A stretch of DNA of 64,000 nucleotides from an uncultured Candidatus Rokubacteria bacterium (GTDB lineage Bacteria > Methylomirabilota > Methylomirabilia > Rokubacteriales > DASRDR01): contig CAWDVE010000017.1 of assembly GCA_963805625.1 (NCBI GenBank), positions 1 to 64,000 on the forward strand, read 5' to 3'. Made by a program: the position numbers and the translations under genes. Positions within the stretch are counted from its first letter, which is position 1. Every line of letters starts with the position of its first letter. Below the pieces are notes generated by a model that was given only the letters and a program-made list of their open reading frames with translations, was not told where the DNA came from and searched no databases. Shown here piece after piece: positions 1 to 64,000 of the stretch.

Positions 1-226
1 TTGGCGTCGCCTGCTCATGGTGCGCGACGATATGGGCCCGAATGCTCTCCGAGCGGTCGTCGTCCATGATTCGTTCATGCGGGCGCTCCACCCATTTCTG
101 TCCGAGCACTTCGCCCGGGTGGTCTACGACTGGCGTCGCCAGCCGGACGTGCGCCTCATCGAGGCCGAGCGCCCTGATGTAGTGATCCACGAGATTGCCG
201 AACGCTTCCTGATGGGCCCGCCGTGA
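1..226 (+). CDS. C-terminal end of an AlgJ/AlgX (SGNH/DHHW)-like O-acetyltransferase-related protein, partial
   Basis: VVVHDSF...PFLSEHFARV...ERPDVVIHEIAERFL resembles AlgJ/AlgX-like C-termini; the gene runs off the window start. Confidence 0.5.
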   Translation, partial: WRRLLMVRDDMGPNALRAVVVHDSFMRALHPFLSEHFARVVYDWRRQPDVRLIEAERPDVVIHEIAERFLMGPP

Positions 227-468
227 CCGGTCAATGTCCGCCATCGACGCTGGCAGTGGATCCCTCCGTTGCAGGAGGCCGCCGTGGCGTGAACGCCTCC
301 TGACCGCGGTCGGACTCGCCAGGCTCGTGAGTACCCCGAGACACGTCGCTGTGTTGCCGGCGCTGACGGTCCAGCGTTAGGGGTCGACGGAGTGAGCGTC
401 CGCTACGATTCCGACCGGGAGGGCGCCCATGCGGCGAAGCGGTTCCGGGACGATTTTCCCATGAACGC

Positions 469-830
469 TCACAGCGAGCCGGCGACCCGCCGGGCGGTGG
501 CCTCGTGCGTCTTCTGGATCTCGGCTGCGACGCGCTCGATCACCGCACGCTCCTCGCTCGACGTCCTCGGCCCGAGCCCGAGGATCCCGCCCGAGGCCGC
601 GGCGATCTCCTCACACGCCGCAACGAGGTCCCGCGATGCCACCCGGCGCTTGTCCTCGGTCATGAGGGCCAGGAGGTCGTGCATCACGGTTCTCGCCCGC
701 CCGAAGAGCACGGGGTCGGGCTGGTTCCCGAGCCACCCGAGTAGCTTCCTGTGCGCCGGCGACCCGTCCGTGATCCTCGCGCCCGTGCCATCTCGAGGAT
801 CCCCGCGCGCTCCTTCGGCGACACTGACCC
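469..830 (-). pseudogene. Truncated, frameshifted TerB-like/hypothetical protein
   Basis: GSVSPKERAGILEMARARG joins ITDGSPAHRKLLGWL...AASGGILGLG only through a 1-nt shift near 775; no 5' part. Confidence 0.4.
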
Positions 831-885
831 GAGGGTAGACCAGTGAGCCGCTGGAGTGCCCGCGAATGCCCCCATGACGGGCACG

Positions 886-1293
886 TCAGCGACCAACGGA
901 CGGGGGCGCGACGGGACCGCGGGCTTCGGGGACCGGTGGGGGCTGCGGCTCGAGCGCCCGGCACGGCCCGAGGATCGTCATCAGGACGACGCCGCGGCGC
1001 GCGTCGCGTGGACCCAGGCGCGCCGCGACCTTGAGGCGCGGGGCGCCTGGCGGCACCTCGGTGGGCACCCGGGGAGTCTCCCGCCGCGGCCGATCGCCGC
1101 TCACGCCGGTCCGCGCGGTCTGGATGGCGCGTGGCCGAGTTTCCTGAGCGGGGGTCTGCGGCGCGACGGGCTCGAACTGGCCCGCCCGGGCACCGTCGCT
1201 CCGCCGCCGCCAGAGCGTGAGCAGGAAATTGAGCAGGGACACGAGCAGGAACACGGCCAACAGGAGAAGCTGTGCCGGCGACCACGTCCGCAT
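886..1293 (-). CDS. Single-TM hypothetical protein, third gene of the nfeD-floA operon
   Basis: N-terminal hydrophobic helix; RRGVVLMTILGPCRAL tail; GGAG RBS directly after the floA stop. Confidence 0.6.
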   Translation of the reverse strand: MRTWSPAQLLLLAVFLLVSLLNFLLTLWRRRSDGARAGQFEPVAPQTPAQETRPRAIQTARTGVSGDRPRRETPRVPTEVPPGAPRLKVAARLGPRDARRGVVLMTILGPCRALEPQPPPVPEARGPVAPPSVGR

Positions 1294-1309
1294 CGGTCTC
1301 CTCCGGCGG

Positions 1310-2296
1310 CTACTTCTTCTCGCGGGGTGGGGACGGCGCCGCCTCTCCCGGCGCCGCGATCGCCTCGCGCATGGTCGTGTCCGCCTGGACGTTCTTCATG
1401 CGGTAGTAGTCCATGATCCCCAGGTTGCCCTGACGGAAGGCCTCGGCCATGGCTCGCGGCACCTCGGCCTCCGCGGCGACGACCTTCGCCCGGTTCTCCT
1501 GCTCCTCCGCCACGGCCATGGCCCGCCGCTCCTCGGCCTTCGCCTGCGCGATCTGCTTGTCCGCGTTCGCCTGGTCGATCTGGAGCTTCGCGCCGATGTT
1601 CTCGCCCACGTCGACGTCGGCGATGTCGATCGACAGGATCTCGTAGGCCGTCCCGGCGTCCAGCCCCTTGGAGAGCACGTGCTTGGAGATGTGATCGGGG
1701 TTCTCCAGCACGTCCTTGTGGCTGGCCGCCGAGCCGATCGTGCTGACCATGCCCTCGCCGACCCGGGCGATGACGGTCTCCTCCCCCGCGCCGCCGACCA
1801 GCCGGTCGATGTTGGTCCGGACGGTCACCCGCGAGACGGCGATGAGCTGGATCCCATCCTTCGCCACGGCCGCGATGCGGGGCGTCTCGATCACCTTGGG
1901 GATCACCGACATCTTCACCGCCGCCAGCACGTCCCGGCCGGCCAGGTCGATGGCCGCGGCCCGCTTGAAGGGCATGGTGATGTTCGCCTTGTCTGCCGAG
2001 ATCATGGCATTCACGACGTTGACGACGTTGCCGCCGGCCAGGTAATGCGCCTCCAGATCGTTGACGGAGATGGCGAGCCCCGCCTTCACCGCGCTGATGC
2101 GGGCGGTGACGATCGTGCCGGGGGGCACGCGCCGCAAGCGCATCCCGACGAGTGTGAACAGGCCGACGTACGCTCCCGAGGCGAACGCGGCGACCCAGAG
2201 CCCGAGGGGAATCAGGTAGAGGAGGAGAGCGAGCGCCGCCACGACCAAGATGAGGAGCGCGACGACTCCGAAGGCGCCGGTCTCAATGCCGATCAT
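1310..2296 (-). CDS. floA: Flotillin-like protein FloA (YqfA family)
   Basis: [42 protein letters not shown] and GNLGIMDYY motifs. Confidence 0.93.
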
Positions 2297-2299
2297 GGT

Positions 2300-3688
2300 T
2301 CAGTCCTTTCCGCGAAGGTGCCGCACGACGATCCGGTTGCCGTCCACCCGGACGACGGTGAGCGGCTCCCCCGCGTCGATGAACTCCCCGTCGGAGACGA
2401 CATCCACCCGCTCGCCCTCGATGTCGGCGATCCCGGCCGGTCGCAATGGCGACGCCGCCGTCCCGCGCTTGCCGAGCCAGGCGCGGTCCGTCTCCGGTGC
2501 GGACGCGAAGCCCTCGTGGGCCGTGAGCTCGGTCTCGAGGACCAGCCGGCGGCCGAACGGGAGGCGCGGGAGAACACGCAACAAGGCCAGGGACACCGCG
2601 AGGGCCAGTAGGAGCGATGCCGCGACCTGCCCGACGGCGGTGGCCACGACGGCCCACGTCGCCCCCGCGCCGACGAGGCTCAGTCCCAGGCCGCCGATCA
2701 GGGCGGCGAGCCCGAGAACCCCGGTGACGCCGAAACCCGGCGTGACGAAGACCTCGATCGCCAGGAGGACGAGGCCGACGCCGACGAGCAGGAGCTCCTC
2801 CCATCCGGCCAGCCGCACCAGCCAGTGGCCCCAGAAGAAGAGGGCGAGGCAGGCGGCGCCGAGCGAGCCGGGCATGCCGAAGCCGGGCGTCCGGATCTCC
2901 ACGATGATCCCGAGGATGCCGATCGTCATCAGGAGCGAGCTGACCACCGGGTGGGTCAGGAAGCGCACGAGCGTTTCGGCCCACGTCTGCGTCGCCCGGC
3001 GCACCTCCGCGCCGGCGAGGTCGAGGGACGCCAGGACGGCGTCGACGTTGTCCGCGCGGGCATCCGCGAGCTTGTGCTGCAGGGCCTCCTGGGTCGTGAG
3101 CGTCAGAAGCTTCCCCTTGGCGATGACGCCGGGAATTGCCACGTCGGCGTCCACCATCGCCTCGGCGAGCAACGGCGGCCGCTTTCGGCTCTCGGCTGTC
3201 GCGCGGAACTCCTTGCGCATGTAGGATACGGTCTTCTCCGCCACGGGTTGCGCCGGCGCGCCGGGCGCGCCGAGCTCCACGGGGGTGGCCGCCCCGATCG
3301 TCCCGCCGTCGGCCATGACGATTCGCTCGGCGGCGAGGCTGATGAGGGCCCCGGCCGAGATGGCGCGCTTGTTCACGAACGCGACCGTCCGGACCTGGCT
3401 GCCGAGTAACGCGTCCCGGATCAGGACGGCGGCATCCACGCGCCCCCCGAACGTGTTGATCTCCAGGATCACGGCGGCGGCACCGGCCGCGGCGGCCTCG
3501 TCCAGGACGCGCCGGACGAAGGGCGCGAGCCCGAGATCGATGATTCCATCAATGGGTGCCAGATACACCACGGGCCGTGGAGACTGGGCACGTGTGGGGC
3601 CGCTCGGTATGAGCACGACAGCCAGCCCGAGCATGGCCAGCCGCCATCCCCGGGCTACACTCCAGCGCGGTTGCTGCGCCCCAGCCAT
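2300..3688 (-). CDS. nfeD: Long-form NfeD membrane-bound serine protease (YqeZ-like)
   Basis: ClpP-like INTFGGRVDAA...AISAGALI, TM block, C-terminal OB domain LRPAG...VDVVSDGEFI; lies upstream of floA; start approximate. Confidence 0.9.
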   Translation of the reverse strand: MAGAQQPRWSVARGWRLAMLGLAVVLIPSGPTRAQSPRPVVYLAPIDGIIDLGLAPFVRRVLDEAAAAGAAAVILEINTFGGRVDAAVLIRDALLGSQVRTVAFVNKRAISAGALISLAAERIVMADGGTIGAATPVELGAPGAPAQPVAEKTVSYMRKEFRATAESRKRPPLLAEAMVDADVAIPGVIAKGKLLTLTTQEALQHKLADARADNVDAVLASLDLAGAEVRRATQTWAETLVRFLTHPVVSSLLMTIGILGIIVEIRTPGFGMPGSLGAACLALFFWGHWLVRLAGWEELLLVGVGLVLLAIEVFVTPGFGVTGVLGLAALIGGLGLSLVGAGATWAVVATAVGQVAASLLLALAVSLALLRVLPRLPFGRRLVLETELTAHEGFASAPETDRAWLGKRGTAASPLRPAGIADIEGERVDVVSDGEFIDAGEPLTVVRVDGNRIVVRHLRGKD

Positions 3689-4015
3689 GATCACGGCCTC
3701 TCGGTGGGCGGCGCCAATATCGCGCGCCTTCGGCACCGGCGGGCAGGCGCGTCGGGGCGCGAGAGGACGGCTTCGGGCGACCTGGTCATCCGGTTCGCGT
3801 CCTCTCCCGAACGGCGCATGGTCAAGTCTCTCCTGCCGGCCGGGCAGACATCTACGCCTTTACCTCGATCGGATGCCAGGCTGGCACGCTGGAAGCCTCC
3901 GCCTCCCGCAGGAGACGCGGGACGAGGGAGGAGTCGCGGATGGTCCCCTCAGGAATCATAGCCGAGTCCCGCTCCACCCAGCAAGCAGGGCCCGCCGGTC
4001 GAGGATGATGCACGG

Positions 4016-4490
4016 GTCGTCGACTGGCGGCAGCTCCGGCGCTGGGGCCTCGACGAGCGACGGTTGCCGCCCGGCACGCGGGTGCTCTACCGCGAACCGA
4101 CCTTGTGGGAGCAATACCGCTGGGGGATTGTCGCGGCGCTCGGGCTCATCGTCAGCCTCGCGCTCGTCGTGGCGGCGCTGCTCTTCGAGCGGGGCCGTCG
4201 GCGGCACGCGCAAGTCGCGCTCGAGGACCAGTTGCGTTTCGAGACGCTGCTGCCCGAGATCTCCGCAGGTTTCGCCGACCCGGCAGGCGTGCTGCGGGAA
4301 CCTGACCGAACATCCCGTTCGGCGACCAGCGTCGACGAGCAGGTCCGCGAAGGCCTCCGCAGGATCGCCCAAGGGCTCGGTGCAGAGGGCGCAAGCCTCT
4401 GGCGGTTCTCGACCACCGGAGCGTCCATCACCGTCTCCTGGACGCAAGAGGGGTTCAGCCCACCGCCCGCTGAGGTTTTGGTCGATGACA
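4016..4490 (+). pseudogene. Orphan fragment of a sensor protein paralog (end of periplasmic domain, TM, start of GAF)
   Basis: DWRQLRRWGLDERRLPPGTRVLYREPTLW...; DNA nearly identical to about 5507-5897. Confidence 0.6.
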
Positions 4491-4533
4491 CTATGCCAGA
4501 GTCGACCCGACATTCGGGGGACCGTATCTCGCG

Positions 4534-7381
4534 ATGAGGATCTGGGGTGGCTTGTCGGTCGGACTGATTCTCCTGGCGCTCTCTGCAAGCTCAGCAGGTG
4601 GGGCGGACGCCCAACGCGTCCTCATGGTCCATTCCTTCGGGAGCACTGCTCCCCCGTTTACGACCCACTCCACTGCTTTCGCGACCGCGCTGACCCAGGA
4701 GATGGGGAAGCGCATCGATCTCGACGAGGTTTCGTTGGACATGGCGCGCTACGCGCAGCCGGACATGGAGGAATCGTTCGTCGAGTTCCTGCTCAAACGC
4801 TTGGCGAAGTGGCAGCCGGATTTGGTGGTGCCGGTCGGAGCTCCCGCGGGCCGGTTCGTGGCGAAGTATCGGGAACGCCTGTTTCCGGAGACGCCCATCA
4901 TCTATATGGGGATGGACCGTCGGACGTTGCCATCCGACGCTCTCCGGACAAAGGCCACCTTCGTCGGGGAAGACATCGATCTTGTCGGCATAGTCGAGGA
5001 CATGCTCCAACTGGCGCCTGACACGAACCACATTGCGGTTGTGTTAGGAGCTTCGCAGCTCGAACGATACTGGACGGGCGAGCTCCGCCGCGCCGTTGAG
5101 CCATTCACCAAGCGCGTGAGCTTCACCTGGCTGAACGACCTGTCATTCGACGAAATGCTCGGTCGGGTTGCGAAGTTGCCCCCGCGCTCCTTCATCTTCC
5201 TCGGATTGCTCCTCAGGGATGCGGCGGGTGTGACTCACAATGAAGATGACGCGCTCAAAAGTCTCCATGCAGTCGCCAATGCGCCCATCAATGGCGTCTA
5301 CCAAGACCAGCTCGGCCTGGGGATCGTCGGAGGTCGCCTGTACCAGGCCGAAGCCCAGGGGGTGGAAGCGGCCCGCGTCGCCGTTCGCATCCTGCGCCGT
5401 GAACCGGTCTCGAATTTCCCACCGCAGCTGATTGGCCCGGGAAACCCGCGCTACGACTGGCGGGAGTTGCAGCGCTGGGGCATCAGCGAGGCCCGGCAGC
5501 GATGTGCGCTACCGAGAGCCAACCCTGTGGGGGCAATACCGCTGGGAGATCATCGCGGCGCTCGGGCTCATCGTCAGCCTCGCGCTCGTCGTCGCGGCGC
5601 TCCTCTTCGAGCGGCGCCGTCGGCATCACGCGCAGACCGCGCTCGAGGACCGCCTGCGTTTCGAGACGCTGCTGACCGAGATCTCCGCAGGCTTCGCCCA
5701 CCCGCCAGGCGGCGTGCTGCGGCAGCCTGACCGAACACCCCGTCCGGCGACCAGCGTCGACGAGCAGGTCCGCGAAGGCCTCCGCAGGATCGCCGAATGG
5801 CTCGGTGCAGAGGGCGCGTGCCTCTGGCAGTTCTCGACCAGCGGAGCGTCCATCGCCGTCTCCTGGACGCAAGAGGGGTTCAGCCCACCGCCCGCTCAGC
5901 TTTCGCTCGATGACTGCCCTTTCATTTGGACACGGGTGATACGGGGAGAGACTCTGCAGTTCCGGAGTCTGGACGAGCTGCCACCCGACGCGAACGTAGA
6001 CCGGCAGAGTTTCCTCCGACACGGGGTCCGGTCGTGGGTCGCGGTCCCGCTAGAGGTTGGCGGCGCGGGGTCTCGCGTGAATGCCGGTCTGACGCTTCGG
6101 AACGGAAAGGCCTGGCCAGACGACGTCGTCCAGCGGCTCCGGACGGTCGGAGAGATGTTCGCAGGGGCGCTGGCCCGGGCCCAGGCAGAGGCCGCGCTGA
6201 GCGAGAGCGAGGCCCGGTTCCGCTCCATGGCCGACACCGCGCCCTTCCTCCGGCGCCATGCTGACTACTTCCTGGCGTACACGGCGGCCGCCGAACCTGG
6301 TCTGATCGGAGCGCGCCAGGGCGCGTGGCTGGATCGCATCGAGAGAGAGCACGACAACCTGCGCGTCGCGCTGCACTGGTTCGCGCGGCACGGGGCGGCC
6401 GATGGCGGCTTGCGCCTCGCCGCGGCGCTCAGGAGATTCTGGCGAGCCCGGGGATACCTGACCGAAGGCCGCGAGCGAATGGCGGAGCTGCTCTTACTGC
6501 CAGGGGCACGCAACCGCACCGTCTCACGCGCCAAGGCCCTGCACGCGGCGGGCTGGCTGGCCAGCCAGCAGGGCGACTATGCCGAGGCACGAGCCCTGTT
6601 CGAGGAGAGTCTCGCCATCTGTCGAGAGCTGGGTGACGCGCGGGGCAGCGGCTGGGCACTCGTCGATCTCGGGTTCCTGACGCGTTATCAAGGCGACTAC
6701 GTCGCCGGCCGGGCGATTCTCGAGGAGGCGCTGACCCTGCTTGACCCGGCACGCGATGTCGAAGGGATGGCCGCTGCCCTCGGCAACCTCGGCATGGTCG
6801 CGCGAGATCAAGGCGACTACGACGAGGCCGAGACGCGGCTGGAGCAGAGCCTCGTCCTCTGGCGCGACATCGGGGATCGAGTCGGCTTCGGCTGGACACT
6901 CACGGCGCTCGGGATGGTTGCTCGTGCTCAGGGCAAAAGAGATCTGGCAGCCAGACGTCTGCAAGAGAGCCTGGACGTCTGGCACGAGGTCGGCGATCGC
7001 CAGAACACCGCGAACGTGCTGAACACGCTGGCGGCGCTCGCCCGCGACGAGGGGCACTACGAGACGAGCCGCCGCCGGTTGTCCGAGAGCCTCGAGATCC
7101 TCGAGGACATCGGAGATCGACGGGGCATCGCCTTCGTGATCGAGGGCTTCGCCTGCCTGGCGGCGGCGGAGCATCAGGCGGCGCGCGCGGTTTCGCTCGC
7201 CGCGGCCGCCGCCGCACTCCGGCGCATCATCGGCGCTCCGCCGCCGCCGGCGTGGCGTCTTGAGGTGGGGCGCAGCATCGAGACCTCGCGAGCGATCCTC
7301 TCGCCCGATGCCGTCGAGAAAGCGACCGTGAGCGGCCGCGCGATGACGCTGCCGGAGGCGATCACGTTGGCGCGCGGGTAG
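4534..7381 (+). pseudogene. Frameshifted chimera: periplasmic ABC-substrate-binding-like sensor + TM + GAF fused to the TPR C-terminus of a STAND/AfsR-type ATPase
   Basis: Frames 4534..5730 and 5432..7381 join near 5495; SESEARFRSMADTAP (PAS entry) runs directly into RRHADYF...WLDRIEREHDNLR and TPR repeats. Confidence 0.65.
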
Positions 7382-7553
7382 AGTCCGGCGTCTTCGGCGA
7401 AGCGCAGCCCGGCCGCCTCACTTTTCACGCCGCGCTGCCACCGAGCGACGACGGAACACCGACCCTGGCTGACCGGCCTTGCGAGGGTATTCCTGGACAG
7501 ACTCTGATGGCCCTCACCAAGGCGTTGGCGGCTGATCCAACTGACATCCCGGT

Positions 7554-8234
7554 ATGAAGATGGTCCGCATTCCGAAGGCGATGCTGGCAGCCGGCCTCCT
7601 CTACGCCGGTTCTGCCCTGGGGCAGACCCCCACGACCAATGCCCAGACCGCCACCAATGCCGTGACCGCGACGATCCAATCTGAAGCCGAGCGCACATGG
7701 TCCTTTGGCTTCTCGGCCTCCGTCTACATGGTGCCGGACAGCCGCGAATACGTGCAGCCGACGCTCACGATAGATCGAGGCTGCCTGCATCTGGAAGGGC
7801 GCTACAACTATGAGGCCCTCGACACGGGCTCGGCCTGGATCGGCTACAACTTCGGCATCGGCGACACGCTGAAGTTTGCGCTCACCCCGATGCTGGGCGG
7901 AGTGTTCGGCGACACCACCGGGATCGCGCCGGGCGACAAAGCCTCGCTGAGTTGGTGGAAACTCGCCCTCTACACCGAGGGCGAGTATGTGTTCGACACC
8001 GGCAATACGTCCGACAACTTCTTCTATACCTGGTCAGAACTGAGCCTGACGCCCACCGACTGGTTCCGCTTCGGCGGCGTGGTTCAGCGGACGAAGCTCT
8101 ACGAAACCGAGTTTGACATCCAGCGTGGGTTCCTCGTGGGCTTCTCCTACAAGAACGTCGATCTGACCGGCTACGTCTTCAACCCGTTCGAAGGCACACC
8201 GACGTTCGTGATCGTTGCGGGCGTGAGCTTTTGA
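7554..8234 (+). CDS. Putative outer-membrane beta-barrel protein
   Basis: Signal peptide, aromatic-rich beta strands, C-terminal Phe (GVSF). Confidence 0.7.
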   Translation: MKMVRIPKAMLAAGLLYAGSALGQTPTTNAQTATNAVTATIQSEAERTWSFGFSASVYMVPDSREYVQPTLTIDRGCLHLEGRYNYEALDTGSAWIGYNFGIGDTLKFALTPMLGGVFGDTTGIAPGDKASLSWWKLALYTEGEYVFDTGNTSDNFFYTWSELSLTPTDWFRFGGVVQRTKLYETEFDIQRGFLVGFSYKNVDLTGYVFNPFEGTPTFVIVAGVSF

Positions 8235-8720
8235 ATCATGGTTACCCTCAGCATCTTCTTGGGCGGGGGCATCTATCGAGAGCGTCGGCCTTCTGATCCC
8301 AGCGCCCGATGAAGCACGGTAGACCGGAACGTGGCTCTCGGGCAACAAGCTCGAGAACCTTGAGCAGACCCGTGGAGCTGATCTCCTGACCCTCGAGCAG
8401 CCGCAGGTCGTATGAGTCGGCCACGAGGTAGTCAGTTGCGACCTCCACGCGGTTCGTCCTAAACGCCTTCCCGTCCTTCTTCGCGACCACGCCCTTGTCC
8501 AGCCTCAGTCTCCCCCTCACGTTTGCCCCGCGTGGGCCGCGCAGTCGGTCCTTCTTCGCGCCGACGCCTGGCCCCGAGCTGTCGCTTACCTGTCGCTTAC
8601 GCCGTCGCCAGACGGCCATATTTCGGCCCCTACTCGGCCGCCGCATGAGGCGACGATACGCCAACAATGGCGTGGCATAAGTTGCGATGGCGCCGCGCCA
8701 TTCTTCGACAACCCCTACGT

Positions 8721-8765
8721 CTTCTAAGTCGTGGGTCGGGGGTTCGAGTCCCCCCAGGCGCGCCA
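8721..8765 (+). repeat. tRNA-Arg(TCT) 3' half, att-site scar copy 1
   Basis: CTTCTAA anticodon loop, GGGGGTTCGAGTCCCCC T-arm, acceptor strand ending GCGCGCCA; no 5' half. Confidence 0.85.
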
Positions 8766-8934
8766 AAACACTAGCTGTGACAGACACTTAACCTGCCTCG
8801 AGGTTTGTGCCTGTGGGGTTGAAGCGTCCGCTGGAATGGGCCGTTGCTCGCCGCCTGCATGACGCGAGATTGTCTCCGGATCGGAGCTGAAAGATCAACC
8901 TCTTGCCCGCCGGACGGGGTTTTGGCGAAGGACA
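8721..8934 (+). repeat. 214-bp direct repeat (tRNA-Arg 3' half + spacer + IS481-like terminus), partner at 19800-20013
   Basis: Near-identical by eye, about two substitutions. Confidence 0.9.
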
Positions 8935-9129
8935 GCGTCCGGATTCGACGGGCAGCACGTCGGACGGGACCACCCCGTGGCCGACGGCGACGTCGTCGAG
9001 CTGCATACCTGAGCGTCCCGGACCCGGGGACTTGCGGAGCGTCCTATAATTGCCGACAAAAACGCCTCCGAGACCCCGGAGGTCAGCCTTCTCAGAGCGG
9101 GCATATGCTTACAGTCGGAGTCCCGCTCG

Positions 9130-9402
9130 ATGATGCCCCCCTTCCGGCGCGACTGGTCGATCCGCCTGGGACGCCTTCGGCTCTTCAGCGTGCCATGGTA
9201 CTGGGATCGGGTCCGCGAGCGCCTCACCGGCTGGGCGGCGGACCGGACGACGGCGCCGCCTCGTCGAACTCACCAACACTATTGCGAGGGGTGTGACGGC
9301 CACTGGGCGCACGAGGGGCAGATGTGTGCGCAGCAGTGGGCGTGTCAGTGCCCAGCGTGTCGACCCCCGAAGACACAGGAACCGATGCCCCGAGCCGGTT
9401 GA
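9130..9402 (+). CDS. Small hypothetical protein with Cys/His cluster
   Basis: HQHYCEGCDGHWAHEG..C....ACQCPAC. Confidence 0.35.
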   Translation: MMPPFRRDWSIRLGRLRLFSVPWYWDRVRERLTGWAADRTTAPPRRTHQHYCEGCDGHWAHEGQMCAQQWACQCPACRPPKTQEPMPRAG

Positions 9403-10526
9403 CGCCAGACCGCCCCTCACTCGTGGGCGGGTTCATGCCGCTGTAGAGCGGGTTGCCGGGCCGCTCCCTGCACGACGGCCTGGAGGACCCCGGAAGCCGG
9501 TCCTCTGGCAGCGGCGGAGTGGACGCTTGCAGGCGGTCCGCTCGAGAAGTGGCCGAGCGCTCAACCATCCGCACGGCTGGAGGCGCGTCTCCGAAGACGT
9601 CGAAGCTCGCGACCGTCTGCTCCCGACTGAGTCGGCCTTCGCGAAGCAGCTCGCGAAGCGCGGGATCGGTCGCGGCGGCCATGAGCGTCCCGGTGAGACG
9701 ATTCCGGGCGGCTGCCGTCGTGGCGTGGCGGGCGCCCGTCACGTGCGCGAGACTCTCCTCGACCAAGGCCGCGATCGCATCCTGATAGGCCTTCGCCGCG
9801 ACCGACACGGCCGTCGGCGCGTGACCGAGCGGCGCGCGCTTGAGCTGGTCGGCCGTGGCGAGGAGTCGATCCACCGCCGCTCGATCCTGCTGCGCGGCCT
9901 GGTCGATCGCCAGGTTCTTTGGCAGCGCGCTGCGTGGTGAACAGCGAGCTATGTAACCGCAACGGCCGCGATCTGCTGGCCACGGCCGAGGCCCAGTTGC
10001 GCTAGTTTCACAACCACCACAAACGCGCTCTCCACGCCACCAGGATTGGTGGCGCCATACAGCGCGGGCGAGCGCCCAATTTGGTCGGCGGCTGGCGCCG
10101 AGGTCACGAAGGAGGCGAGACGCCCGGCGGGTGGGGCGGGGGTCTGGCGCGCTGGCGCTGCCCGTCCGCCTGCGGCGGGCGTCCTTCGCCGGGACGGTTA
10201 CGACGCGGGAGGAGCCTCCCGCGGAAGCGGCGGAACAGCAGTGAGCGCGGCCGGGAGATTGCCACCAAGACCAGTGGCGCGGCGACGGCAGCGGTAATGC
10301 CCGCGGTCATGGGGACTTGCACGAGCCGGGACCGGACACGGGTCCTGCTCGGGCTCAGGCGGGGTCGGTGGTAAGATCGCTCGAGCTCTGCGATGGTCTT
10401 GGCTCGACGGCGCAGAGACGTGAACCACCTGCCACGCCGCCGCCGGAACGAGCTCGGCCGGGATCCCGCCTGGCCCCGGGTGAAGGGGTGTCCTGCCTCC
10501 CTTCGGAGTTTCGTATATACCGAACT

Positions 10527-10923
10527 GTGTTCGAGTGGGACGCGCGGAAGGCCGCCGTGAACCGCGCCAAGTACGGAGTCTCATTCGAGGAGGCGGGGAC
10601 CGTGTTCGGTGACCCCCGTGCCTCGACGGCCCGGATCGGCGCCATTTGGCGAGGGAGTCGCGGTTTCTGCGACTGGGCCGGGCGGCGACGGGCCGCATGC
10701 TCGTGGTGGCCTATACCGTGAGGAGACGCGACAATGACGAGAGCGTCCGTATCATCAGCGCCCGCCGGGCGAGCCGCAAGGAGCGGGCCGCCTATGCGGC
10801 GGCGCGGGATTGACTTCTCCGACATCCCGGAGGCGTCCCCCGCACAGCTCCGGGCGATGCGACGAGTCGGGCGACCTCCTCTGGGCGCCGCGGCCCGACG
10901 ACTGATCGCGATTCGGATCGACC
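10527..10923 (+). pseudogene. Decayed brnT-brnA copy; brnT frameshifted, brnA cut by an IS
   Basis: About 10313-10923 matches 18943-19554 with small deletions; ends exactly at the IS terminus. Confidence 0.85.
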
Positions 10924-12232
10924 TGTCCTTCGCCAAAACTCCGCCGGGCGGCCAAGTGGTTGATCTGTCAGCTCTGGTCGGGCGACAATCCGAGCCTAAT
11001 GATCACCCTCCTGCTCCACCTGTTTCGACTCCTCCCGTTCCTCTGCGGCGGCCACCGCCAGCTCGCCCTGGAGAACCTCGCCTTGCGTCACCAACTCGCC
11101 GTGTACAAGAGAACGGTGAGCCGGCCCAGGCTGCGCAGGACGGATCGCCTCTTGTGGGTCTGGCTGGCCAGGGCCTGGGCCGGGTGGCGGCAGCCCCTGC
11201 TGATCGTGACCCCCGACACCGTCCTCCGGTGGCAGCGGCGCCGCTTCCGCGAGCACTGGACCAAGCGCTCCGGCCGGCCTCGGGTGGGCCGTCCAGCTAT
11301 CAACACCGAGATCGTCGCCCTCGTCAGGAAAATGGCCGCGATGAATCCCTTGTGGGGCGCCCCCCGAATCCATGGCGAACTCATGAAGCTCGGCATCGAG
11401 CTGGCAGAGCGGACCGTCTCCCGGCTGATGCCGAAGCGGCGCATACCGCCGTCCCAGACATGGCGGACGTTCCTCGCCAACCATGTCCGGGACCTCGTCG
11501 CGGTCGATTTCTTCACGGTCCCCACCGCGCAGCTGCGCGTCTTCGTCCTGGTCGTGCTCGCCCACCACCGGCACCGCGTCCTCCACTTCAACGTGACCGA
11601 GCAACCCACGGCGGCCTGGACCGCCCAGCAGATCGTCGATACCTTCCCGGACGACTCCGCGCCGTCCTATCTCCTCCGCGACCACGACGGCATCTACGGT
11701 TCCGCGTTCCGGCAGCGGGTGAAGGGCATGGGGATCTGTGAAGTCCTGACGGCGCCTCACAGTCCGTGGCAGAACCCCTTCGCGGAGCGGCTCATCGGCT
11801 CGATCCGGCGCGAGTGTCTGGATCATGTCCTTGTCCTTGGTGAACCGCATCTGCGCCGCATCCTGACCCGCTACGTCGCGTACTATCACCGGGCGCGCAC
11901 TCACCTTTCGCTCGACAAGGATGCACCCGACCGACGGCCAGTCGAGCCACCGGAGCTCGGCAGGGTCATCCAGATTCCCGAAGTCGGTGGCCTGCATCAT
12001 CGCTACGTCCGGCCCGCGGCCTGAGCCAGCCCCACCAGCTCGCCACGCTCGGCCCCGTCAGGCCGCTCACCGTCCCAGCCCGCACTCCACCTCTTCCGTG
12101 GGGGGGCCCCTATGGCCCCAAGCTGCCGACGGCCCTGCCTTCGATCCGCTGCCTACAGCTCCTGACGTTCCTGGCTGTCGCGAGAGCCTGGGACGTCGTC
12201 AACCAAATCGGGCGCGGTTTTGGCGAGGGACA
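10924..12232 (+). mobile_element. IS481/IS3-like (rve integrase core) insertion sequence, subgroup A
   Basis: Termini TGTCCTTCGCCAAAAC ... GTTTTGGCGAGGGACA; no target duplication. Confidence 0.85.
10999..12024 (+). CDS. rve-domain DDE transposase
   Basis: AVDFFTV, LLRDHDGIYG, SPWQNPFAERLIGSIRRECLDH, VGGLHHRY. Confidence 0.9.
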   Translation: MITLLLHLFRLLPFLCGGHRQLALENLALRHQLAVYKRTVSRPRLRRTDRLLWVWLARAWAGWRQPLLIVTPDTVLRWQRRRFREHWTKRSGRPRVGRPAINTEIVALVRKMAAMNPLWGAPRIHGELMKLGIELAERTVSRLMPKRRIPPSQTWRTFLANHVRDLVAVDFFTVPTAQLRVFVLVVLAHHRHRVLHFNVTEQPTAAWTAQQIVDTFPDDSAPSYLLRDHDGIYGSAFRQRVKGMGICEVLTAPHSPWQNPFAERLIGSIRRECLDHVLVLGEPHLRRILTRYVAYYHRARTHLSLDKDAPDRRPVEPPELGRVIQIPEVGGLHHRYVRPAA

Positions 12233-12336
12233 GCCCAAAGATTTCCGAATGCGGAGTTTCGCGAGTGGAGCCGCCGGGGTGGGACGCTGCACACTCCACA
12301 GTGCAGTGTGCACAGTAGACAGTGCAGGTCAACTAA

Positions 12337-13844
12337 CCCCAATCGGCGAATAAATCAGGCCACCAGACGGTGAGCGATCTGCCCATACAGTGTCTCGGTC
12401 GCGGGGTTCTGGGTCAGACGGAGCACGTTCCGCCCACCGAGTCGGCTCAGACGCCCGGCCCGGGCGATGAGCAGGAACCGAAGCGTGCGCATGCTGCGGA
12501 AGAGGTAGGCGTAGGTGCGCTTCCGGGACCGGGGCTTCGGTTCGGCGAGGGTTTCGAGTTGGAAGCTGCGGATCAGATTGTGGGCCAGGATGCTGAGTTG
12601 CTGCCAGGCGCTGTTGGCCGCGTAGTGCTTGGTCGGGACCACGTCGAGCGCGAACTCGCCTTTGAGTTCGGCGAAGGTCTTCTCCTGCGCCCCACGCCCG
12701 CAGGCAAAGGCCCACAGCGCCGAGAGTCCCAGCGGCAGGTTCGTGGCCACGGCCGAGTACTCGTAGTGCCCGTCATCGGGAGTGAACAGATCGAGTTGGA
12801 AGTTCCGGCGCGTTTCGTGGTGGACGTGCTTCCGGTACAGGACCACGCGCAGGCGGAGATTGTTCCACTGTGGGATGACCAGTTCGGTCTCGTGGCCGGT
12901 CACGCCCGGCGCCACCGGGTGCCAGCGTCGGCACGCGGCGGCGATCGCCTTGAGCGGAAGCCAGCTCCAGTACCCCACCTTGATCGCGTAGCCACAGTCC
13001 CGGGCGGCGAGCAGGTGCAGAATCCCGCGCTGGAAGAAGGCGGCGTCCATGCGGAACTCCAGGGCCACGCGCCGGCCGAAGCGGCCGCGGAGGTCGTCGA
13101 TGAGGTCCCGCAGGAACGGGATCGCCTGCTTGGAGTCGTGGACGTTCCCGGGCCGGTTCTTCAGGCGAAGGATGTGGCCCGTCTGGGCCACGTGCGCGAC
13201 CAGCGGGTAGTAGCTCGGGTCCTTCCGATGATGGGGGTTGAAGCCGCGGAAGGCCCAGCCGACGGTGGCCCCCGTGCGGATGACCGACCCATCCACGTCG
13301 ATCGTCAGGCGCGGCAGCTCGAGCCGGGCCAGCGCCTCGGTCACGAGATCCCGATTCAAGGCGACGAGCGGCGCCAGCGTCTCCTGCGTGAACTGCCGCA
13401 ACCAGTCGGCGACCGTCCGGCGGGTGGGCAACCGGGCCAAGCCACAGAAGCGCGTCACCAGCGGATCGCCGCCGAGGTAGCGCAGGTGCTCGAGGCGCCG
13501 GGCCCCGACGTAGAACAGCGCCAGCAGCACCATCGCGATCCGCGCACTGCCGTAGTCGCTGCGCAGTCCTCCGAAGGCCTGACGCAACCGCGCCCCCAGA
13601 TGGATCTGGCGCAGATAGCGCCCGAGCAGCTCCAGGCCGCCGTACGAGGTGAGCGCCTGGGGGACGAACTGGATCGTGAGATCACCCTTGACCACCCGCC
13701 GCAGGGTCGCTATCGTCAAACGCATCAGAGGGGCCTCCAGTGTGCGAGGGAGCGCATTGGCGTGTTCTCCCTTGAGACCGCATTGGAAGCCTCTCTGATT
13801 CATGTTTCCCGCTGTTTCCCGTCCCGCTTATTCGCCGATTGGGG
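12337..13844 (-). mobile_element. IS1380-family element, intact
   Basis: 17-bp perfect IR CCCCAATCGGCGAATAA; 4-bp TSD CTAA at 12333-12336 and 13845-13848. Confidence 0.92.
12355..13725 (-). CDS. IS1380-family transposase
   Basis: LTSYGGL, LTIDVDGS, RPGNVHDS, FRMDAAFF, RGAQEKTFAELK. Confidence 0.9.
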   Translation of the reverse strand: MRLTIATLRRVVKGDLTIQFVPQALTSYGGLELLGRYLRQIHLGARLRQAFGGLRSDYGSARIAMVLLALFYVGARRLEHLRYLGGDPLVTRFCGLARLPTRRTVADWLRQFTQETLAPLVALNRDLVTEALARLELPRLTIDVDGSVIRTGATVGWAFRGFNPHHRKDPSYYPLVAHVAQTGHILRLKNRPGNVHDSKQAIPFLRDLIDDLRGRFGRRVALEFRMDAAFFQRGILHLLAARDCGYAIKVGYWSWLPLKAIAAACRRWHPVAPGVTGHETELVIPQWNNLRLRVVLYRKHVHHETRRNFQLDLFTPDDGHYEYSAVATNLPLGLSALWAFACGRGAQEKTFAELKGEFALDVVPTKHYAANSAWQQLSILAHNLIRSFQLETLAEPKPRSRKRTYAYLFRSMRTLRFLLIARAGRLSRLGGRNVLRLTQNPATETLYGQIAHRLVA

Positions 13845-14537
13845 CTAACCCTCGGATTCTTCGGCCTTCCTCTACCCTGCTCTGAAGCCTTCGGACGAGG
13901 GGTGCACAGTGGACGGTGCACCGGCCCAAGCGCAGGCTGAGAGACCCGGGCACGGATTCTTCCATCACGGTAGACATTTGCTCTGCCACGGCGCGCGTGG
14001 CACAGGCCTTGCTCCTCGTCGATGGCGGTCCGGCGTAGAGTCCCGCGCCTAGCCTAGGAAGACGCACTACGATGTGTGGAACGCGCTCGCTCGCTCCCCT
14101 CCCCGCCCGTGCGATGGACGTCTGCAGGCTCAGCGGCGCGGCCCTGAGAGCACGGCTCCCCAGACGATTCCGGCTCCGAGCCGCCGACGAATCCTCGAAC
14201 GCTGAGGTCGAGAAGGGCGCGACCGAGATCGCCAAGGCCTACGCGAAGACGGCGTCGCAGCTGTCGCTCAGCGGGGGCCCCTGCAACTGGACGTGCGGCA
14301 GCGTGCGCATCCCCACCCCCCTGATCAAAGCGTTTGGCTTCCTCCAATACGACTGCAGCAGCACGACGGCGCCGCCGGATACCCGACGGCCCACCGGGCG
14401 CGACACGGACAGCGAGATGGCGTTGTCGATCACCGACGCCGAATACCAGGCCCCCCCTGGGGGGAACGAGGGAAACGGCCGAGAAGGGCCATTATGTCGA
14501 CTACCCTCAAACACCAGGAGGAAATCAAATCATGAAC

Positions 14538-15906
14538 GGCCAGGTGCCACACCATCTCGGTCGGTTAGAGATGCGAGCGCAGTGCTCGGTCACGGTGATC
14601 TGGAGAGAGCCTGTGAGCGAAAGCAAGGGAGCCATGGCGCAAGAGAGGCGGCGACGAGAGGTCGACGCGGCGAACGCTGGTGGCGAAGGTCCGGCGGGGA
14701 GATCCAGCTCGTATGCGCAGGCGGTGGCGCGCGCCAATGGAGTGAGCCGTCCAGGGTGCGAGTGAGCAGGCGCACCGTCCGGGCCGGGGCGCAGGCCCTG
14801 GACGACGTGGACTGGAGCGATCAGCCACGGGTGGCCAAGCGCATCCACCGGATCCCCGAGGCGGTGGAGCAGCTGGTGATGACCTTGCGGCACGACCTGA
14901 GGACGACCAGCGATCTGGGCGAGTATGGCGCCCGGGCCATCCACCGCGCCTTCGCGGCGCGTCGGCCGGCGACGGCCGTGCCGTCCGTGCGCACCATCGG
15001 CCGGATTCTGTACCGCCGGGGGGTCCTGGATCGTGTTCGCCGGCTGCGTCGGCCCCCGCCCCGCCCCGGCTGGTACCTCCCGGGCACCCCGGGACGGGGG
15101 AGCTCGACAGCTTCGACATTGTAGAGGGCTTGGCGCTCACCGGGGGGCTGCAGCTGGAGGTCCTGACCGTCGTGTCCTTGTATGGGGGATTGCCCGGGGC
15201 CTGGCCGCAGCCGCTCGTGACGGCGAGCACCGCGGTGGCGGCGCTCGTCGCGCACTGGCGCACATGGGGCCTGCCGGCATACGCCCAATTTGACAATGAC
15301 AGCATCTTCACCGGGACGCACCGCTGGCCCGATGCGCTGGGTCGCGTCGTCCGCACGTGCCTGCGCCTGGGCGTCCGCCCGGTCTTCGCCCCACCCCAGG
15401 AAAGTGGCTTCCAAGCCGCCATCGAGAACTTCAACGGCCGCTGGCAGGCCAAGGTCTGGACCCGATTCCATCACGAATCGCTGGCCGCCCTGCAGGAGCG
15501 CTCCGACCGGTACATCCGCGCCTACCATCAGCGGGCGGCCGCGCGGATCGAGGCCGCCCCGCCGCGCCGCCCGTTCCCCGTCGCCTGGCAGGCCGATCTG
15601 CAAGCCCGCCTGCAGGGTGAGGTCTTGTTCCTGCGACGCACTTCGGACGCGGGGACGGTGCGCCTGCTCAATCGCACCCTGGAGGTCGCGCCCCATTGGC
15701 CCCACCGCCTGGTGCGATGCGAGCTGGATCTCACCGCCGGGATGCTCCGCTTCTACGCCCTGCGGCGTCGAGCGCCGGATCAGCAGCCTCTCTTGCGTGA
15801 GGCGCCCTATGTCTTTCCCCACAAGCCCTTCCACGAGTGACCGAGATGCGGTGGCACCTTCCCTCGAGTCGTCTCTTCTCCGACCGAGATGGTGTGGCAC
15901 CTGGCC
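14538..15906 (+). mobile_element. Insertion sequence with frameshifted rve-type transposase, GG...CC ends and 7-bp TSD
   Basis: IR GGCCAGGTGCCACACCATCTCGGTCGG at both ends; CATGAAC duplicated at 14531-14537 and 15907-15913; transposase pieces PSVRTIGRIL, AQFDNDSIF, AIENFNGRWQ. Confidence 0.85.
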
Positions 15907-15907
15907 C

Positions 15908-17524
15908 ATGAACAGTTCAAACATTGACTCCAGAAATTCGATTCACCGCTCGCCTCTCCGGGGGACGTATCTACTAATCGCCGTCGCGCTCGCCGGCTTT
16001 GGGCTTTTAATCGCCCTCGCGGTCGCCGACTTTGGGCTCTTGTCAAGAGCGCAGGCCACTAACGCCGCGCCGCCTGCGGATCCAGCGCTGACCGGAAATT
16101 TTGGCCGGATGTTCCGCAATTTGCCACCGTTCGCCCCGTCAACGGATGCAGTTCGCGACGCTCTTATGGAGCTCGGTAGACCGGGCGGGATTATGGATGC
16201 GAACGACGACCTCGCAGCAGGCCCTGTGGCGCTGATAACGGATCCCAACCTTCAACTGATCAACCGGAACAATCGAACCCACACCGCTGGAGTGACGTTC
16301 TTCGGCCAGTTCCTTGACCATGATATGACGTTTGACCAGAGGTCCCGACTCGGATTCCCGACTCAGCCTATCATTTCACCCAACGCTCGCACTCCCTTCT
16401 ATGATCTGGACTCCGTTTACGCTGACGGACCAAGCGGTAACCCGGAGTTATACGATCCGGCTGATCCAATCACATTCCGGATCGAAAGCGGTGGCCAGTT
16501 CGAGGACTTGCCGCGAGATCCGATTAGCCACGTGGCGATTATCGGTGACCCACGCAACGATGAGAATATGATGATCGCCGGTCTGCACGCGGCATTTCTG
16601 TTGTTTCATAACCATGCCGTCGATCTCATTCGATCACAAAATCCATCGATCACCGACATTCAAGCTTACTTCCAAGCCCATCGGCTGACAGTGTGGCATT
16701 ACCAGTGGATGATCCTTCACGAGTTCCTGCCACACATTGTCCCTCAGTCGGTGATAGATGATGTTCTAACAAACGGTCGCCATTTCTATAACCCGTTACA
16801 AAACCAGGCGTTTATTCCGGTAGAGTTCCAGATCACCTACCGATTTGGGCACAGTATGGTGCGGCCCTCATACCGTGCCAACCTCCACGGTGATAATGGA
16901 CAACCATTCTTTGGTATGATTTTCGACCCGGCGGGGGAAGGCAGCTCCGATCCGGTGGACTTGCGTGGCGGCGCGAGAGCTCCGAGGCGCTTCATCGGCT
17001 GGCAGACTTTCTTCGACTTCGGCGGCGCTTTCAGTGCCGATGCACGCCCGAACAAAAGAATCGACACAATAGTTTCGACGCCACTCTTCCGCCTTCCGCT
17101 GGGGACGATATTCAATGGGATGCCGCCGGACTCGCTGATGCAACGCAATTTATTAAGGTGTCTGACCTGGCAGCTCCCCTCCGGTCAACGCATCGCGCAA
17201 GAAATGAGCATCCCACCACTCAGCAACGCGGAGCTGGCGGAGTTGCAGCCGATTCGTCCTTCGTTTGTCGAATCGACTCCACTTTTCTATTACATCCTGA
17301 AAGAGACTCAGTTGAGGGAGGATGGACTACGTCTTGGTCCTATGGGCGCGCGTATCGTGGCGGAAGTATTCATCGGATTACTCCAGCTAGACCCTGACTC
17401 TTACCTCAGCGTGCAACCCAACTGGCTGCCAACGCTGCCGACCCATGACGGAACGCCGCAAAGTTTTCGAATGATCGACTTTTTGACCTTTGCCGGCGTG
17501 GACCCGACAAGCCGCGGTCAGTAG
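15908..17524 (+). CDS. Secreted animal-type heme peroxidase (peroxidase-cyclooxygenase superfamily)
   Basis: N-terminal hydrophobic leader; FGQFLDHD, IGDPRNDEN, YRFGHSMVR, TPLFYYILKE, LGPMGARIVAEV; visibly lower GC than flanks. Confidence 0.9.
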   Translation: MNSSNIDSRNSIHRSPLRGTYLLIAVALAGFGLLIALAVADFGLLSRAQATNAAPPADPALTGNFGRMFRNLPPFAPSTDAVRDALMELGRPGGIMDANDDLAAGPVALITDPNLQLINRNNRTHTAGVTFFGQFLDHDMTFDQRSRLGFPTQPIISPNARTPFYDLDSVYADGPSGNPELYDPADPITFRIESGGQFEDLPRDPISHVAIIGDPRNDENMMIAGLHAAFLLFHNHAVDLIRSQNPSITDIQAYFQAHRLTVWHYQWMILHEFLPHIVPQSVIDDVLTNGRHFYNPLQNQAFIPVEFQITYRFGHSMVRPSYRANLHGDNGQPFFGMIFDPAGEGSSDPVDLRGGARAPRRFIGWQTFFDFGGAFSADARPNKRIDTIVSTPLFRLPLGTIFNGMPPDSLMQRNLLRCLTWQLPSGQRIAQEMSIPPLSNAELAELQPIRPSFVESTPLFYYILKETQLREDGLRLGPMGARIVAEVFIGLLQLDPDSYLSVQPNWLPTLPTHDGTPQSFRMIDFLTFAGVDPTSRGQ

Positions 17525-17608
17525 TCGTCAGTTAGAGACAGGAGCAAAGAGTTCGCGTTTTTCCGAGCTCCTGCAGCCGCTTCAGGTCCGCCACGGTCGC
17601 CCCGCTGT

Positions 17609-18942
17609 TGTCCCGGTTAGAAACCTCATCGGGCCAGTGTCACGCTGGTTCCACGCTGGGTTTGATCGTCCAGGGCCGGAGGAGCCTCTTCGCTACGGAG
17701 ATGTGAAGGGGGCCGGGGGAGGCCCAGGCGTGACCGTGAATCGCCACGCTGCCGGCGGGCGGCCTGCTGGACCGCAGGAAGGAGCGAAGGGTGAATGCGC
17801 GGTCGCGGTGATCAGGCGGCGCGCTGATAGCGGTGGTGGAGCCCGCCGACCTCAGGAATGGCGATGATCCGGCCACATGGTGGGGGTTCGACAGCTCGGG
17901 GGTGGGGACTGTTGCCGTCGAGCGATTGGTGTGGCCGCGTGGTGTTGTAGTAGGCGGCGTAGGCGTGCAGGAGTCGGCGGAGGTGGGCCTCGCTCAGAAT
18001 GAGGAAGTGATCCAGGCACTCGCGCCGGATGGAGCCGATCACCCGCTCCACGAAGGGGTTCTGCCAGGGCGCGCGGGGGGCGGTGAGGACCTCGCGGATC
18101 CCCATGCTCTTGACTCGCCGCGCGAACTCCTTGCCGTAGATCGCGTCTCGATCACGGAGCAGGAACCTGGGGGCCGAATCGTCCGGGAATGCCTCGATGA
18201 TCTGCCGGGCGGTCCAGACGGCCGTGGGGTGGTCCGTGACGTTGACATGGAGGAGTTCGCGGCGGTCGTGGCGGAGCACGACGAAGACGGACAAGAGGCG
18301 GAAGGCCAAGGTCGGCACGAGGAAGAAGTCCACGGCGACGATCGCCCGGGCAAGCGCGGCCAGAAAGACGCGCCAGGTCGGCGAGGGCCGAGGTGACGCT
18401 CGGTGCATGGACTTGGTGACGGTCAGCTCGGCGACCTCGTAGCCGAGGAGGGCGAGCTCCGCCTGGATCCGCCGCCGGCCCCACGTCGGATTCTCGCGCG
18501 CCATGCGGTGGATCAGCTGGCGGATCTCAGCGCCAAGTCGCGGCCGCCCCACGCGGTTCGCTGTGGACCGCCAGCGCCAGTAAAGCCGGAAGCCTTGGCG
18601 GTGCCAGGCGAGGACGGTCGCGGGCTGGACAATGACGAGACTCGAGCGCCACCTCGTCCACAGGCGAGGCAACCAGACCCAGAGGATCCGGTCCCAACGG
18701 GAGAGCCGGGGTCGGCGGACAGAGCGCTGAAGGACAGCCAGTTGATGGCGCAGCGCCACGTTTTCCAAGGCGATGGCCGCCGACCCGAGGGACAAGGCGC
18801 GGAGGAAGGTCCAGAGACCGATCACGAAGACCATCGGGGCCCCCCGGCATCAGACGTCTGAGCCGAGACTCTACCGGATCAGTGGTGGAGGAGGTGAGGG
18901 AAGTTCAAGCGGGACAAGCGGATGGACTTCTTGACCGGGACA
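17609..18942 (-). mobile_element. IS481/IS3-like element, subgroup B
   Basis: Termini TGTCCCGGTTAGAA ... TTCTTGACCGGGACA; no TSD. Confidence 0.85.
17812..18834 (-). CDS. rve-domain DDE transposase
   Basis: AVDFFLV, LLRDRDAIYG, APWQNPFVERVIGSIRRECLDH. Confidence 0.9.
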   Translation of the reverse strand: MVFVIGLWTFLRALSLGSAAIALENVALRHQLAVLQRSVRRPRLSRWDRILWVWLPRLWTRWRSSLVIVQPATVLAWHRQGFRLYWRWRSTANRVGRPRLGAEIRQLIHRMARENPTWGRRRIQAELALLGYEVAELTVTKSMHRASPRPSPTWRVFLAALARAIVAVDFFLVPTLAFRLLSVFVVLRHDRRELLHVNVTDHPTAVWTARQIIEAFPDDSAPRFLLRDRDAIYGKEFARRVKSMGIREVLTAPRAPWQNPFVERVIGSIRRECLDHFLILSEAHLRRLLHAYAAYYNTTRPHQSLDGNSPHPRAVEPPPCGRIIAIPEVGGLHHRYQRAA

Positions 18943-19157
18943 GGACTTGCACGAGCCGGAACCGGACACGGGTCCTGCTCGGTACTCAGGCGGGGTCGGT
19001 CGTAAGATCGCTCGAGCTCTGCGATGGTCTTGGGTCGACGGCGCAGAAGCGTGAACCACCTGCCACGCCGCCGCCGGAACGAGCTCGGCCGGGATCCCGC
19101 CTGGCCCCGAGTGAAGGGGTGTCCCGCCTCCCTTCGGAGTTTCGTATATACTGAACT

Positions 19158-19445
19158 GTGTTCGAGTGGGACGCGCGGAAGGCCGCCGTGAACCGTGCCA
19201 CGCACGGAGTCTCATTCGAGGAGGCGGGAACTGTGTTCGGTGACCCCAATGGCCTCGACGGCCCGGATCTGCGCCATTCGGCGAGGGAGTCGCGGTTTCT
19301 GCGACTGGGCCGGGCGGCGACGGGCCGCATGCTCGTGGTGGCCTATACCGTGAGGAGAAGCGACAATGACGAGAGCGTCCGTATCATCAGCGCCCGCCGG
19401 GCGAGCCGCAAGGAGCGGGCCGCCTATGCGGCGGCGCGGGATTGA
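19158..19445 (+). CDS. brnT: BrnT-family toxin
   Basis: FEWD..KAAVN...HGVSFEEA..VFGDP...RIISARRA. Confidence 0.9.
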   Translation: MFEWDARKAAVNRATHGVSFEEAGTVFGDPNGLDGPDLRHSARESRFLRLGRAATGRMLVVAYTVRRSDNDESVRIISARRASRKERAAYAAARD

Positions 19446-19665
19446 CTTCTCCGACATCCCGGAGGCGTCCCCCGCACAGCTCCGGGCGATGCGACGAGTC
19501 GGGCGACCTCCTCTGGGCGCCGCGGCCCGACGACTGATCGCGATTCGGATCGACCCCCAGGTCCTCGACGCGGTCCGGCGTGAGGCCAAACGGCGAGGGT
19601 TGGGCTACCAGTCGCTCATCAACGGCGTCCTCGCGAAGCACGTCCGGCGAGTGCGGAGCGCCTGA
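19426..19665 (+). CDS. brnA: BrnA-family antitoxin
   Basis: IDFSDIPE...GRPP...IAIRIDPQVL...GYQSLIN; overlaps the brnT end. Confidence 0.85.
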   Translation: MRRRGIDFSDIPEASPAQLRAMRRVGRPPLGAAARRLIAIRIDPQVLDAVRREAKRRGLGYQSLINGVLAKHVRRVRSA

Positions 19666-19799
19666 ATGCCCTGGCCACGCGAGGGTGACGACGACGGAGA
19701 TCTCCCGACCTGACCGACCCGGTTCATGGAAGGCGATTCGTACCCTCGAGCGTACTTCCGGTCCTGCAACTGGCGGAAAACACGGGAGGAACTGACGGG

Positions 19800-19844
19800 C
19801 TTCTAAGTCGTGGGTCGGGGGTTCGAGTCCCCCCAGGCGCGCCA
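19800..19844 (+). repeat. tRNA-Arg(TCT) 3' half, att-site scar copy 2
   Basis: Identical to 8721-8765; homology starts at the anticodon loop. Confidence 0.85.
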
Positions 19845-20257
19845 AAACACTAGCTGTGACAGACACTTAACCTGCCTCGAGGTTTGTGCCTGTGGGGTTG
19901 AAGCGTCCGCTGGAATGGGCCGTTGCTCGCCGCCCGCATGACGCGAGATTGTCTCCGGATCGGAGCTGAAAGATCAGCCTCTTGCCCGCCGGACGGGGTT
20001 TTGGCGAAGGACAGGCTTGTCGCAAGAGCACGGTGAGCCGCTGCGTGAGCCGGACCCGCTTCTTGGCGAAGGACAGGGTCGAGATGGCCACGATCCGGGT
20101 GTGGAACCCGGTCAGGTAGCGAAGCAGGTCAGGAACAGGCACTCGATGTCGACGTCGGCCATTCCGGCAGCGGGTCTCCTTTTCAGCCGCCGCCGATACT
20201 CGGCGGAAACTCCCAAACCGGATCGCCGGGCCGGCGCCTCCAGGTGACAGGCCACGC

Positions 20258-20737
20258 TCACTTCCGCCGGAAGGAGCTTCGGTTGTTCCGGATCTGTTCG
20301 GCGTGGTCATGGGCGTGCGGCCCGTAGCTCTGCAGCCAGCGTGCTGTGGAGTATTCGCCGGTCGGCGTCGGCATCCCCGCTTTCGCCCAGTCGGCCTCGG
20401 TCATCCGATCGAGCAGCTCGGCCGTATACGCGCGCACGCTCTCGAACAGCGCCATCGCCGCCTCGAGCGGCCGCTCGGCGTACGTAAACCGCACCGCCAG
20501 CTCATCCGGATCGTAGCGCCACAACTGCGCGTCGTCCGTGATCAGCATGCGACGCAGCCGCACGGCCGCGATCGTCTCACTGTCGGCGAGGTGGTGAACT
20601 ACCTCGCGAGCGCTCCATTCGGATTTCGCAGGCTTCCAGTCCAGCTCCTCCGGGGAGATGCCCGCGAGCGCGGTGGTGACCTCAGCGTACCCCTGCTTGT
20701 AGCGGTCGATCAGGTCGACCCGTTCGGCACTGGTCAT
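20258..20737 (-). CDS. DinB-family protein
   Basis: WSAREVVHHLADSE...HAHDHAEQI. Confidence 0.85.
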   Translation of the reverse strand: MTSAERVDLIDRYKQGYAEVTTALAGISPEELDWKPAKSEWSAREVVHHLADSETIAAVRLRRMLITDDAQLWRYDPDELAVRFTYAERPLEAAMALFESVRAYTAELLDRMTEADWAKAGMPTPTGEYSTARWLQSYGPHAHDHAEQIRNNRSSFRRK

Positions 20738-21142
20738 CGGTCCTCCTTTCCCTGGTTCGGAGTGAAGCGGGGGCCACCGGCCGCGTCTGGGAAGCCGGCG
20801 GGTGCACGCATTCCGGCCACTGCCGATCTCTAAGAACTAGTCGCCCTGTCGCAGCAGATCACTGATCCAGTATCCCTCAGTTTCAGCCTCGTCAGGTACC
20901 GTCCGGAATGGGTGTCAACCGTTCACACGGGATGATGTGCCTTTCTCCCAGCCGAGATCCCTTCACGAGGGCAGGTGTCCCTAGCCGAGCATTCCCGGTG
21001 ACGTGGTGTCTGCTGCCCAGGGCGCTGCCCAAATTGCGTGAGTGAGAAGGAGTGACAAATCGTGAGACGCCGGGATCGAGCGCGTGGCCGGAAGTGATGA
21101 ATTCTGGTAGAAGTGACAATTCGTGAGATCACCGTAAGGAAA

Positions 21143-21187
21143 TTCCCAAGCTGGACGTCGCCGGTTCGATTCCGGTCGCCCGCTCCA
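21143..21187 (+). repeat. tRNA-Gly(CCC) 3' half, att-site scar
   Basis: TTCCCAA-GCTGGACGTC-GCCGGTTCGATTCCGGT-CGCCCGCTCCA; 5' half absent. Confidence 0.8.
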
Positions 21188-21490
21188 ATGACGACGCGGG
21201 TTGCAGGGCACCCGCATCCCCGCGTTCGCGTCGATGCTGCGTTTGTGTGCGCGTTCACACTGAGTGTTGCCCACGCTTCCCATGGGATCCCATGAAGATT
21301 GGCTAGTTGGGCAGCTCCCTCGGCCTAGCGACGTCCAGACTCGAAGCTGGACGTCAGCGGCGGAAAGGGGAGTGCTACGTGACGGTCACACAACTCGAGC
21401 GCCTCACCTGCGGGACGGGTGACTCCCTATCGAACGCGTTGACCCCCAAGATCCGGTTGCACCCGACCGATGCGGACGCTGCACCCTACC

Positions 21491-21636
21491 TCAGAACTTG
21501 AACGAGACCTCGGCCCCGTACGACCACCCGGAGAAGTTGTCCGAGAAGAAATACGACACCCCGATCCCGAGGTACTCGAGCTTCCACAACAGGCCCACAA
21601 GGTCCACCACCAGCCGCCCGCCGGCGTCGTAGAGGT
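21491..21636 (-). pseudogene. C-terminal remnant of an outer-membrane beta-barrel protein
   Basis: Manual translation NLYDAGGRLVVDLVG...GWSYGAEVSFKF*, cut at the IS terminus. Confidence 0.5.
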
Positions 21637-22974
21637 TGTCCTTCGCCAAAACCGCATCCGACTCGTTTGACGACGACCCATGCTCTTGTCACGAGCGCAC
21701 CACGCCGGAGATCTGAGGTAGCGGGTCCGACGCAGGGACAGTCGGCAGCCTCAGACTCTCGGCCCCGCCACCCAGAAACGGTGGATGTCGGCGTCGGACC
21801 GAATGGCGCAGGAAGGATCGCGTGGGGAGTCGCGGGTCAGTGGCGGCAGTCCGGCCGGGCGATGCGAGATCAGGCCGCTTGCCGGACGTCGCGATGATGC
21901 AGGCCACCGACTTCGGGAAGCGCCACGACCCGGCCCGCCTCCGGCCGTTCGACGGGCCTCACGTCTGGCGCATCCTTGTCGAGCGATAGATGGGTTCGGG
22001 CGTGGTGATGGTACGCAAAGTACGCAGTCAGGATGCGATGCAGGTGCGGCTCGCTCAGCACGAGAACATGGTCCAGACATTCGCGCCGGATCGAGCCAAT
22101 GAACCGCTCCGCGAAGGGGTTCTGCCACGGGCTCTGGGGCGCGGTCAGCACGTCCCGGATTCCCATGCCCGTCACTCGGTGCCGAAACGCGTCGCCATAG
22201 ACCGCGTCGCGATCGCGGAGAGGGTAGGACGGCGCGGTGTCGTTTGGGGAGGCATCCACGATCTGTTGGGCCGTCCAGTGTGCGGTGGGGTGTTCGGTCA
22301 CGTTGAAGTGGACGACGCGCCGGCGATGGTGAGCGAGCACGACGAGGACGAAGAGCACCCGCAAGCCCGCGGTGGGGACCGTGAAGAAATCGAGGGAGAC
22401 CAGGTCCCGGACGTGGTTGGCGAGGAACGTGCGCCAGGTCTGCGACGGGGGGGTGCGCCGCTTCGGGAGCAGCCGGGAGACGGTCCGCTCTGCCACCTCG
22501 ACGCCGAGCTTCCTGAGTTCGCCGTGGATTCGCGGGCGCGCCCCACAAGGGAGTCATCGCCGTCATTTTTCTGATGAGGGCGGTGATCTCCGCGTTGATC
22601 GGCGGGCGGCCCACCCGAGGGCGGCCGGAGAGCCTCGTCCAGTGCTCACGGAAGCGACGGCGCTGCCACCGCAGGACAGTGTCGGGCGACACGATGACCA
22701 GAGCCTGCCTCCAGCCGGCCCAGACTCTGGCCAGCCCAACCCACAAGAGGCGATCCAGCGTGCGCAATCTGGGCCGAGGCACCGATCGTTCGTACACGGC
22801 GAGCTGCTGACGCAAGGCGAGGTTCTCCAGGGCGAGCTGGCGGTGGCCGCCGCAGAGGAACGGGAGGAGTCGAACCAGGTGGAGCACGAGGGTGATCATC
22901 AAGCTCGGATATTGTCCGGATCAGAGCTGATAGATCAACCACTTGCCCACGGGATGGAGTTTTGGCGAAGGACA
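21637..22974 (-). mobile_element. IS481/IS3-like element subgroup A with frameshifted transposase
   Basis: Same termini as 10924-12232; ORFs 21751..22902 and 21870..22496 join by a shift near 22535. Confidence 0.85.
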
Positions 22975-23420
22975 GCGTCGTGCGTCCGCTGTCGCGCCTT
23001 CTCCCGCTCCATCTCGTCGGCGAAGGCGGTGACCGAGAGCAGGAGCTTATCTGTGGGGCTCTCCAGCACCCGCTCGCGGTCTTCGAGGTAGTAGAAAATG
23101 CGTACGCCCCCCGTGATGATCTGCTTCAACGCATAGGCGGTCTCGATCTGCTCACGGCCGAGCCGAGACTCCTCGGACATGATCAAGACCTGGAACGGAG
23201 GCTTCGGCTTGAGCGCGTTCATGAGCCGCAGGAACCCCGGCCGCTTCACGAACTCGGCCCCAGAGATCCCGTCGTCCTGGTAGACGCGGGCGGGATCGAC
23301 AGTCCAGCCTTTCCTCACGGCATAGGCCGTGGCGTGTTCGATCTGCCGCGTGACCGACTTCTCCTCGTCGGAGACGCCGGCCTGCTCCGTAGACTTCCTG
23401 GCGTAGATGGCTGCGATCAT
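22975..23420 (-). pseudogene. Large serine recombinase, N-terminal catalytic domain only
   Basis: AAIYARKSTEQ, YQDDGISGA, SRLGRE, EREKARQRT; truncated by the IS. Confidence 0.85.
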
Positions 23421-23442
23421 CCAAATACCCTCCGCGTCACGG

Positions 23443-24021
23443 TCAACGCTCGAACGCCTCGAACGTGCCGCCCACTCCGGGCGTCCCGCACGTGTACACG
23501 CCGCTCCAACGCGCCCCTTCGATGCGCCCGACCACCGTGCAGCCACGCGCGCCAAACGTCGCGCGGTAGTCGTTCCGCTCTCGGTACACCTCCACCTCGC
23601 CGCTCTCACCCGCGCCGCTACGGTACGTGCCCTTCGTGAGCGACTCGGCTGAAGGCCCGTGCGTCCAGATCCACAGGGCTACGCTTCCTCCGTTGACGAA
23701 CGTGACCCGTCCACTCAGCCACGGCGCGGGGTCACTCTCGCGAGGACGATAGAAACACTCGGACAGGGCTTCGTACAGTCCAGGTATCGGAACCCCTGGC
23801 GCGGTGGGCGGAACTCCGACAGTGGAGCGCCACACTCTCGCGGACGCGTCGTAGCGGTAGCCCAACTTTCGCCCCACGTCGCCGCGACACTCATCCGCTC
23901 GGATCTCTCTCGGGGACTGCGCAGTCGCACACCCGAACACGGCGAGCGCCAGCATCAGGAAGATGGGCAGGACCCCTTGGTGCGCGCGGACTTCATCGGT
24001 CACCCCCTGTGATGCGTTCAC
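23443..24021 (-). CDS. Hypothetical lipoprotein
   Basis: Hydrophobic stretch ending LAVFGC (lipobox-like); start uncertain. Confidence 0.45.
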   Translation of the reverse strand: MNASQGVTDEVRAHQGVLPIFLMLALAVFGCATAQSPREIRADECRGDVGRKLGYRYDASARVWRSTVGVPPTAPGVPIPGLYEALSECFYRPRESDPAPWLSGRVTFVNGGSVALWIWTHGPSAESLTKGTYRSGAGESGEVEVYRERNDYRATFGARGCTVVGRIEGARWSGVYTCGTPGVGGTFEAFER

Positions 24022-24503
24022 GTCGGGTCTCCCCGCACCAGCCAGTCCACGCTGACCAGCTCGGCCAGGGGCTGCAGCACGGCCAGGCGGGGCATCCAGG
24101 CCTCCCGCTCGGCCCGCACGAGAGTCATCTGCCCGAGGCCGAGCTTCCGGGCCAGGTCGACCTGCCGGAGCCCAAGGTGCTCGCGGATCCGTCGGATCCG
24201 ATCCCCGATGGCGACGTATGGACCAACCTCGGCGTCAGACCGGCGACGTGGGATGTGGGGCGCATCCTGGGGCAGTGGGTCGACGGTCCAGCGCGGCGGG
24301 GCGGGGTCGGGCGCTCCGCCGTCGAGGAGCCGAGCCAGCTCGCTCCGCTGCTTCGGCGTGGTCAGGTGCGCGTAGATCATCGTCGTGCCGATCTCCGAAT
24401 GGCCGACGCCTCCTGGATCAGTGCGGAGTCGGCTCGCGAACGAGTGCCGGAGCTTGTGGGGCGACAGCGTCCGGCCGGCGATGCGTCCCACCTGGATCGG
24501 CAA
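24018..24503 (-). pseudogene. Tyrosine recombinase C-terminal remnant fused to an XRE HTH
   Basis: PHKLRHSFAS..GHSEIGTTMIYAH followed by IGDRIRRIRE..LRQVDLA. Confidence 0.7.
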
Positions 24504-24570
24504 CCAGCCGGAAGATCGACTGGCGGTCGAGGCAGTCGCCCACCCGCTTCCCGCGCCCGTTCATGGGCCG

Positions 24571-24603
24571 GCCCTCGGCGGTGTTTGCAGCACCGCCGAG
24601 GGC
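24571..24603 (-). terminator. GC-rich hairpin closing cassette copy 1
   Basis: 13-bp perfect stem GCCCTCGGCGGTG/CACCGCCGAGGGC just past the stop codon. Confidence 0.6.
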
Positions 24604-24614
24604 GTCTTCGCGTC

Positions 24615-24848
24615 TTACGTCAGCAACTCCGGATCGAGGCTGATCAGGTCGTTATGAGCCATCCCGACGGCCAGCTCGCCGCCCGTCTTCAGGAGCTCAT
24701 CGTGTGGGATGGCCCGGGCCGTTCGCTGCCCTTCGACCTCCAACGCGCGGGCCAGCCAGTCGGCCAGCCTCAGATTGGGCCCCGCGGCGACGGTGTACCA
24801 CCGCTGTCCATCGAGCTCCGCAGACGCCACCTGGACGTAGACAATCAT
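24615..24848 (-). CDS. 77-aa unknown protein, cassette gene B copy 1
   Basis: ORF conserved with 53279..53512. Confidence 0.75.
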   Translation of the reverse strand: MIVYVQVASAELDGQRWYTVAAGPNLRLADWLARALEVEGQRTARAIPHDELLKTGGELAVGMAHNDLISLDPELLT

Positions 24849-24863
24849 CCGAGCGGCCCCGGT

Positions 24864-25277
24864 CTAGGACGCGGCCTCGCTGAGAATCTTGACCTCGATC
24901 ATCTGGCGCCCCAGCGCCTGGGCCACGAGGTACGCGGCGTAGTCGTCGTACATCACGAGCGCGCCGCTCTCATCACGGTAGACGTGCCACACCATGGCAC
25001 CCGCTAGAACGCGCTGGACGATGGCCGCGTGAAGCGAGGGCTCCTCGCGGAGCGATGCACGGACGCGATGGAGGGTCTGCGGGTGATGTACTCGGAGCGA
25101 CGCGAGCGGAACCGTGGCCCCGACGACCGACACGGTCCCCTGAATCAGACCGACCTCGAGCGCCACCAGGCGCTCATCGCGGGGCGAGTTGAGATGGGCT
25201 GGCGCCTTGAGGTTCTTGACGGCAATCCTCCTCGGCGTCCGAGGCTGAGGCTTCTCAGACCGACGCTTCCGACCCAT
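24864..25277 (-). CDS. 137-aa protein, possible degenerate ParB/Srx fold, cassette gene A copy 1
   Basis: AGGAGGG RBS; three conserved copies in the window; LVMYDDYAAYLVAQALG..IEVKIL. Confidence 0.75.
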   Translation of the reverse strand: MGRKRRSEKPQPRTPRRIAVKNLKAPAHLNSPRDERLVALEVGLIQGTVSVVGATVPLASLRVHHPQTLHRVRASLREEPSLHAAIVQRVLAGAMVWHVYRDESGALVMYDDYAAYLVAQALGRQMIEVKILSEAAS

Positions 25278-25976
25278 GAGGTCCCTCCTGTTCCATGACA
25301 GCGAACCCCTGTCTGTCGAGTCCCATGCTTTGAGGGTTCCTCATCTTGGGTAGGTGCCCGGCGGCTCCCGACGACCGACCCTACCAAGCCCCCGCCCCGG
25401 GCGCTAGACGGGCTCCGACGCCGTCGCCGTGTCCGGCGTATACTCAAGGTGCCTTCCAGGGGACCGCGGGGTAGTCACGGTCCCCCCTTGGCATCTGGCT
25501 TGGGTAGTTCCCCTCCGTGCGCATGGCGCTCCAACGTTCGGGGCGCGTGTGGAGGACCTGCCAAATGTCGCTGACCACCAGATGGCGGTCCGTATCCGCG
25601 CCCGGCCGATCCGGCGGTGCGGCGAGTTGCTTGCGATGAAGCCGGGAAAGAACCAACACGAGGGCAACGGTGCTAGGGGGGCGTTCCCCCTAGCAGAGCC
25701 CACGCGGCACGAGACGCGGGCCTCTCAAGAGATCAAGCACACGGCTCTCCGGGTAGCGAAGCCTCCAGAGTCAGACTTCGACGCCGCCGTGGATCGCCTA
25801 CGCCGGGTCCTCAACGCGGTCCGCGATGCCCAGGAGATGCTGGAGCGGCTCGTCCGCACGGGGCCCGTCGCGGGACGGTCGACTCTGTCGGCCTCGATCG
25901 AAGACCTCGAATGGACGGCCGTGGAGCTGTCGACCGCCTTGGCCGGGCTCCAGGAGCCCGACAGCGAAGCGTCGCG

Positions 25977-26210
25977 ATAACCACGCCATTTCCTTCCCCC
26001 ACGGCCCCGGAACCCCTCCGGTTCTCCATCGTCGGCAGGATCGCCACCTGGGATCCGTTCGGGCGCTGGCTGCGGATCGGGGAGCGCAACTTCTGGGTGG
26101 CCCCGGGCGTGACGGTGGCCGGCCTCATTCCGGGGGCCATGGTCACCGCCCTCGGGCACCAGGAGGACCTGACCGCCCGGTGGATCGTGACGGCGCTCAC
26201 GGTCGACTGA
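25977..26210 (+). CDS. Small beta-rich (OB-fold/DUF5666-like) protein; start appears mutated (ATA)
   Basis: GRIATWDP...VAPGV....L.PGA.VT..G......RWIVT shared with the ORFs at 39719 and 40307. Confidence 0.5.
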   Translation: MTTPFPSPTAPEPLRFSIVGRIATWDPFGRWLRIGERNFWVAPGVTVAGLIPGAMVTALGHQEDLTARWIVTALTVD

Positions 26211-26377
26211 CCCCGTCCTACGATGACGCGCGGCCGGCGCTGGACGGCGGTCGCGGGGGCGGTGGTTGAGTTCGTGGCGGGCGCCTTGATCACGGCCATC
26301 GCGCTCGCCCTCGCCACCCTGCCGTGGCTCGGCTGGCATCTGCTGAGATGGATTGGCCTGCAGTAGGAGGAGTCCGA

Positions 26378-26947
26378 GTGGACAAGGCCAGCGACCGCAG
26401 GCTTGTGGAGTACTACCGGCATCAGCTCTTCAGCAACGGCACCCAGTACTACGCCGCCGCGCGGATGCTGTTCATCGCGGGAGGCGCGCCGGTCACCGGG
26501 AACCTCACCCACCACGCCATCGAGATGTTCCTGAAGGGGGCGCTCTGCCGGGCAGTCCCGCTCAAACGACTGGCGAATCTCCGTGAGTTCGGTCACTCCC
26601 TGACGCGTCTGTGGGGGCGGTTCAAGACGGAGACGGAGGACGCGACGCTGGCCCGCTTCGACGGCACAATCGCCGTGCTCGATCCATGGGAAGAACTTCG
26701 CTACCCCGACAAGGTGCTCGGCCTCGCGCTTCGCCTCTCGTTCGACCCGGCGCCGCTCCCGCCCACGCCACCGGGCGCCTCCCGCAGCTACCAGCTCGCG
26801 CTGCGGGAACTGGACAAGCTGGTTGAGTGCATCCTCGTGAAGGCGTCCGTGAGTCCAGCCGGTCTGGCGCTCAACGTGAACCACGCGGGACGCGCGGCGC
26901 TCGCTCGCGAAAACGCCACCGGGATCTGGACCGCACGCGAGCCGTGA
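26378..26947 (+). CDS. HEPN-domain protein
   Basis: YYAAAR, HHAIEMFLKG, GHSL..LW, LRYP; AGGAGGAG RBS before GTG. Confidence 0.7.
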   Translation: MDKASDRRLVEYYRHQLFSNGTQYYAAARMLFIAGGAPVTGNLTHHAIEMFLKGALCRAVPLKRLANLREFGHSLTRLWGRFKTETEDATLARFDGTIAVLDPWEELRYPDKVLGLALRLSFDPAPLPPTPPGASRSYQLALRELDKLVECILVKASVSPAGLALNVNHAGRAALARENATGIWTAREP

Positions 26948-27428
26948 AGCCGTGAAGCAACGGCCCAGCGTGCTCGCCGTCACCGCGCGACACTCACGCC
27001 CATCAGCGCGCCGCCGAGCACGAGCCCCAGCGTGAAGCCGACGACCCGCGCGACCCAGACGGGGAGGGCCCGTAGCACGGTGAGATCCCCGTGGCGCAGC
27101 GCGTAGGCAAGCGCCCAGAGGATGCGGGCGAGAGACATGCGCGACCTCCTTGCGGTGTCCGGGCACCGCCGCATCCTCCCGGAGGAGAGGCACCCGGCCG
27201 AGATCGCGTCCGGGTTGCCGGTGGAGGCCCGGTGGGTCCCATCCACGCTCGTGATGCGTGGCGCCACATTTCTCACGATCGCCGCTCGTCGTCAAGGCCA
27301 CTCACGTGCTGGCCCCGATCCCCACCCGAGCACGCCGGCGCTCCCGGAAGGCGCGCTGACGGACCCGGTTCCCCTCGGCCAGGGTCGCGTACAGGCGTGG
27401 GCGCCCGCCACGGCCGGCCCGGCCCGTA

Positions 27429-27690
27429 GTGTCCGAAAACTCCGCCCAGGCTCAGATCGCGCGGTGGTAGTACCGCAACAGTCCGCCCAACCGCTCACGG
27501 CAACGCACGTGGGTGCCCCGGAGGGGGCGAGTCTCGGGTGTGATCAACTCGTTGCCGAGCCCCTGATGGTTCCGCTCCCGATGGGAGTGCGCCACGAACT
27601 CGCCGAGGGCGTGGAGCAGGTGACGTTCCCCGAAGAAGGATCAGGCGGTCGAGGCACTCCTCGCGGATCGAGCGCACGCGCCGTTCGAGC
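27429..27690 (-). mobile_element. Decayed rve-type IS remnant
   Basis: ERRVRSIREECLDRLILL fragment and a TGTCCGAAAACTCC-like end. Confidence 0.55.
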
Positions 27691-27818
27691 CTCGGCTCAG
27701 GCGGAAGGTCGAGCGGGGGCTGCAGCCAAAGAGGCTCCTTTTCTCCGGGAGCCATTTCGTAGTGAAGATCGTAGCGACGATCCGCCAAGTCCTCGCCGGA
27801 ACAGGCCAGGGCCGTCGT

Positions 27819-27863
27819 CTTCTAAGCCGGATGCCGGGGGTTCGAGTCCCCCCAGGCGCGCCA
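27819..27863 (+). repeat. tRNA-Arg(TCT) 3' half, diverged copy 3
   Basis: CTTCTAAGCCGGATGCCGGGGGTTCGAGTCCCCCCAGGCGCGCCA. Confidence 0.8.
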
Positions 27864-28800
27864 ACACCCCAATGTTTACCATCGCTTAGCCAACAGTTTG
27901 TGGCGAGGCCGACGCGCGGTGGAGAGGCCGTTGCTCAACGCTCGCCTCGGTGCGTAAGGGCCTCACGCAGGGAGCGAAGCCGGCCGGACGCGATCCTTCC
28001 GCACCGTTCTGTTCCCCGGGCAGCCAGGCCGCCGAGCCGACCTCGACGCCCCGCGTGGCCGGACGGGGTTTTGGCGAAGGACAGGGCGGACGCGACCGCG
28101 TCGTGGTCTACGAAGCGACACAGTCATCGTACGGTCAGCCTTGACCGGCGCCGCGACGCCGTGCCGGCGGCGAGCCTCATGGCCGCCCTCGTCGAGGACG
28201 CACGCCGGGGGCCGCCGCGCGATCGAGCGATCTTTCTCATCATGCGCTTGACCGGTATTGGACGTTGGAGAAACAGGCTACTGTGCTGAACAAGGCTAAC
28301 GGGCGGATCGCGTACCGCATCTTTATCTCGTCATGGGACCGGCAGCGTGACGAACCTCCGTGCGATTGCGCGTGCTCATCGATGGACAGCGGCCGGGCGC
28401 TGCGGAATTGACGTTGACGACCAAGGCAACGGCACGGTGATCGAACAGCAGCTGTATCAGCTGATCCGGCGGAAGCCCATCGCTGTTCGACAGTTGGAGA
28501 TCGAGTGTCTCGATTCGGGCGTGGAGGCGTTTGCGTTCACGTTCGGCTGATCCACGGCAGAGGCTATTCACCCGATCACCGCGCCTTGGCGGTGGTCTCG
28601 ATCAGGTCGAACCCAGTGATTTCGTTGATGCCGACACAAATGCGACCGCCGCATCGCCGAAGGCCTCGCCGCGCGTCGAACAGCGCCGGCCGGCACGGGC
28701 GCGGAAACGACGCAGGGTCACCGATCAGCCAGATAGGTGGGCGAAATACGGCGGGAGCGTGCGGGACAACGCTCTTGCACTGCCTTACCCTATAGACGCC

Positions 28801-29622
28801 ATGATCCGGCCATTGACGACCCTCGGCTTCGGCCTGCTCTGTCTCGTGAGCGCGACCGTCGCGTGCGCCGAGCCCGAGCTGCGAAGGGGCACCATCATCA
28901 TCGGCGTCCCGCGGGCCCGGTTCGTGGTCCTTGGTGCGGATCGATTGTGGAGCACCGCGCTGCCGAGGCCCGGCGACCCTCCCTCGGAACGGCGGGGACG
29001 GCAGGTGAAGATTGCCCTCCACGAATCGTTGCCCCTGGCGGTCGCCGCAGCGGGGCTCGCAACGCTGGGACCGCAGCAGGATACCGTGGAATACATTCGC
29101 CACCTGATCACCCCGCTGGACAAATCGCGCCTGAATCTCGACACGATTGTCGAGCTACTGCGCACGCAGTTGCACGACAGGCTACGGGCGGTGCGGCATC
29201 CAACGAAGGACGTCCGGGCCACCAAATCGGCGGATGCCGAGGCGAAGATACGGCTGAAGGCGGCGACGCTGACACTCCTCGTGGCCTACGTGGCGGCGGG
29301 ACGTGCCACACTCGGCTGGCTCCAGCTCGACGATACCTGGAAAGCGAAACGCGAATCGCCGCCCCACGGGGCGGTGGCGTGGCCGGACTCCCTAGACCGC
29401 TTCTACCTCAAGGGGCCCTTCGCGGGCACGGCCGCTCTGTTTGGCTATTCGCTCCAAGAGCCGGCGAAGCTCGCCGAGCACGTCCGTCGGGTGATCGAGG
29501 CAGGCATTCACGAAGACGCCCGGCTCAACCAAGGGCAGAACCGGCACGTTGGGGGGCCAGTCGACGTCGTACTCATCGATGCCAAGGGGGCTCGCTGCGT
29601 CCCGTCGTGCGCGCCCCCATGA
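28801..29622 (+). CDS. Secreted protein with proteasome-beta/Ntn-hydrolase-like motifs
   Basis: Signal peptide, then G|TIIIGV...VVLGADR...VKI and C-terminal HVGGPVDVVLID. Confidence 0.55.
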   Translation: MIRPLTTLGFGLLCLVSATVACAEPELRRGTIIIGVPRARFVVLGADRLWSTALPRPGDPPSERRGRQVKIALHESLPLAVAAAGLATLGPQQDTVEYIRHLITPLDKSRLNLDTIVELLRTQLHDRLRAVRHPTKDVRATKSADAEAKIRLKAATLTLLVAYVAAGRATLGWLQLDDTWKAKRESPPHGAVAWPDSLDRFYLKGPFAGTAALFGYSLQEPAKLAEHVRRVIEAGIHEDARLNQGQNRHVGGPVDVVLIDAKGARCVPSCAPP

Positions 29623-29892
29623 CCCGTCCCCGACCGCACCACGACGATGGTCCCGGCAGACCCGGCGAGATTGTCTGGTCAGACCGTCGCGTCCCGCTCC
29701 GGCTTCCTCGTCAACGCGACGGATTGTCGCGCGACGGTCCCTCACGGGAACCTGCTCCCACCGGATGGGCGGCGGACACGCGGGTACGGCCACGAACCCT
29801 GCGCCGATGGCCGTCTTGAGAGCGTCCAGCGGCGCTGGACCCTGCGGTCGGAGAAGGCCTCACACATGGGACGATGTCATGGGACGAGCGAC

Positions 29893-30614
29893 GTGATCGC
29901 GCGGCGAGCGTTCCTGAGGCTCGGGCGGGCCGCGCTGCCCTGGCCCGCCATCCTGACCGCCGGCCGCGTGAGAGCCGATCCCCTCGCCGAGACTTTGGCC
30001 GAGCTGGAGCAGAAGACGCGAGAGTACCAGGACACCCTCGCACGACTTCTCGCCCGGCAGGAACAGGCGGTCGTTCGAGCCACCGCCACCGCGGAGCGAT
30101 ACCGGACCCTTCATGCCGAGGGATTGGTCGCTCGCCGTGACGTGAAGGACGCCGAGCACGCAGTGGCCGAGGCGCGAGGCCGTCTCGACGAGACGCGGAA
30201 CCAGCTGGCAGACTCCCAGCGGATCGTGGTGGAAGCGCAGGCGCTCCGGCGCCTGGCGGCGCTCCCTCCCGTGTGCCCGGGCGAGGAGCGATTGACGCCG
30301 GACGTGCTCGAGTACCGCGGCGCCAGTCCCTGGACGCTGCCCCAGGTCGTGAGCCTCGCGCAATTCTTCGCCGTGCGGTTCGGGCGGTCCCTCCCGTGAG
30401 CGCCCTCGGCCAGACGCCGTTACACGATCGGCTGGGCTTCGATGATCGGAACGCCGTGGACGTCGCGCTGCATCCGGACAGCGTCGAGGGTCGCGCGCTG
30501 CTCGACCATCTCCGCGCGCGCGGCATTCCCTTCCTGGCCTTCCGCGGGTCCCTTGCGGGCGCGTCGACAGGGCCGCATGTCCACGTCGGCGCCGCGTCTC
30601 CCCGAACGAACTAG
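29893..30614 (+). pseudogene. Tat-signal coiled-coil protein with a peptidase M15-like C-terminal domain, 1-nt frameshift
   Basis: ARRAFL leader; shift near 30394 restores LPVSALGQT...AVDVALHPD...GPHVHVG. Confidence 0.55.
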
Positions 30615-30844
30615 GCGGTGGGCGATGCGAGGTCTCGACGGACCTGGGCCGTCGTAAGGCTCCACCGGCTTCGCGGCCGGGCCCTGGGAGCGTCGGGCTC
30701 GGGCGGATCGGCCGGCGCGTGCCGATGACGGCGCACGGTTTCGGTCTCTGGGGCCTGGCCACCGACCCGGACGTCAGTCCGGAGAACAGGGTACACAGGC
30801 CAAGCTCCCGGCACGCCTCAACACCCGACCCCGAGTCGGAGACT

Positions 30845-32191
30845 CTAAAGCGACTTGAGGTACTCGACTAGGTCCTGGGATTCTGCCGCCGTCAGCCCGA
30901 GGTTCATGACCCGATTGTAGTGGCTCACGACGTCCAGCAGCGTCGGGAAACGCCCATCGTGATAGAAGCCGCCCTTGTGGATCTTCTTGGTCTCCCAGAG
31001 CGCCCGGAGCGGAGTCGTGCGATACGCGTGGTCCGGAGAACGGTCGGCCTGGAAGGAATCGATCCCGATCTCGTCGGCCTTGTGGAGATTCCACCCCGGC
31101 TCCGTGAAGATGGGCGGCACATGGCAGGTGGCGCATCGCGCCTTGCCGGAGAAGGTCGTCTGGCCCCGCGCGGCGCGCGCCTGGTCGAAGGTTCCCGCGG
31201 GCGGCTTCGGCACTGGCATGGCGAGCTGATAGAAATGGAGCGCGGCCAGCTTGGGCGTGATCCGATCGTCCGGCGTGCGCGTGTTCCCCAGTCCCGCGCG
31301 TGCCGCGACCGGATACTGGTCCCGATTGTTCAGCCGGGGATCGAAGAAATTGCCCCGGCCATGCATCTCGAGGTTGGCCACGAACGCATTCCAGTACGTC
31401 ACACCACCCCAGGAGCCCGTCCACGTATGCTGATTGACCCCCGCCAGGCCGAACGCCGGTGGGATCAGCGTGGCGGCGGACTTACCATCGGGACGGAACG
31501 CCTTCCCGTCGAGGGTGAGCTGGGCGTCGAACTTGCCCGGCCCCCAGCTGGCGAGCACCTTGCGAACGGTCGCCTCGTCGACCCCCAGAAGGTCTACGTA
31601 GGGCTTCAATGTCGGGGCCAGCGACACAATGGCCCCGATGTTCAGATCGCTGTTGGGCCAGCCATCGAGCCGACGGCCGATGCCGGGCGCCAGGGCGTCG
31701 TCGACATGGGAATGGCAGAGCGCGCACTGGATGCCCAGGGACGTGATTCGCCCCTGCGCATCGAAGAACCCGGTCACTCCCACCACCGCACTGGCCTTGA
31801 GGAGGGCGAGCGTGCTGCCCGGGTCGTCCAGGTCAACTTTCCTCGCCTTGAGGGCCTCCACGAGGGAAGGCGGGAGCGCCGCAACATCGACCTTGAGCCC
31901 GGCGGCCAGGGCCTGCTTCGGCGAGACGCCGGCACCGACGCCGCCATGCTGCTGTCCCGCGATCCCCTGATGGAGCTGGAGCGCGCCTCCCCAGAATCCC
32001 TCGCTGCCGAAGGTGTCGCTGCGAAACGCCGCCCGCCCGTCGTCCATCAGCCGCCGGGCATTCTCGCCGATGGCGCCGTCGAAGCCTCTCGACGTGTCAC
32101 CGCCCGTCTCGGCTCCCCGCATCGACATGCACGCCGCCCCTATTAACCCAGCGAGGACCACGATGCTTCCGACTCGGGCGCCGATCTTCAT
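30845..32191 (-). CDS. Exported di-heme cytochrome c (peroxidase/MauG-like)
   Basis: Two CxxCH motifs (CALCH, CATCH), YRTTPLR, FYHDGRF, DLVEYLKSL. Confidence 0.8.
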   Translation of the reverse strand: MKIGARVGSIVVLAGLIGAACMSMRGAETGGDTSRGFDGAIGENARRLMDDGRAAFRSDTFGSEGFWGGALQLHQGIAGQQHGGVGAGVSPKQALAAGLKVDVAALPPSLVEALKARKVDLDDPGSTLALLKASAVVGVTGFFDAQGRITSLGIQCALCHSHVDDALAPGIGRRLDGWPNSDLNIGAIVSLAPTLKPYVDLLGVDEATVRKVLASWGPGKFDAQLTLDGKAFRPDGKSAATLIPPAFGLAGVNQHTWTGSWGGVTYWNAFVANLEMHGRGNFFDPRLNNRDQYPVAARAGLGNTRTPDDRITPKLAALHFYQLAMPVPKPPAGTFDQARAARGQTTFSGKARCATCHVPPIFTEPGWNLHKADEIGIDSFQADRSPDHAYRTTPLRALWETKKIHKGGFYHDGRFPTLLDVVSHYNRVMNLGLTAAESQDLVEYLKSL

Positions 32192-32250
32192 GACTCGTCT
32201 CCTCGCGCAGCGTCGCCTGCTCACACTTAGATGCGCGGGAGCGCCAGATC

Positions 32251-32487
32251 TTACCTACCGGGTCGGGTGACCTCGAGGAGGGCCTGGTACTCCTCGCCGC
32301 ACTCCATGCACTGGGCGATATGCTGGGCCACCTGCGGGAACGCCGATTGCGCGGCGCCGGGCTCCCCGGAGCTCGCGACCAGATCGACGTATCCCGGGAG
32401 CCGCTCGAAGAACTCCGAGCAGACGATCTCCGTCTCGCGCGTCTCGAAGATCGTGCCGAGGAACCGGATCAGCGCCGCCTGGTCCAC
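32251..32487 (-). CDS. Small zinc-finger anti-sigma-like protein
   Basis: C..FFERLPGYVD...HIAQCMEC (Hx3Cx2C), directly after the sigma gene. Confidence 0.7.
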   Translation of the reverse strand: MDQAALIRFLGTIFETRETEIVCSEFFERLPGYVDLVASSGEPGAAQSAFPQVAQHIAQCMECGEEYQALLEVTRPGR

Positions 32488-32488
32488 G

Positions 32489-33130
32489 CTATGGTGACCC
32501 CCTTTCGAAGGTCTTCAGCGCGTCCCCGATACTGACCCCTCCGGCGAGCAGGGCGCCGCGGAGCTTCCGCCTGGCGTCATGGATCGCCTTGTACACCGCA
32601 TCGCGCGAGATGCCGAGGTCTGCGGCGAGAAGATCCAGTGGCTGCTGGTGAAAGACGTGGGCGAGGAGGATGCGCCGCTGATGCGCGGTCAGCTCCGTCT
32701 CGATGATCTGCTTGATCCTCGCCCACAGCTCTCGCTGAAGGGCGGCGCGGTCGGGGGCCGGGCCCTCGTCGAGCGGCCAGTCCGGAACCGCGCCATCGGG
32801 GGCGTCGAGGGATCGCCGGGTCCAGCGCCGCCGGCGCAGCTGCCCGAGCAGGACGTTGACGGCGATCCGGTGAAGCCAGGTGGTGAAGCGGCTGTCGTGC
32901 CTGAAGGTGTCGAGCTTGGCGCGCACCATGACCAGCGTGTCGTGTACGGCATCCTCGGCGAACGCTTCCACCTCGCTTTGGGCGATGCAGGCGGGCCGAT
33001 TCCGCCGCAGATAGGCGACCAGGCTTCGATGAACCTGTTGCCGGATCGCCGCCCACGCCGCCTCGCTGTCGGCGCGGAGCGACGTCACCCAGTCGAGGTT
33101 GCTTCGTTCCGGTTCGGGCGGCGTCGTCAT
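32489..33130 (-). CDS. ECF RNA polymerase sigma factor
   Basis: AEDAVHDTL, SRFTTWLHRIAVN, region 4 YKAIHDARRKLR. Confidence 0.88.
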   Translation of the reverse strand: MTTPPEPERSNLDWVTSLRADSEAAWAAIRQQVHRSLVAYLRRNRPACIAQSEVEAFAEDAVHDTLVMVRAKLDTFRHDSRFTTWLHRIAVNVLLGQLRRRRWTRRSLDAPDGAVPDWPLDEGPAPDRAALQRELWARIKQIIETELTAHQRRILLAHVFHQQPLDLLAADLGISRDAVYKAIHDARRKLRGALLAGGVSIGDALKTFERGSP

Positions 33131-33254
33131 CGCGTGCCTGCGCGGGCCACCATGCGGGACCTACTGCGCCCGATCGAGGCGCTCGAGCCAGCCCAGGTGG
33201 GGGCGAAGGACGGGCGGGACGGTAGCGGTGTCGTCGGCCCCCTGATAGTTCTCT

Positions 33255-34184
33255 TCACCGGCGCAATTCGTCGAGCCGCGCTTTGGCCAGCGCCGCGAAC
33301 GCGCCCTCGGAGTATTTCTCGAGATAGGCCTCGTACATTGCCGGATTGTCGCTCTCCCGTACAGTGTCCCAGAACGCCAGCTCCACGGCGACAAGCTCGG
33401 TAGGTGATGCTGATGCTTCCGGCTGCGTCGTCCCCTCCAGAAGCGCCTGCCGGCGCGCCTCAGCGAGCTTCGCGAACGGTCCGTCAGCATACTGTTCAAG
33501 ATATGCCTCGAACTCCGCCGGATCCGCACTGTCCTTGATCGCGTCCCAGAACGCCAGCTGGAAGGCCGCGGGATCGCTGACCGATGATTCGGGCCCGACG
33601 GGCGTGGCGGCTGGTCGATCCGGCGCGGCTTCGGTGCGCGGCACGTCCTCGAACCGCACCCGAAAGGCCCGTATGGGCTGGGCGATGTTCTTCACGCTCT
33701 GCTCGCCCAGATCTTCGAATGTCAAGAGACCCTTGTTGCGGAGATGGTCGCGAACGCCGCGCGAGACGCAGATCCCGCCCGGTTCGGCCAGCGCCTCCAA
33801 GCGCGCGGCAATGTTGACGCCATCGCCAAAGATTTCGCCGTCCTTGACCATCACGTCGCCGACGTGAAGTCCGATCCGGAACAGCATGCGGCGCTCGGGC
33901 CGCTCATCGGCCGTCGCCGCCGTGATCGCTCGCTGGATCTGTACCGCGCAGTCGACCGCGTCGACCACGCTGACGAACTCCGCCAGCACGCTATCGCCGG
34001 CGGTCCCGGTAATCCGCCCGGAATGGCGGGCAATCAACTCGTCGACGATCAGGCGGTGGCGGGAGAGCGTGGCCAGGGTGGCCACCTCGTCCTGCTCCAT
34101 GTGCCGGCTGTACCCCTCGACGTCGGCGGCGAGGATGGCGACGAGCTTGCGTTCGAGACGGGGCGCTTCCATCAAGGGCTCCAT
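33255..34184 (-). CDS. Class III adenylate/guanylate cyclase with two C-terminal repeats
   Basis: AILAADVEGYSR, AGDSVLAEF, RIGLHVGDV, GDGVNIAARLE; repeated LAFWD...EAYLE.Y..G.FA.LA. Confidence 0.88.
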   Translation of the reverse strand: MEPLMEAPRLERKLVAILAADVEGYSRHMEQDEVATLATLSRHRLIVDELIARHSGRITGTAGDSVLAEFVSVVDAVDCAVQIQRAITAATADERPERRMLFRIGLHVGDVMVKDGEIFGDGVNIAARLEALAEPGGICVSRGVRDHLRNKGLLTFEDLGEQSVKNIAQPIRAFRVRFEDVPRTEAAPDRPAATPVGPESSVSDPAAFQLAFWDAIKDSADPAEFEAYLEQYADGPFAKLAEARRQALLEGTTQPEASASPTELVAVELAFWDTVRESDNPAMYEAYLEKYSEGAFAALAKARLDELRR

Positions 34185-34469
34185 CGCGCATGATTGGTCA
34201 AGGCGATCAGCCAACGACCAGCACAGAAAAGTCTGAGCGCCGTTTGAAGCGAGATTTCCGATATGGACCCATCCGCCCCGGCATGGCTGCACTCAGCCCG
34301 ATACTCCCGGCGGGCCACGAGCCGCCGCCGGGGGTTTTGTGTCGCTTGCGATTCAGGATGTCGAGGATCGGAATGGGGGTAGAGCGCGACATCAGCGCTT
34401 TTTCTCTTTTCGGTCAATCGCCCCGGTTGCCGCCAAGGCGGCTGCTGGACGCGCTCATACGCCCTCCTG

Positions 34470-35138
34470 TTAGAGCTTTTTCAGCGCGTCGATCCGCTCT
34501 TGCGTGCCCGGATGGGTGGCGAGGAACCCGCCCCCGCTGGCGCCCTCGGTCCGCAGGAGCCAGGTCAGCGTGTTGATCATCAGCTCTTTGGAATACCCGG
34601 CACGGCGGAGGAGATCCACACCGTGGCGGTCCGCTTCGTATTCCTCCTGGCGGCTATAGCCACGGGTAATCAAGGCGCCGGCGACGGGTGTGATCTGGCC
34701 ACTGCCAGGGAATATCTGGTCGAGAATAATCATGCCGATGCCCACTCCGGCGCCGAGCGCTTGCGCCTTGGCGACATGGCCGAGATCGTCGTGGGCGAGC
34801 TCATGGGCCAGCACCCCCCTGAGCTGGTCATCGTTGGCCTTCTGAAGCAGCCCGGTGGTGACATAGAACTCTCCCCCGCCGGCGCTGGCCGCGTTGACGC
34901 GCGGATCGTCCATGATCCCCACCCGGACCTGATTCAAAGGGCGCGAATGATCCATGGCTCCGACGAGCGGGACCATGATGCGCCGAAGGCGCTCGGCCTG
35001 CTGCGCATCGAGCGGACGAGACGCGGGCCGGGTCCCGCCAGTCTGGCTCGGCTCGCCCGACGGCGCGCCCCCGAGCCCGGCGCACCCCCCGGTCACGGCG
35101 AAGAGGAGGAGGGCGGCAATGGGCGGTGTTCGCATCAT
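34470..35138 (-). CDS. M48-family metallopeptidase lipoprotein
   Basis: Lipobox VTGGC, VNAAS, HELAH, EYEADRHG, THPG...RI. Confidence 0.88.
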   Translation of the reverse strand: MMRTPPIAALLLFAVTGGCAGLGGAPSGEPSQTGGTRPASRPLDAQQAERLRRIMVPLVGAMDHSRPLNQVRVGIMDDPRVNAASAGGGEFYVTTGLLQKANDDQLRGVLAHELAHDDLGHVAKAQALGAGVGIGMIILDQIFPGSGQITPVAGALITRGYSRQEEYEADRHGVDLLRRAGYSKELMINTLTWLLRTEGASGGGFLATHPGTQERIDALKKL

Positions 35139-35369
35139 CCTCTTACCCTGGTTGCCCCCAAGGCGGGCCTGCGGGATCCTGCTGCTGGGGCTCCGGCGGC
35201 CGAAGGAGTGGCGCGTCATCCCCACGTCTCAGGCGGGTGACCTTGCGTCAGCCTCGAGCAAGCTGCAATGTCTACCGGCGTACCTCGTCGATGTTTCACA
35301 CCTTGCTGCTGGAGCGCACGAGTCGTGTCTCCGCAGTAGGTTGTCCCCGCGTGGCACGTTGGGGACTAA

Positions 35370-36675
35370 GGACCCGGTGCGAAATAAATGGACCAGATGC
35401 TATCGCTTTGCCGACTGGGTGGGAAGGATCGTGTAGTTCCAGTCCCCGTGAAACGGATCGGGCCGCAGGCGGACGGCCTCCAGGGTGGCGCGACTGACCT
35501 TGAGGCCCGAGGGATACCGGGTCGTGTCCAGCCGCGCCCGCACGCGGAGGCCCGTGGTGGTCGTGGTGGCCGCGATCAGATTCACAATGACCGCGTGACT
35601 GAGCAGGGGCTGGCCGCGCCAGTTCTGAGTGATGAAGGAGAACAGGCGGTGTTCGATCTTGTTCCACTTGCTCGTGCCGGGCGGGAAATGACACACCGTG
35701 ATGGGCAGGTGGAGGCGGTCCGCCAGTTTCTGCAGCTCGACCTTCCACAACCGCCGGCGGGCGCCGTTGCTCCCGCCGGCGTCGGCCGTGATCAGCAGCC
35801 GCCGGGCGTGAGGATAGGCCCGGCGCCCCATGGCCTGCCACCAGTGGCGAATGCTCGCGACGGCAAACGCCGCCGTGTCGTGGTCGATGCCGACACTGAC
35901 CCAGCCGGTGTTGGCGCCCAGATCGTAGACCCCGTAGGGAATGGCGCGCCCCAGCTCCGGCTGCACGAAGTCGTGGACCCGCACCGGCCGAGGCTGCCCG
36001 TGGGCCCGCCATTCGCGACCGGCATTCTTGAACGGCCCCACGAGCTCCTTCTTCTTGGTATCGACAGAGATCGCCGGCTGGCCCTGGCGCAGCGTGGCCT
36101 GGACGCGGGCGGCGATGTGCTCGAACTGGGCATTGCGATCGGGGTGCCGGGTGCCCTCGATCGTCTTCCGATTGGCCTGCAGGCTGTACCCCAACTGCTG
36201 GAGCAACGCGGCGACCATCCGATGGCTCGTGCGATGCCCTTGGCGGGTCAGCTCGGCGGCCAGGCGCCGGACGCTCTTGCAGGTCCACCGCAGCGGGGAC
36301 TGCGGATCCCCGCGCGTCGTGGGTTCGATCAGCGTTTCCAAGTCCGTCACCAACGTCGGATCCTGGTCGACCGTGCGCTTGCGCCCGCCTCCGGGACGCC
36401 GGATCCGCCCCGGGGCCAGGGCCGCTGCGCCACGGGCCTTCAGCTCCGTGACCCCAGCGCGAATGGCGCGCCGGGACACTCCTGTGGCCCGGGCCACCGC
36501 CGACACGCTGTCCGCGGCCGCGACTTCCGCCGCGGCCACCAGCCGGCGCAGCCGCTCGTCCAGGTGCGGCTCGATCAGCCGGAACCGTCGTCGAATGGCC
36601 TGCTCGGCCACCATCCATGGGATACCCTAGCAGCCACGATCCCATTATCTGGTACATTTATTTCGTGACAATCCC
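35370..36675 (-). mobile_element. ISAzo13-family element, intact
   Basis: Imperfect IR containing CGAAATAAATG(G/T)ACCAGAT; TAA duplicated on both sides. Confidence 0.85.
35400..36614 (-). CDS. ISAzo13-family transposase
   Basis: GDPQSPLRWTCKS, ISVDTKKKELVG, ITADAGGSNG, PPGTSKWNKIEHRLF. Confidence 0.92.
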   Translation of the reverse strand: MVAEQAIRRRFRLIEPHLDERLRRLVAAAEVAAADSVSAVARATGVSRRAIRAGVTELKARGAAALAPGRIRRPGGGRKRTVDQDPTLVTDLETLIEPTTRGDPQSPLRWTCKSVRRLAAELTRQGHRTSHRMVAALLQQLGYSLQANRKTIEGTRHPDRNAQFEHIAARVQATLRQGQPAISVDTKKKELVGPFKNAGREWRAHGQPRPVRVHDFVQPELGRAIPYGVYDLGANTGWVSVGIDHDTAAFAVASIRHWWQAMGRRAYPHARRLLITADAGGSNGARRRLWKVELQKLADRLHLPITVCHFPPGTSKWNKIEHRLFSFITQNWRGQPLLSHAVIVNLIAATTTTTGLRVRARLDTTRYPSGLKVSRATLEAVRLRPDPFHGDWNYTILPTQSAKR

Positions 36676-37384
36676 TAACGCTATGGCGCGCCGCTGGGGA
36701 TAGTGCCATAGGCGACGGCGAACGATTGCTACCTGAGAGCGGGATCGGATGTCTCGCCCTCAAAGTCGGCCCGTTAAAGCCAAGATAATGAGGATGAGCA
36801 CGATCAGACCGACGCCACCTCCCATGTACGGGCCGCCGTAACGCCAACCGCCCGGGACACCGACAAGAAGCACCACGATAAGGATGATCAGCAGTAGATT
36901 CATGGCGTGCCCTCCCTCAAGGCGGGTTCACGGACGGGTTACCATCGTGGGGACGGTGCGCTGCTCCCTCTGCGGAGCGCTTCGAGCGCCGCGCCCCGGC
37001 ACCGCGTCGAACGGCGTCGTCTGCCAGGCCGTCCCCACAGAGCCCGTGATCGAGTGGGCGATGCCGACCGGATAGAACGTGGCTCGCCAATCCTCTTCTC
37101 CATGGCGCGCCAACTCGAGATCGTACTGCTACCGGGCCATGCCGGCGGCGATGTGCCGATGACCTCCCACGAGGGGAGCCACTGGCGCAGGGCGTTCAGC
37201 GCGCCTCGTGACTCTGTATCCGGGTCAAGCCGAGCGGCTGCGAGAGTGGCGAACAGAAGGCGCCCTCGCTGTAGGCGAGCGCGTCCCTCAGCATCGGGCG
37301 CCAAGCGGAGGGGGGGTCCAGGCACGCGGCATCCTCCCGCTTCAGGATCGTGCGGATGGTACCCTAGAAGTACCGAATCGTGCC

Positions 37385-37575
37385 ATGCCGCCGCCCGGGC
37401 CCCTGCGAGCAACCTCGCGGTCGGACTGGTCAACGTCCCGATTCGCCTCTACAGGGCCACGCGCACGGAGGGGATTGCCTGCCACCCCCTCCACGATCGT
37501 CGCGGGAGCCGGATCCAAAATCAATCCTACTGTCCCGTCCGCAACCTGATGGTACCCGAGAGAAGCTTGTCCGCG
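37385..37575 (+). pseudogene. N-terminal remnant of NHEJ Ku protein
   Basis: LAVGLVNVPIRLYRAT...LH...GSRIQNQSYCPV. Confidence 0.6.
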
Positions 37576-37579
37576 GTTC

Positions 37580-38029
37580 GCCTGGCTGGACGACGCCATC
37601 AGCCGTCTCGAGGCCGACCTCACGACCCTGATCCGCTCGACTCCGATCAGGCGGGAAGCCGACGAGCTGCTGCGCTCGGTCCCCGGCGTAGGGCGGGTCA
37701 CGTCGTGCGCGCTCATCGCCGATTTGCCGGAGCTCGGCCACCTGGATCGCCGTCGCATTGCCGCCCTCGCGGGACTGGCCCCGGTGGCCCGAGATAGCGG
37801 CGCCTTCCGAGGCCGGCGGATGATTGTCGGTGGTCGGGCGCACGTCCGGCGCATCCTGTACATGGCCACGGTTGCGGCGATCAAGTACAACCCCGTGATC
37901 CGGGCGTTCGTTCACCGCCTCGTGGCCGCGGGCCGTCCTGGAAAAGTCGCGGTCATCGCCGCCATGCGGAAGCTCCTCACGATCCTCAATGCCATGCTCC
38001 GAGACCGCAGGCCGTGGCAAATCGCTTGA
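37580..38029 (+). pseudogene. C-terminal remnant of an IS110-family transposase
   Basis: LPELGHLDRRRIAALAGLAPVARDSG...GGRAHVRRILYMA...AAMRKLLTILNAM. Confidence 0.85.
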
Positions 38030-38559
38030 CTCGAAAGACAGTCGCTCAAGGCTGAAACGCGGGTTGGAATCCCGGGCCTCCCTGATCGCCGTCCGGCACA
38101 CGGGCTTCACCCGTGGGGGCCAGGGCGCCACGTCAACGAGGTCTCGACTTCTGCGTCACTTCTGGAGTCCTGGCCTGCCCCAGGATGTCAGCGCTGAGCG
38201 CAAGGTTGCGCGGTATCGGCTCATGACGGACGTGGCGGTCGAAGCGGAAGGCGACGTCGCGCGCACGACGTGCTTCCGGTTCTTCGCTCGGATGGGCTAC
38301 TGCCTCCGCCCCGAGGAACCGACCGGCGGTCGCGACCAGTACAACAGCGATGCGGATTGCCTGCTCGCGCACCACCCGGACAGACACATCGTCGGCAGTA
38401 CGCGAGTCGTCCCTACGGCCCACCCCAAAACGAGGGGGGAAACGAGGGGGAGGACAGGGTCAAAACGCATCACAAGCCATCCCAACCCATCATAGAAATC
38501 CACGGGAAACCGTAGTGACGGATCGCCGTGCCTGGAGCGGGGATTCTGCGTGTTCTCAG

Positions 38560-39417
38560 GGTTAAGATCTTGTCCACAAACGTCGCCGCCCGCCGGTCCA
38601 TATCGGTAATGCTCGCGCTGTAGCTCATGAGCCCCCCGCCGGCCGCAAATCCTGGGGACGTGGCGAAATACATCACCGGGAGCCGGCTCTTTCCCGCGTG
38701 GTCGACGACCTGTTTCGGGTGCGAGGCGAGAACGGCGCTCGACAGCGTGAGGACGGCATCAGCGCGCCCCGTGCGTGCGGCTCGGAACGCCGTCTCAATA
38801 CCGTTGGGACCGCGTACGTCCAGATACTGAAGTTGCACGCGAAGGGTCCGGGCAGCGCGTTCCGTCTCTTGTAACGCTTGAGCGTGGCCCGGCTCGGTCG
38901 AATCCCCAAGGACCGCCACGCGCGAGAGCTGCGGAACGACCTCCTTGAGAAGCTCGAGTTGCTTTCCGTATATCTCCGGGGACAGCGTTGACAAGCCCGT
39001 AATGTTCCCGCCAGGTCGTGCCAGACTGGCGACGAACCCGTTGGCCACCGGATCGTTGTCATTGGTGATGACAATGGGAATCGTCACGGTGGCGGCCTTG
39101 ACCGGACGGGTGGCTGACGGCCCCGCCGTGACGATGACGTCGACCTTGAGACGGACGAGTTCGGCCGCCAGCGAGGGGAGGCGCTCGAGTTGTCCCTCCG
39201 CAGATCGCCACTCAATGACGATGGTTTTTCCCTCCACGTGCCCCAGTTCGCGCAGGCCCTGCCGGAATGCGTCGGTGCGGGCCGACATCACGGACAAAGG
39301 GACAGCCGTGAGGAACCCGATCCGGGGGATGTTGGATGGCGACTGAGCCTCGGCGGCGAGCGGCGCGGCGAGGACTAGGGCGAGGATGACGAGGGCCGTG
39401 AGCAGAGCGAGCCTCAT
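38560..39417 (-). pseudogene. ABC-type substrate-binding protein (ABC_sub_bind), C-terminally truncated
   Basis: PRIGFL, FRQGLRELG, VASLARPGGNITG, GGLMSY; homology stops at FVDKIL. Confidence 0.8.
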
Positions 39418-39718
39418 GGAGTCCTCCCGTTGTTCCGGAGGCCGGGTCGACACCCAGTCCCGCCGGGACCCGGCTGGGGACTGCCCCGACCCTACCAAGC
39501 CCCCGTTCTGGGCGCCAGCGGCCTCGAAGAACGACGGCGGCGGCGGCTTCGCGCCCATTCCGGCGAGCGTAGCTGGGCGTCCCAGCGGGGCGTCGCGGTC
39601 GCCAACGCGACGATGTGTCGCGCCCGGGGAGCACCCGCTAGTCGGAAACCCCAGCATTTTCGGCCGAACTTGCCATGGCACTCACCGTGCACGCCTGACC
39701 CCATCGGGAGATGTCTTC

Positions 39719-39952
39719 ATGACGCCACGAGTGCCTTCTCCTGGATCCTCGGGCCGCCGCCCGTTCACCATGACCGGCACGATCGCCACCTGGAATGCGG
39801 TCGGACGCTGGCTGGGCATCGGCGCGCGCAACGTCTGGCTGGCACCGGGCGTGACGGTGGCCGGTCTGGTGCCGGGCGCCACGGTCACGGCCAAGGGGTA
39901 CCGGGAAACCGAGTGGGACCGCTGGGTCGTGACACACCTCACGCTCGGGTGA
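39719..39952 (+). CDS. Small OB-fold/DUF5666-like protein
   Basis: Paralog of the 25977 ORF. Confidence 0.55.
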   Translation: MTPRVPSPGSSGRRPFTMTGTIATWNAVGRWLGIGARNVWLAPGVTVAGLVPGATVTAKGYRETEWDRWVVTHLTLG

Positions 39953-40306
39953 TCGAGCTCCGCCCAATCTCTCCGGTGTCAACACCTCCGCCCTCCTCGC
40001 CGCCCGGCCCGGCCCCGCTCCAGTTCGCTATGAGCGACCACATCACCACCGGGATTCGGTCAGTCGTCTACTCACAATCGGCGGGCGCCGTCTGCGGGTG
40101 GCCCCGACCTTGGACAGCCGGCACGCGGCGACACCACGTCGTCATCACGACCGGATGACCGGAAACGGCTTAGGTCGGCACAGGTGAAAGGCGCGCAAAT
40201 CGGCCTTTTGCCCCGGCATCGGCCGTGCATTCTTGGGCGGAACTACGGAGCGCGGACCTCGTAGCCCCTTCGATTGCGGCCGAGCTGCCTGACGGCAGGA
40301 GCGAGT

Positions 40307-40570
40307 ATGACCGACGTACTGACCCAATGCCCACCGCACACGCAGGCGTTCATCATCCACGGCGAGATTCTCGCGTGGGATCCGGACCAGCGAGTGCTGC
40401 AGGTCGGCACGCACCGGGTCTCCGTAGCCCCGAGTGTACCGATCGTGAAGCTGAAATGCGGCGCGACCGTCACGGTCTTCGGGCAAGAGGATCGACTCAG
40501 CGCGCGATGGATCGTGACCGACGTCGCGCTCCGCGGCATCGACACCGGGGGTGCTCCTGCCGCCGCATAG
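40307..40570 (+). CDS. Small OB-fold/DUF5666-like protein
   Basis: GEILAWDP...VAPSV...GATVTVFGQED...RWIVT; AGGAG RBS. Confidence 0.55.
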   Translation: MTDVLTQCPPHTQAFIIHGEILAWDPDQRVLQVGTHRVSVAPSVPIVKLKCGATVTVFGQEDRLSARWIVTDVALRGIDTGGAPAAA

Positions 40571-40725
40571 CCTCCTGCTCCTCATCCGCCGGAAGCTCGA
40601 GAACGGCACGCTCCCACTCAACAGCATTCCTCGTATCTGGGGCGGCCCGGGCAAAGAGAGGAAACCTGCGACGCCTGCGAGAGGATCATCACCAAGGATG
40701 AAATGCTGATCGAAGGCATCAGCCT

Positions 40726-42067
40726 TGTGCCGGTCAAGAACTCCATCTGCTTGTCCTGCCTGAACTTCCCTCATCCCTTCCATCTCCTCCATCGCCGATC
40801 GGGTAGAGTCTCGGTTCAGGCCGTCATGTCTGATGCCGGGGTGCCTCATGCTCTTCGTGCTCGGTCTCTGGACGCTCCTCCGCGCCTTGCGGTTCGGGTC
40901 GGTGGCCATCGCCCTCGAGAATCTCGCCCTGCGCCACCAACTCGAGGTTCTTCGGCGCTCTGTCCCCCGACCCCGGCTCTCCCGTTCGGACCGGATCCTC
41001 TGGGTCTGGCTGTCCCGCTTGTGGACGGGTTGGCGCCACAACCTCCTCATCGTTCAGCCCGCCACCGTCCTCGCCTGGCACCGCCGAGGGTTCCGGCTCT
41101 ACTGGCGGTGGAGGTCCAGGGCCCCCTCAGTGGGCCGCCCGAGGCTCGACCCCGAACTTCGCCATCTCATCCAGCGCATGGCGCGCGAGAATCCCACCTG
41201 GGGCCGCCGCCGCATCCAAGCGGAACTCGCCCTTCTCGGCTACACCGTGGCCGAGCTGACCGTCGCAAAGTACATGCAGCGGACGTCGCCGCGGCCCTCC
41301 CCGACGTGGCGGGCTTTTCTTGCCACGCATGCCCGAGAGATCGTCGCCGTGGACTTCTTCCTCGTGCCGACCCTGACATTTCGCCTCCTGTTCGTCTTCA
41401 TCGGGCTTCGCCACGACCGCCGCGAACTCATCTACGTTAACGTCACGGATCATCCCACGGCCCGCTGGGCCGCGCGCCAACTCATCGAGGCCTTCCCCGA
41501 GGAGACCGCGCCGAAGTACCTTCTCCGAGATCGAGACGCGATCTACGGCGAGGTCTTCACCCGGTGCGTCGACACGATGGGAATCCGGCAGGTGATCACG
41601 GCACCCCGCGCGCCCTGGCAGAACCCCTTCGTGGAGCGGGTGATCGGCTCCATCCGGCGCGAGTGCCTGGATCACGTCCTCATTCTGAGCGAGGCCCACC
41701 TCCGCCGACTCCTGCACGCCTACGCCGCCTACTACAACACCACGCGGCCACACCAATCGCTCGACAACAATAGTCCCCAGCCCCGAGCTATCGAACCTCC
41801 ACCATGCGGCCGGATCATCGCCATGCCTCAGGTCGGCGGACTCCACCACCGATACCAGCGCGCCGCCTGATCACCGCCCACCGCGATTCACCCTTCGCTC
41901 GTTCCTCAGATCCAGCAGGCCGCCGTCAGCACTGTGGCGCTTCACGGGTCGCGTCTGAACCGCCTCCCCTTGCGGCCTTCCCATCTCCGTGGGACATTGC
42001 TCTTCCGGCCCTGGACGGTCAACTCGCCAGCGTGACACTGGCGCCGATGAGGTTTCTAACCAGGACA
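40726..42067 (+). mobile_element. IS481/IS3-like element subgroup B
   Basis: Termini TGTGCCGGTCAAGAA ... TTCTAACCAGGACA; no TSD; both flanks are truncated genes. Confidence 0.85.
40848..41870 (+). CDS. rve-domain DDE transposase
   Basis: Close paralog of 17812..18834. Confidence 0.9.
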   Translation: MLFVLGLWTLLRALRFGSVAIALENLALRHQLEVLRRSVPRPRLSRSDRILWVWLSRLWTGWRHNLLIVQPATVLAWHRRGFRLYWRWRSRAPSVGRPRLDPELRHLIQRMARENPTWGRRRIQAELALLGYTVAELTVAKYMQRTSPRPSPTWRAFLATHAREIVAVDFFLVPTLTFRLLFVFIGLRHDRRELIYVNVTDHPTARWAARQLIEAFPEETAPKYLLRDRDAIYGEVFTRCVDTMGIRQVITAPRAPWQNPFVERVIGSIRRECLDHVLILSEAHLRRLLHAYAAYYNTTRPHQSLDNNSPQPRAIEPPPCGRIIAMPQVGGLHHRYQRAA

Positions 42068-42596
42068 ATAGGCCCGGCGCCCCATGGCCTGCCACCAGTG
42101 GCGAATGCTCGCGACGGCAAACGCCGCCGTGTCGTGGTCGATGCCGACACTGACCCAGCCGGTGTTGGCGCCCAGATCGTAGACCCCGTAGGGAATGGCG
42201 CGCCCCAGCTCCGGCTGCACGAAGTCGTGGACCCGCACCGGCCGAGGCTGCCCGTGGGCCCGCCATTCGCGACCGGCATTCTTGAACGGCCCCACGAGCT
42301 CCTTCTTCTTGGTATCGACAGAGATCGCCGGCTGGCCCTGGCGCAGCGTGGCCTGGACGCGGGCGGCGATGTGCTCGAACTGGGCATTGCGATCGGGGTG
42401 CCGGGTGCCCTCGATCGTCTTCCGATTGGCCTGCAGGCTGTACCCCAACTGCTGGAGCAACGCGGCGACCATCCGATGGCTCGTGCGATGCCCTTGGCGG
42501 GTCAGCTCGGCGGCCAGGCGCCGGACGCTCTTGCAGGTCCACCGCAGCGGGGACTGCGGATCCCCGCGCGTCGTGGGTTCGATCAGCGTTTCCAAG
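42068..42596 (-). pseudogene. Internal fragment of the ISAzo13 transposase
   Basis: Appears identical to about 35814-36342. Confidence 0.88.
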
Positions 42597-42666
42597 TGCG
42601 CACTGGCGAGGCGCCGACGCCCTGTTTGCCTTCATCGAGCACGGGCTTGACTCGCGGCGTTCCTCC

Positions 42667-42707
42667 TTGACAGTACAGTACTACTGTACTATTGTACTGA
42701 TACAGTA
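42667..42707 (+). promoter_or_regulatory. sigma70-type promoter with GntR operator box 1
   Basis: TTGACA(42667)-N17-TATTGT; box TGTACTATTGTACTGATACA at 42685-42704; extra palindrome AGTACAGTA-C-TACTGTACT at 42672-42690. Confidence 0.8.
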
Positions 42708-43828
42708 TGAGGATCCCAATGCGCCTGCGTGTGGATGCCCACAGCCCGATCCCGATCCGCTGGCAGCTGACGGAGCAGCTGAAGCACGTCATCGAGGGCA
42801 ACGGCGTCCCGCGAGAGCAGGCGTTGCCGAGCATCCGGGAGCTGGCGGGCTTCCTCGGCATCAATCCGAACACGGTGGCGCGCGCGATCGAGGATCTGAA
42901 GCGGAGCGGGCACGTGAAAGCGCGGCGGGGCAAGGGGGTGTTTGTGGCCCCCGCGCGGCGCGCCCGCCCGTTCCCGGCTCGCCGCGAGGCCTTCCTGAAG
43001 GATGCGGTGATCCGCGGGGCGGCCCTCGAGATGACCCCCGACGACGTGGCGGTGGGTGTCCTGAGCATGGCTGGCGTCGGGTTGGCCGCCCTCCGGGGGG
43101 CCGCCGCGGTGCTCCTCGTCGAGTGCAGTCCGCCGGAGCTGGACTTCTTTGGGCGGGAACTCGAGGCGCACCTTCCGGTCCGCGTGGACAAGGTGCTCCT
43201 GAAGGACTTGGCGACCACCGTCCGACGGCAGACGGGGGCCCATCACTGGGCCGCTGCGGTCACCAGCTTTGGCCATCTCCCGGAAGTGGAACGCCGGCTG
43301 GACGGCCTGGGGGTCCCGGTGGTCGCGCTCCTCGCCGAGGTGCATCTGGAGACCCTCCACCGCCTGGCCCAGCTGCCGTCAGGGACGCGGATCGGCGTGG
43401 TCTCCGCCGAGCGCGAGACCGCCCACAACCTGGAGCACTCGATCGCCCACGCGGCCCTGCCGAACATCGCGCGGATCGAGGCCGGCCCGGCCGAGGGACC
43501 GGCGCTGAGTCGGCTGGTGCGGCGGGTGGACGCCATCGTCTGTTCCACCGCGGTCGCCGCGCGGGTTCAGGCGCTCGTGGGGCCCACGGTGCCGGTGATC
43601 GTCGACGACCGGGCCCTCAACCAGCGGGCCATCCAGATGCTCGGGGCCATCCTGGCGCAACAGGACGGCGACCACCCGACCGCCACGCCCCCTCTCGCTC
43701 GGGGGCGCCTGGGTCCTCGTCCAGTCCGAGCGTCCCCCGCCAGGCCGCATCCCCGGGGAGACCACAACGGCCCGGTCAGGCAGTGGAGCCATCACCCGAT
43801 GAAGGGAGACGAGTCATGCATGTCGTGA
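42707..43828 (+). CDS. GntR-family regulator: YtrA/PlmA-type wHTH plus large alpha/beta C-terminal domain
   Basis: VDAHSPIPIRWQLTEQLK...LPSIRELAGFLGINPNTVARA...RRGKGVFV; C-terminal layout recalls cyanobacterial PlmA. Confidence 0.88.
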   Translation: MRIPMRLRVDAHSPIPIRWQLTEQLKHVIEGNGVPREQALPSIRELAGFLGINPNTVARAIEDLKRSGHVKARRGKGVFVAPARRARPFPARREAFLKDAVIRGAALEMTPDDVAVGVLSMAGVGLAALRGAAAVLLVECSPPELDFFGRELEAHLPVRVDKVLLKDLATTVRRQTGAHHWAAAVTSFGHLPEVERRLDGLGVPVVALLAEVHLETLHRLAQLPSGTRIGVVSAERETAHNLEHSIAHAALPNIARIEAGPAEGPALSRLVRRVDAIVCSTAVAARVQALVGPTVPVIVDDRALNQRAIQMLGAILAQQDGDHPTATPPLARGRLGPRPVRASPARPHPRGDHNGPVRQWSHHPMKGDESCMS

Positions 43829-44067
43829 TGTGGGTGCTCGTGGCGGTGTTGGCCGGCTTGGTGGCCGGGTTCGTCATGAAGCGCGGGGGTTACGGGCGGG
43901 GATGGGACGTCGCCCTCGGACTCATCGGGAGCGTGGTCGTGAGCTGGGTCTTCCAGAGCCCGTGGGTCTCTCCCGACCCGGGCATGATGGCGGTGACCCT
44001 CGTCGCGGCCGCCGGCGCGGCGGGCCTGATCGTCGCCCAGCGCACGATCTTTCCCGCCGGCGCCTAG
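43816..44067 (+). CDS. GlsB/YeaQ/YmgE-family stress membrane protein
   Basis: WVLVAVLAGLVAG..MKRGGYG..WDVALGLIGS. Confidence 0.8.
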   Translation: MHVVMWVLVAVLAGLVAGFVMKRGGYGRGWDVALGLIGSVVVSWVFQSPWVSPDPGMMAVTLVAAAGAAGLIVAQRTIFPAGA

Positions 44068-44147
44068 GACCCGTCATGTGGATTGAGTCATCCCGGCGCG
44101 CCGCGCCGGAGTCCGACCAACGTCGTGATCATCGGGGAGGAGCCAAC

Positions 44148-44540
44148 ATGGACGCGAATCGAGACAAGCGGAGTGTGGGACAGCGGTGGAGTGACGCACG
44201 ACCGAGCAAGACCGTGCTCTTCTGGTCTTGCGTCGCGTCGATGGTGCTGACGATGATCGTCGGCTTCAGCTGGGGCGGCTGGGTCACGGGGGGCACGGCC
44301 CGGGCCACGGCGGAGACCATGGCCCACGACGCCGTCGTTACGCGCCTGGCCCCGATCTGTGTCGTCCAATCTGGGCGGGATCCGGCCAACGCCGTGAAGC
44401 TCGTGGCGCTGAAAGACGAGAGCTCGTGGCAGCGCGGCGAGTATATCGGCAAGCAGGGGTGGGCGACGATGCCGGGTGAGCAGGAGCCCGATCGCCGAGT
44501 GGCCGAGATGTGCGCCACACTGCTCATGCCGAGGAGCTAG
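44148..44540 (+). CDS. Membrane-anchored hypothetical protein with two Cys
   Basis: GFSWGGWVT...PICV...SWQR..Y....GWATMPG...CA; paralog of 47117..47467. Confidence 0.75.
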   Translation: MDANRDKRSVGQRWSDARPSKTVLFWSCVASMVLTMIVGFSWGGWVTGGTARATAETMAHDAVVTRLAPICVVQSGRDPANAVKLVALKDESSWQRGEYIGKQGWATMPGEQEPDRRVAEMCATLLMPRS

Positions 44541-44812
44541 TTCTGGAGCGGCGCCCGAGGAGATGGCTCCCCCCTGGAGCCATCTCCGCCCGACTTCTGG
44601 CCACGATTGGGCGCGTGGAGATGGCCCTCGAGCGCCACGTGCGTCGCCCGGCCCGTCCGCACGCGCGTGCGTGATCGGCCGGCCACCGACGTGGTAAGAA
44701 TCCCGCCCGGATCGGCCCTCACGGCAGAAGAGACGCCGAGCGAGCGGTCGGCGGCTTCAGCGGGAGCTCGAGAACGGGCCGTGCTGTGCGGGGGATCGAG
44801 GAGACCGTGACC

Positions 44813-45298
44813 ATGGAAGAGCCAGAAGACCTGAGGCGGGCCACGGAGCTCTGGCAGGAGGCCTACCGCCACCAGATGGAGGGCGAACTGGATCGCGCCA
44901 TGGAGCGCTACCAGCGGTCCATCGACGTCTACCCCACCGCGGAGGCGCACACCTTCATGGGCTGGGCCCTGAGCGTCCAGGGCCGATTGGACGAGGCCAC
45001 CGACGAGTGCCGCCGGGCGATCGAGATCGACCCGCAATTTGGCAATCCATATAACGACATCGGGGTCTATCTGACGCAGCAGGGCAAACCGGATGAAGCC
45101 ATCCCCTGGCTGGAGAAGGCCAAGCAGGCGACACGCTATGAGCCGCGGCAGTTCCCGTTTATGAACCTGGGTCGGATTTACCTCAGGCAGGGGCGCTGGT
45201 GGGAAGCGCTGCGGGAGTTCGAGGGGGCGGTGCGGTCGGCTCCGGATGACCGTGCCGCTCGCAGGGCGCTCCATGTCCTCCGCGCTCGCTTCAACTGA
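44813..45298 (+). CDS. TPR-repeat protein
   Basis: PTAEAHTFMGWALS, GNPYNDIGVYL, MNLGRIY. Confidence 0.82.
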   Translation: MEEPEDLRRATELWQEAYRHQMEGELDRAMERYQRSIDVYPTAEAHTFMGWALSVQGRLDEATDECRRAIEIDPQFGNPYNDIGVYLTQQGKPDEAIPWLEKAKQATRYEPRQFPFMNLGRIYLRQGRWWEALREFEGAVRSAPDDRAARRALHVLRARFN

Positions 45299-45546
45299 CC
45301 CGGTCTGGTGCGGTCACGGTTCACCCTGCCGGGGTCGGAGAGCGGGTGGGGGAAGGTCGAAGGTCAAGCGATACGACGCGATAAAATTCCGTCGCCCCTT
45401 CTGGCCCGACGGTTGCCTGGCCTTCTGGGTTGAGCCCAAACGGTTTCGGCTGGTGTGGCGTCGAGAGGCGACGCTCACGGTGACCGCCTGCGATGAGCCA
45501 GGCGGGTGGCGGCCCGGAATTGGCGACCTCAAGGGGAGGCCCATCG

Positions 45547-46403
45547 ATGGAATCGGCCCTCTACGTCGTCCCGGTGCTCATCATCATCGTCGCGTTCCTG
45601 TCCACGGCGATCAAGGTCCTTCGCGAGTATGAGCGGGCCGTCATCTTCCGGCTCGGCCGGCTGATCGCCGCCAAGGGCCCCGGCCTCGTCCTGCTCATTC
45701 CGCTCGTGGACAAGATGGTCAAGGTGAGCCTGCGCACGCTGGCCATGGAGGTTCCCCCGCAGGATGTGATCACGCGCGACAACGTCTCCGTCAAGGTGAG
45801 CGCGGTGGTGTGAGCGCGGTGGTGTTCTTCCGGGTCCTGGATCCCCGGAACGCCGTGGTCCAGGTCCAGGACTTCCTCTTCGCGACCTCCCAGATCGCCC
45901 AGACGAACCTCCTAGCCTCGCGCGACAAGATCAACCAGCAGCTCCAGCGGATCATCGACGAGCACACGGGTCCCTGGGGGGTGAAGGTGACGACGGTCGA
46001 GGTGAAGCAGGTGGACCTGCCGCAGGACATGCAGCGGGCGATGTCGAAGCAAGCCGAGGCCGAGCGGGGGCGGCGGGCTAAGGTCATCAACGCCGAGGGC
46101 GAGTACCAGGCGGCGGAGAGGCTCGCGCAGGCCGCCCGAGTGCTGGCCGGCACCCCGATCGCCGTCCAGCTCCGGTTTCTGCAGACGATGCGGGAGGTGG
46201 CCTCGGAACGAAACACGACCACCTTCGTCCCCGTGCCCATCGATCTCGTTGCGCCCTTCCTGACCGCGCGCCAGAAGCCGCTCTCGCCCCTGATTCTCGC
46301 CGACGCGCGGAGCGGAGGGCGCGTGGTCGGGTCAGGTCAGGCGAGTGGCGGAGGAGGACGGAGTGCCCGGGTGCTCGGTGAAGACGCGGCTGGACGCCAA
46401 TGA
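45547..46403 (+). pseudogene. SPFH/stomatin-like (slipin) gene, disrupted
   Basis: [27 protein letters not shown]; 14-bp tandem duplication at 45796-45823 shifts the frame; apparent internal deletion after AQTN. Confidence 0.85.
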
Positions 46404-46429
46404 ACACCACACTGGGAGGGCGGAACGCG

Positions 46430-47068
46430 ATGCGAACCTGGCGACTCTCGACCCTGGCGGCAGGATTCACGGTCGTGATGACGGGGCCGGGATTCTTGGC
46501 CGACACCGTCCGGGTATTCCGGTATGATGGCGGCCTTCAATGCGGAATGGGGCAGGCCGTGCCCTTGGATGACATGGCGAAGGAGCTCACGGCCGTCAAC
46601 ATCACAGTCCTCTCAAGTGAGAAGCGAGTCGTGCCGGGCTTCATCATCGCCCTGTGTGGCGCCCCGACCGGCACCGCGAACGTCTATGAGATCGCAAAGG
46701 ATGATGTGCCGCGAATCCCGGCTGACCCACAGGGAGTCAAGAGATTTCAGTCCTGGGTGTATGACGATCCCTCACTCGACGTCGCGAAGTATGACGGAAG
46801 CCTGCAATGTGACATGGGGCAACCCGTGTCACTGGACCAAATGGAGAAGGAGTTGCACGCCGCGAACATCGCCGTCGAGGCCAAAGCGAAGAAGGCGGAT
46901 GGGATTCAACACCCCCGGATGTGCGGAGCGTCGACGGGCACGATGAACGTGTATCGGATCAAGACGTCAGACCTGGAGAAGGCTCGAGCATTAGGCTTCG
47001 TTCTGTACATTGAAGGGATCTCGATCGCGAGAGCTCGAGCGGGGAGTCACGTGGCGAGGCGACCCTGA
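46430..47068 (+). CDS. Secreted protein with two tandem Cys-containing repeats
   Basis: YDG.LQC.MGQ.V.LD.M.KEL...CGA.TGT.NVY.I occurs twice. Confidence 0.7.
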   Translation: MRTWRLSTLAAGFTVVMTGPGFLADTVRVFRYDGGLQCGMGQAVPLDDMAKELTAVNITVLSSEKRVVPGFIIALCGAPTGTANVYEIAKDDVPRIPADPQGVKRFQSWVYDDPSLDVAKYDGSLQCDMGQPVSLDQMEKELHAANIAVEAKAKKADGIQHPRMCGASTGTMNVYRIKTSDLEKARALGFVLYIEGISIARARAGSHVARRP

Positions 47069-47116
47069 ACACGTCAGCGATGCAGACCGCGCCGCGCCAT
47101 GGTGGGGTCGGCGCGC

Positions 47117-47467
47117 TCATTTCTTGAAGAGCAGCTCAAGCCCATCGGCACATCCCCGAGCGACCGCATAGCCACCCTCTTTTTGCCCTGGCATCTTGTC
47201 CCAGCCCCCTTTTTCGATGGCTTCCGCTCTCTGCCAGCTCCCGAGTTCCGAGAGTTCTTTCAGTTTCGCTTCGTGGTTCGGTTCCTTCATAAATTGGGCG
47301 ACGCAGATCGCCGCCTGACTCGCCACCACCGCGTCTTGGGTCCTCGTGTGGCTCGTGCTGGAGGTGGTCCAGCCACCCCACGCAAAGCCGAGGATCATGG
47401 CGATGACGGCCCCACAAATCAGGCCCCACACTCCATACTTAATCTTCGCGGTCGTCTCTGGCTTCAT
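47117..47467 (-). CDS. Membrane-anchored hypothetical protein, paralog of 44148..44540
   Basis: GFAWGGWTT...AICV...SWQR....GWDKMPG...CA. Confidence 0.75.
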   Translation of the reverse strand: MKPETTAKIKYGVWGLICGAVIAMILGFAWGGWTTSSTSHTRTQDAVVASQAAICVAQFMKEPNHEAKLKELSELGSWQRAEAIEKGGWDKMPGQKEGGYAVARGCADGLELLFKK

Positions 47468-47562
47468 CGACACGGCCTCCTGACACTCACGGGAAGTTCT
47501 ATGGACCGATGTCCGCCCCTGTCGTGGCGCGCCGCGATCGGACACTTCCTCTTGATCAGTTT

Positions 47563-47800
47563 CGAGGATCTTGTCAATTGTGTGGAAACAACCTCAGGCG
47601 GCAGCCTTCTCATGGGCGGTGGCCTCGATCGGTGTGACTCGGATCCCATCCGTGTACGGCACGCCCTCCACCACCTTGGCAGGAGCGCGGGGGCCTTCAG
47701 CGTGCGGAAGCGTTGCTCCACGATCCGTCGCATCTTCCCGATGACGGCCGTCGCGGTCGCCACCTTCATGGACCGCGTCGCCGCCGCCGTCCGCAGCCGC
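47563..47800 (-). mobile_element. IS256-family 3' remnant
   Basis: KVATATAVIGK...EQRFRTLKAP tail and TTTCCACACAATTGACAAGATCCTC-type end. Confidence 0.55.
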
Positions 47801-47818
47801 ACCGCCGCAACGAGTCAC

Positions 47819-48106
47819 TCACGACGACGCCGGCCCGTCGGGTCCAGGGCACGGATCAGGGGCTGACTCGGGCACTGTGTCCCCGGGGTGTGGGGTCCAC
47901 GTCCCCGCGGCATACTCGCGCAAGGCCTGCAGGAGGATCCAGCGGAGCGTGGTCCTCTCGCGCCGGGCGCGGGCCCGTGCGGCCCGTTGAAGACCGCGGG
48001 GCACGCCGCGCACCAGATAGATACCGGTGGTTGCTATCCGAGCCAGCACGCGAGCCGACATGCGGGGGCCCACGCCCCCGGGTGCGTCCACAGGTCGCAC
48101 CATCAT
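47819..48106 (-). CDS. Possible ribbon-helix-helix DNA-binding protein
   Basis: YLVRGVPRGLQRAARARARRERTTLRWILLQALREYA; GAGGAGGG RBS. Confidence 0.55.
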   Translation of the reverse strand: MMVRPVDAPGGVGPRMSARVLARIATTGIYLVRGVPRGLQRAARARARRERTTLRWILLQALREYAAGTWTPHPGDTVPESAPDPCPGPDGPASS

Positions 48107-48208
48107 GGTTCCCTCCTCACGCAGAGCGCAGCGGTTCTCCAGACCGTGAAGGCATGCGAGCTCGCCGTGACGAGCGCCCTCGGGCATCGGAGGCCGTTCG
48201 GACACGAA

Positions 48209-48490
48209 TCACGAGAGGGGTATCCGGGAACGAGGGAGTGCACCGTCATCTGTTCGGTCCCGCGTTCGCATCCCCGGCAGCGACAGTCTTCCGGCGAACA
48301 TCAAAAAGTCTGCGACGCCAAAGAGATCGGTATAGGTCGTCCCGTTCCAGCGGAGGGATACGAACGGCTCGGGTGTGTGACGCTCCTCGAAGTCGATCGC
48401 ATACTTCTCGAGAAGGCCCTTTGCCCGGTGTGCGTCCTTGGTGCCATTCAAGTACAACGTCGGCTTGGGGGGCGGATCCGTCCAGTTCAT
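48209..48490 (-). CDS. Small glutaredoxin-fold-like protein lacking CxxC
   Basis: TLYLNGTKDAHRAKGLLEKYAIDFEE...SLRWNG..Y..LFGVADFL. Confidence 0.4.
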   Translation of the reverse strand: MNWTDPPPKPTLYLNGTKDAHRAKGLLEKYAIDFEERHTPEPFVSLRWNGTTYTDLFGVADFLMFAGRLSLPGMRTRDRTDDGALPRSRIPLS

Positions 48491-48643
48491 CCCAGGCCTG
48501 AACTCCGTTCGGGAACCGCTCGTCCGCCATGAGGATAAGGGACGCACGAGAATTGGCCCGTGGGCATCCGGTGCTGACCGGCGGATCGAGGTTGGACTGT
48601 GCGCATCCGCGGGCGGATCCATCGGGATTCTCCAAGACTGTAC

Positions 48644-48682
48644 TGTATTACTACATTAGTACACTAGAGGACCGTGAGTCAA
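48644..48682 (-). promoter_or_regulatory. Promoter with GntR operator box 2
   Basis: Minus strand TTGACT-N18-TAATGT; box TGTACTAATGTAGTAATACA (48663-48644). Confidence 0.75.
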
Positions 48683-48767
48683 GCGCTCCCCCAATGCCGC
48701 CGCTCCTCTCCGGTGACCGGCGGACCCTCGACGCCCAGCCAGCGGAACCAGTGGACGTGATTGCGAT

Positions 48768-48795
48768 TGTATTACTGTACTAGGATAGTGATACA
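48768..48795 (+). promoter_or_regulatory. GntR operator box 3 upstream of groES
   Basis: TGTACTAGGATAGTGATACA at 48776-48795 containing TAGGAT; extra half-site TGTATTA at 48768. Confidence 0.75.
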
Positions 48796-48857
48796 CTAGG
48801 AGCGATCGACGCACCACTCACCGCGCTCACACCCGCCAAGAGGGAGGTCCCCGAACC

Positions 48858-51060
<2,203 letters not shown>

Positions 51061-51079
51061 TGAGAGGAGAGGAGTACGC

Positions 51080-52106
51080 ATGGCCCAAGGCGGCTGGGGT
51101 CAGGGACCGATTGATATCGGCCGCGGGTTCACCATTCACCTGCCGTCGTTTTTACAGTCCCGCGCACGGATGGTGCGGCTGGTCGTGATCGCGATTGCCG
51201 TCCTCGTCCTTCTGCTCACCGGCTACTACCAGGTGGAGCCCGACGAGGTGGCCGTGGTCCAGCGCTTCGGCAAGTTCGTGCGTACCACCGACCCCGGTCC
51301 GCACGTCAAGATCCCCTTCGGCGTGGAGACCGTCACCAAGGTCCCGGTGAAGCGGACGCTGAAGATGGAGTTCGGCTTCCGCACCGTGCGGCCCGGCATC
51401 CACACCGAGTTCGCGCCGCCCAGCGACGAGACGCGCGCCGAGTCCATCATGCTCACCGGCGATCTGAACGTGGCGGTGGTCGAGTGGATCGTGCAGTTTC
51501 GCATCAAGGACCCCCGCCAGTTTCTCTTCGACGTGCGCGACGTGCCCAAGACCTTCCGGGACATGTCGGAGGCGGTCATGCGCGAGGTGGTGGGGGACCA
51601 CAGCGTGGACGAGGTCATCACCATCGGCCGTGATGCCATCGGGCTCCAGGCGAAGGAGCAGCTGCAGAAGCTCTGCGACCGCTACGGGATCGGGATTGAC
51701 GTCCAGCAGCTCGTGCTCCAGGACGTGAACCCACCGGACGCGGTGAAGCCGGCCTTCAACGAGGTGAACCAGGCCATCCAGGAGAAGGAGCGGGCCATCA
51801 ACGACGCCTGGGCCGAGTACAACAAGGCGGTGCCGCGGGCGAAGGGCGAGGCGGAGCAGGCGGTGCGCTCGGCCGAGGGCTACGCGCTCGAGCGCGTGAA
51901 CCACGCCGAGGGTGACGCCAAGCGCTTCGACGCGATCTGACGCGGAATACAAGAAGGCCCCCGCGGTCACGCGCCGGCGCATCTACCTCGAGACGATGGC
52001 CCAGCTCCTGCCCAAGCTCGGCCGCAAGCTGATCCTCGACGACAAGGCCAAAGGCATCCTGCCCCTCCTTCAGCTCGACGGTGAGACGAAGGAGGTGAAG
52101 CCGTGA
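51080..52106 (+). CDS. hflK: FtsH modulator HflK with a +1 frameshift near 51938
   Basis: MLTGDLNV, LQDVNPP..VKPAFNEV, AEGDAKRF; removing one base restores IYAEYKKAPAVTRRRIYLETM. Confidence 0.9.
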
Positions 52107-53038
52107 GGCCCCCGCTTCGCTTCATCGTCGCGGCCGTCATCCTCGTGCTCCTGTTCTCGTCCGTCTACACCGTCTCGGAGACCGAGCAGGCCATTCTCGT
52201 CCAGTTCGGCATGCCGGTGGGCGGTCTCGTCAAGGATCCCGGCCTGCACCTGAAGGTGCCGTTCATCCAGGACGTGCATCGCTTCGACAAGCGCTGGCTG
52301 GAGTTCGACGCCGATCCCCGCGAGATCCCCACCAAGGACAAGAAGTACATCTGGGTGGACACCTATGCGCGGTGGCGCATCGTCGACCCCCTGCGCTTCT
52401 ACCAGGCCGTGCGCGACGAGCGCGGGGCGCAGAGCCGGCTCGACGACGTCGTCCACGGTCAGACGCGCAACGCGGTGGCGTCGTTCGACCTCATCGAGCT
52501 GGTCCGCTCCAGCGACCGGCCCTTCCAGATCACCGAGGAGCTGGAGGGGATCGGCGCCGCCGAGGCCATGGCCAAGATCATGTCGGGCCGCGAGAAGATC
52601 GCCCAGATCGTCCTGAAGAGAGCCGCGGAGATCACGCCCCCCTACGGGATCGAGCTGGAAGACGTGCGCTTCCATCGGATCAACTACGTGGAGACGGTGC
52701 AGCAGAAGGTCTTCGAGCGGATGATCTCGGAGCGGAAGCGGATCGCCGAGCGCAGCCGCTCCGAGGGCCAGGGCCGCGCCGCCGAGATCCGCGGGCAGAA
52801 AGAGCGCGACATGCTGGCCGCCTCGTCGGTCGGCTACAGGACCGCGCAGGAGGTGAAGGGCGCGGCCGACGCCAAGGCCACGGCCATCTACGCCCACGCC
52901 TACAACAAGGACCCGGACTTCTACCAGTTCTGGAAGACGATGGAGACGTTGCACAGCAGCCTGGACGAGAAGACCTGGCTCATTCTCTCCACCGACTCGG
53001 AGCTGCTCAAGTACCTGAAAGACAGCGGCGGGCGCTGA
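52103..53038 (+). CDS. hflC: FtsH modulator HflC
   Basis: PGLHLKVPFIQ, TKDKKYIWVD.YARWRI.DP, RMISERKRIA, DPDFYQF. Confidence 0.93.
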   Translation: MRPPLRFIVAAVILVLLFSSVYTVSETEQAILVQFGMPVGGLVKDPGLHLKVPFIQDVHRFDKRWLEFDADPREIPTKDKKYIWVDTYARWRIVDPLRFYQAVRDERGAQSRLDDVVHGQTRNAVASFDLIELVRSSDRPFQITEELEGIGAAEAMAKIMSGREKIAQIVLKRAAEITPPYGIELEDVRFHRINYVETVQQKVFERMISERKRIAERSRSEGQGRAAEIRGQKERDMLAASSVGYRTAQEVKGAADAKATAIYAHAYNKDPDFYQFWKTMETLHSSLDEKTWLILSTDSELLKYLKDSGGR

Positions 53039-53278
53039 CCGCTCACCTCTCCACGGGTACCATGAGGGCACGGCGCGTGACTCCCGGCGCCTGAGGTTGT
53101 CCTTCGCCAACACTCCGTCCAGCGGAGAGACGGTTGATGCCTCGGCCCTGATCCGGAGACACTCGTCGTCCCATGACCGGCTCCACCTCGTTCGCCGCAG
53201 AGGAACGGGCAGAGTCGGAGCAGCTGTCACGCCGCCCCCGGCGGTGTTGAGCCGCACCGCGCGGGGGCGTCTTTGTGA

Positions 53279-53512
53279 CTACTTCAGCAACTCCGGATCG
53301 AGGCTGATCAGGTCGTTATGGGCCATCCCGACGGCCAGCTCGCCGCCCGTCTCCAGGAGCTCGTCGTGTGGGATGGCCCGGGCCGTTCGCTGCCCTTCGA
53401 CCTCCAGCGTGCGGGCCAGCCAGTCGGCTAGCCTCAGATTTGGCCCCGCGGCGACGGTATACCACCGCTGCCCATCGAGCTCCGCCGACGCCACCTGTAC
53501 GTAGACAATCAT
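53279..53512 (-). CDS. Cassette gene B copy 2 (77 aa)
   Basis: Near-identical protein to 24615..24848. Confidence 0.75.
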   Translation of the reverse strand: MIVYVQVASAELDGQRWYTVAAGPNLRLADWLARTLEVEGQRTARAIPHDELLETGGELAVGMAHNDLISLDPELLK

Positions 53513-53534
53513 CCTCGCTGCCCCTGTCGCATCT

Positions 53535-53948
53535 CTAGGACGCGGCCTCGGCGAGAATCTTGACCTCGATCATCTGGCGCCCCAGCTCCTGGGCCACGAG
53601 GTACGCGGCGTAGTCGTCGTACATCACGAGCGCCCCGCTCTCATCGCGGTAGACGTGCCACACCAGGGCGCCCGCCAAGGCGCGCTGGACGATAGCCGCG
53701 TGGAGCGAGGGCTCCTCGCGGAGCGAGGCGCGGACGCGATGGAGGGTCTGCGGGTGATGCACTCGGAGCGACGCGAGCGGGACGGTGGCCCCGACGACAG
53801 ACACGGTCCCCTGAATCAGACCGACCTCGAGCGCCACCAGACGGTCATCGCGGGGCGAGTTGAGAGGGGCCGGCGCCTCACGGTGCTTGACGGCAATCCT
53901 TCGCGCCGTCCGATGCTGCGGCTTCTCAGGCCGACGCTTCCGACGCAT
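53535..53948 (-). CDS. Cassette gene A copy 2 (137 aa)
   Basis: Near-identical protein to 24864..25277. Confidence 0.75.
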   Translation of the reverse strand: MRRKRRPEKPQHRTARRIAVKHREAPAPLNSPRDDRLVALEVGLIQGTVSVVGATVPLASLRVHHPQTLHRVRASLREEPSLHAAIVQRALAGALVWHVYRDESGALVMYDDYAAYLVAQELGRQMIEVKILAEAAS

Positions 53949-54008
53949 GAGGTCCCTCCTTTCCCATGACGGTCACTCCAACAGCGCCGTCCCCGGCACG
54001 CCGAGGGA

Positions 54009-54215
54009 TCATCTGACCAGGTCCTCGACCTTGATCCGAAGCGCCTTCGCGAGGCTGTGCAAGGTGCTCAACGGCGGGTCGTAACGGCCGGCCTCGATCT
54101 TGTTCACGTACTCGCGGCTGAAGCCGGCGCGATCCGCCGGAGCGGCCTGACTGAGCGTCCTCGCCTGCCGGAGCTTTCTGAGTGTCACGCCCACTTGCCT
54201 TGGTGTCGGCGTCAT
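54009..54215 (-). CDS. XRE-family HTH regulator
   Basis: LRKLRQARTLSQ...AGFSREYVNKIEAGRYDPPLSTL..LAKAL. Confidence 0.82.
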   Translation of the reverse strand: MTPTPRQVGVTLRKLRQARTLSQAAPADRAGFSREYVNKIEAGRYDPPLSTLHSLAKALRIKVEDLVR

Positions 54216-55089
54216 TCGATGTGAACCCTCAGTTTCACTGTCAAGAATCGCTGCCAGCACGAAACCAGGCGTCGGTCACGCCTCCACCGCCGAGTTCGCA
54301 TACTCGATCCAGCGGTCGATCCGGCGCAGCCACCGGTGGAGATGGGGCGGGCTGGTCCGGAAGGTGACCCGGGCGCCCTCGAGCCCCAGGCGGCCGAGCT
54401 CCGGCGTATACCGCTCGGGCGTCAGCGCGGGCGGCGGCCGGAGAAAGGCGGCGCGCCACGCCGGCGAGGGGACCGCACTGAGCGCGACCTCGTAGAGCGC
54501 TTGGGACGGCGTGGCCAGGGCGATCGGGTGGGGTGGACGCCGAACCCGGCGGATGGCCAGGGGCCGTTCAGCGCGGCCTCGCCGGCCCGGGCTCACGGAA
54601 GCGCGTCCTGGCGCCGCACCATGTGGAAGCCCAGCACGTCCTACGCGTTCGGCCGCGGCCATCGCCGATGCCGCCGGCGCCGGTCGACCGCAGCCGACCG
54701 GCCGGGCGTCCGTCGCTCGCGCAGCCGCCGGTCCCAGCTCACCGTGACGCCCTCCCATGGCCTCGCCGTCAGCCATCCATCGAGGGCGCTGCACGACGAC
54801 CAGGTGCACTCCGTCGTCCCCCAACTCTCCCGGCTGTGGCCCCGCCCGACCCTACCAAGAGCTCGCTTCCGGCGCCAGACGGGGCCGCGACGGCAAGCCG
54901 GGAAGCGCGATACCGTGGACGCTCTCGGGACACGCTCGGATCGGCCGTGGCGGCAGCTTCCCAATGCCGGCTGCGCGCGGCTGACCCTCCCGAAGAGTCA
55001 GTTGCTGACCCCGCGGATCTGCCCGCACTCGGTTGCCGAAGGACTCCCCGCCGTGGCCCCGTCACCGCCGCGGCCATGGCTCTTTGCCC

Positions 55090-55128
55090 TTGACCAATGT
55101 TGTACTAGTGTACTATGATAGTCATACA
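55090..55128 (+). promoter_or_regulatory. Promoter with GntR operator box 4
   Basis: TTGACC-N18-TATGAT; box TGTACTATGATAGTCATACA at 55109-55128; extra half-site TGTACTA at 55101. Confidence 0.8.
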
Positions 55129-55130
55129 GT

Positions 55131-55345
55131 ACGGAGGATCCTGATGCGCCTGCCCGTCGATGCCCACGGCCCGATCCCGGCCCGCTCGCAGCTCACGGAT
55201 CAGCTGAAGCACGTCATCGAGGGCGGCGGCGTCCTGCGGGACAAGCCGGCTTAGCATCCGGGAGATGGCCGGTGGCCTCAGGCAGCAATCCGAATCCGGC
55301 GGCGCGCGCCATCGAGGATCTCAAGCGGAGCGGATACCGGCCGCT
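55131..55345 (+). pseudogene. Decayed copy of the gntR 5' region
   Basis: RILMRLPVDAHGPIPARSQLTDQLKHVIEG, then stop and frameshifts; DNA homology extends to GCCATCGAGGATCTCAAGCGGAGCGG. Confidence 0.85.
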
Positions 55346-55476
55346 CCACCCTTGCCCAGAGGCGCCTTGAGCCCTCGTCCATCCCGGGGGCGCCCACCGT
55401 CAAAGGGCGCCACGCGTTGAGACGGCGAAGGGGACGGGACGCGGGTGAGCCGTAATCCGGTGAAGGAGGACGAGTC

Positions 55477-55740
55477 ATGAACAATCTCGTCATGCTTGCG
55501 CTGTGGGTGCTTGTGGGGCTGTTGGCCGGCTGGCTGGCCAGGGTTGTCGTGAAACACGGAGGCTACGGGATGCGGGAGGACCTCTTCCTCGGTCTCGTCG
55601 GGAGCCTCGTGGGAGGCGGGATCGTCTGGACCCTGGGGGCCTCTCCGGAAGCGGGGATGGTGGCGGCGGCGGGTGTCGCGTTCGTCGGGGCGGCCATCGT
55701 GATCGTCCTGCAGCGCAAGATTTGGCCCGCGATCACCTAG
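55477..55740 (+). CDS. GlsB/YeaQ/YmgE-family membrane protein
   Basis: WVLVGLLAGWLA...GGYG..EDLFLGLVGSLVGG. Confidence 0.85.
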   Translation: MNNLVMLALWVLVGLLAGWLARVVVKHGGYGMREDLFLGLVGSLVGGGIVWTLGASPEAGMVAAAGVAFVGAAIVIVLQRKIWPAIT

Positions 55741-55771
55741 GTACTTAACCTACGACAAGGGAGGACGCACC

Positions 55772-56215
55772 ATGAACGTCAGAGAGCTTGACGACCTGCA
55801 AAGCCGCCTCGCGACCTTCGCGCAATTCTTCGGGCGCGCCCCGGTGCGGGCACCCAACGGTAAGGAAGAAGCGCTGACCGTCGCGGAGTGGGCCCCTCTA
55901 GTGGACATCGTCGAAGACGACAAGCAGTACCTCATCAAGGCCGAACTGCCCCAGGTCACGAAGGCCGACGTCAAAGTCACGGTCCAAGATGATGTGCTCA
56001 CGATCACCGGGGAGCGGACCTTCGAGAAGGAAGCGAATGGCAAGAAGTATCACCGCGTGGAGCGGGCGTACGGCCGCTTTGGCCGGAGCTTCACGATGCC
56101 GGAAGACGCGGATGGCAACGGGGTGGTGGCCGAGTACAAAGACGGCGTGCTCGAGGTCCACCTCCCGAAGTCGGAGAAGGCCAAGCCCAAGACCATTGAG
56201 GTGAAGATCGGATAG
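55772..56215 (+). CDS. Small heat-shock protein Hsp20
   Basis: WAPLVDIVE, AELP, LTITGER, ERAYGRFGRSF, YKDGVLEVHLPK. Confidence 0.93.
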   Translation: MNVRELDDLQSRLATFAQFFGRAPVRAPNGKEEALTVAEWAPLVDIVEDDKQYLIKAELPQVTKADVKVTVQDDVLTITGERTFEKEANGKKYHRVERAYGRFGRSFTMPEDADGNGVVAEYKDGVLEVHLPKSEKAKPKTIEVKIG

Positions 56216-56401
56216 TGATCACGGAGGGTGTGCGGGGCGAGCGCTTGGTGCTAGCCCCGATTCGGGCATGATGGATCGGTCTTGGTTCGGGAGCCTCTTC
56301 CCGGGCCAAACCGGTCCAGTGGTCTCGGTGACCGATCCGTGGTATCGACGGACCAGGGACGAGCGTTGCTCGTGCCGCCCACCCTTCACGCTGGAGGCCA
56401 C

Positions 56402-56836
56402 ATGCTCACGCCAGGAGACAAGGCGCCCGACTTCGTGGGCCGCGATCACAACGGCAAGACCGTGCGGCTGTCGGACTTCACCGGGAAGCCCGTCGTCCTG
56501 TGGTTCTTTCCGAAGGCCGACACACCGGGGTGAATGGCGGAGGGTTGCGGGTTCCGCGACCTTAAGTCGGAGTACGACAAGAAGGGAGCCGTCGTCCTCG
56601 GCGTCTCCTTCGATACCCCCGCCGAGAACAAGGCGTTCGCCGACAAGTACCGCTTCAACTTCTCGCTGATTTGCGACACCGATCGGAAGATTGGCACGGC
56701 CTACGGCGCCAACGCCGATCCCGACAAGGGCGCGCAGCGCGTCGGTGTGGTGATCGCCAGGGACGGCACGATCAAAGAGTGGCACGCGAAGGTGGATGCC
56801 CGGAGCTGGCCGGCGCAGGTCGTGCAGACGTTGTAG
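56402..56836 (+). CDS. bcp: Selenocysteine-containing peroxiredoxin (Bcp/PrxQ type), 144 aa
   Basis: GGAGG RBS; FFPKADTPG-TGA(56531-56533)-MAEGCGFRD puts UGA at the peroxidatic Cys; the frame stays open to TAG. Confidence 0.88.
56543..56561 (+). promoter_or_regulatory. Bacterial SECIS hairpin
   Basis: GGTTGCGG-GTT-CCGCGACC starting 10 nt after the UGA, G at the loop start; resembles the E. coli fdhF SECIS. Confidence 0.78.
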
Positions 56837-57017
56837 GTGGGAGCGCCCGGGACCCCCAAAGGGGCCGGTCGCCGGGATGCCCGGGCGGCCCGGAGGGGAG
56901 CCCGGAGATGGAAGGCCAGGCGGCGGATCACGTCGAGGCAGCGTGTTCTGTCTCGTCTCTACTCCTGTTAGTAGCCGAGTGCTGACGATTCGAGTTGAGT
57001 TGCTACAGTGAGGATGT

Positions 57018-57330
57018 ATGAAACGACCGAAACATCAATTCGATCGATGGACTCGCCGTTCTAACCCGAGAGGAATTCTTGGCAGTTGGTGAAAGGTTTG
57101 AGGGACTGGAGCGGAAGGTTGATGACGGAGTGAAGGCCTTGGTCGACATTCTGGATCTCATGCGTGCCGATCTTCGAGATGTCAAGATTGCACTCGGTCC
57201 TTTTGTCCGAACGGTGGCGTCTCTTGAGGACAGCGTACGAGGCCTAGACCGGCGGGTGGTTCGCCTTGAGGAGAAGAAGAGCGAGAGGATAGGATTGGCG
57301 ATTATTATAAGATGCAGCGCGATGGCATGA
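57018..57330 (+). CDS. Small coiled-coil hypothetical protein, start uncertain
   Basis: Heptad-like FEGLERKVDDG...VASLEDSVRGLDRRVVRLEE. Confidence 0.4.
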
Positions 57331-57353
57331 GGCGATGTGTGCACGGTGAATAC

Positions 57354-57383
57354 AAAGAGAGCCCTTGTTTAGGGGCTCTCTTT
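57354..57383. terminator. Bidirectional intrinsic terminator-like hairpin
   Basis: AAAGAGAGCCC...GGGCTCTCTTT. Confidence 0.65.
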
Positions 57384-57384
57384 A

Positions 57385-58762
57385 CGCTCTTCACCGGAAT
57401 GTGTAGACGAGCCGGTGTTCATGCGGCCTTGCGACGACGGGTGACGGTGGCGCGCTGGACCTTGAGCAGCAGGTACTCGTGATCCCGGTAGCCCCGGCCC
57501 CGCCGCAGCATGGCGCGGAGGTTGCCGTTGATCGCCTCGACGATGCCGAAGGGAACCTTCTCGTGGCAGTAGTTCAGGAGGCCCTCGAGGTGGCGGGTGA
57601 GCAGGCGGCCGAGCTTCTGGAACGCCGGCAGCCGCTGCCACCGCAGGGCGCGGAGCCAAGTGCTCAGGAAACGGCGGGCGGCGCCCTCGTAGGTGTACGT
57701 CCAGAGCTGCGCGAGTTGCTCCTTGAGCAGATAGGCCTTGGCCAAGCGACGGTTGAGGGCGAAGAGCTCGCGGAGACTCTGGCGGTCGTCGCGGTCGAGG
57801 TGCGTCCAGCTTCGCAAGAGGAGCCAGCGCTTGCCGCGCACCAGCCCCCGCGCCGCCCGACCCTGCCGGAAGAACTCGGCCCGCCGGGTCTCGTCTACGG
57901 CCTCGCTGGCGTGACGGAGGACGTGAAACTTGTCGTAGACCAGTCGGGCGTGGGGCAGGTGCGTCTGGAGGCTTCGCCGGAAGGGCTCCCACATGTCCAC
58001 GCACACGGCCCGGATGGCCCGGCGGCGGCGGAGCGGCAGGGCCTCGGCGAAGAACCGGTCCAGCGTCTCGCGCTTGCGCTCCCGGCCCACCCAGATCGGC
58101 TCCCCCGACTCCAGGTCACTGACCACGGTGAGGAACTGGACGTCCCGGCCCACAAAGAACTCGTCCACCCCCAGGTAGTGCAGCGGGGTCCGGGGTCGGC
58201 CAGCGGCCCACCGCCGCAGCACGCGCTTGTCCAGCCGACGGACCGTCTCCGGCGGCAGCCCCCAGCGGGCCGCCACGCGGCTCACGGGAGCCTGCTCACA
58301 CTCCTGCGCCACCGCCGCCTCAACCCGGGCCGTGTAGCGCGCCTTGCCAGCCAGCCACGGGATCCGCTCGGTTCGCACCCCACAGCGGCGACAGCGAACG
58401 CGGTGGACGTCGACCACCAGCCACACCTGCCACGTCCCCCACGGCAGGTCCCGCACTCGCCGCTCCCGCCAGCTGTGGACGTCCCGACGCGGGACCCCGC
58501 AGCCCCCGCAGCGGTAGGCCGGCGCGCCCCCAGGCTGCCGCACCCAGAGCGTCAACCTCCCGACCTCGTCGTCGGCCTCCCAGGTGGTCACCTCGTACCC
58601 CGGCAGGCGCAGGATGCGTGCTACGATCTCTTCGGGCATCGGCTCCCTCCCGTCCGTGATGGCCAGTCACGTCAGGAGGTGTACCACTTCCCGAGCCGAT
58701 GCCCTGTCTCATCTCAGCCCCCGCATTCAGTCAGGGGTCCGTACACATTCCGGTGAAGAGCG
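57385..58762 (-). mobile_element. ISL3-family element
   Basis: 21-bp perfect IR CGCTCTTCACCGGAATGTGTA; no exact TSD seen. Confidence 0.88.
57419..58639 (-). CDS. ISL3-family transposase
   Basis: CxxC..VRDLP..CxxC zinc finger, LGVDEF, VCVDMWEPF, YDKFHV, VEAING. Confidence 0.93.
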   Translation of the reverse strand: MPEEIVARILRLPGYEVTTWEADDEVGRLTLWVRQPGGAPAYRCGGCGVPRRDVHSWRERRVRDLPWGTWQVWLVVDVHRVRCRRCGVRTERIPWLAGKARYTARVEAAVAQECEQAPVSRVAARWGLPPETVRRLDKRVLRRWAAGRPRTPLHYLGVDEFFVGRDVQFLTVVSDLESGEPIWVGRERKRETLDRFFAEALPLRRRRAIRAVCVDMWEPFRRSLQTHLPHARLVYDKFHVLRHASEAVDETRRAEFFRQGRAARGLVRGKRWLLLRSWTHLDRDDRQSLRELFALNRRLAKAYLLKEQLAQLWTYTYEGAARRFLSTWLRALRWQRLPAFQKLGRLLTRHLEGLLNYCHEKVPFGIVEAINGNLRAMLRRGRGYRDHEYLLLKVQRATVTRRRKAA

Positions 58763-58820
58763 CTTTTTCTGTTGACTAACGTTCCTGGAGAAAGTGGTTC
58801 AAGGACAAGGGGTATGAGGT

Positions 58821-59129
58821 ATGGCAATCCGGATCGGCGAACGTGTAGAGCTTGTGGTCGAGGGCGCCTGGTTCGAAAAGTTTTCATGGAGCCGACAACT
58901 CTTGGATCCGGAATTGGGCCAGGAACGTGGAGCGCCCGCTTTCGCCATCGCATGCACCGTGGTGAACTTGGGCCATCAGGCGGGCCTAGTGGCGAGAGCC
59001 CATAGTAGCTGGGACGGCGAGGGCAGAAAGCACGAGGGGTTCGAGATTCTCGTCCCGTGGTCGTATGTGGTCGCGATTCTGGAAGTCGGTGCGGAGGGCG
59101 GAGGCGCCGGGCGGATCGGGTTCCTCTAG
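58821..59129 (+). CDS. Hypothetical 102-aa protein
   Basis: GAGG RBS, plausible beta-rich ORF ending RIGFL. Confidence 0.5.
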   Translation: MAIRIGERVELVVEGAWFEKFSWSRQLLDPELGQERGAPAFAIACTVVNLGHQAGLVARAHSSWDGEGRKHEGFEILVPWSYVVAILEVGAEGGGAGRIGFL

Positions 59130-59360
59130 AATGTGAAGGTTCTTGGAAGCAAGTGCTCCAGAAGGACCGGGAAAGTAGCAATGCTTAACCAGCTCACCTT
59201 CGCGAACTCGCTCGCTGAGCTTACCGCGGCGCTCTACGTTCTGTTTGCCATGATCGGCGTTGTGTCGCCAGCCGCATTTTGGCTTTTTCCTCAACGCCCA
59301 ATTCTTCGGTGCTAACGTTGCCTCGCTGAAGCGGGAACGGGCGACCTGAAGGGAGGGGAT

Positions 59361-59622
59361 ATGCCGACCTATCGGACGCGAGGACGTGCAGCGGCTGGTG
59401 ACGGAGGGTGCGCAACTCGTCGAGGTGCTGCCCAGGTGCCAGGTTCTCGAGAGCGATGGCCGCCGACCCCAAGAGCCAGGCACGCGGGAAGGTCCAGAGA
59501 GCGATCGCGAGGAGCATTCATCACCCCCGCGACATGGTTCACCCCCGAGAGTCTACGTGTCCACGGAGTGTCGGTGTATAAGGTGAGGCTGGGGCAAGCC
59601 AGACGGGTTATTGACCGGGACA
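59361..59622. pseudogene. Rhodanese-like N-terminal stub joined to an IS481-like (subgroup B) left-end remnant
   Basis: REDVQRLVTEGAQLVEVLP, then on the opposite strand MLLAIALWTF...AIALENLA; end TTGACCGGGACA at 59622. Confidence 0.55.
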
Positions 59623-59657
59623 GGTGTTTACGCACCGCGGCGGGGGCGTTTTTGCGC

Positions 59658-59891
59658 CTACTTCAGCAACTCCGGGTCTAGGCTGATCAGGTCGTTATGG
59701 GCCATCCCGACGGCCAGCTCGCCGCCCGTCTCTAGAAGCTCGTTGTGTGGGATGGCCCGGGCCGTTCGCTGCCCTTCGACCTCCAGCGCGCGGGCCAGCC
59801 AGTCGGCCAGTCACAGATTGGGCCCCGCGGCGACCGTGTATCACCGCTGACCATCGAGTTCCGCCGACGCCACCTGGACGTAGACAATCAT
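59658..59891 (-). pseudogene. Cassette gene B copy 3 with two in-frame TGA stops
   Basis: Codons for W17 and R27 of the other copies read TGA. Confidence 0.8.
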
Positions 59892-59914
59892 TCCTCGCTA
59901 CCCCTGTCGCATCT

Positions 59915-60328
59915 CTAGGACGCGGCCTCGCCGAGAATCTTGACCCCTACCATCTGGCACCCCAGCTCCAGAGCCACGAGGTAGGCGGCGTAGTCGTCGT
60001 ACATGACAAGCGCGCCGCTCTCGTCTCGGTAGACGTGCCACACCATGGCTCCCGCCAAGACGCGCAGGACGATGGCCGCGCGGCGCGAGGGCTCCTCGCG
60101 GAGCGATGCGCGGACACGATGGAGGGTCTGCGGGTGATGCACCCGGAGCGAGGCCAGCGGGACCGTGGCCCCAACGGCGGACACGGTTCCCTGAATCAGG
60201 CCGACCTCGAGCGCCACCAGACGCTCATCGCGGGGCGAGTTGAGATGGGCCGGCACCTCAAGGTTCTTGACAACAATCCTCCGCGGCGTCCAATGCTGAG
60301 GCGTCTGAGGCCGACGCTTCCGACGCAT
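59915..60328 (-). CDS. Cassette gene A copy 3 (137 aa)
   Basis: Intact ORF, same length as copies 1 and 2. Confidence 0.75.
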   Translation of the reverse strand: MRRKRRPQTPQHWTPRRIVVKNLEVPAHLNSPRDERLVALEVGLIQGTVSAVGATVPLASLRVHHPQTLHRVRASLREEPSRRAAIVLRVLAGAMVWHVYRDESGALVMYDDYAAYLVALELGCQMVGVKILGEAAS

Positions 60329-60703
60329 GCGATCCCTCCTTTCCCATAGCGGTCACTCCCGCCGCGCCGTCACTGGCCCGCTCGCGCGGGGCGTCTTCAC
60401 GGCGTCAGGACGACCGATCGGGCGGCCGGCGATTGGCGCGTCGCGCCTTCACCCGGGCCTCGTCGAGCCGACGTCCCGCGCCCTCGCTCGCGTGGCACAT
60501 CGCCGTGCTCCGGTCGCCTAGCGCCAGAGACCCGCTGCGCACCTACCGAGCTTCTGAGGGCGGCGAGCGCTTCCTGACTTCCGTCGGCCGCATGGTCCTG
60601 CGTACGGCCAGCGCCGTGCCAACCATCATGCGCTCGCTCGGGGGCAACCGTCCCGGAAAGCGCCATCGGCCCCCGAGACTCCACCGGCTGATGTTCAGTC
60701 GCG

Positions 60704-60860
60704 TGTCCCTCGGTGGGTACGCGAAAACTGGCCAATCGTGGACACCTGAAAACCGGCCAGTGAGGTAGCGGCGCCCCAGGACGTTGAGATGACCAACACT
60801 TGGGGCGATGACGAGCAGCGGCAAGTCCTGGCGTCGCGCCGGCTCGGCTGGCATGACCGC
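60704..60860 (+). mobile_element. IS21-family left-end remnant
   Basis: TGTC start, repeated GAAAAC(T/C)GGCCA boxes, decayed IstA start (GDDEQRQVLA..RLGW). Confidence 0.55.
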
Positions 60861-60957
60861 GGCGCCCCGTTGGGCGAGCGCCCCAGCGGCTCCAGGATCG
60901 ACGATCTCGGGTCGATCCATGCCCCGGGGTATCCTCCTAAGTCGGGCGCTTCGACCG

Positions 60958-61389
60958 CTACGACGGCTCGCTGCCGCCAGACTCCTTCATCCAGACGATC
61001 CTTCGGTAGTCGACCTTGCCCGGAAACAAGATGCTCGGCGCAGGCGCTGACTCAATGATCAGCCTATCGCATTCGATCCGGAATCTGCGTCTCTGCTCGG
61101 TGCCATTCCAAGCCTCGTTCCATGCGGCATCAACAGTTGTAACGAACTCGTCGCCTTCGACTCGGTATCTTCCGGTGTACGCGAGCATTGACTTGTGGAG
61201 GGCAGCGCGCTCCGTCTCACTGTCACCTGCAGTGCGATTCTGGGCAGTAGTGAGTGCCATGAGTCGCCCTTCCCGCGTAACGATCAAGTAGCCGTTCGGC
61301 TTTGACCCGAAGAGATCCTGGGGCTGCCCATCGACAACGACCTGCCACGAAATGAGCTTCCAGCTGCCGATAAGCGCATCACTACCCAT
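60958..61389 (-). CDS. Lipocalin-like domain protein (Lipocalin_5)
   Basis: LIGSWKLISW, FG..P.GYL, AYTGRYRVEG, W.GTEQRR. Confidence 0.85.
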   Translation of the reverse strand: MGSDALIGSWKLISWQVVVDGQPQDLFGSKPNGYLIVTREGRLMALTTAQNRTAGDSETERAALHKSMLAYTGRYRVEGDEFVTTVDAAWNEAWNGTEQRRRFRIECDRLIIESAPAPSILFPGKVDYRRIVWMKESGGSEPS

Positions 61390-61468
61390 GACGTCCCTCC
61401 CGGGGCCAGGTCACTCGCGCGAACCCGTCACCTCCAGGGTGCGGAGGCACGCGACGAAGGCCACGGTG

Positions 61469-62116
61469 TCATACCCCTTGTCGGCCTCTTCTACGTGGTT
61501 GCGGTGGCTGACCAGCAGGGACTAGTTTAGCGGGCCGTCCCCTACGGCGCTTCTCTGAAAACCGCCGAACGCGATCGCGAAGGCTGCACTCCGCGCGATC
61601 GAAGCGTTGCCGTCGGAAGGCGAGGAAGAGCCGATGACATTCGGGGCACCGCTTGAGGCGAGCCAAATCCATTCTCGTCAGTAGGTCGCCGACTCGGGCT
61701 AGCGCGCTGGAGACGAAGCGGCGCTGAGGCGAGTCCTCCTCCGAACGGTAGAAGACGCGGAGCCGGCGACCGTCCGGGTCCACTACGAAGTCACAGGTTC
61801 CCCGGAATGGCACCGTGGCGACACGGCGCTGCGGGTCAACGGGGAAGGGGTCGCCCCGGCTCGCATCGATTCGCTCCAGGAATCGGCGTAGGCGACGCTG
61901 CAGCTCGCCGAGAAGGGCCTTGACCATCTCCAGCGGGGCTTTCTGAATCGCCTGTCCCCAAAACCTCCGGAGATACTCCGGCGACTCCTCGTCTGACGCC
62001 GCGATCAGCATCAAGGCGTCCTGCCATGCGTTCAAAAAATCGCCGTCGCGCCATTCCACGAGATCCACCTGCGTGAAGGCGATCGCCCGCGCTAGCCGCC
62101 TCCTCTCGGCGGACAT
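61469..62116 (-). CDS. CGNR zinc-finger-like regulator
   Basis: C-terminal RLKRCPECHRLF....RQRF...ECS.RDRVRRF. Confidence 0.65.
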   Translation of the reverse strand: MSAERRRLARAIAFTQVDLVEWRDGDFLNAWQDALMLIAASDEESPEYLRRFWGQAIQKAPLEMVKALLGELQRRLRRFLERIDASRGDPFPVDPQRRVATVPFRGTCDFVVDPDGRRLRVFYRSEEDSPQRRFVSSALARVGDLLTRMDLARLKRCPECHRLFLAFRRQRFDRAECSLRDRVRRFSEKRRRGRPAKLVPAGQPPQPRRRGRQGV

Positions 62117-62212
62117 CCCCTTCCGGCGGGTCCCAGCGTTCCCGGGCACGTTCTGGTCATAGCCGCCCGTAGCCCGCTTGTCAACCGATGTGATCGCCGT
62201 ATGCGTCCTGAA

Positions 62213-62241
62213 TTGTCATGAACGTACATAAGAGGTATAAT
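62213..62241 (+). promoter_or_regulatory. Near-consensus sigma70 promoter
   Basis: TTGTCA-N17-TATAAT, followed by AGGAGGT RBS. Confidence 0.75.
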
Positions 62242-62277
62242 AGCATCACCAGATCAGAGGGGAGGAGGTGATGAGGG

Positions 62278-62514
62278 ATGCGGCTCATGAAAGTGCCGGA
62301 GGTGGCGGACATCCTAGGGCTCCAGCCCGTAACCATTCGCCGCATGATCCACGACGGCCGGTTGCCGGCAGTGCGCCCGACTGGCGGGCGCGCCGTCAGG
62401 GTTCGGGCTGAGGACGTTGAGCTACTCGTGCGGTTCGGAATGAGCGGTGCAGGCCGAGGGGACATAGCAGCGAAGAGCGGCAGGCGCCCGCTCAGGCGAC
62501 CGCCGGAGCGGTGA
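62278..62514 (+). CDS. Excisionase-like HTH protein
   Basis: LMKVPEVADILGL...TIRRMI.DGRLPAVR. Confidence 0.82.
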   Translation: MRLMKVPEVADILGLQPVTIRRMIHDGRLPAVRPTGGRAVRVRAEDVELLVRFGMSGAGRGDIAAKSGRRPLRRPPER

Positions 62515-62557
62515 AATCAGAGCGCTGCGGCCGATTCGCTGCCTGCCGGGGCGTGGA

Positions 62558-62989
62558 ATGGGGAGAACGGAACGCATGACGATCTCGCCGAGTCGTCGAT
62601 GGGAAGGAAACCCGAGGCGCGTGCCAGAGCTGAGGAACCCTTGGCGCAGGCCGCTGTCCATCGTGCGCCGTCACAGGGGGAACGTCCCGGAGAAGGTACC
62701 GGGCAGGACCCGCCCCCCAATCGTCGCTCCGAGGCCCCAGGAGACGGGCAGGCGGGGGTTTGGGCTCATCCGCGAGGAACGGTCCAGGGGCCGAGCACGA
62801 CGCGTCTGCCTGTCACGAGAGCGCGGGGGGTACTTCGGGGCACAGCCCTACTACGCCGTGACCTATTACAAGTCGAACGGTCGGAAGGTCCAGGTCTCGC
62901 GGTACACGCCGTCCCAGCGGCGTGCCGAGAGACTCTTCGGGCGAATGTGTCGTGACCTGATCGAACCACGGATGCTGGCTAGATCATGA
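62558..62989 (+). CDS. Hypothetical protein
   Basis: ATGA overlap with the next gene; start uncertain. Confidence 0.4.
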   Translation: MGRTERMTISPSRRWEGNPRRVPELRNPWRRPLSIVRRHRGNVPEKVPGRTRPPIVAPRPQETGRRGFGLIREERSRGRARRVCLSRERGGYFGAQPYYAVTYYKSNGRKVQVSRYTPSQRRAERLFGRMCRDLIEPRMLARS

Positions 62990-63525
62990 GGGAAACGAGG
63001 AGCCACGAAATGGATAAGGAGCACGGTGTGCTGGTTGGAATCGTGAATACCGTCGCGGATCGATGCTCGGTCGATTCGATCCCGGTGGTCCTGGCGAGAT
63101 TGACCCGGATACGGCAATGGTTGCAGGCCCGCAGCCCTAGCCTTGGGATGGTTTCGCCGCAGGAGTCATCTCGACCATCGCCGATTATGAGCGCTCTTCG
63201 GGTGGTGGCCGAGCTGATCCGTGATCCCGGACAGGTTGAGGAGATTCGGCATGAGGACATAGCAGCCACGTTGACGGTCATCGCGGCGCTCGAAGCGGCG
63301 TTGGCGGCTCGGCTGATGGTGGACAAACCGAAGGCGGTGGATGCCCCGGAGCGGGAAGATCGGCTACTGACTACCGACGAGGCGGCGGCACTCCTCAGAG
63401 TCACGCCCCAGTGGTTGTATCGGCGGGCGGATCGCCTGCCGTTCGCTCGACGGCTGTCTCGGAAGGCACTGCGGTTCTCAGAGGCCGGAGTGCATAGATG
63501 GATGGCCACCAAACGATCAGCTTGA
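62986..63525 (+). CDS. Protein with C-terminal AlpA/excisionase-like HTH
   Basis: DRLLTTDEAAALLRVTPQWLYR..RLPF.RRLSRKALRFS. Confidence 0.75.
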   Translation: MRETRSHEMDKEHGVLVGIVNTVADRCSVDSIPVVLARLTRIRQWLQARSPSLGMVSPQESSRPSPIMSALRVVAELIRDPGQVEEIRHEDIAATLTVIAALEAALAARLMVDKPKAVDAPEREDRLLTTDEAAALLRVTPQWLYRRADRLPFARRLSRKALRFSEAGVHRWMATKRSA

Positions 63526-63677
63526 GAGCACGGGCCGAAAGGACGGGACGCGGATGATGGTGACGAATGATGGACGGCAGCGCCCGTTGCGGCCGTCGAG
63601 GAGAGACCTGGTATGACGGGACGGATTTGGCGAGGTGCGTGAGCACGGCTCACTCGCCGGAAGAGGAGAATAGCCTG

Positions 63678-64000
63678 ATGATGGAGCGGGGCCGCGGTCG
63701 TGTGTATAGGCCGACCTACCGAGATCGGCGAACCGGGGAACTCAAGGCGTCGGCGGTCTGGTGGATATCGTTGCCGATTCAGGGGGAGAAGGGTCCAGAG
63801 AAACACCGGCAATCCTCGCACTCGACCAAGCGGTCCGACGCGGTGAAGCTGCTAAATGAGAAACTCGGGGACGTTGGTCGAGGGCTGCTGATCGGTCCGA
63901 GCGTCGAGAACACAATGTTTGCAGACTTGGCAGATATGCTGATCGAGAACCTCATGGCGAACGGGCGGCGATCCGTGGACCGCGCCAAGCGATCCGTCGC
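63678..64000 (+). CDS. Tyrosine integrase, N-terminal part (runs off the window)
   Basis: Manual translation RGRGRVYRPTYRD...VWWIS...RQSSHSTKRSDAVKLL...TMFADLADML. Confidence 0.7.
   Translation, partial: MMERGRGRVYRPTYRDRRTGELKASAVWWISLPIQGEKGPEKHRQSSHSTKRSDAVKLLNEKLGDVGRGLLIGPSVENTMFADLADMLIENLMANGRRSVDRAKRSV

Follow-up and report, generated by a model that had tools for sequence, protein, structure and literature searches.

Few regulators of groESL are known, namely HrcA, HspR and alternative sigma factors. The closest described GntR proteins form the YtrA subfamily, which includes B. subtilis YtrA and S. acidocaldarius YtrASa (PDB 6sbs). In the accounts of PMC8060467 and PMC6746942, YtrA proteins are repressors. 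B. subtilis YtrA acts via AGTGTA-13 bp-TACACT, as printed in PMC8060467; no biological ligand is known for any YtrA protein according to PMC6746942, and PMC4494728 calls divergent double sites very rare for YtrA. PlmA, as described in PMC5923263, joins YhcF/YtrA-like residues 3-133 to an effector domain modelled as two subdomains of about four strands each, and a protein counts as a member if it is at least 38% identical to S. elongatus PlmA over 200 aa (PMC5083789). Our literature search found no paper on the GntR/box chaperonin system described below.

The window, which is the whole 64,000-nt stretch of Rokubacteria DNA analysed, had been proposed in a first-pass annotation to hold a GntR regulon with four operators. 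All four 20-mers were confirmed, at 42685 (plus), 48644-48663 (minus), 48776 (plus) and 55109 (plus), and the gene identities hold (GntR, TPR, Band 7, Cpn10, Cpn60, two Band 7, HSP20, AhpC-TSA). That annotation missed the gntR remnants after boxes 2 and 4, the broken slipin gene, and the +1 frame breaks in groEL and hflK. The features are as follows.

42667-42672, plus: TTGACA, the -35 element of the gntR promoter, separated by 17 nt from the TATTGT of box 1
42683-42706, plus: box 1 (core 42685-42704), predicted autoregulatory operator, with an extra half-site at 42677-42683
42707-43828, plus: gntR, 373 aa, start 2 nt after box 1, near-leaderless
43816-44067, plus: glsB1, small GlsB/YeaQ-like membrane protein, 45% identical to glsB2, without Pfam match
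44148-44540, plus: 130-aa membrane protein of no Pfam family, in 25 of 72 loci
44813-45298, plus: TPR protein, in 10 of 72 loci, presumably co-transcribed with gntR across a 273-nt gap
45547-46403, plus: slipin/SPFH pseudogene, with a 14-bp insertion and a 36-bp deletion relative to two intact relatives
46400-47068, plus: predicted secreted protein outside any Pfam family, carrying two repeats that contain cysteine
47117-47467, minus: final gene of the box-2 cluster, paralogous to the 130-aa membrane protein
47819-48487, minus: pair of small ORFs without family assignment, located downstream of the gntR remnant
48575-48631, minus: gntR 5'-end remnant, which in relatives L002-L004 extends over the HTH region, frameshifted
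48644-48663, minus: box 2, putative promoter/operator of a decayed divergent gntR, with -35 TTGACT at 48682-48677
48776-48797, plus: box 3 (48776-48795) upstream of groES, with a likely extended -10 TG-A-TACACT at 48789-48797
48858-49214, plus: groES, accessory copy without CIRCE
49276-50920, plus: groEL, accessory copy, with an extra base near 50781-50784
51083-52106, plus: hflK, frame break near 51937, a lineage-specific addition
52103-53038, plus: hflC
53234-54600, minus: repeated mobile-type segment with an XRE-family HTH, copies at 24571 and 59623, separating the box-3 and box-4 modules
55090-55128, plus: -35 TTGACC followed by box 4 (55109-55128), a second copy of the box-1 promoter
55135-55337, plus: gntR pseudogene, HTH region only, broken frame
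55477-55740, plus: glsB2, weak Transgly_assoc match (PF04226, E 0.0012)
55772-56215, plus: hsp20
56402-56836, plus: BCP-type peroxiredoxin, in-frame TGA at 56531-56533 giving UxxxxC, hairpin at 56536-56568
63678-64000, plus: start of a tyrosine-integrase-like gene (family assigned by eye) ending at contig position 64871; context, not regulon
contig 64908-64983, minus: tRNA-Phe, its 3' end adjoining the integrase-like gene

The box pattern has four matches in the window, against a mean of 0.00 in 100 shuffles. In a matrix scan whose weights came exclusively from 57 boxes of relatives, the four boxes score 29.0-34.3 bits, and the whole genome has 17 sites of at least 22 bits against 1 in the reversed genome. 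The consensus is a YtrA-type palindrome, A[CG]TGTA-12 nt-TACA[CG]T, and its 24-bp form is the 20-bp core with flanking AC...GT. The terminal TGTA/TACA positions of both arms are conserved in 54-57 of the 57 boxes. As had been reported, TTGAC lies 17-18 nt upstream of TAnnnT at boxes 1, 2 and 4, an extra half-site lies 8 nt upstream of boxes 1, 3 and 4, and the window has no CIRCE, here at up to 4 mismatches.

The boxes sit in fixed register with predicted promoter elements, and two promoter types are distinguished. Of the 60 gntR boxes, 42 have TTGAC 17-19 nt upstream, as against 0 of 36 groES boxes, while TGnTAnnnT at box positions 14-22 is found in 35/36 groES boxes versus 2/60 gntR boxes. 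Hence, the -10 formerly placed at positions 6-11 of box 3 gives way to a likely extended -10 at positions 14-22, to which the relatives point. In gntR promoters the box would overlie the -10 (positions 6-11) behind TTGAC, yielding a near-leaderless mRNA, and in groES promoters it would overlie the extended -10. Single-sequence folds of the groES leader gave no shared fold over the ribosome site, as an RNA thermometer might. That the same regulator and sites activate groESL, with GntR perhaps repressing itself, is improbable. The missing TTGAC is common in activator-dependent promoters, and according to PMC6191309 the site bound by the PlmA ortholog PMM1637 is situated 55-57 nt upstream of yfr2; however, the extended -10 conserved inside the box can work without a -35, and a dimer on the box would mask it, and YtrA proteins are described as repressors (PMC8060467, PMC6746942).

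Boxes 1, 2 and 4 all represent the gntR promoter, in three copies. Since boxes 2 and 4 precede decayed gntR copies, the window has two promoter types rather than the four independent operators first proposed. The box-4 region shares 82% DNA identity over 234 nt with 42678-42909. Frames are broken in groEL, hflK and slipin; the extra base of groEL, seen by comparison with the genome's C13 copy and two relatives, is either an assembly error or a real break. The conserved cassette in relatives is groEL-groES <- box, box -> gntR-glsB. This is probably the ancestral unit, which underwent duplication and decay in the window genome; leftover gntR promoters would now drive glsB2-hsp20-peroxiredoxin and small genes. 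Three of the four window boxes copying one promoter, together with several broken downstream genes, would also suit a motif conserved only as promoter DNA spread by duplication, its operator function gone at least in the decaying island. We consider this very unlikely, as both arms are kept although the two promoter types use different -10 positions, and they are kept before unrelated genes (groES, hsp20, DUF3309 and rpsU). Nor do the sites make up one mobile island: the 17 sites are spread over six contigs, mobile markers occur at only 3 of 52 related loci, and mobility is local.

Conservation before groES, on which the proposed YtrA-type GntR regulon including groESL depended, was found at 36 of 38 groES genes in the 72 loci (exceptions L006 and L008), none of them with CIRCE, which supports that proposal. 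Among the 63 homolog loci whose upstream sequence is available, 59 have a box within 105 nt of the gntR start. The glsB family is beside the regulator in 52/72 loci, glsB1 following gntR in most relatives. In contrast to their supposed place in the regulon core, hflKC, slipin and peroxiredoxin are near the regulator in 1, 2 and 0 of the 72 loci, respectively, and are local additions. The peroxiredoxin is likely a selenoprotein, judging from UGA at the redox Cys position, the downstream hairpin (z -2.26; 4 of 200 shuffles equally good) and Sec machinery in the genome, comprising selB in two pieces and tRNA-Sec.

We then inspected the distribution of the box in the phylum. A second palindrome, present once per genome, confounds the loose box pattern; the latter was dropped and a stricter pattern used. 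Searching with it, we found a strict groES-type box in 38 of the 201 phylum genomes (backwards control, 0). All 38 belong to the 59 genomes carrying this GntR clade, which by our count comprise 52 with full-length gntR and 7 with fragments at 54-70% identity; the other genomes have none (0/142). It is missing in 21 of the 59, the pattern being stringent and the genomes incomplete. Because kin are not independent, the co-occurrence is overstated by these counts. The clade is found in Rokubacteria/Methylomirabilota. Similar boxes also occur in its sister clade (about 33% identity), where they precede just the regulator gene itself and a 68-aa gene; the motif is therefore shared beyond the window's clade. 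These look-alike boxes, and the further GntR HTH proteins that the genome encodes, leave a slim chance that the boxes are in fact bound by another YtrA-type protein (a short YtrA or one from the sister clade), with the adjacent gntR a passenger. The restriction of strict boxes to genomes with this clade speaks against it, as do their absence from all 43 genomes with only distant homologs and the absence of the sister gene from its usual rarA site in the window genome.

The first-pass placement of groESL outside HrcA control fits the boxed copy, which lacks CIRCE, but does not extend to the genome, which retains hrcA and two CIRCE groESL operons; boxed copies are extra copies. The 71 groEL copies, placed in a quick tree, divide into 38 with box, 27 with CIRCE, 0 with both and 6 with neither, and CIRCE is present in 185/201 genomes. 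The mutual exclusion of box and CIRCE, together with retained hrcA and CIRCE groESL, points to a second control system on accessory chaperonins. Scans with consensus sequences gave three HAIR-like matches, none at these promoters, and no CtsR match.

The GntR protein consists of a winged HTH with YtrA dimer helices (about 1-123), a two-lobed α/β domain (about 130-321) and an unconserved tail. The winged HTH places it in the GntR superfamily (PF00392, 42.5 bits versus a cut-off of 27) and aligns with structure 4u0v (Z 14.5, rmsd 1.0, 78 aligned). Positions 3-122 of the profile match the whole YtrA-type structures 4ham, 3neu and 6sbs (E 6e-27 to 2e-24). A dimer modelled via residues 88-123 scores 0.43 versus 0.00 for the best control, on a measure whose mark is reached by 20/30 solved homodimers and 1/23 single chains; runs share at least 52% of contacts with pLDDT of at least 72, and the model may be a memory of solved YtrA dimers. 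The C-terminal domain (model pLDDT 93) matches over its whole length the PrpR N-terminal domain (Z 10.3 over 174 aligned positions, rmsd 4.5) as well as type I binding proteins (for 5xss, Z 9.1 over 191 aligned positions, rmsd 4.4), middling matches that tie with single-lobe receiver domains. For this domain no named family was found in NCBIfam, no match by PDB sequence search, none on plasmids at E 0.1 and none on viral contigs. Cys140 and His190 are present in all 84 aligned sequences, which we selected from matches to the window's GntR, and 69 of the 84 have a second Cys in lobe 2 (position 233 or 279). The folded part of the window's protein has only Cys140 and Cys279 as cysteines. The Cys/His pair is absent in two relatives adjoining catabolic genes (L083 and L119). 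A PTS IIB phospho-cysteine reading (2few, Z 10.6, rmsd 2.9, 90 aligned) was set aside, the Gly-rich loop after Cys140 being missing; Cys140 does lie behind strand 1, as in PTS IIB.

We infer that the GntR probably binds the boxes as a dimer and represses gntR and the accessory CIRCE-less groESL until a signal releases it. Specifically, the neighbouring dimer on the boxes would repress both directions, the signal would most likely be received at the Cys140/His190 cleft of the two-lobed domain, and the output would be an inducible extra supply of chaperonin, of Hsp20 and of small membrane proteins, supplementing the HrcA/CIRCE system. The signal may be a thiol change or metal at Cys140/His190/Cys279, a preference that we hold tentatively. 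It is also possible, if somewhat doubtful, that the cleft binds an amino-acid-like metabolite: the clamshell fold resembles PrpR-N, binding proteins and glutamate racemase, and distant homologs adjoin a glutamate mutase operon, a peptide ABC transporter and an aminotransferase cluster. Against this, the targets are chaperones and membrane proteins, neither transporter nor catabolic genes recur downstream of the boxes, and the Cys/His invariance with a cross-cleft second Cys fits thiol or metal chemistry equally. A signal of some other kind is unlikely. With the thiol or metal reading, the broadest picture would be an undescribed GntR subfamily, with a YtrA core and a Cys/His clamshell sensor, as a thiol- or metal-gated, HrcA-independent second chaperonin repressor running a Rokubacteria proteostasis/membrane-stress regulon and having taken native groESL from CIRCE more than once; we regard it as speculative and rather unlikely as a whole.

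A different repressor family appears to own extra groESL copies across an abundant uncultured lineage, which bears on the question why bacteria keep several groESL copies. The defined operator and two promoter types are amenable to testing in E. coli. A YtrA protein to which a well-folded pocket is fused, and whose regulon is clear, offers a practical handle on YtrA and PF27163 ligands, and may inform PlmA.

Compared with the YtrA subfamily, the window's GntR shares the winged HTH followed by two dimerizing α-helices, a palindrome of some 24 bp whose half-sites are identical to those of YtrA and lie far apart (PMC8060467, PMC6746942), extra half-sites, predicted autorepression and a small regulon with membrane proteins. 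It differs in spacer length (12 nt, where 13 is printed for B. subtilis YtrA), in the divergent double sites, atypical for YtrA in the account of PMC4494728, and in its targets, chaperonins rather than ABC transporters, none of which recurs after the boxes. Instead of a C-terminal domain reduced to about 50 residues, it has an extra two-lobed domain of about 190 residues. The likeness to PlmA, compared by description only, stands for architecture (a YtrA-like core with a two-subdomain α/β effector domain, as in PMC5923263) but not for membership. The clade lies in Rokubacteria/Methylomirabilota, unlike the cyanobacteria-only PlmA, and PlmA differs in its described site (CGRE1) and targets. The widely conserved Cys134 of PlmA (PMC5923263) may by its position be equivalent to Cys140, whereas the thioredoxin-reduced C229-C307 disulfide described for PlmA has no evident counterpart by short-motif rather than alignment matching. 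A cyanobacterial GntR cluster in the atlas (0.90) serves only as a lead; the C-terminal domain can be aligned with a Calothrix plasmid GntR (E 4.8e-18), which does not make the latter a PlmA, and the absence of a PlmA structure among the fold matches listed excludes nothing. PF27163 (YmtS Rossmann-like) is in the precomputed annotation of most homologs at 63-76% identity, and atlas clusters with GntR + PF27163 at 0.94-0.97 come from Bacillota, Pseudomonadota and Methylomirabilota. No characterised member was found, a literature search on the name gave nothing relevant, and we found no ligand of PF27163 proteins; the relatives inspected adjoin catabolic genes, unlike the window's GntR. The latter combines a whole YtrA module with a two-lobed, putatively PF27163-type domain and invariant Cys140/His190. 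As with HrcA/CIRCE, a repressor would act on an inverted repeat at a groESL promoter, but protein family and site are different, and boxed groES have no CIRCE before them. The window's system would act on extra groESL copies, and the CIRCE copies persist in the same genomes.

The four AT-rich 20-mers are present as the first-pass annotation reported them, and their pattern has four matches in the window against none in 100 shuffles. By the names of its homologs, the sequence belongs to Rokubacteria/Methylomirabilota. The window opens contig C17 (positions up to 64 kb) of an assembly of 7.27 Mb in 28 contigs, whose contamination of 6.26% calls for caution on copy counts.

42685, plus strand: box 1, ending 2 nt 5' of the ATG of the intact gntR (42707..43828, plus strand, 373 aa)
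48644-48663, minus strand: box 2, followed by a remnant of about 60 nt of the gntR 5' end
48776, plus strand: box 3, before groESL
55109, plus strand: box 4, sharing 82% identity, over itself and the next 200 nt, with box 1 and the start of gntR

Box 4 is followed by a broken HTH region of gntR and then glsB2; the box-2 remnant reaches over the HTH in the relatives L002-L004. Because box 4 copies the gntR start and box 2 carries a gntR remnant, the boxes are not four independent operators as first proposed: three copy one promoter, and box 3 alone is of another type. Among 72 related loci, 16 or more (counted by eye) show an intact groEL-groES <- box, box -> gntR-glsB layout, often with a box spacing of 40 bp; boxes 2 and 3 together are its decayed form. 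Elsewhere in the genome, the box 2/box 3-groESL module recurs almost unchanged (97%; G000:C13:407918-411163), except that hflK and most of hflC are deleted.

Upstream sequence is present in 63 of the 72 loci, and 59 of these have a box (at most two mismatches) before the gntR homolog, the match in L029 being the divergent box. The conservation expected before groES was found at 36 of the 38 groES genes in the 72 loci; CIRCE precedes none of the 38. According to our own codon-model gene calls, first genes after the 150 boxes include gntR (59 loci), groES (36), glsB (7), rpsU (5), and an unnamed 88-aa protein (5). Frequent neighbours are an RRM protein (16 loci), FtsH (15), fatty-acid desaturases (13 and 6), Hsp20 (9-10), and a TPR protein (8-10). 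The earlier assignment of hflK, slipin, and peroxiredoxin to the regulon is not supported, as they lie near the regulator in one, two, and none of the 72 loci, respectively, and hence are local passengers. A boxed rpsU (S21) copy is found at L059:4044-4244 and four other loci, often near the RRM protein and a desaturase, a possible sign of a link to cold or membrane fluidity; such genes are cold-induced in other organisms. At the contig start (window 1313-3571, read by eye), a gene for a FloA-like flotillin stands next to an NfeD-like one, and FloA also adjoins the cassette in three related loci.

With a cut-off of 22 bits, a weight matrix built solely from relatives' boxes detected 17 sites in the genome and one in the reversed genome used as control. 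The sites are spread over C7, C10, C13, C14, C17, and C24, and are found ahead of intact gntR (three copies) and gntR remnants, three groES genes, two hsp20 clusters, a DUF3309/GlsB/AI-2E cluster, and an NmrA pair. At G000:C10:2131300-2132400 (L076:11448-14368), a pair of boxes lies between DUF3309 genes and leads to a cluster of CsbD-like, AI-2E, and GlsB genes; genes of the GlsB, DUF3309, and CsbD-like kinds belong to the general stress response. Many Rokubacteriales genomes (for example at G031:C81:18806 and G062:C122:16221, perhaps also at G000:C21:359115) carry a second palindrome, TGTACCAACnnGTYRGTACA, at roughly one copy per genome throughout family f2, including where the gntR clade was not found; it is probably the operator of another regulator.

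Column counts extend the box to a 24-bp palindrome, A[CG]TGTACTA-6-TAGTACA[CG]T, with the same half-sites as the Bacillus subtilis YtrA site, AGTGTA-13bp-TACACT (PMC8060467). Among 60 gntR boxes, 49 have TAnnnT at positions 6-11, 42 an upstream TTGAC, and 52 an ATG directly 3'; the gntR promoter is predicted to be near-leaderless and autoregulated. No groES box (0/36) has the TTGAC. TGnTAnnnT at positions 14-22, a putative extended -10, is found in 35/36 groES boxes vs 2/60 gntR boxes, and the groES palindrome is broken at position 15 to keep it. A GntR dimer on the box would cover the -10 at both promoter types, from which we infer repression.

The genome also encodes HrcA. In a scan with the CIRCE consensus, the element is perfect before the C18 groES, has two mismatches before C17:526660, and is present in 185 of the 201 phylum genomes, counting five unpublished ones (G152, G047, G101, G029, G058) on which no conclusion rests. 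The strict groES-type box occurs in 38 of the 201 (control 0), all among the 59 that have the close clade, full-length in 52 and as fragments in 7, or 36 of 57 leaving out the unpublished G029 and G101; these counts include kin and are not independent. It is absent from the 43 genomes with only distant homologs and from the 99 lacking any real match. Of 71 distinct groEL genes of full length, a set whose gathering favoured boxed copies, 38 have a box within 800 nt upstream, 27 have CIRCE, none has both, and six have neither. In a quick groEL tree (branch values in brackets), the 24 boxed copies that fall outside the cluster of the own family split from all CIRCE copies (99). Within the own family, the 14 boxed copies cluster with its CIRCE copies (92, unstarred), which may point to the native gene having been recaptured or converted.

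IS genes are plentiful in the window, which ends in an integrase-like gene beside tRNA-Phe; a further tRNA-Phe 3' end lies on C24 (G000:C24:94430-94495).

62278 and 62986: excisionase-type HTH_17 genes
63678 to contig position 64983: tyrosine-integrase-like gene together with the tRNA-Phe 3' end beside it
53234-54001, 24571-25299, and 59623-60381: three copies of a two-gene segment with no Pfam family, adjoining HTH genes

The three-copy segment looks like a mobile-element end. The proposed mobile stress island is nevertheless not borne out: the window's mobile markers match, at limited sensitivity, 3 of 52 related loci of at least 12 kb, and searches of plasmids and viral contigs turned up no copy. 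Within the genus, the cassette shows patchy occurrence and duplication rather than the spread of a general mobile island. Close homologs at L061, L070 (with boxed groESL), L056, and L066 sit in bins labelled Actinomycetota, Gemmatimonadales, and Patescibacteria, which may reflect transfer or misbinning. The window's slipin gene is a pseudogene; in groEL and hflK the breaks involve one base each and may be faults of the assembly, because selB is split too.

Residues 1-123 of the GntR protein form a whole YtrA module. They make the interface in a dimer model scoring 0.43 (best control 0.00), on a scale whose mark is reached by 20 of 30 solved homodimers and one of 23 single chains. Contact agreement is at least 52% and pLDDT at least 72, with zinc included but unscored; the pass may reflect likeness to solved YtrA dimers. 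Residues 130-321 are modelled as two four-stranded α/β lobes (pLDDT 93) resembling PrpR-N and type I binding proteins with middling scores. C140 and H190 are invariant in 84/84 sequences (21-92% identity, picked by us from 388 fetched proteins); a second-lobe Cys is present in 69/84, as C279 in all 16 close members. Strand topology would place the three in a shared cleft. Most homologs carry PF27163, presumably named from a clostridial gene at a glutamate mutase operon. One distant homolog precedes such an operon in Peptoclostridium (L084:4989-9412) and another adjoins a parA-like gene on a Calothrix plasmid (L082:3965-4972), both keeping the Cys and His. One branch sets the groES-linked clade apart (20/20 rows, support 100). 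The sister clade mostly occupies a constant location close to rarA/ddl/murG (L096-L114, ~6000-7300), with a single, similar box and a conserved upstream ORF of 68 aa; the two clades rarely co-occur (two genomes, part of the candidates scored).

In the literature covered, from which most subscription journals were absent, no paper described GntR control of groESL or this gntR family in Rokubacteria; YtrA regulons of a related kind may be listed in the supplementary site tables of PMC4494728. The comparative regulon is real and well supported, with binding as its predicted basis. As for the suggested kinship to PlmA, the likeness in build stands and membership does not. The gntR product has the architecture described for Sll1961, whose disulfide is reduced by thioredoxin (PMC5923263), while PlmA is cyanobacteria-only by definition (PMC5083789, PMC4494728). 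The protein is thus PlmA-like in build and is not assigned to PlmA. Its predicted repression logic is the known YtrA type; its putative sensor domain and its target class are new.
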